In this document: positions 1 to 64,000 of the stretch, piece after piece
How positions within the stretch are numbered: the first letter of the stretch is position 1
Layout of the letters: each line of letters starts with the position of its first letter
Source of the DNA: Eutreptiella sp. 'Long Island Sound 2002'
Lineage: Eukaryota; Protista; Euglenida
Reading direction: 5' to 3'
DNA: 64,000 nucleotides
NCBI GenBank assembly: GCA_964036045.1
Contig: OZ038378.1
Span: 176,824,001 to 176,888,000 of the forward strand
Program-made: the position numbers and the translations under genes
Notes under the pieces: generated by a model
Databases searched by the model: none
Seen by the model: only the letters and a program-made list of their open reading frames with translations
What the model was told of the DNA's origin: nothing

Positions 1-2859
1 CAAGGAAATGGCAACAGGAGACCGTGAAGGGTGTTGCCTGCCGCATGAATTTCATGCGATGAAGTGAACGGTTTGCGTGCAATGGGCAGCACAGCTGCCA
101 CGCACACGGAGCCACCTGGCTCATGCGTACTTTTTGTCCTTCACAGCCCTTGCAGTCCTGCACTGCCCTGCACCTGAGATACCACACAGGACCACAGCCA
201 CACCAAGGAAAGTGAGACCTGTCCAGGCAACTGTGTCCACACCAACAACATCAGAAACTGTGTTTGCTGTGTACTGGGCCCGTTCCGACAGGGGGGGAGA
301 GCCTCCCCCCCTCCCCCCCTCCCCCCTGCGCCCCCCCTGCTCAAGCAAGTCCGTGCCCCGCTGCCCCATCCTTGTGCCGGCTACCCCCATTCCCCCGCTG
401 CCACCCCATCGTCGCAAAACAGGGGTTTGTGCCGTGAATGATGCAGATAACAGGAATGGTGTCACCGTCTGCGCACGGATATTCTTATGCACGCACATGT
501 GGTTGTCACATGCCCCTGTGTGCTCCTTGTTCATGCGGCTTGTCTAGTTGGGGACGCTTTGACCTGGAATGGCGGCGTTCTTTGTAGCATTCAGCAACTG
601 TCATTTAAGAAATATTTTGCGCTCCTGTGAAAATGCTTGCCTTTGCTGAATTTTAGTCTCCTCAAAAAGTGATCAAGAGTGTTTTCTGGACTCAGCAAGG
701 GTGGAAAATTATTCACCCTTGCGAAATCATCTCCCCTACGATGCCCTCAGTGTCTGCGATTAGCAGACCGCTGTACTTCTAGCAAGCAGTGTCTACAGAC
801 TGCAGCCCGCCATCCGCATGTCTCTCTGGGACATCCGGTAGGTGCCAACACGGAGCAAATTGGCACTTTTTCAGGGTTTTCTCAATTTTTCGTGCAATGC
901 ACCAAAATTTCGTTCCGTAGGGGGGGGTATGTGTACACTTTTTGAAATCTGTGAGAAAAGGCCGTTTCAGACATGTTTGGGTAAAGGGGGCATAGGTAAC
1001 CATATTTTTGAGTACCGAGGCCGAACTTTTCGGCGTTTCAGGGTTTTCTGGCCTCAGGCTGCTCCGCACACGCGTGCGGGACACCAACTCATAGGTGTTC
1101 CACTGGGTGCTCCGACATATTGTGGAGTTGTGGAGGAAAGTGAAAGGAGATAAGTAGATGCGTTTTGATGTGCTGAATCCAAATATTGTGGTCTCATGTC
1201 CCAACTTGACAGGCTGTTTGAGAAATTCTGCCATCTTTGATTTCTTGCACTCTGGTGAGCTTGATGCTGCAAGTTGCACCAGGCATCACCCGGGTGTCCA
1301 AGGTAATTATTGGTCAAAGTCTTCAACATATTGGGGTCTTGAGGGGACCCATGTTGCACATGTCTTCTACACATCAAATGCAACAAATCCACCCGAATGA
1401 CCTGACCCTCATATGCCCATATGTTGGAGTAATGGGGGTAGGAGTGCGGTGCAGTCTGTCTGAAACCGGATGAGAACAGGCAAAAAAAACCCAACCTGTC
1501 AACGGTAACGGCCAATTTTCGAAAGAATGTGGTTCCGGACCCCCCCCCCCCCTAACCCATGCATCTCCGAAAAGCCCTCTTCAAGGGCTTTCCGAATATA
1601 CCCCACATACCCCTACCTACGGGACACTCAGTGAGCACAAATCAGGCAACAATGGCACCGACCCCTGAAAACGCTCCGTGTTGGCACCTTCCCCACCGTC
1701 CCAGAGAGATGTGCAAGGGCAAACATTTCTATTGGGCCCTTTTTGCGAAGGGGGCTTTGGCCCCCCTTCCTCGATGCTGTCTCTTCGCATCTGCAAACTG
1801 TGTGTACAATGAGGAGACCGTGTCTCGTAGCAGACAGTGTTATCTATTGCAGACCACCAGTCCCGTGTGCCTAGGTAAGCATGGTTTTCGGACCCCCTTT
1901 GAAAAATACTTTTGCACAAGAATTTGTTCAATCACTTTTGCTGAATTTTCCGCACCGCAACTGAATTGCTCACCCACTTTCACTGATCAGTGCATCTTTG
2001 GCCTTTGCTTCTTCGCGTTTTTTTGCCGCTGGGTGCATTGCCCCCTGCTTGCATGCTTGCGCACGTGCACATGCATGCATGTACACTTCTACAAATCCAT
2101 ATGATTGCCACACGCATGCATGTGTGCTTCTGTACACACTGTAACATGCATGCTGTAACACACGTACATGTAGGCTTTTTTTCACCTGCATGCGTGGTTG
2201 TTTGCGCACATGTACACTTCTTTCCGCATACATGTTGTCATTCTGTTTTTCACCGCACAGAGCCTGGCATATTCAACACAGAGGCCTGTGGGAAAGTCAG
2301 ACCACCAATTCCTCAGTATCCATGATGGTATATATCCACGGCCCACTGGGGCACCACTGTGTAGCTTGCCTGCACAGTGCACCAGGGGCGAATGTGCATG
2401 TGTTACTGGGCGAGGGTCTGCTCAGTGGACCAGAGAGCTTGTGGGTGAGCGGTGTGCTTGCCTTTCCCCGGAAAGTGGACGCCATTATTAGCCGAGAATC
2501 TGGGAAAGGTGGAGCCAGAGAAGTTCTTTCACCTGGTTGAGAGCTAGTTCTTGGGACCTTCACGGGTAGAGAGGGCGACTCATTGGCAGGGGTTCGTCAC
2601 CCGGGCCATATACAATGACTGCCTAGGAACATGCAATGCCATCCAGCTTGGGATCGTGCGGGGCTTCTCCAGCAGGCACCAAGACCCCAAATGCTGTAAC
2701 AGCAGTTGGTCGCAGGTTATCGACCGAGCCGGTTGCATGTGGTGGACAGCATTCGGCAGGTAACCGACAGCCTGGGGTTTACGAAGTCCCGATGCATGCA
2801 TCACATGCCTCTGCTCCGCCTCTCCCTGTGCTACAATCCCTCTGTTCCCGACCCCGTAG

Positions 2860-3214
2860 GGCATCAACGTGTGCGGCTGGTGCAACCTCCTGCCCGCCAA
2901 CTACATCCCCGAAGTGACGCTGGAGCAGTGGTTCATGGACCTGGACCACGCTCTTCACCTGCCTGATGACGACCCCCACATGATCATGCGTGAGGCTCGC
3001 TGGTTTGTGGTATACAAAGTGGCAGAGGGGTACCGCGACGCCCCACCGCACATTCTGGCGCTGCATCTGTACACCTGCGAGTCAGACCTGTACCGCAACT
3101 GCAACCGTGCGCTTCGAGAGGGAGAGGACCTGGGGGTCTGGCGCGTGTTCTTGTACTACTTGTGCCAGGCCCTTGACAGCCTGGAGCCCGCACCGCCCAC
3201 GGTGCTGTATCGAG
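2860..3214 (+). CDS. Mono-ADP-ribosyltransferase (NAD:arginine ART-like) gene, internal exon; upstream exons not located
   Basis: Acceptor ccccgtAG ends at 2859. Reads GINVCGWC...ILALHLYTCESDLYRNCNRALRE...WRVFLYYLCQALDSLEPAPPTVLYR-G. The YT..LY...N..LR and LYRG motifs are typical of ART domains. Phase-1 donor GTGTGG at 3215. Confidence 0.8.
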
Positions 3215-5580
3215 GTGTGGCGCAGGGGCGGTGCGGACTGGCACAGTGGCTCGCGCTTCCTGGGAAATTTGGGTTACTTACCCCACGGTGCCATGCGCCG
3301 ACCCCCCCCCCCCCCATGCTGCACACTTGCACCCCCATACCAGGCACTTATCCTCCATCCCCCACCCCCTCCCGGCGCCACACAATTAGCCACCCGAGTC
3401 ATGTGGGCTGGCGCAGCCAAAGCCTGGTGGTGTTGCTAACACCAGGGACATGATGCAAAAGTGCGAGATATGGGGCGGGCCAGGGAGTGCGTGGCATAGG
3501 TGGCTAAGTGTCTGGCAGGGGGGGGGGGATCGCATGGGGCTGTACTTGCGCGGTATGAGGAGTGTAAGTGTGTGGCACTGAGAGTTAGGTCAAGTAACGT
3601 GGCGTGGCGTCGCTCCCTCACCCAGCTCACCCCGCCACACCCCCGAGCTGGGCCACAGGGTCTTTGCAGGCCGCCACATTACTGCAGAATAGTTTTGCTG
3701 CCATGTTGCTGCCTCCAGGGGCGTGCCTATGCAGAATGATGACGGCGACCAGCGCCATGCTGCCAAAGTTACAACAATGCTTTATCGCCTTACGCCTTGT
3801 TCTGGAGTGTCTAATCCTGCGCATTTATCAGTTGGCACTGTGGACTTGCCTTGAGCAATGCATCACTGTGTGTGTGTGTGTGTGCGTGCGTGTGTGTGTG
3901 TGTGTTGGTGGTGGGTCTGAGGCGTTTGATGACGGAAATTTGGTGTTTCTCAGCTCTATGCTCATATTATCCACCATTGTTGTCGGTGTGCTGCTGTTTG
4001 TGGATGGACACGTGTGGCTGGGTTGTTGCAATGGTCTCCATAAATGATTACCCAAAAGATGAGAACAGATTTTGATGGCAGTTGCAGTCGAGCGCCAATG
4101 AAGCTGTCTCCTGCGACGGACTGATATCAAACAGATACATCTGTGGATGATATGGCGACCTTTGTGTGAGTGATTGCTGTTTTGTTTGCACAAAGGGCTC
4201 GGGAGGGAGTTGCGTACAGGGCCAGACCTCCTCCCCGCCAGACCCCTCAGCTTATGCCAATGGGTATCAGCAGTTATCACTTGTTGCCCTGTGTCTTACA
4301 GTACATGCTGGGTGCCTTTGCTGTTTCACACAGAGGACCCACAATTCCCAGACACATGGGGGACCCACAATTCCCCAACAAGGGGCAGACCCACGATCTC
4401 AACAGATGAGGGTTCCAAAAAAAAACCGGTTTTGGGGGCATTTTTCGTACTTTGTTGCTCAGCATTTCGAAGAGACACAAGTGGGGTAATGTCCCGCTTC
4501 CCATTCAATATGGGTGAAAACGAAATGGGGCATTCTGGCAACCACACAAATGAAATGTTGGCATCTTGTGTCCCATGTGTTTGGAGATTGTGGGTCCCCC
4601 ATGTTTTGGGATTGTGGGTCCCCTGTGTGTTGGGATTGTGGGTTGTGGTTTGGGAATGTGGGTCTCCCCTCTCCCCTCTCCTGGTGTACCCCCACTCAAC
4701 TCTTCTTGTCTGCAAGTCAGCCCTCACCCTCCTCTTCCCTCTGGGCAAATTTCATCTGCCCTCCCAGTCCTCTCTGTATTTTTCAGGCTCTTCTTTGGGC
4801 ACTGCCTCCCTTTGTGCCCCCCCAAAGTCTCCCATGTTACCTAGATTCCATAGCCGTGACCCCAACCAGGGAGGTAGGGATTGGAACAATGGGACACGAA
4901 CCAGGCCGATGGCCAAAAGATGCACTGAGAGCTGAGTATGCGATGAAAGCTGTGGGGCAGGCTCGGCTGGAGGGACAGTGGCGGTTCCACACCTGACCAA
5001 TTGCGGCCAAAGTCTCCCATGTTTTGTTGGGATTGTGGGCCCCCCATGTATTGTTGGGAGATGACCTTTGTACCACAGCTACTCTACCAGGATGCTAAGA
5101 TGGTGGCCTATTTCAACGATTTATGCCGAAGTATGAAAACTGAAGATGACCACCTATTTTCATTGGGGAGTTCTTCTTGTTCTTTTTTTTTTTTCTGGAC
5201 GCCAAGAACAACACCTACAACCCGAGAATTGCAAGTTGATGTTGGATATGGATGGTGGTCATTTGGTAAGTCTAAAGTGCACCCTTTGTGGTATAGATCT
5301 TAGTATCCCCCTAAGCATGGCACCCTACCAATGGACTACCTAGTATGCGAAGCTTTACTGGACATATCCGCAACCTCGCTACACTACCTCAATGGACCCA
5401 ACAAAGAAATTTGTGCCTTCGACATGGTATCTTGAACAGAGTGTCATTTTAAGGAGTTGAAGGAGAAGATCACTCAAATTGGAGATTTTTGGCATCCTGA
5501 GGCTGAAAGGAGGAATTTGCATTAATGATAGATTTTTGTGATGTAGGTGGAGGACAAACGTTTATGAATTGCAATCACTA

Positions 5581-6045
5581 TCTCTAGACTAGTGTAGAGG
5601 GCACGCAATGATTCCTAGGGGGCTATACACCCCCCTAGCAATCATCACGTGCCCTCTACACCAGTATAGGGCCTACGCGATGCCCTCTAGTTTAGAGGGC
5701 ACGTGATGATTCCTAGGGTGGTCTACACCCCCCTAGGCATCATCGCGTGCGCTCTACACGCGATGCCCTCTAGTCTAGAGGGCACGCGATGGTGCCTAGG
5801 GGGGTCTACACCCCCCTGGGAATCATCGCGTGTCCTCTAGACTAGTGTAGAGGGCACGCGATGATTCCTGGGGGGGTGTAGACCCCCCTAGCAATCATCG
5901 CGTGTCCTCTACACTCGTATCGGGCTGACGCGATGCCCTCTAGTTTAGACGGCACGCGATGATTCCTAGGGGGGTGTACACCCCCCTAGGCATCATTGCG
6001 TGCCCTCTACACGCGATGCCGTCTAGTCTAGAGGGCACGCGATGG
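5581..6045. repeat. Array of five ~64-bp palindromic units with palindromic linkers
   Basis: Unit TAGAGGGCACGCGATGATTCCTAGGGGGG-TGTACA-CCCCCCTAGG(A/C)ATCATCGCGTGCCCTCTA is a self-complementary hairpin. Copies near 5595, 5693, 5776, 5848 and 5945, plus a partial copy near 6029. Confidence 0.9.
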
Positions 6046-6048
6046 TTC

Positions 6049-7612
6049 TTATGGGGGCCTTTGGGGACCTATGGTGACCTATGGGGACCTATGGGGACCT
6101 TTGGGGACCTATGGGGGCCTATGGGGACCTTTGGGAACCTATGGGGACCTTTGGGGGGCTATGGGGACCTTTGGGCACATATGGGGGCCTATGGGGGCCT
6201 ATGGGGGCCTATTGGCACCTATGGGGACCTATGGGGGCCTATGGGGATTTGTGGGGGGGACTTGTGGGGACGCATGGGGACCTTTTGGCTCTTTGGGGAC
6301 CTATGGGGACCTATGGGGGCGTATTGGCACCTATGGGGGCCTATGGGGACCTTTGGGGACCTATGGGGACCTTTGGGGACCTATGGGGGTGTATGGGGGC
6401 TTACGGGGGCCTATGGGGACCTTTGGGGACCCATGGGGGCCTAGGGGCACCTATAGGGACCTATGGGGACCTTTGGGGACCTATGGGGGTGTATGGGGGC
6501 TTACGGGGGCCTCCTATGGGGGTGTATGGGGGCTTATGGGGACCTTTGGGGACCTATGGGGACCCATGGGGGCCTAGGGGCACCTATAGGGACCTATGGG
6601 GACCTATTGGGACCTATGGGACCCTATGGCGACCTATGGGGATCCATGGGGGCCTGTGGGGACCTTTGGGGCCTATGGGGACCTATGGGGGCCTATGGGG
6701 ACCTATGGGGACCTGTGGGGACCTATGGGCACCTATGGGGACCTATGGGGTCCTTTGGGGACCTCTGGGAACCTCTGAGACCGATGGGGGCTTGTGGGGG
6801 CCTATGGGGGCCTGTGGTGACCCATGGGGGCCTATGGGGACTCATTGGCATCTATGGGGATCTTTGGGGACCCACTGGCACCTATGGGGACCTTTGGGGG
6901 CCTGTGGGCACCTATGGGGGCCTATGAGGACCTATGGGGACCTATCGGGGCCTATGGGGGCCTATGGGGACCTATGGGGACCTATGGGGACCTGTGGGGA
7001 CCTATCGGGGCCTATGGACACCTATGGGGGCCTATGGGGACCTATGGGGACCTATCGGGGCCTATGGGGACCTATGGGGACCTATGGGGACCTATCGGGA
7101 CCTATGGGGACCTATCGGGACCTATCGGGGCCTATGGGGGCCTATGGGGACCTATGGGGACCTATCGGGGCCTATGGGGGCCTATGGGGACCTATGGGGA
7201 CCTATCGGGACCTATGGGGACCTATCGGGACCTATCGGGGCCTATGGGGGCCTATGGGGACGTACGGGGGCTTGTGGGGACCTATGGGGGCCCATGGGGA
7301 CCTATTGGGACCCGTGGGGGCCTATGGGGACCTATTGGCACCCATGGGCACCTATGGGGACCTATGGGAACCTATGGGCGCCTATGGGGGCCTGTGGGGA
7401 CCTATGGGGGCCTATGGGGACTCATTGGCATCTATGGGGACCTTTGGGGACCCATTGGCACCTATGGGGACCTTTGGGGGCCTATGGGGACCTATGGGGG
7501 CCCATGGGGACCTATGAGGACCTATGGGGGCCTATGGGGACCTTTGGGGACCCATTGGCACCTATGGGGACCTATGGGGACCTATCGGGGCCAATGGGGA
7601 CCTATGGGGTGG
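6049..7612 (+). repeat. 10-bp G-rich minisatellite (CTATGGGG(A/G)C)n, about 150 units
   Basis: Tandem ctatggggac/ctatgggggc/ctatcgggac variants. These explain the long repetitive WGPMGTYGDL ORFs in all three + frames. Confidence 0.95.
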
Positions 7613-9003
7613 GGGTCATCAACTTTTTGCACACCCATTTTGACACCAACCCCCCCCCCTTTCCTCCAAGCATCAGATCTATATCAAACATATCACACAT
7701 CTTGTTGTATACACTGCAAAAACAACATGTCATATCAGACATCAGACATCAGACTTTATACACAATCCTGGGGAGTGGCACACTTTTTGGTGTCTGTGCT
7801 TGTGTGCTGTCGTTTTTTGCTAAATCTTACATCACGTTCTGATCTATGGTTTAGCTCTGTTCTGGCATGCGTGTGTGCGTGCGGTGTGCATGTGTGTTTG
7901 TCTTGGTGCAGTACAATTTTTGCATTTGAGCCTGCAGCCCGCCCGTCCCACCCTTTACGCTATGAGCGCTTTCTATCGCCCTTTCCGGGCTCTTGTGACA
8001 ATCCCCACGGGGGAGCGACACACTGTCGAGTTGTTTGCCTGCTTTTTCGTGTCTGTGCTTGTGTGCTTTCGTTTTTTGCTAAAGTGGACCCACGAATGCC
8101 ATGTTCATGCAGACAACAAAGCGCCCTTGCACAACTTCCTAACGAGGTTTTATGTACATATTAAGCAATCTAGGGAGCAAATGCAGTGTTGCGACATTTG
8201 TTGCGAATTGTCGGAATTGTGAATTGGCACTGACCGAGTCAATAGGGGAACAAACAACTCGCCCAGATCCCGTAGTGGCAGCCAAATAGCTGTTGCCAGT
8301 GCAGCTTTGTGAAGATTTTCCCGAATTGATCGCCATTGGGGAGCTTGCACTCTATGGATTGTTCAAAAATGATGTCATCTACGTCTCTGAAGTCCCATAC
8401 TGTAGCTGGGAAGCAATCTCCCTCAAACAATCATGATCAGAATCGTTCAGCCTGCAAAGTACTTTGACAGAGAGTTGGAAGATGACGCCCATGTGGTCTG
8501 CAAAGTATTGCCCTCCAACTCTTGCTCCGGTGGCAGGGGTTTGATCGGAACCACACTGCATTCAGCGAGTTTTTTGTGACTTTGGGCAAAGTTCGCAACA
8601 TACAAATTTTAACTTTGGGCCTGGGTTCAAGTTTGAGCAAATTCATGCAAATTTGAACCTGCATCCCTACTGTGGGCTGACTCAGAGGAGGGAGGGGGCT
8701 TGGGACAGGGGTGGGAGGTGGGGGGGGGGCTTGGGCTGGGGACAGGTGTGGGGAGGGAGAGGGAGGGGTGCAAGGGGGAGTGGGGGGTGATCTGGCTCTG
8801 CCCTGTGTCACAATTGGTCCTATTGGTTTGCTATCCGCCTGGAATCGTCACCTTTTGCTTCTGCTGCTGTCCGGTCTACGTGCTCATTCTTTTGGTTTTG
8901 GTTATTTCATGTTTCACCCTCGCCCCTCTTTGACTGAGACGCGGAACAACATTATGGTCCGTTACTGAGGTCCTTGCCCTGCTTTATGCCCTCTGCTGCC
9001 CAG

Positions 9004-9401
9004 GCATTGCAGACACCCAATTGGACGTTTCCCTGTACATGCCTTTGGGGACCGTGCGGTGGCCGTCCTTCTCCAGCGCATCGCTCTCCAAACCCGTAGC
9101 GGAGGGCTTCATGCACAACGACGCTAACGGGACCCGGAAGGGCCTCCTTTTCATGCTGATCAGCCGCAGTGCCCGTGACATCAGCGCGTTCTCGCGATTC
9201 CCTGAAGAGCAGGAGCACATGTTCCAGCCTAACACTGAGTTCACTGTGAAGGAGCTGCACTGCTCGCGCTGGGGCGCGTCGGCCATGTTCCAGGAGCTGG
9301 CATCAAGGGGGCAATGGGTGCAGTTGCCACCGGAGGAGGCGGCCAAAAGGGACTGCCTGATCATTGTACTAGAGGAGTGTGACCCGGGTCTGTCCCGCTG
9401 A
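9004..9401 (+). CDS. Mono-ADP-ribosyltransferase gene, terminal exon
   Basis: Pyrimidine tract and CAG at 9001-9003, phase 1, matching the 3215 donor. Spliced sequence LYRGIADTQLDVSLYMPLGTVRWPSFSSASL...ISAFSRFPEEQEHMFQPNTEFTV gives the R / S-x-S / E-x-E triad. Stop TGA at 9399-9401. Confidence 0.85.
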
Positions 9402-12400
9402 CCACCAACAGGCACATGGGGTCGCTGTGGCTGCAGCTTCCCACAGGGCAAAGAATGGGGCGTTCCCTTTTCTTTTGTAATTCTGTCTCCAGGCGAAAAT
9501 GAGAACTCTGAGGCAGTATTTCGGTTGTCAACGCTTAGCGCGCCACTGGGCTCTGCGGATGAGCTCGGGACTTTGGGGTCGGATGTGTCTCATGCTCAAG
9601 ATCTTTCGGGGCTGTATTAAGTTACAAAAGGCCAGACCTCAGCACAGCACCGGCCACCCAGTGCCTGCGGTCCGTCAGCTGCCTCGTGGGGTCCCTAAGG
9701 CCGGGGCAGTGCGCTGCTGCGGGCGCAGACCCGTTGTTGCCGGGCCCAATGAAATGTCAGCCCTGCGCCATCAGAGCCCCGGCCCCAAAAGGCCCCTTAC
9801 GCCCGACCAACATCACAAGGGCACTTGTTGTACTGCAGGGCCCCATGCGCTTTCAGACGGGCCCTCGGATATCAAGGCGACATTACGCAGGTAGAGGGCG
9901 TGCGCAGGGGGGACCGCGGGGCGGATGCCCCTCACTGCCCCAGGGCACTCACCACCGCTACATCCCCTTTGAAATGGCCGTCTGTCGTCCTTCCGCCGCG
10001 GGTCAGTCACCCCCTCGTTGCGTCTGCCTGGGCTGCTCTGCCTTAAGATAAAGATGTGAACGGCAGGACTCGGATCCCCCTCCTCTCGATGCGATATGCA
10101 CCCGGGCGCAGGCATGGGGTGTCCCCCTCCCCCTCCCTGAGCCCCCCCCCCCCCCCCCCCGCCTGCCCACCCCTTTCCACGCCCCTGACCGGTCCCCTTT
10201 GCCCCTCCATCTTTCCGCACTCGGACCCTTTCGCACTGGGACCTTGCACAATACCTCTGCCCCTTCCGCCTGCCCTCTATCTTTGTGCCGTGGCAGTGGC
10301 TGGTGACCATCGCCCTGACCCCCACGTCCCCGGGCCCTTTGTAGGCCTCTGCGCCGCAGCCCTGCAGGCCACGCCTGACACAGACACTGTTGTACAGCCC
10401 CATCCCCTGTGCAGACCCACGCGCGTGTCCCTGTCCCTGTCCATCTGCGTTGCAAAGGGAACGTGCGATCGGATGCTCCAACTCCGTCCCACGCCGCCCC
10501 CCCCCTCCACAGGGATCAGTCGGTGTTGCTTCCACAGAGCCACGGATTTGGTGCAGAGCTCCACTTGTGTTGTGCGTTCCCTACAGGCCTCGCAAAGGGA
10601 GGGGGTTCGATGGTGGCGGTATGTGTTGAGGCACGATGCCCCCCTAAGCCTCCTCTTGTCACTCGCCCCGAAGTCCCGCAGTCCCCTGCTGCCCCAAAGG
10701 CCGGTCTGACCGGCCTGTGCCAGGACTTCCTCAGACCACCCTCCAGGATCTCGACCAAGAGCTTTGCCCCTCTGGGGCCGGAGGTGGGCCACATGTGTGA
10801 CCCCATTTGAGTGCGCTGTTCTCCTGCACCGATCCATCGAGCATCACCGGAGGTCCCCGGTCGAGGCGAGGGCCACCGGCTTTTGTCCCACCGACGTCCC
10901 CTGCCTCTTCAATCGGGACAGAGGCCGGATTTCCCGGGGCCGTTCCAAGGTGGTCTCTACAGCCAATGGCCAGGCCACACACAGGGCATCACTGCTGAGA
11001 CAGTTCATGTGTCCGTAGCGTTCAGAACAACGAGGGGTCGGCAAGGGCACGAGCCTTTTTCTTCTTTCTTTGAAGGCCCATTACAGCGCACAGGGTTTGC
11101 CGTAGAGTTGAGGAGCGGTTCCACTCTCCCGACTATCCGAGCATGGCAACCAGCAAAAGGGGGTGGGGACTCGTGCCCAATGAATGCCATGCTCCCTCCC
11201 TCAGGCGTCTTCCACACACCCTACCCTCAGATATCGCTGTCCACCCGCATTGTGGACACCGCATCCTCGTCAGATTTTGTGCCCATATCTCGCTGTGCTA
11301 CCCTGAGTACAGTACAGCGATGCGTTCTTTTGACGCAGCCTCCGAATATGTCCGAGGGCTCAGATCCCCAAAGTGTGCCCGGCCCTGACTAGTCTTCACC
11401 TCCGCCTCCACCTCCACCCCCGTCCTTGTCCCACAACTCATCCAAACCCTCCCCTAAGGCTTCGGCCTCCCCCATCCTGATTCCCGCGCCGTCCCATGCT
11501 GGCTGTACCCAAGCTGACACCCCGCCCAACCCCATCCCCATCCCCATCCCCATCCTATCCGTCCCAAACGAGCGCATCCCCCCCTCCCCCTTCCCCCCTG
11601 CTGTGCAGCAACAAGGTGCCCGTTATCCCCTGATCCTGCTTTCCAGCACCAAGTCTGCCAAGAAACCAAGGCTCAATAGGGCGGTATGTCAACGTGGCAC
11701 CACAGGGAGATTGCTTGGTGGAGCCTAGTGGAGCCTCAAAAGTGCACTTCACCCTGGTGCCCATTAACGGACAAGCCCCTTGGTGGTGCATGGCTTCTTA
11801 CATGGGGTCGCACCGAGATGGATGCCCTCCACATCTTGTGTGATTGGACAGCGCCCCCCCCCCCCCCCCCCCGGTCCAGGCGGCATTGAATGGTGGGTTC
11901 TGCTCCGGACCCCCTAGTTTGGCAGATTACCGTGGGTTAGCCCGGTCCCCTGCCAATAGCAATTGCTGGTCAAGCAACGGCAGGTGGCGATGGGCTGACA
12001 GTCGTTGATGGTGCGTGGCTGTCTTGACATTCAAACTCCCTGGAGTCCACCAGATTGTGCCCCTCCTTAAGGACCTGCTGTTGCTAACACAGCGCATGCA
12101 GGCGACCCAGAGCGTTGTATGTGGGGATCATGATGTCATTGCCCTTCTCTCATCCAACTCCCACTCCCCTGTCCCAGCACTGCGCCACCGAAGGCAGTGG
12201 ACCCTGCACTCTGGAAGCATTTGACAGATGCTTTGCGGCAAGAGCACTTATGACATGGGACTCATGACGATGAATTAAAGAGGTTGCAGTCTGTGCTGTC
12301 TGTCACGCCACGCACAAACCATGTACATACCCAAGCCACACCATAACACATTGTCTCCCTGCTGATGACTTGCCCCTGTACCCACAATCATGCCAGTCCA

Positions 12401-15400
12401 AGAGCAGGGATGGGTGAGGTTTCCTGAACGCTCCACGCTGGTGCTCCCCTCAGGCTCTGGGTGCCACATGATTCAGGATGTGTACAGGGTGTGGTGCCCC
12501 AGTGTATGTGCCGTCTGACGAGGTGGTGAGCTGGGATTGGTTGCTGTGTTTGGCATTATCTTCTTGCTTTTTGTATCTCTTCCCTCCTTGTGATTTGATG
12601 CTTTCTCATAAATGGCAAAAAGGTGTACCGGTGCGGGGCAGTGGACGAAGATTGCTGATTGGCGGTGTTCGTTTATTTTACACTAGAACCTAATGCCACC
12701 AGCAGCGGAAAGATTAAGTGAGGTCACCGACACCACTGCCGTGTTGTGATTGTGGCCAAGGCTTTATCCCGGCACTGAGAGTCAAATGGCTTGCTCAACC
12801 GCTGTCAGAATGTTTATTTTCACATAAGTGTCAACCCCACGCAAGGGTATTGGCTCCCAGAGCTTGTTGTGGTGGTCGCCTCGAAGGGGTGCCACGAGGC
12901 AGCCATGGGCAGCTAGTAATAGCCCAAGATCAAGGAGCAGATGAAGCTCATGCTCCACCTAAGCCAAAGCCCCTCACCACCACTCGCCTCCATAACACCC
13001 AGAAGAAGAAGGCACAGCAGTAGAAGGAGTGGGACATCATTGTTCGAAAATTAACGAAAATTAGAATTTCTATGCAACTCCCAGTTTTGATGTATTTTGC
13101 AGTGCATGCCCCATTCATAACACAGTGAGGTGGTATCAAGAGTGGCATGATGCCGGTGAAATTGGGGAAGGTGTTTCTGGGGGGGGGGGGGCAGAGATAG
13201 GGGTTTCTACCCTGTGTTACCACGAGTGGGCAGGACTACTGTGTCAGGCGTAAGTCGCTTATTTTTTTTTTGGCGTAAGTCACGTTTCGAAGAACACCCT
13301 AAAATGTCTGAATTTTGCTATGCAGACGATGCGCTCTGTGCGCAGTTTGCTTGCTGTGCACACGCCCTACAGAGAAGCATGTTGATGCTGCAGAATGAAA
13401 TACAGGATTTACACAGAAGGGCCCACAGGCGCGGGACTTGGAAGTGCGCATGCAGTTGTCTCGCAGAGTGGGCATCGTGAATGCCTCCTTCAGGCATTTT
13501 GGCCAGAAAAATACACAACTTCTGGACAATGATGCCTTTTTTTTGTATGCTGCCTTTTGGTCCAGGAGACTTTCCAGAGCACACTACGACGCCAAAGCTT
13601 TCGGTTTGCAAACGTTTTGATGTTTTGTTGCTCTCAGTCAATGGAGAGAGTCTCCAAATCACACTGAGACGTAGTGCGCCGAATTGCAGAGAAAAAAGAC
13701 AACAGTACAGTAGAAGGGCCGTGAATACTGTGGGAGCAACCCCGTAAGAGCGCACTGAAGTGCAACAGCACATGCCTCCTCAACATTCTCTTAACCCCAT
13801 TCACAACATCATGTTCCCCATTTCCGGCAATTAATCACAGCCCTATGTGCAAGTGCCAGGCCCACCCGTGGTGCTTGTGCAGTTGGAGGGTCCTCCGTCG
13901 AGCTACCATTCATGACATCGTCCACCTGGTTCCCCGCATTGCAGCCTCTTCCACGAGGCCACTGCCATCTTGGGCTTTGCCCAGGATCAGCGATGCCAAA
14001 GTGTGAAAGGGCCTATGCAGTGCTGCTGTAAATTAGTGACCCACGAAGCCTGACCTTGTCAGTATCTGCTGCCCTTGCCTTTTGGGGCACATGGGCTCGC
14101 ACCACGTGCCCCATCAGGGCTAGCATCACCATACAAAGGGCACGCAGGCCCATGGCACGGCGGATCTACATTTCGAGTGATCCTTGCTCCGTCACTTGGA
14201 GCAGACAGCACTCACAGCGAGACCGTCGTGCTAGGACCGAGCCCTAGGGCAAGGCAGGGGCACAGACCCTTGCCTCCGGCTGCAGAGCTCCACCCCAGTC
14301 ACTCTGTTGAAAGAAGAGGGGGGACAGCACATTTGGCACAATCATGGTACCTACAATTGGCCTTGAGCTGAGCGAGGGATCTGTCTTGCGTTCATTTTGC
14401 TGCATTGTCGTGGTTTCGGGGTGCTGGGCCTGTGCATGCCATGTGTGCATGACCCGAAGAGGCACGTAGTAGGGGGAGTATCAGACGCGGTGCGCGCGCG
14501 GTGCGGGTACTGGGGTTGTTCCGTAGACCCTTTCATCCAGAGCCAATCAGGGGGAATGGTAACGCCTCAGAGCCCAGCAGGTACCATCTACAACTCCTCT
14601 CTCCGTAGACCATCTCCTGGAGAAGTTGTTCAAATACCTGACGCGGTGCATGCGCGGTGCGGATACTCCCCCGTAAAGCTCGTGCCCTCTTGGGATGATA
14701 CAGGGTGGTGGCGTAAGCAACTCCTGCGACTAGTCCCGCACCTGCCACCCCATTAATGCGGGTGCGTGCTCTCTGTGACGCCTGGTGTCACCGAGGTTAA
14801 CATCCCTAGTACATGAACCCCCCCCCCTTCAGTGTGGCAGCCCCACCCATACCCTTTAATGGCGCCCGCTGATGGCCTTTGCACTTCATTGTGACTGAGG
14901 ACGCGGTGGAACGTCGGATACCCATGAAGAGATGAGGAAAAGCAGCTTTGTCGGTGGGGGCACCGCATTCCACAGCATGCCGCGGCAACCATGAATTCCT
15001 GATTGCTCTGGCTACTGCTGTACACGTCTGCTGTTGTCCCGAAGCTTTTGGAACAGAAACTTAGTTGCGCATTGCGACGTGCACACGCGGTGTCGAAATC
15101 AGGTCCTGCCACTTGGCTGGCAAATGTGGTGAAAAATGTAGGAAGAGGGGGTTCTGATATTCTGGGTCACACTGCATTCCCCACTGTGGCATATCCATAT
15201 TTGGTGGGCTGGCCAAGTGGCAGGACCTGATTTCGGCACCGTGCGCCTGCGCGTCGCGATGCCTGAAGAAGTTTTGCGCTTCGACGGGAATCCATTTGGG
15301 TGGGATCGGCCTGGTCAAAAATGTAGGAAGTAGTGGTTTTGAATTATTGTGTCAAGCTGGCTTTACCCCCCCAAAACAGCGCTGCACAGGCCGTCAAATA

Positions 15401-18351
15401 CAGCAGGAACACCCGAGCCTTTGGATCTGTTGTAGGAAGGTTGTTGCTTTCCTGCGAAAAAGGCTCCCTCCTGTGGCCTTGACCAATGAGTTCCTTGGGG
15501 GTTTTTCGCCACAGCACACGCACGGCTGGTGCGCAGGGCACGCACAAGCCCGCTATTAGGGGGGTTTTGCCTGGGCGAATATCCCATCCACCCACCACCA
15601 AGCCCAAGCATGCAAAGGTCACTAAGCTGAGCGTGAAGGTCACACAACAGTACATCATGGTTGTTCAAGTTGTCCTTTGAAAGCAACCCTTTGGCTCATT
15701 TACCGTGCACAACCTATATGGGCATGCTGAACTCATGTTGCAAATTGACATGGCATGGAATGGCCAAGTCCCAAGGCAAATTATTGCCACAACTTCCAAT
15801 TTGTCAACAGGTGGTGCCTGGCAATAACAAAATTTGGGGCAACTTTTGCCCTTTCAGATGCTTTTCCATATGGGGTTGTGCCTACAGACTGCTCAACTCC
15901 CGGAGGATGTTCCATCAAAATGTGAAGCCGGGCTGCCAAATTCACAGCCAATGTCCTGGAAAATGAGCCTCTGTCTTCCAAAGCTGATAAATTTGTATGG
16001 ATCTCTGTTGTGGGACAGCAAAGGTGTTGACTTATTGTGCAAAATGGTGACCCTGACGTTGTGCTCTGGAATAACTCCTTCCAGGGCGCTCCTCGCCAAG
16101 GCTCGTTGCCTTACCCCCTCCTCTCTGGTCACTACATCACTTGTCTGGTCCCCTCGAGTCTGAGCCTACCTTGTCCGGAGGAAGTACTGTGGGACACAAC
16201 CAAGAGGGATACTTGAACGGTGCGCAGAACTCTCCGCAGATACTCAGTTTCTTTTTTGCCATGGAGAAGGAGTGCCCTTCAGTGGGTGAAGAGAGTGAGG
16301 CACCAGGAAAAAGAGGAGTGGAGTCGAGAGAGGAATGCATGATGCAGTCAATGATGATATACAGGGACTAGCTCGTCCGGGCGTCTCCTATAGATGCGCA
16401 GCCGAAAGGCATACCCTGATGGTTGTATGTACCACTACTGGAAATCTGCGGGATTGTTTTATCAAATGGCCCAGACAGACCAGCATGAACTACCATTGCG
16501 GACCGCGGCGTGGCCATGACTCCGCTCCCTGATAGGGGCCGAAATCAGGACTGGCGGATGAACAAATTAAAAACTGAGTATCTGCAGGGAATTCAGCATT
16601 ATGTACTCCAAATGGCAAGGTGGCAGTTGGGCCGCATACACAACTCTTTTCTTTGCCAAAATAAGTGCCAACATGGGTGAGCCTAAAGTGCTTCAGAAAA
16701 TCATCAAGTTGTGGAGTGGTGTCCTGCTGCCAACCTTGAAGAACTCTGGAACAGTGAATTCAGACCACAAAAGAGAAAAGTCGGAGATGGCATCCGTGCC
16801 ACCACATCTGTTGCTCTTGACTTTTCTCCACAGTTGTGCTGTGTCCCACAATGTGCAACAACACCCAAAGGAAATGAACATTTTGAAGCTGGCCAGACAC
16901 CTGTACCTGCTCCCTTGCTCCTGTCACCTCTTCAGCTTTCTACATGATGTTGATGCCGTAGCTTTGGAATCACTGCAAAGTGGTGCCCTGAATAAGTGGA
17001 TTTTCATTACACTGAGGGCAATCTGCTGCAAGCATTCAAGCGTTCTTTATCAGTCGGAGGAGATCTTGTCAAAAGGATCCAGGACCGTTCCAGCTTAATC
17101 TCCTTGACACAAACACTGCGTATTTTGCGCAATCCTGCATCCTTCTTGAAAACACTATTTCCGTTCTGTTGAAGTGTAAGCCCTTTCATGGCAACACTGT
17201 CAATAGTGGCTTGGTTCAGGCCTCAATGGCTGCCAAAATGTTTGCGAGCAACAGCAAGTGTAGGTGTTTTGGCATTGGCGAGTAAATGGCCTGGTTTTCC
17301 ACAAATGGACAAAGGGAAACGTGTTATTTTTTGTGGTTAGGCAACAAATGGGGGGGGGGAAACCAGGGCAAGACCAGGAAAAGCCAGGGAAAAAAGGGTA
17401 AAATAAGAAAAAATGGGGATCTGGTGGTACGAAACTCAGGGAAAAATCAGGAAATTGTCTAGTTTAGCTCCAGGTAAAGTGTCCCTGTTTACTCCCCTTC
17501 CCCAAATGCATTTTTCCTTCCTTTTTCTGTCGCTCCCTCGTATACAGTCGACATGGACAATCTCTACTTTGCGGTGCACAATGGGGTTTGTTTTCCCATT
17601 TTTCTCTTCATCCTCTGAGACTCTTTCATACAACCTCCTCCCACTGAATTTTGTAGGGGTTGGAAGCGGCGGTGGGTGGCCTTCAGTTCTACTTTTTTGG
17701 CCGTGGATTTGGAGTAGAGGGTTCAATTGCCATGTGCTCACTTCCTTAGTCCACAGTGCCTACTGTCCACCCATTTCCCCCCAACATTTCTGTCAAATCA
17801 CAATTTTTGGGTGACTATTCTGGATTTTTTGGGTTTCCCAGGGGTTTGCCTGGTTTTGCCAGGGTTTGCCGGTGGTTTTGCCTGCCAGTATTGCCTGTGT
17901 GGTTCTGGTGTTGGTTTTGGTTCGGTGAGCAACAGTGATTCGGCACTGGCAACCAAGGTCTGGTGATTCAACCATGTCAAGCATACTTTGGCTGATTGAG
18001 GGGGTGGTTCGTATACTGTGGGTACTCTGTGGAATGTTCATGCACAGAGAAGCAGAGGTCAAAGATTATACTGATGTGTTAAATGGATGTACAGTGCACC
18101 AGTTCAACAGACAGAGCTTGCAGGCATTTGTGGAGAGTCATAAAAAATGCACAAGATCGAGTGTAAATGGTTCTAGAGACTCGTGTGTGATTAATGGTTT
18201 GTTGATGAGGTACCGGGGATTGTTGAAGACTGCATTGGATTGCGCACACCTGTAGAGGATTGCTAACAACCGTCAGGCGTTCATGCAGACTCAATGCTTT
18301 TTGTGCATTTGGCATGAGCCACAACTGCCTGACCTCTGAACTAGACATATC

Positions 18352-18654
18352 ATGGCTGAGCAATCATTCTTGTGCCCCATCACGTATGAGCTCATGCATG
18401 ACCCCGTGCTGCTGGCAGACGGCCACACCTTTGAGAGGTCTGCCATTGAGCAGTGGTTGCAGACAAACAACACAAGCCCCATGACCCAACTGCCTCTGGC
18501 CAACAAAAATGTGGTGCCCAACTACGCCCTTCGCATGGCAATTGAGTCCCATCTCCGTGCCAACACCATCCCATACTCAGAGCTGCAGCTTGATGGTGTT
18601 GTGGGACGTGGCTGTGACAAGACGGTCTACCGGGGCCATTGGAAGGGCAGTCAG
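18352..18654 (+). CDS. U-box/protein kinase/UBA-like gene, exon 1 (U-box and kinase Gly loop)
   Basis: FLCPITYELMHDPVLLADGHTFERSAIEQWL...SPMTQLPL...VPNYALRMAIE is a canonical U-box, followed by VVGRGCDKTVYRGHW. Donor CAG|GTGTGC at 18655, phase 0. An AG lies 7 nt upstream of the ATG, so an upstream exon or trans-splice site is possible. Confidence 0.88.
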
Positions 18655-18939
18655 GTGTGCCCTGCGCTACCCAAGGTCATTCAAGTAGGAGCAGGTGGTT
18701 GTTGGGCATCCCCCCCCCCCCCTGCATAGTAATCGCCCATGCATAGTAATCGGGGGGGGGCGACGGAACCGTCACTTTCTGTTTTGCAAATTTACGCAGA
18801 AGGTTGGATATTGAGCCTCTCCGGTGTGTTTGCTGGCTGACCAAGGTGGTATTATTGGTGCATTGCTGTGTACTTCAGGTTTCTTGCATCCAAAGCACTC
18901 CACTGTACCCTGTATCATGCAGAACACTTCAATTTTTCG

Positions 18940-19135
18940 TAATTTCAGTCATGGATTAGGCAGAAAGACAAGGTACCAAGAGATGGAACGAAAGTTTTGT
19001 GCATGGATTGTAGCATGAAGGAACAAGCGGGTCATCATGACCAAGAAGATGTGCTTGGCACTAGCCAGGAAATGGGACAGTGCATCAGACACGTTTTTGC
19101 CAACAGAAAATTGTAGTTCACGCCATGTTCCTGAG
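18940..19135 (+). mobile_element. Decayed CENP-B/Tc5-type HTH (pogo/Tigger-like transposase relic) in kinase intron 1
   Basis: GRKTRYQEMERKFCAWIVA*RNKRVIMTKKMCLALARKWDSASDTF resembles the Tc5/CENP-B HTH consensus. One in-frame stop. No DDE domain or TIRs found. Confidence 0.5.
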
Positions 19136-20474
19136 GCAAACTGCTTGCCACAGGGCTGGAGCCCCCTGCCAAGCCCCCTGCCAAACCTGCTGCCAAAGCT
19201 GCCAAACCTTGTGCCAGACCCTCCACCAAGAGTGCAGCCAAACCTGCTGCCCAGGTGGCAGCCAAGCCTGCAGCCTGCAGCTGGAGAGCCTATTCTTTTG
19301 GCCCCTGTTAAGCATGTGCAGCTCTTCAGAGTCAAATGCTCACGCCAGAGAAAGTGGCACACAGAGCCTGTCTCTCAGTAAAGCTGAGCATGTATCCCCA
19401 TCGGCAGTTTCTGGCTCATTTTATGGTTCATATACCCTTGTGTCTGCATGTCGTCGCTTGGGGTGTGTTCCCTCGGGGTGCGAGGATACCGTCGCGTGCA
19501 GGCAATTACTATGCAAGGGGAAGCGGGGGTACAGTCGTGAAATGGTGGGCACCCATCGAACAGGGCTTTTTTTTTTAGAGGACAAGTGGTGACTTGTTTG
19601 CCTTAGTCCAGTCCCTCTTTGCTTCTGTTGTTTCCCCTCTCCCCCCCCTTGCTCACCACCACATAGAACGCAAGTCAGAGGCATGCGTTGCGAACACAAT
19701 GGGAAGCACTATGATGCACCTGCAAAGCCCTAACGGTTGTCCCAGGGCAAGCTGTTTAGAGGGTGCAGGACCGCCAACGCAGTCAAGCGCTGCTGGACCC
19801 CAGCGCCCGGTGGAAGTTCGCAAAATCGGCTCACCAAGGCAGTACACCCAGAATGGACGAAAGAAAGCCGTAGTGCCATAGGACCAGTGATTCTAGTGGC
19901 CCAGCACACTCCATCGCGGCGGGGACAGTGCTTCATGCCTGCACACTCTTGCACCCACACACCAGCACAATAGAACTAGAATAGGACGTACAACTTGAAT
20001 GGTGCTTTTGCTTGAGGTGCTTTGTGTATGCACAACACAGCAGGTGGCAGGTACAGACCTGCATACATGTCAGCTGATATATTGCATCTCAGTCCTTGCA
20101 GGTGTCCACATTTGTGGACGGGCCTCACAGGCAGCTGTGGAAGCAGCCTGTGTGTATGCTAGTCACATGCACCTCAATGTGGCACTCATTGATTCTCATT
20201 TTGGTGCCAGACCCCCCCCCAAAAAAAATGAAACAAGAGCTGGTCCTTTTGGACGGCGGGGCAGCGTGATCCTGCAGGTGTGCTGTGAAATTACACACGG
20301 GACCCACCCTGGTGACCTGGAATTTCTTTCTGAACACGTGGATAAAGTTACTCAGGGGATGGGAGGAGCTTGAGGCCCGCACGCTCCCTAAGGTGGAAGT
20401 TTCCATGCTCACTGAAGCTCTGTCCACCATGCAGCAGTCCACAGTGCTGTGCTGCAACACCCCCGTCTGGCGAT

Positions 20475-20705
20475 GGGCCACGCAACAAAGCGTGGATTGT
20501 GTGAGTCCCTAACCCCAACTCAAGGGGCCACACAACAAAGCGTGGATCGTGAGTCCCTAACCCCAACTCAAGGGGCCACGCAACAAAGCGTGGATTGTGA
20601 GTCCCTAACCCCAACTCGAGGGGTCACGCAACAAAGCGTGGATTGTGAGTCCCTAACCCCAACTCGAGGGTCCACAAAACAAAGCGTGGATTGTGAGTCC
20701 CTAAC
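20475..20705 (+). repeat. 48-bp tandem array, about 5 copies (left arm of an inverted pair)
   Basis: Unit GGGCCACGCAACAAAGCGTGGATTGTGAGTCCCTAACCCCAACTC(A/G)AG. Confidence 0.92.
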
Positions 20706-21284
20706 TCACCAGGCAAGTGGAAAAAAGCCCCTCAGGGTGGGGGACAAGATCAGAAGTGGGCAACAAGTGGCGCGAAAGTTCTAAAGCCTACTTCTTTTGT
20801 TTTTGGAGGTTCTGAAACCTAGTAAAAAAAAAAAACAACTTTTGTTTTACTAGGTTCTGAAACCTAGTAAAAACAAAAACTTTTTTTACTAGGTTCCCGA
20901 TACCTAGTAAAAAATAGTGAACCTAATAAAGTGTTACCTAGTAAAAAATTTTTTTAAAAATTTTTTACCAGGTTTTACTACAGACCCCACATTAGAGTGC
21001 GGAGAGCCTAGTTCAAGGGCTCCCCTGCTGCATCGCCCATCACCTTTCGCAAGGGGATGTATGCCGTGACAACGCGGTTGTCCCCAAAAAACGCTCCACA
21101 GCCTCCGCCCTCCCAAATTCTGGGTGCAGCTCTGAGGACCCATCAGGGTACACAATCATCCATCCTTGTGCATTGTACATATCAACCACGTGGGCATGTT
21201 CCGCTCGCAGTGTGTCCGCTTGGTCAAACTTTTTTTTCTGCTTTCTTGATGGGAACCACAGATCTGGGGGGGATTGTGTTTGTA

Positions 21285-22264
21285 AGTGGGCGAGTTGGGG
21301 TTAGGGACTCGAAATCCACGCTTTGTTGCGTGGCCCATCGAGTTGGGGTTAGGGAGTCACACAATCCACGCTTTGTTGCGTGGCCCATCGAGTTGGGGTT
21401 AGGGACTCACACAATCCACGCTTTGTTGCGTGGCCCCTTGACTTGGGGTTAGGGACTCACAATCCACGCTTTGTTGTGTGGCCCCTTGAGTTGGGGTTAG
21501 GGACTCACAATCCACGCTTTGTTGCGTGGCCCCTCGAGTTGGGGTTAGGGACTCACACGATCCACGCTTTGTTGCGTGGCCCCTTGAGTTGGGGTTAGGG
21601 ACTCACAATCCACGCTTTGTTGCGTGGCCCATCGAGTTGGGGTTAGGGACTCACAATCCACGCTTTGTTGCGTGACCTGTCGAGTTGGGGTTAGGGACTC
21701 CCAATCCACAATTTGTTGCGTGGCCCCTTGAGTTGGGGTTAGGGACTCACAATCCACGCTTTGTTGCGTGGCCCATCGAGTTGGGGTTAGGGACTCACAA
21801 TCCACGCTTTGTTGCATGGCCCATCGAGTTGGGGTTAGGGACTCACACAATCCACGCTTCGTTGCGTGGCCCCTTGAGTTGGGGTTGGGGACTCACACAA
21901 TCCACGCTTTGTTGCGTGGCCCCTTGAGTTGGGGTTAGGGACTCACAATCCACGCTTTGTTGCGTGACCTGTCGAGTTGGGGTTAGGGACTCACAATCCA
22001 CGCTTTGTTGCGTGCCCCCTTGACTTGGGGTTAGGGACTCACAATCCACGCTTTGTTGTGTGGCTCCTCGAGTTGGGGTTAGGGACTCACAATCCACGCT
22101 TTATTGCGTGGCCCCTTGAGGTTGGGTTAGGGACTCCCAATCCACGCTTTCTTGCATGGCCCCTTGAGTTGGGGTTAGGGACTCACAATCCACGCTTTGT
22201 TGCGTGGCCCCTTGGGTTGGGGTTAGGGACTCCCAATCCACAATTTGCTGTGTGGCCCCTCGAG
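21285..22264 (-). repeat. 48-bp tandem array, about 20 copies, reverse complement of the 20475 array
   Basis: Unit GAGTTGGGGTTAGGGACTCACAATCCACGCTTTGTTGCGTGGCCCCTT on +. Each copy contains GGGGTTAGGG. Confidence 0.92.
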
Positions 22265-23827
22265 TCGGCGCAAATATATACTGTGCGCAATGAACATTGG
22301 GTGCTGCGCTTGTTGTTGGTTTCCCCAAGATGCACTTTTTTGTGCCTTGTTTCTGATCCGCTTTGCCCATGCCCTTAAACACAAATACCACCTACCGTTG
22401 CCCCCCCCCCCCCCCATAAACTTTGTGTTTTTTGTTCAAATTCAAGTCCAAATTTGTTACTAGCGAGTAATCTAGTAAGGAAATTTGATTAAGATTTTTG
22501 GTTTTTCTACCTAGTGAAAAAAAACGTTTAAAAAATTTTTTTAAGAAAAGTTTTTTACTAGGTTTTACTCCATTTTACTAGGTTTGACTACATTTTACTA
22601 GGTTTTACTACGGCGCATACTAGGTCTTACCAAATGCCCTCTAATGTGTCGGTAAACTAGACACCGTCAACCATAATGTGTAGTAAGGAGGGGTCACGCT
22701 ATGTAACTCCCTAATTTACAATTGAAAGCAATGGAGGACTTCGGCTGGCCATGGTTTCTAGCCCCCCGTCAGAAATCTCCCAGCAAGTAGACCATCCCCC
22801 TTATGTTGTGTGTTAGTAACCACCAAACCAGGACCTATACCCACGAGGTTTTTCAACCTAAGGACCACAAACGAGCTTGACCTATTGGGCCGAGTGGGGC
22901 CAGCCAAAGCATGCCCGTGTCAGGATTGGGCACTGACCCGGATGCGCGCACAACCTTGCAGAGCCCAAACGATCGCAACCCAAGCCACTTAGGGAGGGGG
23001 CATAGGCCAAAACACATTGGTGGACCTGAATGAATTGGAAGCTAGAGTGTGGGTAGTAGGTGGTGAAAGTTGCGGGGAGTAGGCGCGGCCAAAGCCTAAT
23101 GCAGACTTTGCAACCTTAGCATTGAGGACAGACACAAACAGGGTACGGGGACAACACCCTCACCGCTAGGCACTAACCACGGGCACGGACAACCACAGGC
23201 ATGGACAGTAGCAGTAGCAGCACACTGGGGTGCATGAGAAAGGAGTGTGAATGACACAAGCATCGCAGAAGGGAGTGTTCACGTACTGCGACCAGCAGAC
23301 TAGTGGCCCGCCAAAGCAGCTAGAGACAGGGGACGTTTGGAGGTGTTTTAGTGCTGGGCCTATGGTCTTCCTATTTTGGGATCAAAGTGGGGTGGGGTGC
23401 TGTTTCGGTGGTGCTGCCTACTGTTCAGTTGGGCATATGCACCGGGAATGAGACAGCTAGTGGTTGGTGCACTGGTGAAGGTTGCAATAATTGGCGTTTT
23501 TGTGGGTCACATGGTTTATTTGGCTGACGTCCTCTTGGCGTGTTCCGAGGCTGACCCCCTCTGCCTGTCCAACTGCATCTTGCAAACGCCCACCCACTCT
23601 CTCACTTAGGACTAGAATCCCTGTCAGCAGGGTTGGAGGGAGACTAGACTGACACCAAACAAATGGTGATGCTAGTTTTTGGGACAGCAACCCCGTGTAG
23701 CACATTCACAGTACAAAGATTGTTGTTTGCTAGGATCAGTTGACTCTGATTCCCTAGTGGGTGGACTTCTACCCCCCCCTCCCCGTTTGTGAGAGCAATG
23801 CCCTTTTCAGAGCGACACGAGGTGCTG

Positions 23828-24430
23828 TTTCCACAACTTTTGGAGGTATTGTTTCCACAGATTTTGGTACGCACAGCATGCAGGACCTAAATAGGCCGAC
23901 CTGTTTCCACAACTTTGGAACTTCCAAATTCCATGGTCCCAAAAGTTGTGGAAACAGGTCAGCCTATTTAGGTCCTGCACGCTGTGCGTACAGGGGTTAG
24001 CACAGAAGCAGGACGTGGCAGAGCCACCGTGCCGCCCCCCAAGCCTCACCCTTAGTGTACACGGCGCGAGAGAAGGACCCGCGCCAAGGGCTCAGGTGTC
24101 TTCGCTGTTGGCCCGTCCGTGCCCCTTGCCCGGGGTCTCTGCTCCTCTCGGGGGTGTAGGCTCTCTCCCCGTACCCTCAGGCTCTCTCCCCGTACCCTCA
24201 GGCTCTCTCCCCGTACCCTCTCCAAAAGTTGTGGAAACAAAGTAGCCGATACAGCGTGCAGGACCATAATCGGCTACTTTGTTTCCACAACTTTTGGAGT
24301 GAGGCTTGGGGGGCGGCACAGTGGCTTTGCCACGTCCTGCTTCTGCGCTGACCCCTGTACACACAGCGTGCAGGACCTAAATAGGCTGACCTGTTTCCAC
24401 AACTTTTGGAACAATGGAATTTGGAAGTTC
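23828..24430. repeat. Nested inverted-repeat element (foldback/MITE-like)
   Basis: About 23905-24050 is the reverse complement of about 24295-24430. Internal hairpins at 23880-23985 and 24220-24298 are built from TTTCCACAACTTTTGG/CCAAAAGTTGTGGAAA. A 21-bp unit occurs x3 at 24160-24220. Confidence 0.8.
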
Positions 24431-24820
24431 CATTTTCTGGTGGTCCCCTCCCTTACATCTATCATGCCCCATTCTTCTCCTTGCTTTATTTTCATAGAAT
24501 GTGCATCAAATGTCTCACTGCTTGTGTCTTCTGGCAGCGCATGCAGACACTGCTCTTGTCAGAGCGATAAATTCCGCCAAATTTTAGAGTTTTGGTGTTG
24601 CTCTTGCAATGGGCCGCGGGGGGGGGGGGGCTCCTCCTCTGCTTTCATACCGCAAGGAAGGCCCCCTCACCATGGTCAGGCCCCACAGTTTGTGGTACCT
24701 CAATTGAAGATGTTTATGGTGACATTCGGATTTGTCATGCCCTGTTCCTGTGGAAATGCTTCGTTGCCCCAGCCAATCCTTTTGCTGAGCTTTTCTCCGA
24801 CTCAGCATCACCCTCTTCAG

Positions 24821-25051
24821 GTCGCGGTGTTGCAGTTTTCATCCCTAATCTGCGACACAGAGTTCGCACTGATGCAGAGACTAGGCATGCACCCGAACGT
24901 GGTTGCGGTGCATGGCAAAACCTGCAGCCCTGAGGGGAAGCATGGCATCGTCTGTGAATTTGCAGCCCTGGGCTCTCTCGATGCAGTACTGGATCAACAC
25001 CGTGAACCCCATTGTATTGCAGTCGCAGTGAAGCTGGAGATAGCCATGCAG
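24821..25051 (+). CDS. U-box kinase gene, exon 2 (kinase subdomains II-V)
   Basis: ccctcttcAG acceptor. Reads VAVLQFSSLICDTEFALMQRLGMHPNVVAVHG...IVCEFAALGSLDAVL...KLEIAMQ. Donor GTGTCT at 25052. Both ends phase 0. Confidence 0.88.
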
Positions 25052-25285
25052 GTGTCTGCCCCAGCGTCTGCCTCCATACCACACACACCACAAGCAGGGG
25101 TGGCACAGAGGTTTTGTGTACCACATGAGCCAGGCCTGACGACATGGGATCTGCCCATGCCAGCCTCGCAAGCACTCGACTTCCGATGACCTTCGACTTT
25201 CTTTTGGAATCTCCATCACCCCCCCCCCCCCCTTTGCTGCAATCCAATTCAATTGGTGGAGCCCCCCCGAAATAATTCGCACAAC

Positions 25286-25291
25286 ACACGC

Positions 25292-25361
<70 letters not shown>
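25286..25361 (+). repeat. (CA)n microsatellite
   Basis: Direct read. Similar (GT)n tracts at 3866-3905, 45581-45617 and 46343-46418. Confidence 0.95.
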
Positions 25362-25366
<5 letters not shown>

Positions 25367-27488
25367 ACATCCTTCCGCCCTCCCAGTCGAGAACCGAGAT
25401 ATGTGCCCGCAGGTGCTGGGCTTCCACTGCAGAGGGGGGTCATTAGAGTTTTGGGGGGATCCTGTCAATTGAGCTTTTGGGATGTCCAGCCATTCCCCCC
25501 CCCCAAAAAAAATTGAAGTCCGCCTTCCCCTTGCTTCCGCTGCATCATCCAGTGCTCATGGGCTTCGGCTCTCACAGCATAGTGGTGCGTGGGCCAAGGC
25601 ATCGGTACATCATGATGTTGGTGACAGCGCAGTGGCACATTGAAGTGTGTTTGTGGTCAAGCCATTGCTTAGTGAGGAATCCCCCCCCCCCCCGCTCTTG
25701 CTTCAGAGGATGTTGCAGCTGCCCCCATATGATGAGGATCACTTATGGGCAGCACATGTCTGCTCATGCCTGCTGTGAGGTTGTGATGACCAGTTATGGG
25801 TGAGCCAAAGCCCTTGCCCACTTTGATGACAAGTTCTGGGCTAGCCAAAGCCCCCAGCCTAACATGTGTTGATGTAGCAGTTTTTCGAGCTGTGTCCACA
25901 ATCTGTCGGCGTTGGTTCTGGAGCTGTCATCAGTGTCAGAAGGTGACCCACAACCGGTCTCAGATTTTGACTCAGTGTTTAGTTACACAGTTCTGGGCTA
26001 GCCAAAGCCCCCAGCCTGTCCTCTGCTAATGAAAAGTTATGGGCTTGCCAGCACGTGAGTTGAGGGTCAAGGTGCTCTCATCAGTACCAGATAGTCAAAT
26101 GTGGAACATAGTGGAAGAGGCGCTTTTCTGGTTGGGGAATAGGGTGCAGTGGAGATATCCAGGTGGCAGTGGTGTGCTCCGCTGAGAATGGGTGTGGGGA
26201 CCACTGTGGCAGTGGTGTGCTGAGCTGCGAAGAGTGAGGAAGGGACTACCATTACATCAAATGGTTCGATACAGGGGCACACATGGTACATCAGGTGCTC
26301 CATAGCCTTTGGGGCTGTAGGGGGCGCCGGAGCGGAGGGGATGCCGCAAAGGCTGAGTGAGCATGCCGGTTTGTACTCCCGGGTGTACGTACATGTCGCC
26401 TTCTTAAGCTGTTGAAGGAGGGAATCCTCCATGCGTGGATAGGTGGGTTGGTTGTCCACCCAGTGGGTTAGGGTCGAAATGAGCGCGTTCAAAAATTGCG
26501 AGAGGTGGGGAGCCTGCTCATGGTGCCACCGTGATGATGTCCCCATTTTGGAACACCCACCCACTGGCATCATGACTTTGGGGGCTGGCGTCTGGCATTT
26601 TGCCTCCCGCTCTCAACTAGAATGTACACAAAAGACGGCACAAAAAAGCATGTTGGGATCCATTGCTTTTTACAATTCGGGGGTTCATGCAATGTTTGTG
26701 ATGTGCTGCAAAGCCACCAGAGGCATGGGTACTAAATTTGCACTAGCTCTCCCTGGTGAGGTAATGTTTATGGTATGCTGCAACTCTTCTCAGAGAGACA
26801 CTGATGACAGCTCAAGTTCCAACTCCTCGTCATCTTGTGATATGGAAGAGGTTTGACGAACTGTGGCCAAGGCTCGAAAAACTGCAGAGCAGCTGACTGT
26901 GCCGCACATTGTTGTGAATCAAAATGGATGCAGCGTGGGTGTAGTGCCTGTCCTTGTGCCTGAATGAGGGGGGTCTGTGGTGTACTGTACCGGGTTTTCG
27001 GTGAGCCCTGTTTTTTGTGAATTGTAAACCATCAAAGGAGCCCCCCCCCCCCCTTTTTCCCATCCCTGGTATGTGACAGGTATGTGCAACAGGGCAAGGG
27101 TTCGCAATGAGGATGGGGAGGCGCCAGCCTTGCTAAGCGACCCCCATGGCCCATGATGCTGCGGGTGATGGTTGATGCTGCCAGGGTGGCGTTGTGGCTG
27201 GCTGCTCGTTTGCGTGTTGTTTTGGAGGAGTTGTTGTGCCACCTCACTGATGACCAAGGCCATAACCAATGCACAGCTATGGACCAGATAGAATCCCTGA
27301 TTTCTGGGACCTTCCACAGCGCGGCCTACACCCCCGAAAAAGTCGTCAACCCACCAGTCTCCACCCACTGCCTTCCCCTCCCCTCACCACCCCCCCCCCG
27401 CCGTTCACCAACCCGTCACCGTATGGGCAATACAGATAGATGTTAATGCTTGGCCGGGCACAATCCAATTCACACACTAATGGTGCAG

Positions 27489-27815
27489 GTATGTGAGGCT
27501 ATGGAAGCGCTGGCTGAGGGGGGCATCATCCATCGTGACATCGCAGCACGAAATGTCTTGGTATCTGAGTTCCACCGGCACCTTCCCTCCGCCGTCCACG
27601 TCAAAGTGACGGACTTTGGCCTAAGCAGACCCGGATCCGTGTACTACAGCCAGGCGCAGCGCCTGCCCTTTCGATGGATGCCCCCAGAGGCGCTGCTGAG
27701 ACGCAAATTCAGCGAGAAAAGTGACGTATGGGCGTGGGGAGTACTGCTGTGGGAGCTGTTCAGCGGGGGACTGGTACCGTTCGCTTTTGTGGACGATGAG
27801 GATGTTTGTGACAAA
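27489..27815 (+). CDS. U-box kinase gene, exon 3 (kinase subdomains VI-IX)
   Basis: VCEAMEALAEGGIIHRDIAARNVLV...VKVTDFGLSR...LPFRWMPPEAL...KSDVWAWGVLLWELFS. AG at 27487-27488, donor GTGTGT at 27816. Confidence 0.92.
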
Positions 27816-28469
27816 GTGTGTTATTGTCGTCGGTGGTGGTGGTTGTATTGGTGCTCGTGTCCGCGTTGATGAACAATTTCTTGGTGGTGCGCTGCACTAA
27901 GCGTTACACTAGCAGTGAAAATTGTCACGCAAGCACTGAAAAGCGTCATGCGAGCGCTCGCACCCGCATTGCAGAATCATCCACACCACATAATTACAGA
28001 ATTAGAATCAAAATTAGCATTACAATCAAGACAAACGTGATGCAAGCGTTCAGCAGAAAGGTTATCGAATTAAGCGTCACGGGAGTTTATCCTCATTTCT
28101 ATAATATATTCGACATTACACGCGGAGATAGGTGGGGCTTTTGAGACAATTCAGGACACACACACCCTTATTGGAGTTAGCGGAGACAAAGCAAAGTGTT
28201 TTAAAGGTTTTTTGGATGACTAGGGTGGAGTGTTGGCGCCCACCAAGGAGTACGAAGGGCAACAAAACAGAGGTGACATCACTGCTCTGATCCTATCCAA
28301 ACTACTAGAAATGGCTATGGCCATTTTACCATAAAAGGTTGCCCAAAGGAGAATTGTGGTTGTCGTCAGCGAAGGAACCAAAAGGCATTATGAATGATTG
28401 AGCATAAGTAAGAGGTTGGCATCCCTTCTTTTCCCGTGTGGCCCCCATCTCTCGCACTGCGCTCTGCAG

Positions 28470-28712
28470 GTCTGTGGTGGTAGACGACTGCTCTGTCCTG
28501 ATGGGTGTCCTGACATGGTCTACAGCATCATGCAGGATTGTTGGCATCACGATCCCATGGACCGCCCATCCTTCAGGCAATTACGTTTCAGGCTCAAAGA
28601 AACCCAGTCCACATTGGCCACACAGGCTGCCTTATCGGAGCAAGAAATCCGCCTGCAACAGCGCCTGGAGGCTGCAGCCAGGCAGGCAGATGCTCAACAA
28701 GTGCACATTGAG
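28470..28712 (+). CDS. U-box kinase gene, exon 4 (kinase X-XI and coiled coil)
   Basis: VCGGRRLLCPDGCPDMVYSIMQDCWHHDPMDRPSFRQL, then a Q/E/A-rich helix. gctctgcAG acceptor, donor GTGAGA at 28713. Confidence 0.88.
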
Positions 28713-30890
28713 GTGAGAACTATCCCATCCCCATGTACCTTGTTCCTGTCACTCGCCTTCTGCATTCCCTGCGTCTTTCTCTCTGGAACACACAAGGAAC
28801 AGGGAGCGGGGAAGCCGAAGGGGAAAGGTGTGGAGGAGCAAGAAGCGTGGGGGCATCCATGACTGGGCTTGCCGGCCATGCACAGGGGCATCCTTGCTCG
28901 TGTGCATCTATCTGTCCTCTGATGACTCTCCCACCTCAATCCTCCCTCTCCCACCTCATCTCTGCCTCATACCTCCTCCGTCAGCCCACCTCCTTCATGC
29001 CTTTCGCTCCTGCCTCGATCCCCCCCCCCCCCTAATATCTTGCTGGACCATTTGGGCCTCCATGGTATGCAGGACCGAAGTCCATTTAGGGCAAAGTTGG
29101 TATGGGCATTGCTGTAGGCCTGATGAATTGTGAACTTTCGGTTGCTTCTGGGCAAGGAAGCAAGGGCGTTTTATCAGATAACAATTAATCAAGCCTCTGT
29201 GCCACATTGGGCAAAACCTAGGACATACAAGTGAACCTCCATAGGCATGGCCCACCAAAAGGCACGGCACTCAAGCCAATTAGGCCGCATGGATGGTAAC
29301 TTCACCCAGTCAAGTAAATCGGGAGTCTTGGGGGGAGAGGTCGAGATGGAGCTAGTGCAAAGGTGAATGAAGATAAAATAAACTCAAAACAAAGCACGGT
29401 GCACGACCCTATGAAAAAAAATTCATGTTGCTGATGGCATCCGACCTTACAATACTGTGCCATCCATGATGTCTTTGTCTACAAGAATAGAAACATGCAT
29501 GTGGTGTGCCTCCAGAAAAAAACGGGTACCTGGCTGCGCACGACGTGGCATGTGTTGTATGTTGCATGGCAGTTGATTTTTTTTTTTTGATGGAACTGGG
29601 GTTTTGTTTGCACACACTAGATTTCCACGCTGATCATGCATCTTCCAGATCCATTTCTTCGCAAATTTGGTTTTCCCAATCTCATCGTGTGGCCAGTCAA
29701 CATCGCCACCAGCGAAAAAATAAGCAAAAGACAAGCTATGCATGTTCCCATGGCACTAAATCACCATAGAACACCTTGGACACTAATGCAGTTCAAGTTC
29801 AATGGAGTATGAATTCAGTCTGATGATGTTCTCAGTCAAGATTTGACAACTGAAATCACGCAGTGGACTTGCTTCAATTTACCTCTTGGAGTGCTCTTGG
29901 ATCCCAGAACATAAGTGTATCACCAAAGTTCAGATTGGTGATCCTTGACATGGAGCCCATGAATTGATACACTGTTTGCCAAAATCACATCCAGAAAGAT
30001 ACCGATTGGCCTGTGGGAATGAGGACAACAATACAATGGGGATTATATGGCATGCAAAGAATATACACCATAATCTCACCTACAATATCGTCTGTCTCAT
30101 GATCACGCCCAGCTATCTCCATGGCAGCTCTACATTACTGTAGGATTAGAAACACTTAATCCCCTCACACTGGGGAAGTTGGGTTTTCAACTCCGTTGGG
30201 GAGGGGGTCTATTGAGGGTCTACTGAGGGTAGGGGGATACAGGAAAAGGGCACAATTGACACGACCAGTAATCAGTTATTATGAATTCTGGTGCTGCAAA
30301 TCGAGCACTGAAAGTTGTCATTTTTTTTACCACATACATGGCAAATGATGAGTTTTCTGAATCCCCTCGACGCGCTGATTCCAAAAATCTCATTTTTATT
30401 TTCCCCTATATTTGGGTCTGGGTCACCTCCGGGGCCCACGGGTTAGTCTTGGTAGGATTTGGGGGGGGGGGGGGGGCTGTCAACTGAGCCCTTTTTGGGG
30501 GAGGGGGCGGGGTCCGCTTGTTTATATTTTTTTGCTTCCTGAATTTTTGCTTGCTTATATGCGGAACACCCCCTGTTTTCACGGCAGAAAAATGGCTCTC
30601 CCTGACACCAATGACCCCCACTTCTTTTATGATGACATCGCAGCAGCCCGAAAGGAGGATGAAGTGGTTGTTTAGGATTTTTGTCAGGGTGCGACAGATG
30701 TTGAGCACACAGGCAGCATTTGTGCACAATCAAATGAAGGCGTAGCACAACATGCAATTGGAGATGCCTCTTTTCTCTGTTTTTTATCTTGCCTCTGGGG
30801 TCGCCATTTGCCATGTGCGTGCTTTTATTTTGGTGCTTGCTTCCATTTTTTTTGCGGGGGGTATGCCATTCATATCTTTCTGTGCCTCAG

Positions 30891-31263
30891 GAGCTGAGGC
30901 AGCGCCTGGAGAATTTGCAGCGGGAGCGCAAGGGACTTGAGGGCAGTGGCCCTCCCTCTTCCGATGCCCTGCAGCGGGAATGTCAGGGATGTAAGAGCAG
31001 CGGGCCTCCCCCCACGGAGCGCCTACAAAGTGGACAGGTCGGCCCTGAGGCTACTGGTGCCCCAGTTTCAGACCGTGTGCCTCCGGAATGCGACGGCCCT
31101 GAGGCCAGGGGTGTACTGCAGCACGTGGCGGAGCATTGGGTCCCGAAGATGACGGCGATGGGTTTTGCAGAGGCCGCAGTGCGCCACGAGTTGTCCACAG
31201 AGCCCATGTGCCAGAGCGTTGAGGAGCTGGTGTCCCGCATGGTGGAGCGCCCAGCGAGTGCAG
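30891..31263 (+). CDS. U-box kinase gene, exon 5 (coiled coil, linker, UBA-like domain)
   Basis: tgtgcctcAG acceptor, phase 0. Reads ELRQRLENLQRERK...KMTAMGFAEAAVRHELSTEPMCQSVEELVSRMVER, with an MGF UBA-type motif. Probable phase-1 donor GTACAG at 31264. Confidence 0.72.
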
Positions 31264-32881
31264 GTACAGCCCCGGATGCCCATTTCGCAAACAGCGTGTC
31301 AATTGAACATTCGCAACCATTTTCAAGCCTTCCACACCTGCATGGACGGCGTTTGGGCTGGGCATGCCGATCAGATTGTCGTCGCATATCAAAATTTCAT
31401 GCGGCACCCGCGCTGTCCACCAGCTGCACGATTGGGGTTAGGGACTCCCTGTCGCTCCGGGCTGAAGGTGCAGAACCCCAGCCCCTGGAGTCCCTGCCGT
31501 TCGTTGTGGAAGTTTGGTCAGGGATTTTCCCTGTTGGTGCTACGTCCATCATTGGGCCGACCAGTTCCCGGCAGAAAGCAGCTCACTGGACGTTCCAAAG
31601 TTTGGGGACCCGTGGTGTTGGCTTGCAGTTACGGCGGGTGCGGCAAACCTCTGGGGGGGGGATATCGCATCCACTTAGCTTGGGCTGGGGGAGGGGGGAG
31701 GTTACGTGCAGGGGCGCAGGTCCACTGGCTGTTGGTGACAGCAGCAGTGATGAGGGGTCCCTCCTAGACAAGGAGGAATGCATTCCGCATCTTCTGGTGT
31801 GTGCGTGTGTGTGGGGGTAGATAGGACAGAGGAAGCAGGCCGTTGCTTAGTGCACCCCCCAACCCCCACCCCACCCACCCACCCACCCACAGAGGGGATG
31901 GGTTGGATGCCAAAACATTCGGTGTATCTGAAATTGGCCTCCAATTCGTGCTCTTTGAGGAAATTCCAAACTTTTTCTGACGCAAAAGTTTCTGATGGGT
32001 CGGCGGGTTGGTCGGCTGCGGTTGGCCCGCCCCAAATGCCCCCCCCCCCCCCCCGCTGGATCCTTTAGCAATGAAGGCAATTTCAGAAAGGCTTCCAGGT
32101 TCTTCACAGCTGCTGATCGCAGTTCTCTGGTGCGTCTTTCGAAACACAGTGCATTCACTCTGTGCTAGCATGTCAATAACAAACATTGCCTAGCCAGACC
32201 ACCAATGTTTTGGCTGTCAGTCTCGACACACTCACTGGAGTCAGGCACTTCATTTGTGCTTCTGGAAGTGTAAATTCCTCATTTGATGCCTGCATAAGGC
32301 CAAGTTTTTTTTCCCCTGGGCGTGCGCCTCAATCAATGGTTTGGCCCTTGCTTTTGCCCAAACACGGATACTGTCTTCAGGCACACCCCTTAGAATTGAG
32401 CTTTCTGGCCAAGCGCTGAGTGAATGTCGGGTTTGAAATGTAACATCAGAACCTGTAGAGCTGTTTTGTGAACAGTGCATTTCTCAGTGTACATGTGTAA
32501 GAATATTATGGGACGTGCATGTCCGAGAACATGTAGTCTTGGAAGTATAGGGTGCAGGCTGTCCGGTAAAACACCATTTGGGTCTCTGTGATGGCCTCTC
32601 CTGAAAGGACTGTGGTCAAGGATGAAATGTTGCTTTGCTCTTCTTCCAGAAGACCTCAGCACAAGCCCTGAATTGGACGTTTCAGAATCAGCAAAGAGAA
32701 AAGATCGATCGGAGCAGGTCTGTGAGCTCGCAGTTGTTGTGATACCCAGCAACGCCTCACAGTGGACAGAATTGGGGACACAGAGACAAGAGTGAGAATC
32801 ATTTGCTTCAATGTACACGCCTGCACCAACTCCTGCATTCCCCCCACGCCCACCCCACCCCCACCCCTTCGCGCTACTTAG

Positions 32882-32986
32882 ATCCACCTGCAGACGTGCA
32901 AACAAACGTCTGCAGACGTTGGAAAGCTGGATTGAAAAGGGAGTGTGCCAATGTACAATTCACCCCCAATCCCAGTGTACTCCTAT
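32882..32986 (+). CDS. Candidate exon 6 of the U-box kinase gene
   Basis: C-rich tract and TAG at 32879-32881, phase 1, matching the 31264 donor. Reads (D)PPADVQTNVCRRWKAGLKRECANVQFTPNPSVLL. Donor at 32975 or 32987. No recognisable domain. Confidence 0.35.
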
Positions 32987-35162
32987 GTGTGTGCCTATTT
33001 CCCGACCCCAAGCTTGTGTGACATGAAGCCCCTACCCAATGCATGGCACTCGAACTTGCCCACAAAGTATGTCAATGTTGTTGTTTGTGAAAAAATTATT
33101 CGCACGGACCTCTCTAACATGCGTCGCACAAAGTCTTTCGCAAGATGGTGAAGTTTGGATGGTGCTCTCCACCACATCTGATGTGGGAAATGCAACACAA
33201 GCCCAGGGAGTTCTGGGTCACAGGTGCTGCACATCAGTGGTGTGCAGCATTTCTAGGCATTTGCCTTTTGTAGAAAGGTAAAGGTGGCGCAGCACTGTGG
33301 CCCATGGTATCATGTTGAGTAAGTGTCAAAACAGAGGACTCCCCAGTCCGACATCATGAGCATGGCAAGGATCCTGGACCAGTGACGTAATACGGTGTTT
33401 ATCTGCGTGCGCATGTATGTGACCACCACGTCCCAAAGTGGTCCGACAATTGCGGTCTGTTGTACCATTGGCGCAGGGGCCATGCTACACCACATGGCAC
33501 TGGTCGTTGCTGGTATTACAAAGCCAGCAAAGAACACAACCTGTTGGCAAGCGGCAGCAGCACAAGTGTAGCGGATGAGGAACCCGTGGCTATTGTTCAC
33601 CATTGTGGCAACCATGGCAACATGGCTGGGTGCCTATCCTACAGCAAATGGTTGGCTCTTCTGGTACGCCCTGGTTTTCGTTTTGAGGAGGAAATTGTCT
33701 ACCTTGGTTGTCTCAAGCCACTAGGGAAAAGTATCGTTGGCAGGTGAGAGTGGGACAGATGTCCCTCTGCTCACTAGTGTTGCTTCTGCCCCTTGGCATC
33801 CCTCTCATGCCGCCGCCGACACTCTTCGCCCACATACATTCTCTTGACAGCGAAGTTTAGAGGGCGCTTGCCACCACTGATGCGGGACACGGAATACAAG
33901 GTTCTGCATCTGCATCTGTTACCCGCCAATGGCGCACATCATTTCCATGCTGTTGGTTTTTTTTTTCATTGTTCCGATGTGCCGACAGCGCCAGCACTTA
34001 GATGGGGTCACAACTCCAGCGAAGGCGGATTGGCTCCGCCGAAGCGAGCTAACAAGGCCACAGCTCTTTTGTTGGGCGGACTGGACGAGCCATACGCCAG
34101 CAATGGCGTCACTCTCTGTGTGTGTTGGGGGTTGATGCGGGCCCTTGTTGTCTCAGGATTTCACCCCGTCATTGCCGTGCCCCTCACCCCGTCGGCTTCT
34201 CCACCCATGCGTGGTGTAGCTCACTGGACCTTCCGAGGTTTGGGGACCGCTGCCGTCTTCTCGCCCCCCCCCCCCCCCCCCCGCCCCTTGGCATCTCCCA
34301 CCTGCGGTACAACGGTGTCCGGGGAAAATCAGCACCTGTGAGCAAAGGGACAAGGCATCCCACTCTCACATCCCAGAAATATGTTCCCTCACCGTCTGTG
34401 GGCAAACCATGCGGTCGATTTCCTGAAAAGTGGAACCCATGTGCACACGCGGAATCACCAAGCAGCACACTGGACCTCTATGGCAGCCCCCCCCCCCCCC
34501 AGCATCCGCCCTACATCTGGTGTTCAGAACAGATCGACTGTCGTTGCATGTCAACAGGCGCACAACAACGAAGTGCAAGGTGAGCCATGCAATGCGTTGC
34601 ACACTGGTGCACAAGGCAGAGGCATAGGTAGCCACAATGACTCTGTCAAATGAAGCGCCGCATGAACATCTGGAGGATGCCGCTTGGGAAGCCCCGAGGG
34701 CAGTGGGGTGCGATTGTGCTTGCATTCCCGGGGGAACACCTTTTGCCCAGTCGGCATGAGACATGCGACCCGTGTGAATTGGATGGCGTTCTGTGTGTTG
34801 TAGCGGGTGCCCAGGGCATCGGTCCATTGGTGTGCCTTCGGCGTCTGAAGCGTGGGCTCTGCGCGCGAGACGTGTACCAGGGCCGTCCAGTGGTACAGTA
34901 ACAAAGCCAAGGGGACCCTCCGCGAACGCAGTCCCCTTGCACTTCTTCACCTGCGTTTCGTAGGAGACCCGAGCCAAAAAGCCCCGGCACGCCCCCGCTC
35001 TCGGTCCCTCTGCAGCAGAGCCCGCGCCGCCCTTTGGGACCCCACCGTCTCTGTCAAACACCCATCCCGACTGCAGTGCTCAGCACTCCCCCACTGATTC
35101 CGCCTTCAACACAGTCAAGCCGAGCCCAGGCCCTATCCCCAGCACCCAAGGCGTCGTCAGTG

Positions 35163-36334
35163 ATGTATCAAGCCGCATGAAGGGTTTGCAAGGGCAAAAA
35201 ATCGGGTGTGGCATCATTGCCAACAGAATCCGAACAAGAGTAACAACAATGGCCCCTTGCTTGGGTAACCATGGCCAAATTGCATCCCCAAACACCAGTT
35301 TGCTGTTCTCTTCAATGCCCAATGGCCATTTGTTGATGTTGCTGCTGCTGCCGCACGTGCTGCCCTGCTGCTGCGCTTGCTGTCTGCTTGCATGCTGCTG
35401 CTGCTGTTGTCGGTCAGGGTTGGCTGGCGATTGCATGCGTTCTGGGGGCACCATGATTTTGTACCGCAGCATTAGTTGCAGTTGGAGGCTGACATGTGGC
35501 GGTCAAAGGCTGTGGTTGTTGGTTTGGTAGGCGCGGTGTTGGAGCGCAACTGTTGTAGTCAAAGGCTGATTGGAGGAGGCGAGGGTCGGTGCATGCCTAC
35601 ACTTTAGACACTGTTGGGGGGCGTACCGTGCGCTGTGCGAAAAGTTGGCTGTTCTCCACCACCGGGAGTTCGGTAAGTTCAGAATAATGAAAGGAGGTCA
35701 TTGAATGGCTGCTGCAGTGGACGGGGCTATAGGGGGCAGAATTTAGGTCCCTGGGACCCATGGCAAGCATCAGATGTTTGAATTTTTGAGTTTTGAATTG
35801 ATTGTGCATGATTCCGCAGGTGGGTGGTTTTCAGGGTTGTTACCTGGATAATCACCGTAATAATTGGCGCTGTGCGCGCGCTGTGCGAAAACGCCCCCTT
35901 GTGGAGCGCACGAGTGGAGCCTCAGGATGCAGTTTAGTTTCGTCCACCTCAGGGCCAATGTAATTGGACATAAAAGGTGTTTCAGGCGACCGCGCCTTTT
36001 GAAGGGCCACCCTTTTGTGGCCCTTCACATCGTCTTGAGGAGAATTGCCCTGAAATGCATTCTGCATCAGGCAGAAGTAGGAGGGTTTGGAGTCCAGATA
36101 TGACGTTGTTGGCTAACCGACGGTGATTGGGCGGCCAACCCACTGGGTGCTGTTTTACCACAAGAGATAGAAATTCCGGGAGTCCACAAACAGAACGGCG
36201 GTCTGAGTAAGGCATCACAGCCAGACATGACCGTGGGGTACAAGGGGCAGGTGGGGTGCATACCAGTAGCCCTGGTCATACACTGTCTAGTGTCAATACG
36301 AAAGTGGGCTGGTGTGGGAACGAAATCAGGACAC
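35163..36334 (+). repeat. Copy 1 of a near-identical 1.17-kb duplication, flanked by direct repeat TCAGTG
   Basis: Matches 40089-41261 with about 3 differences seen (two substitutions, one 1-bp indel). TCAGTG at 35157-35162 and 36335-36340. Confidence 0.9.
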
Positions 36335-39300
36335 TCAGTGCAACGCATCTCGAGGGCCCCTGCGCAGTGCCGAACTGGGACAGCAACCGCAACCCAAGCC
36401 CCCCCCTCAGCCCTCACTGTGCCGTCACCCACAGCAACGCCCGAAGCCTGGACCCCAGCTCGAGTGCTGCTGATGACCCTGCCACCGCGCTGCCACAACC
36501 ACGCCATCCTCCCTCCTGCGAGCCCCACTCGCTTCGCAGCCCTGCTGCTATCCCCGCACACCCGAGCCCGCCCCCCCTGCCCTTCGGGGTGCAACCCTCG
36601 CCTCTGACGTGCGCCCCGGAGTCCACCGCTTCTTCCACCTCCACATCCCCTGGGCCGTCCCACTTCTCTTCCGCATCAACACCCACGTCTGCCTTGGCAT
36701 GCGGCCATTTGCCCCGCTCCCCCTCCATCACAGCCCTGCACACGCCCACGTCTCCGGCATCATCCCCCTTCCTCAGCGTGTTCAGACCCATGTCCTCTAC
36801 ACAGGGCATACCAGGCCCCCACGGGTCCCAAGCGCCGTCCATATGGCCCGTGCCACGCAGTCATAGCCCCCCTCGGTCCCCGGGTTCTCACGTGGTCCTG
36901 TCGGAGGGCACTCGCTTCGGCCCCCCCACGAATGGCAGTCCGCCGGGCGCTTTAGGGGCCCTGCGCCCTCAAAGTGCGCTGTTTTCTGAAGGCAGCATGA
37001 TGCTGCTGGACTCTGAGACAGTGCACGGCGACGCGATGAGTCAATGAATGGGTGTGAACGGTTCTGCAAGGCCCGGGGGGGGGGGGGGGGGCTGGTTTGG
37101 GCTGGAGGGCACTATGTTTGGCTGAGTTTTGGTGGAAGTGGCGAGTGGTTGGCAAAGGTCATTAGGGGCACTTGGGAAGTGGCAGCAGGATGTGTCTCCT
37201 TTTCCTCAAATTGAGTTGCAAGAGGGGCCGTCCAGGGATGCTCTGGAGGCTTAAGGCATGTTACCAAAGCGGTTACTGGTGGTCGGAAGAAAAAGCGGTC
37301 TTGGGACAAGGTCCGGCGGTTGCAACACCGTTGGTCGGCCATGGGGATGGACAGAAGTGATTGGGGAGGATTGGACCATCATGCCGAAGGGGGTGGAGGA
37401 GCGGGAGCGGGCAGTCCCTCACGCCATACCTACTTGGCCTTTATGGCAGATTACCCGCCGTTTGCGGTGTTGCCCCCCCCTCACGCCCCATTCCACACGC
37501 CTGTCCTAGTGCATCCCGCGTCGGGTTCTCACCAAAGGGCGGCTGTCGCTGCTTGCGCCCTCTGCCCGGAGGTCTTTTGCGGTGACGACCTGGGCCGACG
37601 GGATGCGGAAGAGGGCATGCAGTGCCATGAGCACAGGGTTGCGGGAAAATGTTCATTGTGCCCCCCTCCGACCATCGTCCCTCCGCCCTCAGCACGCCGC
37701 CGATGGGCACTCCGTCCTTGGCCCATGGGCACATGGGCTACGGATCCACCTATTGGGACAGGGGAGGGAGGCTGCGGTAGTTCACTGCGCAGCAGAGAGC
37801 GTTTGGCGGAATACCGGCAGGCATGCCCGGGGGCATCCGTCTGAATGCATCTTAAGACACGTCTCGTCACGTCGGCTCAGTATCGCAAGGCCATTAGTGC
37901 CACGGAGACTGGCACATATGCCATGGAGGTGGACAAATGCGTCTGACAGCCCCCCGCCCACCGTCCACAGTCATCACTGGAAGTTGACCAGGCCATTGCT
38001 TAGTGGGTGGGGGGGTCGGACGCCAAAAAAAAGTTTGTATACCTCAAATCTGTCTCCAATTTCGGCCTCCCTAGTGAAGTCCATTTTCCCTGTTCTATTG
38101 TGGCGGGGGTGGGGGAGTTGGCCGTGGCTGGTCAGGCCCCAAAGGACCCCCCGCCCCTTCTGTGTGGACCTGACGCAGTGAAACAGGGACAGTCCGGGGG
38201 CTCCGTTGGCACCACCGACCGAGGGAAAGGAAGGGTGTGTGCGGGGGTGAGGATAGGCCAGACCGGTACATCAAGGGCACTCGGTAGGTGGATGGGGGAT
38301 GGGTCGGTCGGTCTGAAGTTGGCATGGTGCTCGTGGCCCTCGGAGCCCGTGTCCAAGTGCAAGACCGTTGTGCACCGCAGCCGTTGGCGATGAGAGGGGC
38401 TCTTGGTTGGTGGCGGTTGAGGTTGGTGGGTGGGGCTGGTGGGAGGTCTGCGCGCACAGTGTCTCGGGCGACGGTCCATCTGTGCCGAAGTTCTCTGCGC
38501 CAAATCGACCACACGCAGTCATGGAGTGGCCCCTGCCTCCGTCCGAGGGTGTTGTGCGTCAGGGCCGCGCTTTAGGGGACACGGCAGCCGATGCTCCGCT
38601 TTGTGGGGCATCGCCCAAGGGATCCTTAACAGCACAGACCTTGACACAGATCCGCTGTTACAGGGCCTCCGGAGGAGGGGCGCCGGAGGGACCAATCGAG
38701 ACAGCATTTGCCAGCAGAAGTAAAACACCACCGTCACACAGCATCAACCGCCACAACTGACCGCAACCAACCTCAACCGTCACCATCCGCCGTTGGGGCA
38801 GAGCCCCTTGTCGTTTGCCAACGGCCACCGTCCGGTGCCCACAACATTCTGCCTACCGACCCATAAACGGGCGTGGGCCGGTCCCTGTGTTGTGGTAGAA
38901 CTGGGGGCCCACTGTCGGTCGTGACCACACCCCCTGTCTACTGCAGACTACAGGCCCCGGCCACGCTCCGGTCCAACGGGTAAAAGGGGTCTCAGGGTGG
39001 AAATGTGCGCCCGCGGGAGAGGGGGACAACGCGGCGGAGGTTCCCGTTGATCACTGCCAAATTCAGTTTGCAGGCGTTGCAAACTGCCCCATCTTTGCCC
39101 TTTGGCTTCCCTTGCGACAGCAGTTGCATTACGAAGAGCTGTGTATGGGGGGCGACCAGGCCCCATACACGCTCATTTGTACCATATCCCCCCCCCCCCC
39201 CTGGTCAACACAAAGGGCCGCTCTGTTGTGGTCACTCCACTTATTGTTACGACCGGACGACGCCCGACTCGGACGCGCACTGCTCTGCACCGTACAGCTC

Positions 39301-40088
39301 TCGTCTGCGCGTGTGCGTGCGTGTGCACGTGGGTATGGAGGGGGTAGATTCCTCCCTCGCCTTTGTTGTTTGTTCTGCTCTGCACTGCAGCCAGAGCCAC
39401 GTCGGTCTGGTCAATGTGTACACTTCTATATATATGCCGGTCAAGACCTGTAGGGTCTGGGGCAAACTTAAGAAATATGCCCCTGCCAGTTGACATGGTG
39501 ATATCCGCCCCCATGGGGTCCCTGCGCTTGCAGACGATGGCGACTACGATGCACCCAGCAATCAAGCAGTACTTGTTTGTGCGGTAACCAATGCGCGCGG
39601 CTGTAGTAGATTGCGTGGACAATGTGCCGACCTAGCGGCCGGCACATTGTCCGCACATGTTGCCTCAAGAAACCATTTGTTCTGGAGTATCTGCAATGTA
39701 TTGGACTGTCAAATTGAGCCCTTTTCACAAGGAATTGTGGTTTTTCAGGCGGCCTCGACTGGCTCGCGCGCGCCATGGCACAGTGCGCTGGCAATGCGCC
39801 CGAACATTGCAGCCTTGGTATATTTCAGGGGGCAAAACATACCAATTAAAGCATTTTGCGGGGTGTCAGCGCAGCTTAGGTATCCCCGATAGAGAGCAAC
39901 AGGGACACAGAGGGGCGGGGGGGCAGAGAGATTTGGCAAGCAAGATATACATATGGCGTCTTCAGCAGTGGATCCACAAGGGTGAAGGGTCACAGGCTGG
40001 AGGTGAGTGGGGTGTGGGCGGATCCCCTGTTATTTGGGTGAGGAGCTCCAAAAAACGAAAATGGTTGGAAGGACAGGGGATGGCTTTG

Positions 40089-41261
40089 ATGTATCAAGCC
40101 GCATGAAGGGTTTGCAAGGGCAAAAAATCGGGTGTGGCATCATTGCCAACAGAATCCGAACAAGAGTAACAACAATGGCCCCTTGCTTGGGTAACCATGG
40201 CCAAATTGCATCCCCAAACACCAGTTTGCTGTTCTCTTCAATGCCCAATGGCCATTTGTTGATGTTGCTGCTGCTGCCGCACGTGCTGCCCTGCTGCTGC
40301 GCTTGCTGTCTGCTTGCATGCTGCTGCTGCTGTTGTCGGTCAGGGTTGGCTGGCGATTGCATGCGTTCTGGGGGCACCATGATTTTGTACCGCAGCATTA
40401 GTTGCAGTTGGAGGCTGACATGTGGCGGTCAAAGGCTGTGGTTGTTGGTTTGGTAGGCGCGGTGTTGGAGCGCAACTGTTGTAGTCAAAGGCTGATTGGA
40501 GGAGGCGAGGGTCGGTGCATGCCTACACTTTAGACACTGTTGGGGGGCGTACCGTGCGCTGTGCGAAAAGTTGGCTGTTCTCCACCACCGGGAGTTCGGT
40601 AAGTTCAGAATAATGAAAGGAGGTCATTGAATGGCTGCTGCAGTGGACGGGGCTATAGGGGGCAGAACTTAGGTCCCTGGGACCCATGGCAAGCATCAGA
40701 TGTTTGAATTTTTGAGTTTTGAATTGATTGTGCATGATTCCGCAGGTGGGTGGTTTTCAGGGTTGTTACCTGGATAATCACCGTAATAATTGGCGCTGTG
40801 CGCGCGCTGTGCGAAAACGCCCCCTTGTGGAGCGCACGAGTGGAGCCTCAGGATGCAGTTTAGTTTCGTCCACCTCAGGGCCAATGTAATTGGACATAAA
40901 AGGTGGTTTCAGGCGACCGCGCCTTTTGAAGGGCCACCCTTTTGTGGCCTTTCACATCGTCTTGAGGAGAATTGCCCTGAAATGCATTCTGCATCAGGCA
41001 GAAGTAGGAGGGTTTGGAGTCCAGATATGACGTTGTTGGCTAACCGACGGTGATTGGGCGGCCAACCCACTGGGTGCTGTTTTACCACAAGAGATAGAAA
41101 TTCCGGGAGTCCACAAACAGAACGGCGGTCTGAGTAAGGCATCACAGCCAGACATGACCGTGGGGTACAAGGGGCAGGTGGGGTGCATACCAGTAGCCCT
41201 GGTCATACACTGTCTAGTGTCAATACGAAAGTGGGCTGGTGTGGGAACGAAATCAGGACAC
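40089..41261 (+). repeat. Copy 2 of the 1.17-kb duplication (no flanking direct repeat)
   Basis: Same sequence as 35163-36334. Duplicated ORFs appear in the track (e.g. 35177/40007, 35597/40523). Confidence 0.9.
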
Positions 41262-42914
41262 AAAATTCTGAGATCACCACAATGGCAGATTTTTAGCTCC
41301 TGCATGATTTCTACCATGGTCTCTGGTCGTAGGTGCTGAGGGAGAAAACGCAAGATTCAAAACCACAATCTTGGGACTTTGGTAATTGTGAGCAGCCCCC
41401 CAGTTTTTTCATCAAGCCTGAGCGTCCCCTCTTCCTATTTGCAGTAGGTGACTTACCCCCTTCTTGGTTTGTGGGTGATTAATGCAGGTCTTGAAGAGCT
41501 TGGGCTGCCCCACTCCGACTGTTGCTTTCAGTTTGTGCATTAGGCTGTCAATAGTTGTCCAATAATTGGTGAGATTTGTCATCCTCCCGACCACCAAACA
41601 CAAAGGGAGATTGCGGAGAGGTTCATGGACCCCGGAGCTTGAGTGCAGAGCTGTGGCTGGCCCGGGGGGGGGGGGATTTTCTGCAAGATGTTCGTTGGTT
41701 ACTGTGCAGTACAACCGGTGTCCTCTGCCATGAGGGAGTGTAAGCGCGTCGGGCATCTTTTTGGGCCCATTCCCAACCCATGACCATTTTTGACTCCCTT
41801 CCCGCTTTGCCTCATCCCGTATCCACACGAAACAATCCATCCAATTTGTTGCATTTCATGCAATTTTGCATTCGCAGGCAGGTCCGTCACCCTCCTTATA
41901 GACCATGGGACCATGTCCATCCTCATGTTTGGACTGATAAAAGGAACTAAGACATTCGTGAGGGGATGTTCCACGAAAGTTGGCGGGGCTACTGTGCAGT
42001 ATGTTGGGATCCACTGTGGCAGTGTGGGCAGTTAGTCCTCTCCATTTTGGAGACCCCAAGGCAGCAGGGGTACCAAAGCTATAGTAGGGTGCTGAACAAT
42101 TAAGGTCGGGTGGGTTGATTGGCACTTGTGGGTGAGAGTGGAACGGCTGTCCCACTCAGAACTGGTGCACAATGCTTCCGTGGCATCCACTTCTCGTTTC
42201 TTGTTTACCCTTCGCACCATTGGACCAGACCATCTCCCTAGCATGCTTTGTCTAGGACTGCATGGCTGTGCTTCGCATGTACGTATGTACTCCTTGAAAT
42301 TGCAGCTGCCGTCTTTGGGCAAGACAATGTATCAGAACCCCCCCCAAAGTTTGTGCTATGGAACAGACTGAATGTGAAGACTGATGCCAGCCAAGTTGTG
42401 TTGGGAATGCCGCAATCCATTGGCTGCGAGCTGTCTGCTTCAGTGCTCAGGCAGACTCCTACTACTGGAAGGGCTCGGAAGGTTCTTGAAAATTTTTCAA
42501 TCCGGGTCACTCCATATGGGAGCTTTCATGCGGTACAATTCAACAAGTGTGGATCAGAGTGGAGGGTGCTCTTATCATTGATGAATCGCAATTTAGGGCC
42601 AAGCAGTTTGAAATCACCAAGTATAACACATCAGTGGTGTGCCATGTTAACAGGCAGTTTGTCCATGGTGTTGCTAGTTGGCTGTACTCCCTGCACTAGA
42701 GGCCAAGTATTCTGTGCTCCGGCTCCAAGGTTCACCGACCCGAGAGCCGACCCTGGAGCCCTAGTCGGAGCTGTGGTTGGCGCGCGGGGGGGGAGGGTTG
42801 TCTGAATCCTTGGCTGACCCATGCGTGCATTGCATCCTGGCGAAGAATGGCTGAGGGCGCTGTGAGTCGACGGAATTTCCCCCGTGCAACCGATTTGGAG
42901 CCCGGTGTCTTGCT

Positions 42915-42946
42915 TACGCCCCCGTCTGCCCCCTACTCTTGTTCAG
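42915..42946 (+). promoter_or_regulatory. Probable spliced-leader trans-splice acceptor
   Basis: Pyrimidine-rich tract ending ttgttcAG, 10 nt before the ATG at 42957. SL trans-splicing is established in Euglenozoa; use of this site is inferred. Confidence 0.5.
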
Positions 42947-42956
42947 CGACCACACT

Positions 42957-43604
42957 ATGTCACGCGTGTCATGCTGTGACACGCGCACCTCCCACCAGCG
43001 TGTGGCCTTCATCGTGGCGGTCGCCTTCTTCCTCCTGGGTGTTGCCCTCGGCTTCGCCCTTCATTCCCCTGGGCACAACCCACAACTCTACCTCCAGAAG
43101 CCCGTGGTGACCCAATTGGGAGGGCCCCGTCCCCTACCCTCCACCGTTCCACTCCGCGGTGCCGTTGTTGCAGGGCCCCGGTGGGGCCGGCCTCCCATCG
43201 GAGGTCGCGCTTCTTTGACGGCAGTTCGCGACTCCCGCAATGCCGGGCCGTCGAGCGTCGTGCAGCCGGACGAGCGGCCGTGGGCTGCCTTCGGCCACTC
43301 GCAGCCACAAGACATCCCGCCCCAAGTCCGGCCCATCTTGACGTGGACGTGGGGCCTGTGGGGGTCTTGTGTGGCTGCCTGCCTTGGGGCGATGGCCCTA
43401 TGTACTGTCAAAAGGGCACGCCACACCTCATGGGCCATGAGCGGGGCCATGGGCGAGTTCAGGCATCGTCTGTCTGTCGTCAAAAAGGTCAAGAAGATCA
43501 CGGACGCCATGGAGCTCGTGTCTGCGTCGCGGCTGCGGCGCGCTCAGGAAGTCGTCACCCGCTCTCGGCCGTTCGCAGAGGCCCTACATGAAGTCTTTGG
43601 CGAA
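42957..43604 (+). CDS. atpC: Plastid ATP synthase CF1 gamma subunit (divergent), exon 1 with euglenid class I targeting presequence
   Basis: TM1 VAFIVAVAFFLLGVALGFAL, transit-like region, TM2 ILTWTWGLWGSCVAACLGAMALCTV followed by KRARH. Then gamma N-helix EFRHRLSVVKKVKKITDAMELVSASRLRRAQEVVTRSRPFAEAL. Donor GTGTGT at 43605. Confidence 0.88.
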
Positions 43605-43629
43605 GTGTGTTGCTCCCCCCCCACTTCGA

Positions 43630-43704
43630 CGGGACAGGGCAGCTCAGTGGTAGAGCAAGTGGCCGATGAGCAACAGGTCCCTCGTTCGATTCCCGGTACC
43701 GCTG
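43630..43704 (+). mobile_element. Degenerate tRNA-like sequence (SINE head or tRNA pseudogene) in atpC intron 1
   Basis: A-box AGCTCAGTGGTAGAGCA and B-box GTTCGATTCC at tRNA spacing. Acceptor, anticodon and T stems do not pair, so it is not a functional tRNA. Confidence 0.5.
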
Positions 43705-44965
43705 AACCTCCGGCATGGCAGGCCACAAACCCCTGAGGCCAGACAGGAGACCGGGATCCCTCCGCCCCCCCCCCCTCCCCACAGCAGCGGAGGCCACCCC
43801 CGCATGTCCATGTACAAGGACTGAGTCGGGGGAGCGGATGTCCGCTGTGCCCAATGGAATACACAGGGAGGGAGCAGCTTCATGTGGCCGATGGCACTTG
43901 ATGTGGCCGATGGCAGGGTTTATTCATCCCCTCCTCACTCTTGCACTGAGACACTGCAAGGGTTACGTAGCCACCCCCCCCCCCCCCCCCATCCACGAGC
44001 TCCTCAAAAGGGGAACACGTATGTACACCCAGAAGTACCAACCAGTGTACTCTTTCGGCCTCTATCGCACCCGCACCCCCCACCCCCCACCCCATCCCGC
44101 TCTGGGGACCCGATGCAGTGGGCGTTGTGGAGCCATTAACCATCTCCCTGCTTTGGGGACCTTGATGTGGCCGTTCTTGTGTAGCCGTGTTTCCACTCCC
44201 CATTGGGGAAGCTGGTACGGCAGGGGTTATGTCCCCCTTCTTCTTATTGCTGACCATGATATTGCAGAGGTTATGTTGCCATGTCTCATTGCTCAGGGGC
44301 AGGCTATTGCTTAAGGAGAACAGGTCAGAGGCCCAAAAAAAGTGTGTGCGTAAACCCGGCCTCAAAATTCCGGCCCATATGAGAAACTTCATTTTTTGCC
44401 TGGGGAAAATTTTTCTGATGTGGGTGGGTGGGTGGGTGGGTCGGCCGGGGCTGGCCAGGGCCCCAAACAACCCCCCCCCCCCTAGGGGGGGGGTTCCTAA
44501 GCAATAGTCTGCTCGGGGGACCTCAGTACCGCAGGGGTGATACAGCCATGTTTTGCCTGCGCCATGGGCAGCCTGATATGGCAGGGGGCATGAAGCCACC
44601 AATTTGGTGCCTGCTGCTATTCAGTGGTTGGGTAGTTTTCAGGTCAAGTCAAACTCTAGACTGGAGACGCCAACTGGGCAGTGATGCTGCAGAATGGTGC
44701 GCAGTGGGGCTAACACATCACTCTGGCCCACAAAACCTTTCCTGGTCCCAGTCCCCCAGACCCACATGATCAACGGGGCTGACACAAAGACATAGCACTG
44801 GCCACTGGGTGTACTACGAGGGCACCCAGCACCCTTTAGGCGCCACCGCTGTCTCGGTCCATTGCTGGGGCTCACTGCACATTGGCTTACTTCCTCATGG
44901 TGCACCCCGCACCCTCCAACCCCCGGTCTCCGCCCTCCCCTCTCACCTCTTGCCTTTGCGTTCAG

Positions 44966-45237
44966 GTGGTCCGCCGCACGTCCGCCATCGATATGGAGAA
45001 GTCGCCGCTGCAGGGCCACAGACGCGACGTGCGCAAGGTCACCCTGGTCATCATCGGGGGGGACCGCGGCCTGTGTGGCAGCTTCAACGCGCAGGTCATC
45101 AAGAGGGCAACCATCCGCTTCCAGGAGCTGCGTGCGGCCGGCCTCGATGTGAACTGCGTCGTCATCGGCAACCGCGTGGCCAGTTGGTTCGCGCGCCGCC
45201 CCGAGAAGTACCCGATGCTGGCGAGTTACGAGTGTGG
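44966..45237 (+). CDS. atpC: ATP synthase gamma, exon 2
   Basis: ttgcgttcAG acceptor. Reads VRKVTLVIIGGDRGLCGSFNAQVIK (DRGLCG motif). Phase-2 donor GTACGC at 45238, with an alternative at 45232. Confidence 0.88.
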
Positions 45238-45584
45238 GTACGCCCCCGCACCTCTGTCCAGGACCTGTCTGAGAACAGGGGGTTGTGTCTGTTCTTGCCC
45301 CCCCCCCCCCCCGCCAATGCTGGGCCATCAACCGCCGGCGGTTACAGGCCACACCGTGTCAGCCGCCAGCCGCCGCCAACTGCGCGCTGGCGGCCGCCGA
45401 CACTAGTGGTCCGGTGCGTTGCATACAGTGCCAGACGGCCATGCCCCCCCCCCCCCCGTGTGTAGCAATGTCATTGGGAGCGAAGACTCTAATGGGACTG
45501 AGCATCTACGGTTCGAGAACGCTATTGCCCTGCTGTAGACCCGCTCTATGCTGTTGAATGTGTTTGCGCCCCCCCCCCCCGTGT

Positions 45585-45618
<34 letters not shown>

Positions 45619-46352
45619 TCTATCTATGAAAAGATGTGTTGTTGCTTCCACCGTGGGAAAATGGCTCAAGAAACACGCATGTTTGTGTGATCAGTTGTAC
45701 TCTTCGTGGATAGTGCCCCCCGAACTGACCGTGGACGGCATATGTGGGGCATGGAATTCAGATTTCGAAACTGTGAGTGCACTGGTCCAAGAGTGCACAA
45801 CCCGGGACTGCCGATACAAATGAATCTGGCAGTGCAATGTGCATGTGTGTGATACACCAATCATGGTGTATTGTGATGTCTGTTTTACCGTATTTGCCAC
45901 TTCCCCTCCCCATATTTTCTCAATTTTTTTTGTTGATCTGACGTTACCACTCGGAAGGGCGGTGGATGGGTAGAGGTGCACAACAATGGGACCGTAGGAA
46001 CCCGAACGCCATCACTGAGAGTGGTGTGACCTGATGTGATCACACGTGCGTGTGGCATAGTGCAGACATGGCCTGGTCCGCGCAGTGCCGCCAGGTCCAG
46101 TTTGCGTTCCTACAGAGTTGCCATTAATGGACCCAAAACAGATGAGTTTGTGCTGTCAACATGGCAGTGCAGTGCCTCATTTCTTCTTCAGGACTCCGGG
46201 AGTGCGGGACTACTGCTGTGTGCCTGCTTCCTGCAGAAAGGCCCTTATTGGTGTTGAGCATGCTTTGTCTTGTTTGATGACCAACTGACGAGGAAATTGA
46301 CATCCGGACTTAGCGTTGTGCTCCTCTGTTTGTTGACAACCGTGTGTGTGTG

Positions 46353-46420
<68 letters not shown>

Positions 46421-47204
46421 ACAAGGACTGCGTGAGTATGCTGGTTGGTACCTCCGCGTGTATGTACGTGTTCGCCTTTTGAGGAGGGAATCCTCCATGC
46501 GTGGATGGGGGGGTGGGTTGTCCACCCATTGGGTTGGGGGTGAAGGGGGCGTCTCTGGGGGCCATTTCTCGGCGGATTGCCGGAGGACGGAGGGGACGGG
46601 GCAGGACCGGGAAGGCGGCCGGGACAGAGGGGGTGGGCAGGCGAGGAAGACCCGGCACTTCCGGAGGTGGGTCCGGGTGCGGCCCGGAAGAGCTACTGGG
46701 GGCCTGACTAAGAAATGATCATAGGGGCTTGACTGCGGTAGGACAGAGGACAGGGACGAGGGCAAAGTGCATTGGGCGTCGGAGACGATGGAGGGGAGAG
46801 CGATGGGTGGTGATTCAGGCCCAGGATACGACACAGTGCCCCACAAGGGGGCAAAGGCATTGCATGGCACAAGGGCAGGGCATGGTGTAGGGGGCCACGT
46901 GGGGGGGATTCGCAGAAAAGTTTTTGTACCCCCCTCCCCCCCCTGGGGGTACCGCCTGGAAAAAAAAAGGTACTGCACTTGTTAGGAAATTTTTTTCGCA
47001 GCAGAACCCAGGGAAGTGCCCGACCATCGACGCCAAAGGCACCATAAGAAAAATTTCATTGATGCGGCAGAGGGTGAAAAAATGGTTTTTCACCCCATGT
47101 GTCTATACTCAAATTACTCAGACTTTTCAGGAGAATCCAATATTGGATGAAAAACATATTGGACCAAATATCAATACCATCCCTGAGCAGAGGGTTGTCA
47201 TAGT

Positions 47205-47278
47205 TGGCTTGTACCTTAGTGGAAAAGCAGTGGCGCTACATTTGCAACATCGTGGGTTCAAATCGTGCTGTGGGCAAT
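47205..47278 (+). mobile_element. Second, more decayed tRNA-like sequence in atpC intron 2
   Basis: TACCTTAGTGGAAAAGCA (A-box-like) followed by GGTTCAAATC (B-box-like). Confidence 0.3.
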
Positions 47279-49692
47279 GTGTAGGGAGGAACTCCAACAT
47301 GGGTTGGGACACAAAGGCAAACTGTTTCCCCCCATTTTTTCTGCTGTACGGTGCTTTGATTTTATCCCCTTTTTGGGGGACCCCCGAGAACGCAGGGGTT
47401 ACGTAGCAATTCAGCCCACTTTTGGGCCCCCGAGAGAGCAGGGGTTATGCAACCACAGAGAGGGGCATCCTGAAAAAAGGCATGGTTCAGCCCGGATGGG
47501 GCGCCACTGGCAAGGTGCCTTTAAACACAAATACCACCCATGTCGGCTAAAATATCAATGGAGACATCCTATTTGCACCTTCCAAATTCAAAGGAGTGGG
47601 ATAGATTTCAAGAAATCTCAGTTTTTTGGGCCCGGAAAAATTTTTGCTTAAAATTTTTTTGTACCCCCCTCTCCCGGGGTACCCCCCGAAAAACAAAATG
47701 CCACAGTGGTACCAGGAATTTTTTTTCTACCGGCCCCCTGGGCATGGCAGGGGGGCACAAGATCACAGGCTGAGCGGCTCAGGGGCACACAACACAGACA
47801 CTGAGAGGCACAGACGCACGCGACGCACACAGGCCGAAGGGCACAGGGGCGCAGTGGCCGAGACCTTGGGGGGGGGGGGGGGGGGCACAGGGGCGCACGA
47901 GCACAGGGGCATAGGAAGATAGTGGGAATGTACCACCACTGCAGTGTTCCAGCTGCTGCGGTCACGCACGCTGTGCCTCTGTTTAGGGCTGAACATGCGT
48001 GTCTGGTGGCACGCAAGTCTTTAGTCTTGTGCCAGGGTGCAGTGTGTGGCATGATTTTGGTCCCGGGCCCTCAGGAGTTGTTGTGTTCCGCTTACGTGTT
48101 TGCAACGCTCTGTGGTCCAGGGCAGCACGCACCAGGGGAGGGGGAACAAAGGTTGGCGACCAGGAGGTGGGGTGGGGGGGGGGTCGTTGGAGCCCCCTGA
48201 AGGAGGGGGTGGGGTGGGGGGGGTCTGGGAAACGGGCTCGGGTGTCAGGGCAGTCGTTGCAACTGAAGGATTTGGGCGCCGAAGGTGCCAGAAGAAAAGT
48301 TTCTTTGAAAAAGGTTTCCCCAACACATGTACAGAAATGATCAGCGCGACGTGGGGATCATATATCCCTCCCCCCCCCACCCCAAAGAACCCGGAAGCCC
48401 ATGCCCCCTTTGGGTGGTCGGTGCGGTCCCCGTCGTCTGAGCCCTAAAGGATTGGGGCTGGGAGCTGAGAAAGGGGTTTCAATGACCCCCCTCCCCCCGC
48501 ACAAACCTTTTCTCCTCCACCCCCGTCTGTTGCAGGATTCATTCTGGTTCCAGCCAGTTGAGTGGGCTCAGCGGCGCACTCAGCACTCAGCGTTTGGGCC
48601 CCCAGTGACTTCAGTGTGCAGTGGATGTAGGGACAGATGATCTGGACTTTGTGCCTGGACACTGGGCATCAGGGAAGGGTGGGCTACCATGACGAGTCAA
48701 TCTGTGTCTGTGGCTTGCTGGACCAGGCTGCATGCGTCACGGCTGGAAGCGCATGAGGGCAGGCTGCAGGACGGCAGGTACTGCGACGAGTACGCTTTGT
48801 AGCCCTCGGGGGGGGGGGGTGCTGTATTGGGTGCGGCTCAGGTGATGATATGCTCCCTTGGCATGCCTTCAGTGTTGGGGCACATAGGCACGGGCACACA
48901 GAGAGGTATGGGGGCACAGGGGTATGGGGTACGGGGGCACAGACGTGCAGCTGGCACCCTTTTGCCCCAGTGCACAGAGGCTCAGGGGCGCGCAGGCGCA
49001 CTGGGGTGCCCCTGATGTCGGGAGAGGGATGGGGGGGGGTTCCCCTTGAGTTGCTCCTAGTGTGTGTGTGTGTGGTACCTGCAACCATCCTCTAGGTGGA
49101 ACAGGTGTGTGGGTACTTGTGTGGTGCTTGGGCAATGACACAAACCTTCTATCGCACACTATTTGTGATGCTTGTCAGTACACCAACCATTCTTCATGGC
49201 ATGGGGTTGTGTAGCCATGTTAATTTGTTCTGGGGTTATGTAGCCATATTTATTTCTCCCCGCACACAAAGAAATTTCCCACTTCGTCATGCTGTCAAGT
49301 GTGGCTGCAGGTGGTCAAGGATCTCTCGTAGACCTGTGGCCTGTTCTAATGCTCTCGCACCGGTTTCCTCTGACACTTCACACACCAAAACCCACGCAAC
49401 ACCTCCCTATCATCCGTCGGTCCATCTCCACAGGGCAGCAACCACAAAATCTGGGATAAGGAGGGCACAACTGTGCTGCCCCTGAGAAATGACGCCCAGC
49501 CCCTCCCTTCATGCTTGAAAACGACGTGCTCCCATGTGGATGAATTTGTTTACAATATCTCCCTGTTTGTGCACCGTTGTCCCCCCGTGAGGTGAGTTTT
49601 TGGGGGGGGGCACGGGGGGCTTGGTGGCCATGAAGGCAAAATAGCAATTCTGATGTGCACAGGTAGGGTAGGGTGCACATCATAAACAAGTT

Positions 49693-50641
49693 CCCATAGG
49701 GGGCGTTTTGCACGCTGCGCGCGCGCTGTGCACAAAGTTTGTACAAGAACATACCTAACCAACATAGCAGTGTTTAGTACCAATGACAATTAGCCTTGTT
49801 GTGCATTTATATGAGTTCCTTGCATGCCTAGCCCTCATTTCTGTTGCATTCGTGTGTGTTGTTGTGCATGTCACTCTGAAAGGGTACCCGATTCGGTGCT
49901 ATGGTGATACATTCGGGTACCGTGTTCGGGGGCCTCCATTACTCTGCTGTCTCTCAGTCCTTCATGTCCACATCCATGGAAAGGGACGGCTGCGTGCGGT
50001 CCCCTTCACCGCCACCCTCTCCTAGGCAGCCCACCCTTAGTCTCCTCGCATCACCAGAGGCTAAGCGGCGCAATCCCCCGCCATCGCGGCGACCGAATAC
50101 ACCGTCTACGTCGGTGTCATAGCCACAGTCGGCACGGTCCCCCTCCGCCTTGGGAGCGTTTCCCTTCTTCCATTTGGCGCGATGAGGAAGCACCTCCTTT
50201 GGAGCCCGACTCGGATGATACGTATTTATGCCAATTCTGTGCACACAAGGAGACTTTAGAGTGCTGCCAATGCCATCTGTTTTTGTGCAATAAATGCATG
50301 GATGATCACTCGTGTGACTTGCCAGATGATGAGCCGTAAATCTATTGTACTGTTTCTTACATTCCGACATTGAGAAAAACTGCGTATTTCGAATAATTTC
50401 ACTTCAGATGTGTTTATTGTGCATGTGCTTCTCATTCTGTTGTAAGGTGCCGTTGAGGATGCAATGTGGGGCCTTGGGTGGCTTGGGGAGGGGGGTTGAG
50501 GTGAAACATCAGATTGTGCAACATTGTGGTGCTCTAGAATGGTATATAAAGACAAAACTATTAGCATTAGTAACAAAAAACCCCAATTTCCCCCTGCAAT
50601 AGCCGCGCTGTGCGCGCGCTGTGCAGTAACGCCCCCATAGG
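49693..50641. mobile_element. MITE-like segment with imperfect terminal inverted repeats
   Basis: CCCATAGGGGGCGTTTTGCAC ... GTGCAGTAACGCCCCCATAGG. Subterminal GCGCTGTGCGCGCGCTGTGC also occurs near 35867 and 40793. No TSD confirmed. Confidence 0.4.
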
Positions 50642-50819
50642 TTCAGTAAAGACTGTCAAAAGCAGTTTGCAGCCAAAGCTGTGCACACCTGGCACACAGC
50701 AAACAAATCGTGCCATGCTAGGGAAGCCCGATGGACAGCATAGGTGCACAGACGCACCGGCGCACACGGGTGCATGGGCGCGGACGCTCAGCGGCTCCGG
50801 CTTCACCCTCCCGCCGCAG

Positions 50820-51153
50820 GCGTTTTGTGCGCCAAGCGCCAGAGGTTGTCGACCAATTCGTCACGTCGTATTTGTCTGGGAACACCGACGCCATTGAGGT
50901 CATGTATACGCGCTTCTTCTCGTTCTCGCGGAACACTGCAGCGACGCGGTCGCTACTGCCCTTCGAGCCCCACGAAGCCACACACGACATGGACGAGGTC
51001 TGGCACTTGCACTCCAAAGAAGGCAAGTTTGCCGTGACCACTCAGCCCGAGCCGGAGCACCACAGCCCCAAGTACGTGGACTACAATCTGGCGTTCGATC
51101 AGGAGCCGGAGGAAATCATGGATCAGATGATTCCCCTGTACCTGAATTCGCAG
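50820..51153 (+). CDS. atpC: ATP synthase gamma, exon 3
   Basis: ccgccgcAG acceptor, phase 2. Reads IEVMYTRFFSF...RSLLPFEPHEATHDMDEVWHLHSKEGKFAV...FDQEPEEIMDQMIPLYLNSQ. Donor GTGTGC at 51154. Confidence 0.88.
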
Positions 51154-53169
51154 GTGTGCCTAGGGTTTCCCATCAACCAGCCTGTCATTGGTTTTGTTGT
51201 GCACGCCCCTCGTGGGCTGAGCACTGGACATTGACAGTGTGCATTTTTCAAGGCACGTGTCTTTCTTACCCCCCCCCCCCCCGCCCCCCCCCCAAATAAG
51301 AACTAGCTCTTAAGGTTGGTACAGCCGGTGGTCTGTCTTGGTGGGGGGTCCTATGTTTTAGGGATGCAGAAGACTATTGCAATGTTGTTCCCCATCTTTG
51401 GCCTATTGCTTGTCAGGGTCCTGGGCGGGGCGGGTGAAAATTTTACTTCGGGGGGAGGGGGGCCCTTGGAGCCCCCGCAAATTTGGGGGGGGTGGTCGTT
51501 GCGGAAAGGGGCTCCAAGGGCCACACGCTTGTTTCCTCAATACAAATGCCTGAAAGCTTGCCTCCAGCAATTTCAAGGGGGGATGGGGGGGCAGTGCATG
51601 TTCACAGGGCACAATCCCCCCTCCCCCCGTTCCGGTCGCCGGAAGTGCCGGAACGTTTTGCCAGAACGTTGTGATTCTGTGAGGCTCTTCAGTGAAAACG
51701 CTTGCCTTTGGTGTCTTGCTCTTGTTGCATGGGGGCCTTTTACTTGGGGGGGGGGGGGGGTTGTGGAGATTTGGAATATGCATGAAAGACATGGAAAAAA
51801 GAGAGCCAGCCCTCGGAGCCCCCTCCAGGGGGGGAGGGGGTTGGAAAATGGGCTCCAAGGGCCCCCCGTCCCCCCAAATAAAATTTTTGGGAGCCTGGTT
51901 CTTAACTTTGGTACACTCTGTGGAAATCCCTGGGTGGTGCTTTAGTTTGAGCCCAGTTATAATTTTTTTTTGGAGGGGGTTTACTGCCCCCTCAGTTCCG
52001 GGTACAAGTCACAGTTTTGTATTCCCATCGGCCTGCCCCTTACTGTTCTTTCGAGCCATGGATCAGGGGCAGCACTTGCTTCCTTGCCAGGGAACATGCC
52101 CCGGCGCTTACGCAGCTCAGTGCCCTCTTTCCCTTCGCCTGACACACACTGTGCAATCGGGGCCTTACGTGAGTCGTTGGAAAGCCGTTGGCCGAGCAGT
52201 GCTTTGCCGGCGAAGACAACACAATGTTTAACGTTCCATTAAGTGCTGGGCCCTGCGCTTTGAACGCCATGGCAATCGCTGCGACAGTGCGCAGCAGACT
52301 GTTGGAAGAATTCAGGCGAGAGAGCGCATGACTGCAATGTTTTCGGACCGTCTCGTCGTTTTCTCCGCTGAAGTCCTTCTGGGGCCCGTGCACCACGTGG
52401 CCTTGTGCACCGTTCTGTGCATTGGGGTACAGTGTTACGCTTCACCTTTATGCCTTTGCACCCACAAATGTTTGGTTGTTGAGGTGCTCAAGCCGCTGCC
52501 AATGAAACTGTAGTTACCCCGCTTTGCCTGCGGGGTAAAGCTGGCGTGTTTCTGTCCCAGTGGTAATATCGATAATGTGCATACGATGCGACTCTTTGCC
52601 CCTTTACGGCCTCTCCGACGACCCCTCGGTACACTCGATGTTCGACTGTTGTGCGCAGTGCAATGTTTGCGTGCGGAGGCGTCGGGTTGCATCGATGCAA
52701 AGTGTCTGCAATGGCAACAGAAAAGGGGACTCACTGGACTGAAGGTCGGGGGTCTCCTGAGATGGATGTACGACCCATGCCACTGCATTTCAGGTCGGTT
52801 TATTTATGGCGTGGATGTCTCTCATTGGTACATGGGATGTTTGCACACTGGGCTTCTTTCTTGGAGGTAAGGGTGGCCTGCATCTTGGTCCTCCTCTTGA
52901 GTCTAGCACATATAGTCCAGCACATATTGTGCAAATCCCTTAGGGAAAGTCCCACGCAGGAAAGTAGCAGCAACAGCATCTGACCCCTTTCATGAGCGCA
53001 GTTGAGTGTAGTTTCTTGGAATTGGATACCACCCACGCCAAGCGTGTGCATCTGGGATCTGGCAAATGCATCGGCGTGGTCCACCGCCCGGCGTGCTGTT
53101 GGATATGCGGCCTGCGACATGGGGCCTTCGGGGTGCAGGCCCTACTGCTGCGTCCCATTTCTTAATCAG

Positions 53170-53352
53170 ATGGTGAGAACTGTGGAAGAGTCCATAGCCT
53201 CCGAGATGGCCATCAGGATGCAGAGCATGAAGCAGGCCTCGGAAAACGCCGGCAAATTGGGCCATGACTTGGCTTTGCAGTATAATCGGCAGCGGCAGGA
53301 CATGATCACTTCGGCTTTGATCGAGTCTCTGGTCCACGCTGAGGATTACTGA
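53170..53352 (+). CDS. atpC: ATP synthase gamma, exon 4 (C-terminal helix)
   Basis: cttaatcAG acceptor. Reads MVRTVEESIASEMAIRMQSMKQASENAGKLGHDLALQYNRQRQDMITSALIE. The four exons total 1437 nt (478 aa plus stop), in frame. Confidence 0.88.
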   Translation: MVRTVEESIASEMAIRMQSMKQASENAGKLGHDLALQYNRQRQDMITSALIESLVHAEDY

Positions 53353-53679
53353 GTGACAAATGAACATCGAGCTGAGATACAATGAGTAAAGCGCCCCTGA
53401 GACTGAGGAGTGAACCGTGCCAGCGCTGTTTCGATGCAAAGTAACTGTGCCACGTGTTCTCCGTTGCCCTATGCTTTTCGCCATGTGCCATGCGTTTGGA
53501 AACGGCTGTGGTGTTCACTGCCCTGAAAGTCGGCGAATACACAGGCGAACATGGGAGGACAATGACTGGGGGCTTGCATTGAGATTGCGATGAATGGGGA
53601 TTGCATTGAGGGTGATGGGTGTGGGGATTGCTTGAGGGTGTGAATTGCGATTGCATTGAGGGTCCCACCCCCCCCCCGG

Positions 53680-54016
53680 CCCCTTTTGCGAGAACAACGC
53701 TCAGAGCAACAGTATGCGCTGTTTCTGCGACTCCTTCTCCTTTTTGTGGTTGTCCGTGAAAGCCAAGAATTTTTCATGATTTAGGGCTGGTGATGCTATT
53801 TTCAAGGATACTCATTGCTGTCCTGCCAGCCATTTTCACCCCTTCTTGTTTTTTGGGGTTGGAGATCAGGGAATCACCTGACAACTCGTACATTCAGGAC
53901 GCAACGGTCACTGCTTGTATCTTCTTGCGGCGCGCGCGAACAACGCCCTTGTCAGAGCAACACTACGTGTTGTTTCCGTCAAATTCAGGGTTTTTACTGT
54001 TGTTCTCGCAAAGGGG
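53680..54016. mobile_element. MITE-like element with ~18-bp TIRs
   Basis: CCCCTTTTGCGAGAACAAC (53680) and GTTGTTCTCGCAAAGGGG (53999-54016). Internal AACAAC..CAGAGCAACA direct repeat. Confidence 0.55.
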
Positions 54017-54109
54017 GGCGGGGGCAGCACGAATGGGGGTGGTATGAACGGGGATTGAATTGGCGGTGACGTGAATTGTGTATTGAGGCTGCTGCGAACT
54101 GGGACGGGC

Positions 54110-56420
54110 TGTGAATGACATGCGGTTGCAGAGATCTTAAGAGCAGATTTTCAATGGGGCCTCGGAGCTCAGGTGCATGTCCACATATATGTCGCATCTG
54201 AGCTGTCCCCGTGGCCTTAGCGGGCCTTTGAACATGTGCCATAGGACTCTACAAGGGCTGTTCTCAGAGGGGTCCCTGTGCCCGAGGGGCGTTGGAACGC
54301 AAGGCGTGCAGCGCAGGCCATACAGTGACATACCACTGTGGCCGGTGGGCCCATTCCAGGGCGAAGAGAAGGGCGAAGGGGGGCTGAGCAGCCGTAGCAG
54401 CCAAAGGCCATAACTCCCGTCCCTATGGCCATGTGGAGCCCTGTGCCCGTGGCCACTCCAAACTAATCTCCACGGACAGTGGTTCGCTTTCCCTATGGCC
54501 ATGTGGAGCCCTGTGCCCGTGGCCACTCCAAACTAATCTCCACGGACAGTGGTTCGCTTTGTCATACACCCCTGCCCTGAAACCGTGTTTTTTGAGCGCG
54601 CGTGCAGCATGCTTCAGTGGGTTCTCTTGTACACGGTGGTCAGCGTTGCGCGACCTGTCGACCAATTGGTCTACACAGGTGTCTGTCAGTGTACCAGCAA
54701 ACTCAGACAACACTGATCTTGGTATGTTAAACGATGTCAGTGGTTTTACAGCATTGTACAGACCAGCAAAAATTGATGATGATGTGGTCCGCCAATCAGG
54801 CAGACTTGCATTCTTCATATTTTGATGCCAGACTGACATGTCTGGTATCACATCAGTCAAACCAGGATACTTCACTGTAAAATCACGAATATACACATGG
54901 CCTCTAGATCTAGGGAGAGAGGGGTCACGCTGTGAACATTGGCACTCGGCCCCAGCCATCGCTATTACATCAGCTGTTCCACAGTGGTACTGCTGGTTGC
55001 ACAACAGCTGTCCCACCGTGCTTGTTTTCTGTGATACAACCGATACGGCCGACTGCAAGTACACACGCAGTGGGTCGGGTACTGTGAGTGCCGGGATGAC
55101 CGTATTACATATCTCATGTACGGCGGCCTTCCCTTCGCGTGTGAGCAGTGGTATCTTCATTGGGAGGGAGTAGGGCAGTTGCAGCTTGAATCTCTGCAGC
55201 AGTTTGGGCTCTGCTTTCCTGAAAAAATTCCGGAAATCTGTTGGGGGCAGTACAGTGCGTGCAACTGTGAGCAGATGTAGGTATTCGGACAGCGGCAGGT
55301 TATGACGTCTGGAGTGTAGCAGCTGGTGTACCTGTTGTTTCACGCATTTGACCGTGGTTTCTTTGGACAGTGGCTTCCATGCGGACCTGCGCAGGATCCA
55401 TTGCCATGGTTTCTGTCGTGCATCTTTCGGCTTGATTGTGTTGAGTAGACTGGCCACGCCAAATTTCCTCATCCAATACATTTCTGCGGAATCGGCCTCA
55501 CGCGGTGACACAAACTGTAATGGAGTCATGACGAAATTGTGTGGCCCGTGTCGGTGCATATGTTTGTATACATTTCTCGGTGCCAAGTGGTTGTTTGACG
55601 TGTGGAGGAGTGCATGGATGTTTTTGTAGTCTAGTGCGCATCGTATGTGTTCCATACCTCGTTTGTGTAGTGTGCGTGCGTTACACTTTGCTCCTGTCTG
55701 TCCAATGTAACACAATCCACTGGTTGTTGACCACAGAATATATATCCACGTACCCTCTTGGAACACGGATACCCTGGGTGTGACTTTGCGCATATGGTGT
55801 ATCTTGCGCACCCATGAGTGAGGTGACAAATGCAGATTACGGTTCACCTCGTCCCATGATTTACCCACGGTGGTCCATTGTTTGTGTGGTTGTGACCACC
55901 ATTTTGGACGCTTATTCGCTTGCAACTTGCACTCCGGGTTGAGTGCCGCGTGTCGTGCACGGGCCTGGCTTGCTGCGAAAGCTACAAACGCCTGGCCTTG
56001 TGGTGGGGATGGGGTGGTAACTGATGACAGGTCCTGCCTGTGGACGTGTGCTCCAACTTGTTTAAGTTGTTGTCCGAGCGTGGCTACCACGCACAATGCG
56101 TCAATGGGACGTGTTTGTCGCATCAGTTCGCTTTCGTATATCCATACCCGAACTTTGGAGTCATCGTCAGGCAAACGGATACGTGCAGCAGGGTGCAGGG
56201 CTGTCGCTTGGAATTCGGAACTCGCTGTGTGTAGTCGTGCGTTTCGCGCATGCGCTGTTTGTGTGAGCAGACGTACAGCCTCGTGTGCAGAGGTGGGGAG
56301 AATGAACACTCCTCGTATCGCATCATTCATACAATTTTTGGCAAAGCACTCATCACAAATACAGGGGCGTGGAACTAAATATTTTCTGCACACAAGTGTA
56401 TGCATGCATGCAATGGACAA
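54110..56420 (-). mobile_element. Penelope-like retroelement with N-terminal GIY-YIG endonuclease (Chlamys/Naiad-type order), RT truncated
   Basis: ORF 56420-54423: WIYILWSTTSGLCYIGQTG...RGMEH...SAEMYWMRKF...LLN (GIY-YIG without the Cys pair). Linker ECQC...RGHVYIRD, then GVYDKAN (RT start). RT catalytic motifs not seen. Confidence 0.7.
54421..54560. repeat. Exact 70-bp tandem duplication that frameshifts the PLE ORF
   Basis: 54421-54490 is identical to 54491-54560. 70 is not divisible by 3, and the ORF stops inside the duplication. Confidence 0.92.
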
Positions 56421-57905
56421 TCACAAACTTCTTGTCACGGAGCCATTTGGGGGCATATATGTGTACACAATGCACAGCAACACCAAACCGTCTTGGATTC
56501 TCTACCGTCTCTGCGTCAACGGAGGCTCTGGTTACCACGACTCAAGAGCAAAGTAGTGGAGAAAGTAGTGGAGAATCTGTTGTCCATGGTACAGCAAAAG
56601 TGACATGGGCAAAGTTTATTGATATTTGCAAGGAGAAGAGCATTGGTGCGTACCGCGGTAGAGTCACCAAGCTGAAAGAGGAATTGGTGAACAACGTAGA
56701 TGGGGTACATTTGTCGACAAGAAAGGTGCAGCTTGATTCATGGCGAGCTGTCGCTTTGTACCTACAATTAGCAAACCGAGACAGATTGCATCTACCTGGT
56801 GATTACCCACGTTACCTGGTGCGTTTATTGACAGGGCGAAGGTTGATGCGTATGAGCTGCTCGGTTGTGTGAGCATTTGCCTAACTTTGCCCTTTACACG
56901 CCAGCCCCATCGCTTGGATTCGATACTGCGGGTTGGGCAGTACATTGGGAAGGAGAATCCCAATCAGTTGCACCTACACATAGACCGTTGGGACTCGTAG
57001 AAGTCTTAAAGGCAGCAAGGGATGGCGAACTGGATGGACATCGTTACCGCATTGTACATTACCCCGATTGGGGTTGTTTGGGAGAGCTACTTACATTGGA
57101 GCAACCGGGACATCCCAATGCTTGTGTGTGTCCGGTGCCCGGGGAAGACTGGAAACTCTTCGGATACAATCCTCAACCAGAGCGGCCCTTGAGTTTCTTT
57201 CCCACCCCTCTAGCGGACTACTTCCAGATCTTTGAGTCGGACCTTGATGTGGGGTACGATGTGTCACATTGTACAAAGGAGGTTGTGGTCAATATGGGCT
57301 TACATGGCATAGATCTTTGGTTACAAGACCAACATGCCAAGCACCCGGGCTAGTGCCCGCGGGAATGATATGCAATATTCAGAGCGATATGCAAGAAGCA
57401 CACCAAAGAGTCGCCGTATGTGCCACCACTAGAGCGTGGGCCGGGCAGCCATCCAAATCGATGGAAGCCGCGATGTTTTGTCATTCGGGATTTGTTGAGA
57501 AACCCCGTGTTTTGGCAAGAGGTCTATGAACTACTGCCAAAACAGGCTGATGGGCTGGAGGTTACCTCCGTCACTCCGCAACGTAGGTCCGTTCAGCAGG
57601 AGCCACTACAGTTCTACCTACGTGAACTGAGGAGACTTGCCCTACAGTTAATGGCCACGGCACCAAAACGTGTCAAGGCACGAGACCGTGATTACCGGCG
57701 ATTGGACGAGCTACTCTCGGTATTGCATCTTCCGGAAGAGCGGTTGACGGTGCAATGCCATTATTTCTTGGCTCATTATCAAGCACGCTTGTTGAAGCAC
57801 GGCAATCTACAGGTTGTTAGCATAATTGTAGACCCCGTCCTCCCGTTGCGGCAATACACAACCTATTATACATTATACCTCTTATACCTTCTCTACGCTC
57901 CCTAG
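56412..57905 (+). pseudogene. Decayed ~500-codon ORF of unknown function, divergent from the PLE ORF
   Basis: Track ORFs 56369-56872, 56865-57353 and 57420-57905 chain together. The last two share a frame, separated only by TAG (57351) and TGA (57366). Composition is protein-like; no family recognised. Confidence 0.45.
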
Positions 57906-58163
57906 GTGCTGTCAAGCGAAGGTGGTGAACACACTCACCAGGACGTCAAGGGCGTGGTTAGCATGCGGCGGAGTAAACCCCGTTGGAAATGTCCTATCGC
58001 ATTGCAAGTGCTTCTCGAGGTTTAAGCCTTGAAGCTAGCATTTTGGGCGGAGGCACGGTTGGTGCCCATGAACTGCAACCCGGGCAGAAAGATAATAACT
58101 CTACCTACGTACGTATGCACATGCCACAATATCTTGATCTTTGAACTCATTATAATTTGTGCT

Positions 58164-58415
58164 TGCTTCTGTTTGGTGCAGTGTGTCAATGCATGGGAAG
58201 GGTAACAATTTTCAGTGGTTCCTTTGCACGCCGACGGCATGTCTCCTTAGTGAAGATAATACAATCATGCCTATTGCAGAACTCAGAACTCATTTTAGGC
58301 TTGCTTCTGTTTGGTACAGTGTGTCAATGCATGGGAAGGGTAACAATTTTCAGTGGTTCCTTTGCATACCGATGTCTTCTTAGTGAAGATAATACCATCA
58401 CACCTATTGCAGACG
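58164..58415 (+). repeat. 137-bp tandem duplication (about 1.8 copies)
   Basis: TTGCTTCTGTTTGGT(G/A)CAGTGTGTCAATGCATGGGAAGGG starts at 58164 and 58301. Confidence 0.85.
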
Positions 58416-58590
58416 CGTACTTCCTATCAGAGGCAGCACAGTGTCAGAAATACACACTCAGTGACCTCGTAGATCATGTGGACCCGAAACACACAGCGGC
58501 CCAGCAAGTTGTTACTATTGGGGCGTTTTGTTACCCCATGGTGGGTCATTTAAGGGAGAAGGACACACCTTACAACCCATACAAACGCAG

Positions 58591-59749
58591 CTTATATCCG
58601 TGGCAAGGGCCCGAGGATATCGGCAGATATCCGTGGCATATGCCCGGGATACAGCAGCCACGGATATCTGCCGATATCCTGGGCATATGCCACGGATATC
58701 TGCCGATATCCCGGGCATATGCCACGGATATCTGTTGGTGTTCAAGTCAAAATTCTCTGGGTACATCACCGCAAAGACAAGGAATTTAAAGGGGTTGAAA
58801 AAGCCGCCGAGATTCTTGCACGTTACCAAAAGCCTAAGGAGCTCGAGGTGCCTCACGAGGAAATTTGTAAGGAGCCAAAAGCGGAGCCTTGCGTTGTCCA
58901 TGCTAGTCCTCTTAAAGCTGTTAAAGCTGAGACTGTGGTTGTTCTTGGTAGTCCTATCAAGGCGGAGCCTTGTGCTAACAACCCAATCGTGCACACAGCG
59001 TCTCCAAAGCACGAGGTCATTGATCTCACAGCGGAGGAGGACTATGCTACTTTTCCCTTGACACAATTAAGCGAAAAGGAGAACATGGTATATGAGCGTG
59101 AGATGTATCGTTCGTGTGCATGGGTAGCCCAAGCCACACCTGCAAAGGCCCCCACAAGCCAAGATCTCACAGGCATCCCATCTCCTTTTGACTCTGCTAG
59201 GTTTGATGGGCCACCCACGAAGGTTCGCAAAGTTCAGGTGAAAGAGGAAAAGCAACAATGCTATTGTTGTGACTATCCCATTACGAAGAATGCTGCATCT
59301 GGGACTTGTGATGTTTGTCATGCTATTTACCACTTGTCATGTGCCAAGCTTCGGTTTCCTCCAAAGCATGGATCGTGGGCATGTGAGACATGTATGACCG
59401 AAATGATTGGTTCCCAGTAATTGGCACCATGACCTCATGATACGTTCTTTTCATACATATTGGCATCACATTTTCGCATCGATAGAGAGCACATTGTGTA
59501 GTGCTCCAACTTGGACATCTACATACAGATTGGCATCACATTTTTGCATCGATAGAGAGCACATTGTGTAGAGCTCCAACTTGGACGTCTATCCACAAAA
59601 CTTTCCAAAATTGTTGGCGTCCTCAATTGTTGTGTTGTGCATGGCTCAAGTATGCAATGAGGGAAAGGGAAGGGTTGGGCGCATCTATCCCGTGGCATAT
59701 GCCACGGATATCTGCCGATATCCTCGGGCCCTGATGCCACGGATATAAG
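58591..59749. mobile_element. ~60-bp inverted repeats bracketing the PHD ORF
   Basis: 58591-58651 is nearly the exact reverse complement of 59686-59749. Both are built from GCCACGGATAT motifs, with extra copies at 58655-58735 and 59760-59803. Confidence 0.65.
58719..59420 (+). CDS. 233-aa ORF with C-terminal PHD finger
   Basis: CYCC...CDVCHAIYHLSC...WACETC fits the C4HC3 pattern with the conserved Trp. Uninterrupted and intronless. Start uncertain because the ATG lies inside a repeat motif. Confidence 0.7.
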   Translation: MPRISVGVQVKILWVHHRKDKEFKGVEKAAEILARYQKPKELEVPHEEICKEPKAEPCVVHASPLKAVKAETVVVLGSPIKAEPCANNPIVHTASPKHEVIDLTAEEDYATFPLTQLSEKENMVYEREMYRSCAWVAQATPAKAPTSQDLTGIPSPFDSARFDGPPTKVRKVQVKEEKQQCYCCDYPITKNAASGTCDVCHAIYHLSCAKLRFPPKHGSWACETCMTEMIGSQ

Positions 59750-59970
59750 AATTGTGCCTAATGCCACGGATATCTGCTTGTATCCCGTGGCATAGGCACA
59801 ATTATTGTATAGTATGCGCTCACGTACAAGGGGGATTCCTTTTTGTTTTTTCTGACAGGCAGTGCCAAGGGAGTGTGGCTCTGACCATTACAGCATTTGC
59901 AAATCTAATGATGGCGTGTGTGCAAATACAGTTGTTTTGAGCCTTTCTTTGCACCCTCCGGTTCATATTC

Positions 59971-61150
59971 TTGAGTAAAGAGCATGCACGGGCACAAATT
60001 GTTCATTGTCTAGCCTCACCTAGCACTAGTGAACAACTTGAAATCACACACACGGGCAGCGATAGCACTTTAATCAACATTTATGTGTTCAAAAGTGCAA
60101 ATGTAGCTGTTTTGGGCCTTTTTTGGCACCCTCCGGGCCCTAACCTTGAGTAAAGAGCATGCAGGGTCACAAATTGTTGCTTGCCAAGCCTCACCTAGCA
60201 CTCGGGACACATTTCATCAACTTGAAATCACACGAAAGCGCGACCGTATCACTTTAATCAACATTTGTGTGTTCAAAAGTGCAAATATAGCTGTTTTGGG
60301 CCTTCTTTTGCACCATCCGGACCGTAACCTTGAGTAAAGGGCATGCACGGGCACAAATCATTGCTTGCCAAGCCTCACCTAGCACTAGGGACACATTTCA
60401 TCAATTTGAAATCACACGAAAGCGCGACCGTATCAGTTTAATCAACATTATTGTGTTCAAAAGTGCAAATATAGCTGCTTGGGGCCTTTTTTGGCACCCT
60501 CCAGGCCATAACCTTGAGTAAAGGGCATGCACGGTCACAAATTGTTGCTTGCCAAGCCTCACGTAGCACAGGGGACAAACGTGATCAATTTGAAATCACA
60601 CGAAAGCACGACCGTATCACTTTAATCAACATTTATGTGTTCAAAAGTGCAAATATAGCTGTTTTGGGCGTTTTTTGGCACCCTCCGGATTATTATCTTG
60701 GGTAAAGGGCATGCACGGGCACAAATCATTGCTTGCCAAGCCTCACCTAGCACTAGGGACACATTTCATCAATTTGAAATCACACGAAAGCGCGACCGTA
60801 TCACTTTAATCAACATTATTGTGTTCAAAAGTGCAAATATAGCTGTTTGGGGCCTTTTTTGGCACCCTCCGGGCCATAACCTTGAGTAAAGGGCATGCAC
60901 GGGCACAAATCATTGCTTGCCAAGCCTCACGTAGCACAGCCGACAAACGTGATCAATTTGAAATCACATGAAAGCACGGCCGTATCACTTTAATCAACAT
61001 TTATGTGTTCAAAAGTGCAAATATAGCTGTTTTGGGCGTTTTTTGGCACCCTCCGGATTATTATCTTGGGTAAAGGGCAGGCACGGGCACAAATCATTGC
61101 TTGCCTAGCCTCACAGGGCACTAGGGACAAAATTGATCAATTTGAAATCT
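59971..61150 (+). repeat. 184-bp tandem satellite, about 6.4 copies
   Basis: TTG(A/G)GTAAAG(A/G)GCA unit starts at 59971, 60146, 60330, 60514, 60698, 60882 and 61066. Confidence 0.92.
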
Positions 61151-61465
61151 CGTGACACCACAAGGACATCATCGAAATGACCGTTTATGGCCCAAAAGTG
61201 GCAAAAATGGGCAAAAATGGTCGTATTTTGGGTTTATCTGGACATCCGGTAAACCAATCGACGTGATTTCAATACAGCAACTAGATAACGTCATATGTTA
61301 CCGATTGCGCTATCTAAATCGGGGTAGATGCGCACAGATTTGGCACAAATCACCAAAACCTCGGCAAAATTGGGTTGCGGCGGGCCGTAAATCGCGATCG
61401 CGGCAGTTTTTGGACGGTTCAGTTACGGGATTCCGGTACCTCATAAAATCCTAGGTGGTAGCGCT

Positions 61466-64000
61466 GTGTTCTCTTGCTTTCTTACAGGTGGGTCAATAGG
61501 ACCCGTGACTCCTTCAACAGCAACACCAAGTAACGTGTGTAGGTGTTAGGGTCAGCAGGCCTGGCAGGAGTTGAGTGCAGGTGATGAGTGCTCACCCTGC
61601 CTTCGAAGGCCGGTGCTGGCGTTAGTGAGTGTAGTGTAGTGGTGTCTCCTGTCCCGCGTGCTTTTCCACGTGGGCAGGGGAGTGCGTTAGCTTTTGGCCT
61701 TTAGCAAAAATGGGCGTTTTGTATGCCCTTAGCACACTTGGCCACCCCTCCCCTCTAGTAGGTAGGGCTTTTGCCGTCTTCCCCCAAGGATAGGCGCCAG
61801 CACAGAAATTGGGCGCCATAGGAGTGGTATTAGTAACTGACTAGGACCTTCGGTCCGACATCAGCGAAGCCCGTTGATTCGCGAGCCACGCCCGGGAGTG
61901 AAGTGAGACACACACAGACATACGTAGCACACTTAGGGGTAAGGTAAACCCTGTAAGGAAGGGTAGAACCCCATGCATCTGGACCAGTCAGAGGTCCTAA
62001 CTGTGGGCTCGCTTGTCCCCAAGGAGGGAAGGCACACCTTGCCTCATAACACCTTGCTTGTCATTCCCCCCTGGTGTAGTAAGCCACCGTTCTTCGTTGG
62101 CTCCCCAAGGTCATTACATCACGGCAGTCCCCATGCAACACATGGTCAACAAGGCATACACTCGCTGGGTGGCTGCAAACCTGATAAGCGGCCACCTGGT
62201 CCACGCTGGAAACCATAGGCATGGGACTGCAGGGCACAGATAGGGTCAGTGCAGTGCTCAGTAAGCAGTGGTCTGTGAAAAACCAATGGCCTTCGGCCAG
62301 GGAGTGGTTGTCACGGGGGGCTAACGGTCCTGTCCTGCGATGCAATGCGGGGCAACTGTGACAACTGCTCTTACACCCATACACAGGCACGTCTGCACAA
62401 GAGTGCTCACTGCACCTGTGAGGTTAGAACACAGTCAGTAGACTGACACAGGGAAATTAGTTTTTCTTTTTACGCTGGTACATAGTCTCAGCACGGGTTA
62501 GTAGCTGCCCCTCGTTGTTCTCAACGAGGTAGGAGCGGAAGATGGGGTTGATACTCCCATCTGGTTGTATGAAGGCTGACATAGGTTCCCAGGTCGCCTC
62601 AGATAACCCATAGCCATCCCACAGGGTTAGGAATTTTCAGCCCTGTTTATACTCGTGGCGAGCAATACCTGCAACCACGTAGTAACCATCGACTGCCATC
62701 TCATCGGCAGTCATCTCTTCGAGTTCGTCTGCCTTCTCTGGACTGGCAGCATTCTCTAGGTCTATACGCTCGACCTCACTGTCGCTGAGGCGCCACTCAT
62801 CCTAGGACAAATCGTCAGGGGAGTGATAGTGCCTCAACTGTTTAGGTGCACATAGCAGTTCACTACCTAGACGTGGACTGCACCTGACATGGATCCTGGA
62901 TCCATCTATCCTGATGATACGATAGGGTCCAAAATAAGGGTCCTGTAGGCAGTTACGTGGCCAGGAGGGTAGGCGTGAATGGTGAACCAAAACAAGGTCA
63001 CCAACCTTGAAGCTGGCAGGTCGCCGTAGGCGGTTCCGTCGGCTCAGTTCACGGTCACGAATGTGTCTCAGGTTAGTCGCAGCCTAGTTAGCTAGAGACT
63101 GCTTGTGTTCCAGCCAATCTCCCACAGGGCTCTTGAAGTCCTCAGGAAAGGGGGTTTTGAAGAACCAAGCAGGTCGTCCTCCATGGAACAGTTCGTGGGG
63201 GGTGAAACCCGTAGAGGAGCTCCGCTCTGAGTTCATGGTCAGCACTGCCCAGGGCACTAGGCGTACCCAGTCCTTGGTACGCTCCTGTTTCATCAGGATT
63301 CTTAAGTTTTGCTCCACCACACGGTTCTGTCTCTCACAGAGAGGGTTAGACGTGTGGGTATAGGGCACACCTGTGGTTACCTCCACGTTGAGGGCATTTA
63401 GCACTCGTTTGTACCACCCAGTGTCACTGCGGATGCGTACATCTTCATCAGAGTGCACCTGCTTAGGTGCTCCATAGGGTTCGAACCATTGTTCGACCAA
63501 CATTTTCACAGTCTGCTCAATTGTGATTTTCTTATTGCAAGGGAACACACGGGTGAAGCGAGATAGGCCACAGGTGACCACTAGGCAACTATCATAGCCG
63601 CCGAAGCGTGGTAGGCCGTGGATGAAATCCACATAGAGAAGGGAGTTAGCACAATAGGGTATGGGTAAGCTGGAAATCAGGCCCCTATCCCTACTGTCGC
63701 TCTGCTTGCTGGCATGACAGCCACAAGCATCCACAATGGTCTGCATACGAGACCTCAGTTCAGTCAGGGTTAGACTAGAGTAGAAACACTCACGGAAGAA
63801 GTCCACTGAGCGATTAGCGCCAGTGTGACCAGAACTGAGATGGGACCACTGTAGGCACCCATCCAGCCGTGCCTCAGGCACAACAATTCGGTCCTCGTAG
63901 AAGAGGTACTGATTGTTTTTATACCACCGGTGCCCGTCAATGACACGGGGTTCGAGACCAGCGCTAAGGGTTTGGAGAATTTCTTTATACTCTGACTGAT
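61466..64000 (-). mobile_element. Ty3/gypsy chromovirus 3' end: integrase, GPY/F, chromodomain, PPT and probable 3' LTR
   Basis: HHCC (SHLSSGH...CGC), DDE core (YVDF, HSDE, CERQN), YFGPY, chromodomain YYVVAGIARH...FLTLWDGYGLSEATWEP. Pol ends at 62457 with three in-frame stops. PPT AGGGGGGAA at 62072-62064 abuts TGACA at 62063. Far LTR edge uncertain (61466, or 61153). Confidence 0.88.

What the first reader, a model, noticed from the sequence alone, without database searches (positions are those of the whole stretch)
18352..31263. U-box kinase with a tyrosine-kinase catalytic loop and a WNK-like relocated lysine
Seen: beta-3 reads VAVL instead of VAVK, while the Gly loop reads GRGCDKTVY. HRDIAARN, DFG, LPFRWMPPE and the alpha-C Glu are intact. 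Established: WNK kinases lack the beta-3 Lys and use a Lys at this Gly-loop position (GRGSFKTVY). HRDxAARN and P.RW are tyrosine-kinase-type signatures. Inference: an independent WNK-style lysine swap in a TK/TKL scaffold, fused to an E3 U-box and a UBA-like domain. This would be one polypeptide that writes phosphate and ubiquitin and binds ubiquitin. I do not know of this combination as a described family.
Basis: partly seen in the sequence, partly recalled or inferred. Interest (0 to 1): 0.8.

Follow-up and report, generated by a model that had tools for sequence, protein, structure and literature searches.

The report
U-box kinase with relocated catalytic lysine
A transcribed euglenid gene encodes a ubiquitin-ligase (U-box) domain fused to a tyrosine-kinase-like domain whose ATP-anchoring lysine appears to have moved to the glycine loop, as in WNK kinases, and it belongs to a widespread protist family with that arrangement for which I found no description in the literature.

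Summary
RNA contigs and a metatranscriptome mRNA contig verify a six-exon GT..AG gene (18344-35097, + strand, 536 aa).

The mRNA carries GRGCDKTVY (Lys90 at the third Gly position) and beta-3 VAVL (Leu105). The alpha-C Glu, HRDIAARN, DFG and PFRWMPPE are intact.

The swap is a family trait. In 59 relatives plus this gene the loop Lys is invariant (60/60) and none has a beta-3 Lys. Catalytic residues are kept far better than in relatives lacking both lysines.

With the two trait regions removed, these domains form one clade (SH-aLRT 99), sister to animal tyrosine kinases plus conventional protist relatives. PDB matches are ABL/ITK/BTK and, for the N-lobe, TAK1/CTR1/MLK. No WNK is listed among the best matches.

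47 of 59 carry a U-box or RING. Named members come from cryptophytes, a green alga, Telonema and a colpodellid.

The "UBA-like" domain is unproven. Kinase activity, use of Lys90 and substrate specificity are inferred.

Reviews list only WNK and POMK for this lysine migration. I found no paper on this family.

The parts
18344..18351 (+). 5' UTR after the trans-splice acceptor (AG at 18342-18343). The mRNA carries the spliced-leader tail TTTTTTCG in front of it.
   Evidence: L001 bases 1-8 are TTTTTTCG and its match to the window starts at 18344. The E. gracilis spliced leader ends in TTTTTTTTCG (PMC6242988).
18352..18654 (+). Exon 1 coding part, residues 1-101: start ATG, U-box (18364-18564), a short linker, then kinase beta-1/beta-2 with the Gly loop GRGCDKTVY (18604-30; Lys90 at 18619-21).
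   Evidence: Pfam U-box E 1.3e-22. DNA read. GT donor at 18655. Identical to proteins P0001 and P0002.
24821..25051 (+). Exon 2, residues 102-178: beta-3 VAVL (Leu105 at 24830-32), alpha-C Glu115 (24860-62), and the N-lobe through the hinge.
   Evidence: DNA read. The X4 loose end at 24817 equals the end of exon 1, and the joint 25046>27484 (cut +5) is GT..AG. L001 alignment. Pfam PK_Tyr_Ser-Thr.
27489..27815 (+). Exon 3, residues 179-287: catalytic loop HRDIAARN (27531-54), DFG (27612-20), an activation loop with Tyr230-Tyr231, and PFRWMPPE (27666-89).
   Evidence: DNA read. Pfam E 2.3e-35. RNA joints. Best PDB sequence matches are a two-stretch EGFR chain, then CSK, BTK and ABL.
28470..28712 (+). 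Exon 4, residues 288-368: the end of the kinase domain (CW..DP..RPSF, to about 28610) and the start of a coiled-coil helix (from about 28644).
   Evidence: DNA read. Joint 27815>28470 is GT..AG in four runs. AF2 gives the helix pLDDT above 90.
30891..31263 (+). Exon 5, residues 369-492 plus one base: the end of the coiled coil (to about 30941), a Pro/Gly/Ser-rich linker, and a three-helix 'MGF' segment (about 31098-31250) that is only possibly UBA/CUE-like.
   Evidence: The loose end after 28713 equals the start of exon 5. L001 alignment. Weak domain evidence: Pfam E 0.21, Atlas features 0.83, AF2 pLDDT 69, no significant fold match.
34964..35097 (+). Exon 6: the last 44 codons (an Arg/Ser/Pro-rich tail) and the stop TGA at 35095-35097.
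   Evidence: L001 bases 1491-1623 match window 34962-35094 at 100%. AG acceptor at 34962-63 and the stop codon are read. ORF end.

Best explanation
This is a real, trans-spliced and transcribed euglenid gene of six exons. It encodes a 536-residue protein laid out as: N-terminal U-box, tyrosine-kinase-like kinase domain, coiled coil, linker, small helical module, basic tail.

The kinase belongs to a large clade of protist TK-like kinases. In that clade the ATP-anchoring lysine sits at the third glycine position of the Gly loop (GxGxxK, strand beta-2), and the canonical beta-3 position is Leu or Met.

Shown:
- the gene structure and its expression;
- the motifs;
- clade membership;
- invariance of the loop Lys together with absence of a beta-3 Lys;
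- retention of the catalytic residues;
- the frequent fusion of this kinase type to U-box or RING domains.

Inferred:
- Lys90 pairs with alpha-C Glu115 and positions the ATP phosphates, as the beta-2 Lys does in WNK1, so the domain is an active kinase.
- HRDIAARN, P-x-R-W and the Tyr-Tyr pair in the activation loop suggest tyrosine or dual specificity, with activation-loop autophosphorylation.
- The U-box recruits a ubiquitin-charged E2.
- The coiled coil dimerises the protein.
- Phosphorylation and ubiquitination are therefore coupled on one polypeptide, either on shared substrates or as mutual self-regulation.
For: Gene model and expression:
- Spliced RNA contigs from four runs match with no mismatches, and the exon 1 to exon 2 joint is recovered.
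- The mRNA contig L001 spans all six exons and carries a spliced-leader tail.

Domains:
- U-box at E 1e-22, and PK_Tyr_Ser-Thr on exons 2-4.

Family trait:
- Alignment of homologues.
- Loop Lys 60/60; beta-3 column L49 M6 S3 A1 V1.
- Non-redundant co-variation table, Fisher 2e-41.
- Catalytic residues kept in the K-relocated set: alpha-C Glu 61/64, HxD 57/64, Asn 62/64, DxG 62/64. In domains lacking both lysines the figures are 30, 21, 29 and 18 of 37.

Phylogeny:
- With the Gly-loop and beta-3 columns dropped, one clade with SH-aLRT 99 holds all 59 members and the window's kinase. It is sister (96) to animal tyrosine kinases plus conventional protist AARN kinases.
- The one clade member with a loop Gly (P0285, also U-box) has its beta-3 Lys back.

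No WNK link found:
- N-lobe versus PDB gives TAK1, CTR1, MLK and ZAK.
- The family profile versus PDB gives ABL, ITK and BTK at 1e-66 to 1e-75.

E3 link:
- U-box in 36/59, RING in 11/59, ubiquitin domain in 7/59.

Precedent:
- A beta-2 Lys supports catalysis in WNK1 and POMK (PMC13519141, PMC10211241).
Against: - No biochemical or structural test exists for any member.
- I could not measure the Lys90-Glu115 geometry, because the tools return no coordinates and I did not fold a joined model.
- This gene is a divergent member (end branch 0.79 against a median of 0.46).
  - Its loop reads C-D where the family has S-F.
  - It lacks the Arg found three residues after the beta-3 Leu in 45/60 members.
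  - Some loss of activity in this particular copy is therefore possible.
- The Fisher test is not corrected for shared ancestry. The relocation may be a single event, plus one to three exceptions whose position (nested or basal) the AU test cannot resolve (p 0.18).
- One mRNA contig (L001) carries a premature stop at 25004. Two other RNA data sets have the intact codon.
Confidence: 0.7

Rival explanations
1. Pseudokinase. Loss of the beta-3 Lys killed catalysis. The domain survives as a nucleotide-sensing or scaffolding module that regulates, or gives substrate specificity to, the attached U-box/RING ligase. The loop Lys is conserved for another reason, such as nucleotide or partner binding without phosphotransfer.
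For: By the usual sequence definition, a kinase without the VAIK lysine is classed as a pseudokinase (PMC13519141). The window's copy has an unusual loop (C-D in place of S-F) and a long branch. No activity data exist.
Against: The catalytic Asp, Asn, DxG Asp and alpha-C Glu are kept in 57-62 of 64 K-relocated domains. In relatives lacking both lysines the HxD Asp (21/37) and the DxG motif (18/37) are kept in only about half, the Asn (29/37) and alpha-C Glu (30/37) in about 80%. The loop Lys is invariant at exactly the position used catalytically by WNK. The family member with a loop Gly has the beta-3 Lys, which fits a need for one lysine or the other.
Confidence: 0.18
2. Active kinase, but the loop Lys is not the ATP-anchoring residue. 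Another basic residue near beta-3 does that job: the Lys/Arg one residue after the Leu in some members, or the Arg three residues after it in most. The loop Lys has a different role, for example gamma-phosphate or substrate contact.
For: Arg three residues after the beta-3 Leu is present in 45/60 members, and Lys/Arg one residue after it in 23/60. P0077 and P0332 lack the loop Lys and have Lys or Arg one position after the beta-3 column.
Against: Neither of those positions is conserved the way the loop Lys is (60/60). The window's own protein has Gln and Ser there (VAVLQFS), yet keeps every other catalytic residue.
Confidence: 0.07
3. A true WNK relative, or a WNK N-lobe grafted onto a tyrosine-kinase C-lobe. 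The shared GRGSFKTVY-type loop would then reflect common descent rather than convergence.
For: The loops are strikingly alike.
Against: The N-lobe alone matches the TKL kinases TAK1, CTR1, MLK1, ZAK and DLK in the PDB; no WNK is among the 60 matches listed out of 141 found at E up to 1. The whole-domain profile matches ABL, ITK and BTK. The clade is sister to tyrosine kinases on a tree built without the loop columns. The catalytic loop is HRDxAARN. No WNK sequence could be placed in the tree, so this rests on PDB rankings.
Confidence: 0.03
4. Gene-model or assembly artefact. The Gly loop and the VAVL strand would not be part of one mRNA, or the locus would be a dead copy.
For: A 6.2-kb repeat-rich intron separates them. 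An alternative in-frame AG lies 15 nt downstream. L001 has a premature stop.
Against: RNA contigs join 18654 to 24821 and carry all exons without mismatches in independent runs. The codon at 25004 is intact in X1 and X4. All six exons keep one open frame of 536 codons.
Confidence: 0.02

Closest known systems
WNK kinases (WNK1-4)
   Same: There is no Lys in beta-3. A Lys sits at the third Gly position of the Gly loop (strand beta-2), within a near-identical local motif (G-R-G-x-x-K-T-V-Y). The alpha-C Glu, HRD and DFG-type motifs are kept.
   Different: - Different kinase group. The catalytic loop is HRDIAARN and the P+1 loop is PFRWMPPE, both tyrosine-kinase-type.
- Nearest solved sequences are ABL/BTK/CSK and TAK1/MLK, not WNK.
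- The beta-3 residue is Leu or Met, not Cys.
- DFG/DYG replaces WNK's DLG.
- It is fused to U-box or RING.
- No evidence of chloride sensing.
POMK / SGK196
   Same: It is the second known case of the VAIK lysine migrating to beta-2 with activity retained (PMC10211241, PMC13519141).
   Different: POMK is a glycan kinase with divergent HRD and DFG equivalents, and its Lys pairs with an Asp. This family keeps canonical HRD, DFG and the alpha-C Glu, and looks like a protein kinase.
Animal and holozoan cytoplasmic tyrosine kinases (ABL, BTK/ITK, CSK, Src)
   Same: They are the best sequence matches for the whole domain profile (E 1e-66 to 1e-75). They share HRDLAARN, P-x-R/K-W-x-x-P-E, tandem Tyr in the activation loop, and CW..RPxF in subdomain XI. 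They are the sister group on the tree.
   Different: They have canonical GxGxFG and VAVK, and SH2/SH3 accessory domains. They are opisthokont, whereas this family is found in euglenids, cryptophytes, green algae, Telonema and colpodellids. Tyrosine specificity is untested here.
Plant U-box (PUB) proteins with kinase domains, and MEKK1 (both named from my own knowledge, not tested here)
   Same: One polypeptide combines a protein kinase domain with a RING/U-box-type E3 domain.
   Different: As I recall, in the plant PUB-kinases the kinase precedes a C-terminal U-box and is an RLK/Pelle-type Ser/Thr kinase with a normal beta-3 Lys. MEKK1 is a STE-group kinase with a PHD/RING-like domain. Here the U-box is N-terminal, about 10 residues from the kinase, and the kinase is TK-like with a beta-2 Lys.

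Membership tests
U-box E3 ligases (PF04564) | A U-box fold signature over about 70 residues, scoring above the curated cut-off | tested here: met
   80.1 bits against a cut-off of 21.4, E 1.3e-22, covering profile positions 4-71 of 73. The CPI, DPV, GHTFER, I..WL and PNYALR motifs are visible in the translation.
U-box E3 ligases (PF04564) | E2-dependent ubiquitin ligase activity | not testable with these tools
   Needs an in-vitro ubiquitination assay.
Eukaryotic protein kinase, TK/TKL type (PF07714) | A complete kinase domain with the HRD Asp, catalytic-loop Asn, DFG Asp and alpha-C Glu | tested here: met
   Pfam hits on exons 2-4 cover profile positions 50-256. The HMM alignment of the mRNA translation spans residues 73-334. 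Glu115, Asp195, Asn200 and Asp220 are present.
Eukaryotic protein kinase, TK/TKL type (PF07714) | Canonical beta-3 (VAIK) lysine | tested here: not met
   The beta-3 strand reads VAVL (Leu105) in both DNA and mRNA.
Tyrosine kinase group (TK) | HRDxAARN catalytic loop and a P-x-x-W P+1 loop | tested here: met
   HRDIAARN and PFRWMPPE are present. Nearest PDB sequences are tyrosine kinases. The clade is sister to animal tyrosine kinases on the tree.
Tyrosine kinase group (TK) | Phosphorylates tyrosine | not testable with these tools
   Needs phospho-amino-acid analysis.
WNK family | Lys in beta-2 (third Gly position of the loop) with no beta-3 Lys | tested here: met
   GRGCDK plus VAVL. This shows what it works like; it does not show descent.
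WNK family | The kinase domain groups with WNK/NRBP by sequence | tested here: not met
   No WNK chain appears among the 60 PDB matches listed for the N-lobe (141 found at E up to 1), the C-lobe, or the family profile. The catalytic loop is tyrosine-kinase-type. No WNK sequence was available to put in the tree.
Beta-2-lysine, E3-linked TK-like kinase clade of protists (defined here) | Falls inside the clade on a tree built without the trait columns | tested here: met
   The clade holds 59 members plus the window's kinase, with SH-aLRT 99. Best identity is 49%, to Tetraselmis P0253.
Beta-2-lysine, E3-linked TK-like kinase clade of protists (defined here) | GxGxxK loop, non-Lys beta-3 residue, and a fused U-box or RING | tested here: met
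   Lys90, Leu105 and an N-terminal U-box. Across the family: Lys 60/60, beta-3 Lys 0/60, E3 domain in 47/59.
UBA / CUE ubiquitin-binding domains | A significant match to a UBA/CUE profile or fold | tested here: inconclusive
   - Pfam UBA_N4BP1: E 0.21 over 15 residues.
- PDB by sequence: only designed helical proteins.
- Atlas features: top hits are UBA clusters, but the score is 0.83, which is a lead only.
- AF2 on the isolated piece: three helices at pLDDT 69.
- Foldseek: nothing below E 4, with one UBA at rank 5.
- VIA-align: Z at most 5.1, with CUE domains tied among generic helical bundles.

The most novel reading that the evidence does not exclude
This clade is a third, ancient and independent invention of the beta-2 catalytic lysine, this time in genuinely tyrosine-phosphorylating kinases outside the opisthokonts. 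As in WNK, moving the lysine would free the beta-3 pocket for a small regulatory ligand such as an anion or osmolyte. These proteins would then couple an ionic or metabolic signal to phosphorylation and, through the hard-wired U-box/RING, directly to ubiquitination.
Probability: 0.1. Interest if true: 0.9.

Novelty: new variant of a known kind. Interest (0 to 1): 0.74.

Why it matters
Recent reviews call the WNK lysine placement "unique" (PMC13686953) and list only POMK as a second case (PMC13519141, PMC10211241).

Here the same relocation is fixed in a whole clade of otherwise canonical, tyrosine-kinase-like domains.

- There are at least 59 clusters at 50% identity among the best 150 matches.
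- Named members come from distant eukaryotic lineages.
- One close relative has swapped back to loop Gly plus beta-3 Lys.

This offers three things:

1. A natural replicate for asking why a kinase moves its lysine, and what the move costs or allows.
2. A warning that motif-based pipelines will class these proteins as pseudokinases.
3. A recurrent hard-wired kinase-E3 fusion (80% of members) in which phosphorylation-ubiquitination coupling can be studied on one polypeptide, in algae that can be cultured.

It also bears on whether tyrosine-kinase-type enzymes existed widely outside animals and their relatives.

Tried and rejected
- **Alternative acceptor.** An in-frame AG 15 nt downstream of 24820 would delete VAVL. 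Rejected: the RNA loose end and L001 both use 24821.
- **Missing mini-exon carrying a VAVK strand in the 6.2-kb intron.** Rejected: the mRNA contigs join exon 1 directly to exon 2, and the family has the same short beta-3 to alpha-C spacing.
- **WNK descent.** No support found.
- **UBA domain.** Tested with Pfam, PDB sequence search, Atlas features, two AF2 runs, Foldseek and VIA-align. All were weak.
- **Homologues of the C-terminal 168-190 residues.** None found apart from the window's own ORF.
- **Whether the three clade members without a loop Lys are nested reversions.** AU test p 0.18, so unresolved.
- **Literature.** Nine full-text searches and seven papers read found no description of this family.
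- **Exon 1 homologue search.** It returned only the gene itself and two U-box-only proteins, because of the tool's length window.
  - The window's protein was searched exon by exon, or as the two natural pieces of L001.
  - Only in local scripts was the L001 reading frame used whole, with X at its one internal stop.

Full report
**1. The observation**

The window is eukaryotic, about 53% G+C with long repeat-rich introns.

- An ATG at 18352 on the + strand opens a frame. It encodes a U-box (Pfam PF04564, E 1.3e-22) and then, without interruption, the start of a kinase domain with the Gly loop GRGCDKTVY.
- Further kinase pieces lie in frames at about 24.8, 27.5 and 28.5 kb. They match PK_Tyr_Ser-Thr profile positions 50-105, 105-217 and 215-256.
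- The piece at 24821 begins VAVLQF, and an alpha-C Glu follows in CDTEFALM.
- HRDIAARN, DFG and PFRWMPPE are at 27531-27689.

**2. The gene model**

The claim depends on exon 1 being spliced to the acceptor at 24820/24821. A second in-frame AG 15 nt later would remove VAVL. RNA data decide this.

- Four runs held about a third of the words of a test stretch, which is the exonic share. Two are estuary metatranscriptomes; two are probable RNA runs labelled with a single organism.
- Contigs from these runs lie on exons 2-4 without a mismatch.
- They show GT..AG joints at 25051|27489 and 27815|28470.
- In run X4, the letters preceding 24817 are the last 30 bases of exon 1 minus the shared TCAG. 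The joint is therefore 18654|24821, and VAVL is in the mRNA.
- The letters following 28713 are the start of exon 5.

An exon 1 protein search found a 162-residue JGI protein identical to exon 1 plus exon 2. Its 1623-nt metatranscriptome contig, L001, aligns to the window as six blocks:

| Exon | Window coordinates |
|---|---|
| 1 | 18344-18654 |
| 2 | 24821-25051 |
| 3 | 27489-27815 |
| 4 | 28470-28712 |
| 5 | 30891-31263 |
| 6 | 34964-35094 (contig ends here) |

- The genome continues with TGA at 35095-35097.
- L001 starts with TTTTTTCG, joined 8 nt before the ATG. This is the tail of the euglenid spliced leader (ACTTTCTGAGTGTCTATTTTTTTTCG in Euglena gracilis, PMC6242988).
- L001 has one difference that creates a stop (G25004T). 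Two other RNA data sets carry the intact GAA.

**3. The swap is a family trait**

Searching with the natural C-terminal piece of L001 returned many unnamed protist proteins from ENA, JGI, Logan and EukProt. They combine PK_Tyr_Ser-Thr with U-box, RING or ubiquitin domains. Animal CSK, ALK and FGFR-type kinases ranked just behind.

- Aligning their N-lobes showed that almost all the protist proteins read [GA]xG[SA]xK..V in the Gly loop and VAV[LM] in beta-3.
- Conventional relatives and animal tyrosine kinases read GxGxFG and VA[VI]K.

I built a profile of 16 such domains and searched it against 1.84 billion representatives.

- The best single-domain hits were again K-loop/non-K-beta-3 proteins.
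- Over 340 non-redundant complete N-lobes the counts are:

| Gly-loop position | Beta-3 position | Count |
|---|---|---|
| K | not K | 64 |
| K | K | 1 |
| not K | K | 238 |
| not K | not K | 37 |

- Fisher's test gives 2e-41. It is not corrected for ancestry.
- In the curated set of 59 members plus this gene, the loop Lys is 60/60 and the beta-3 column is L49 M6 S3 A1 V1.

**4. Active kinase or pseudokinase**

K-relocated domains keep their catalytic residues far better than domains with neither lysine:

| Residue | K-relocated (of 64) | Neither lysine (of 37) |
|---|---|---|
| Alpha-C Glu | 61 | 30 |
| HxD Asp | 57 | 21 |
| Catalytic-loop Asn | 62 | 29 |
| DxG | 62 | 18 |

That contrast, the invariance of the Lys, and the WNK1 and POMK precedents make an active kinase using Lys90 the best reading. 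It remains an inference.

This gene is a somewhat divergent member. Its loop reads C-D where the family has S-F, it lacks the common Arg three residues after the beta-3 Leu, and its branch is 0.79 against a median of 0.46.

**5. Relationships**

- A maximum-likelihood tree of 106 domains, built with the Gly-loop and beta-3 columns removed, puts all 59 K-relocated domains and the window's kinase in one clade (SH-aLRT 99, stem 0.53).
- That clade is sister (96) to animal tyrosine kinases plus conventional protist HRDxAARN kinases. HRDLKxxN TKL kinases lie outside.
- Three U-box kinases without a loop Lys fall in the same clade.
  - P0285 has loop Gly with beta-3 Lys restored.
  - P0077 and P0332 have loop Asn with Lys or Arg one position after beta-3.
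  - Whether they are nested or basal is unresolved (AU p 0.18). Either way the two sites change together.
- No WNK link was found.
  - The N-lobe matches TAK1, CTR1, MLK1, ZAK and DLK.
  - The C-lobe matches CSK, BTK and ABL.
  - The family profile matches ABL, ITK, BTK and a reconstructed Src-Abl ancestor at 1e-66 to 1e-75.
  - None of these lists of best matches includes a WNK.
- The window's kinase groups (support 87) with a sub-clade that includes the Tetraselmis protein. Many members of this sub-clade share a YY or YYY motif in the activation loop, as many tyrosine kinases do.

**6. Architecture and spread**

- Of the 59 members, 36 have a U-box, 11 a RING (zf-C3HC4_3) and 7 a ubiquitin domain. 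The U-box is N-terminal, directly before the kinase, in the members examined individually.
- C-terminal parts vary: ARM, LRR, PARP, UCH-like, ubiquitin.
- Named members:
  - Rhodomonas salina and Hemiselmis rufescens (cryptophytes);
  - Tetraselmis sp. GSL018 (green alga; UniRef name "C-src tyrosine kinase");
  - Telonema subtile;
  - Alphamonas edax (colpodellid).
- Many more come from Tara and other marine assemblies.

**7. The C-terminus**

- Residues 346-385 form a confident long helix (pLDDT above 90), taken as a coiled coil.
- The "UBA-like" segment, with an MGF motif and three predicted helices, has only weak support:
  - Pfam E 0.21;
  - language-model neighbours are all UBA clusters, but at a score of 0.83;
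  - AF2 pLDDT 42 in context and 69 in isolation;
  - no significant Foldseek hit;
  - CUE domains only tied among generic helical bundles at Z 4.3-4.5;
  - no PDB sequence match to any ubiquitin-binding domain.
- The region has no homologues in the protein collection.

I treat it as possible, not shown.

**8. Mechanism proposed**

Everything in this section is inferred.

- The U-box recruits an E2 charged with ubiquitin.
- The adjacent kinase binds ATP with Lys90 (beta-2) paired to Glu115.
- The coiled coil dimerises the protein, which would allow trans-autophosphorylation on Tyr230/231.
- Phosphorylation and ubiquitination then act on common targets or on each other.

**9. Novelty**

- Reviews from 2023-2026 name only WNK and POMK for beta-2 lysine migration, and one calls the WNK placement unique.
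- Nine full-text searches found nothing on this family. only confirmed the spliced-leader sequence.
- The proteins exist unremarked in databases.
- I class it as a new variant of a known kind: an undescribed family of atypical kinases, a probable third independent case of the relocation, tied to E3 domains.

**10. Limits and compliance**

Searches used single exons or the two natural pieces of L001.
- In local scripts the L001 frame was read with X at its stop.
- As a result, there is no fold of the window's complete kinase domain.

Noticed in passing
window 20475-20705 and 21291-22265 (intron 1); a fragment near 31425-31450: A 48-bp satellite forms two arrays in opposite orientation inside intron 1 (4.8 and 20 copies, 90-93% matches), with a 340-bp higher-order period in the larger array. 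A short piece of the same unit lies just downstream of exon 5.
   Followed up: no
window 25280-25362 (intron 2): A (CA)42 microsatellite. Read laying skipped it as a repeat.
   Followed up: no
window 26360-26760 and 30160-30560 (introns 2 and 4): RNA contigs from all four runs lie here at only 90-95% identity, with loose ends on both sides and high summed depth. These look like dispersed repeats transcribed from other loci, not exons of this gene.
   Followed up: partly
window 25004 (exon 2); L001 bases 502-504: The JGI metatranscriptome contig carries T where the window has G. This turns Glu163 (GAA) into a stop. RNA contigs from X1 and X4 carry the intact codon. It is either an assembly error or a null allele in the population.
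   Followed up: partly
protein P0146 (in the cluster of P0046): A U-box-kinase of this eukaryotic family is deposited at NCBI as 'MAG: protein kinase, partial [Promethearchaeia archaeon]'. The rest of its 90% cluster comes from marine eukaryote-like contigs, so it is probably eukaryotic contamination of an Asgard bin.
   Followed up: no
proteins P0198, P0199, P0202, P0211 and others: Very long proteins carry 4-10 tandem kinase-like domains. P0198 is 2911 aa with 10 stretches. Most of the domains are degenerate (HGNLS.., NFS, GGG) and one or two are intact. These are unexplained tandem kinase/pseudokinase arrays, or merged gene predictions.
   Followed up: no
family alignment, column three residues after the beta-3 Leu: An Arg is present in 45/60 K-relocated domains (VAVLxxR) but is absent from the window's protein (VAVLQFS). 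Its role is unknown.
   Followed up: partly
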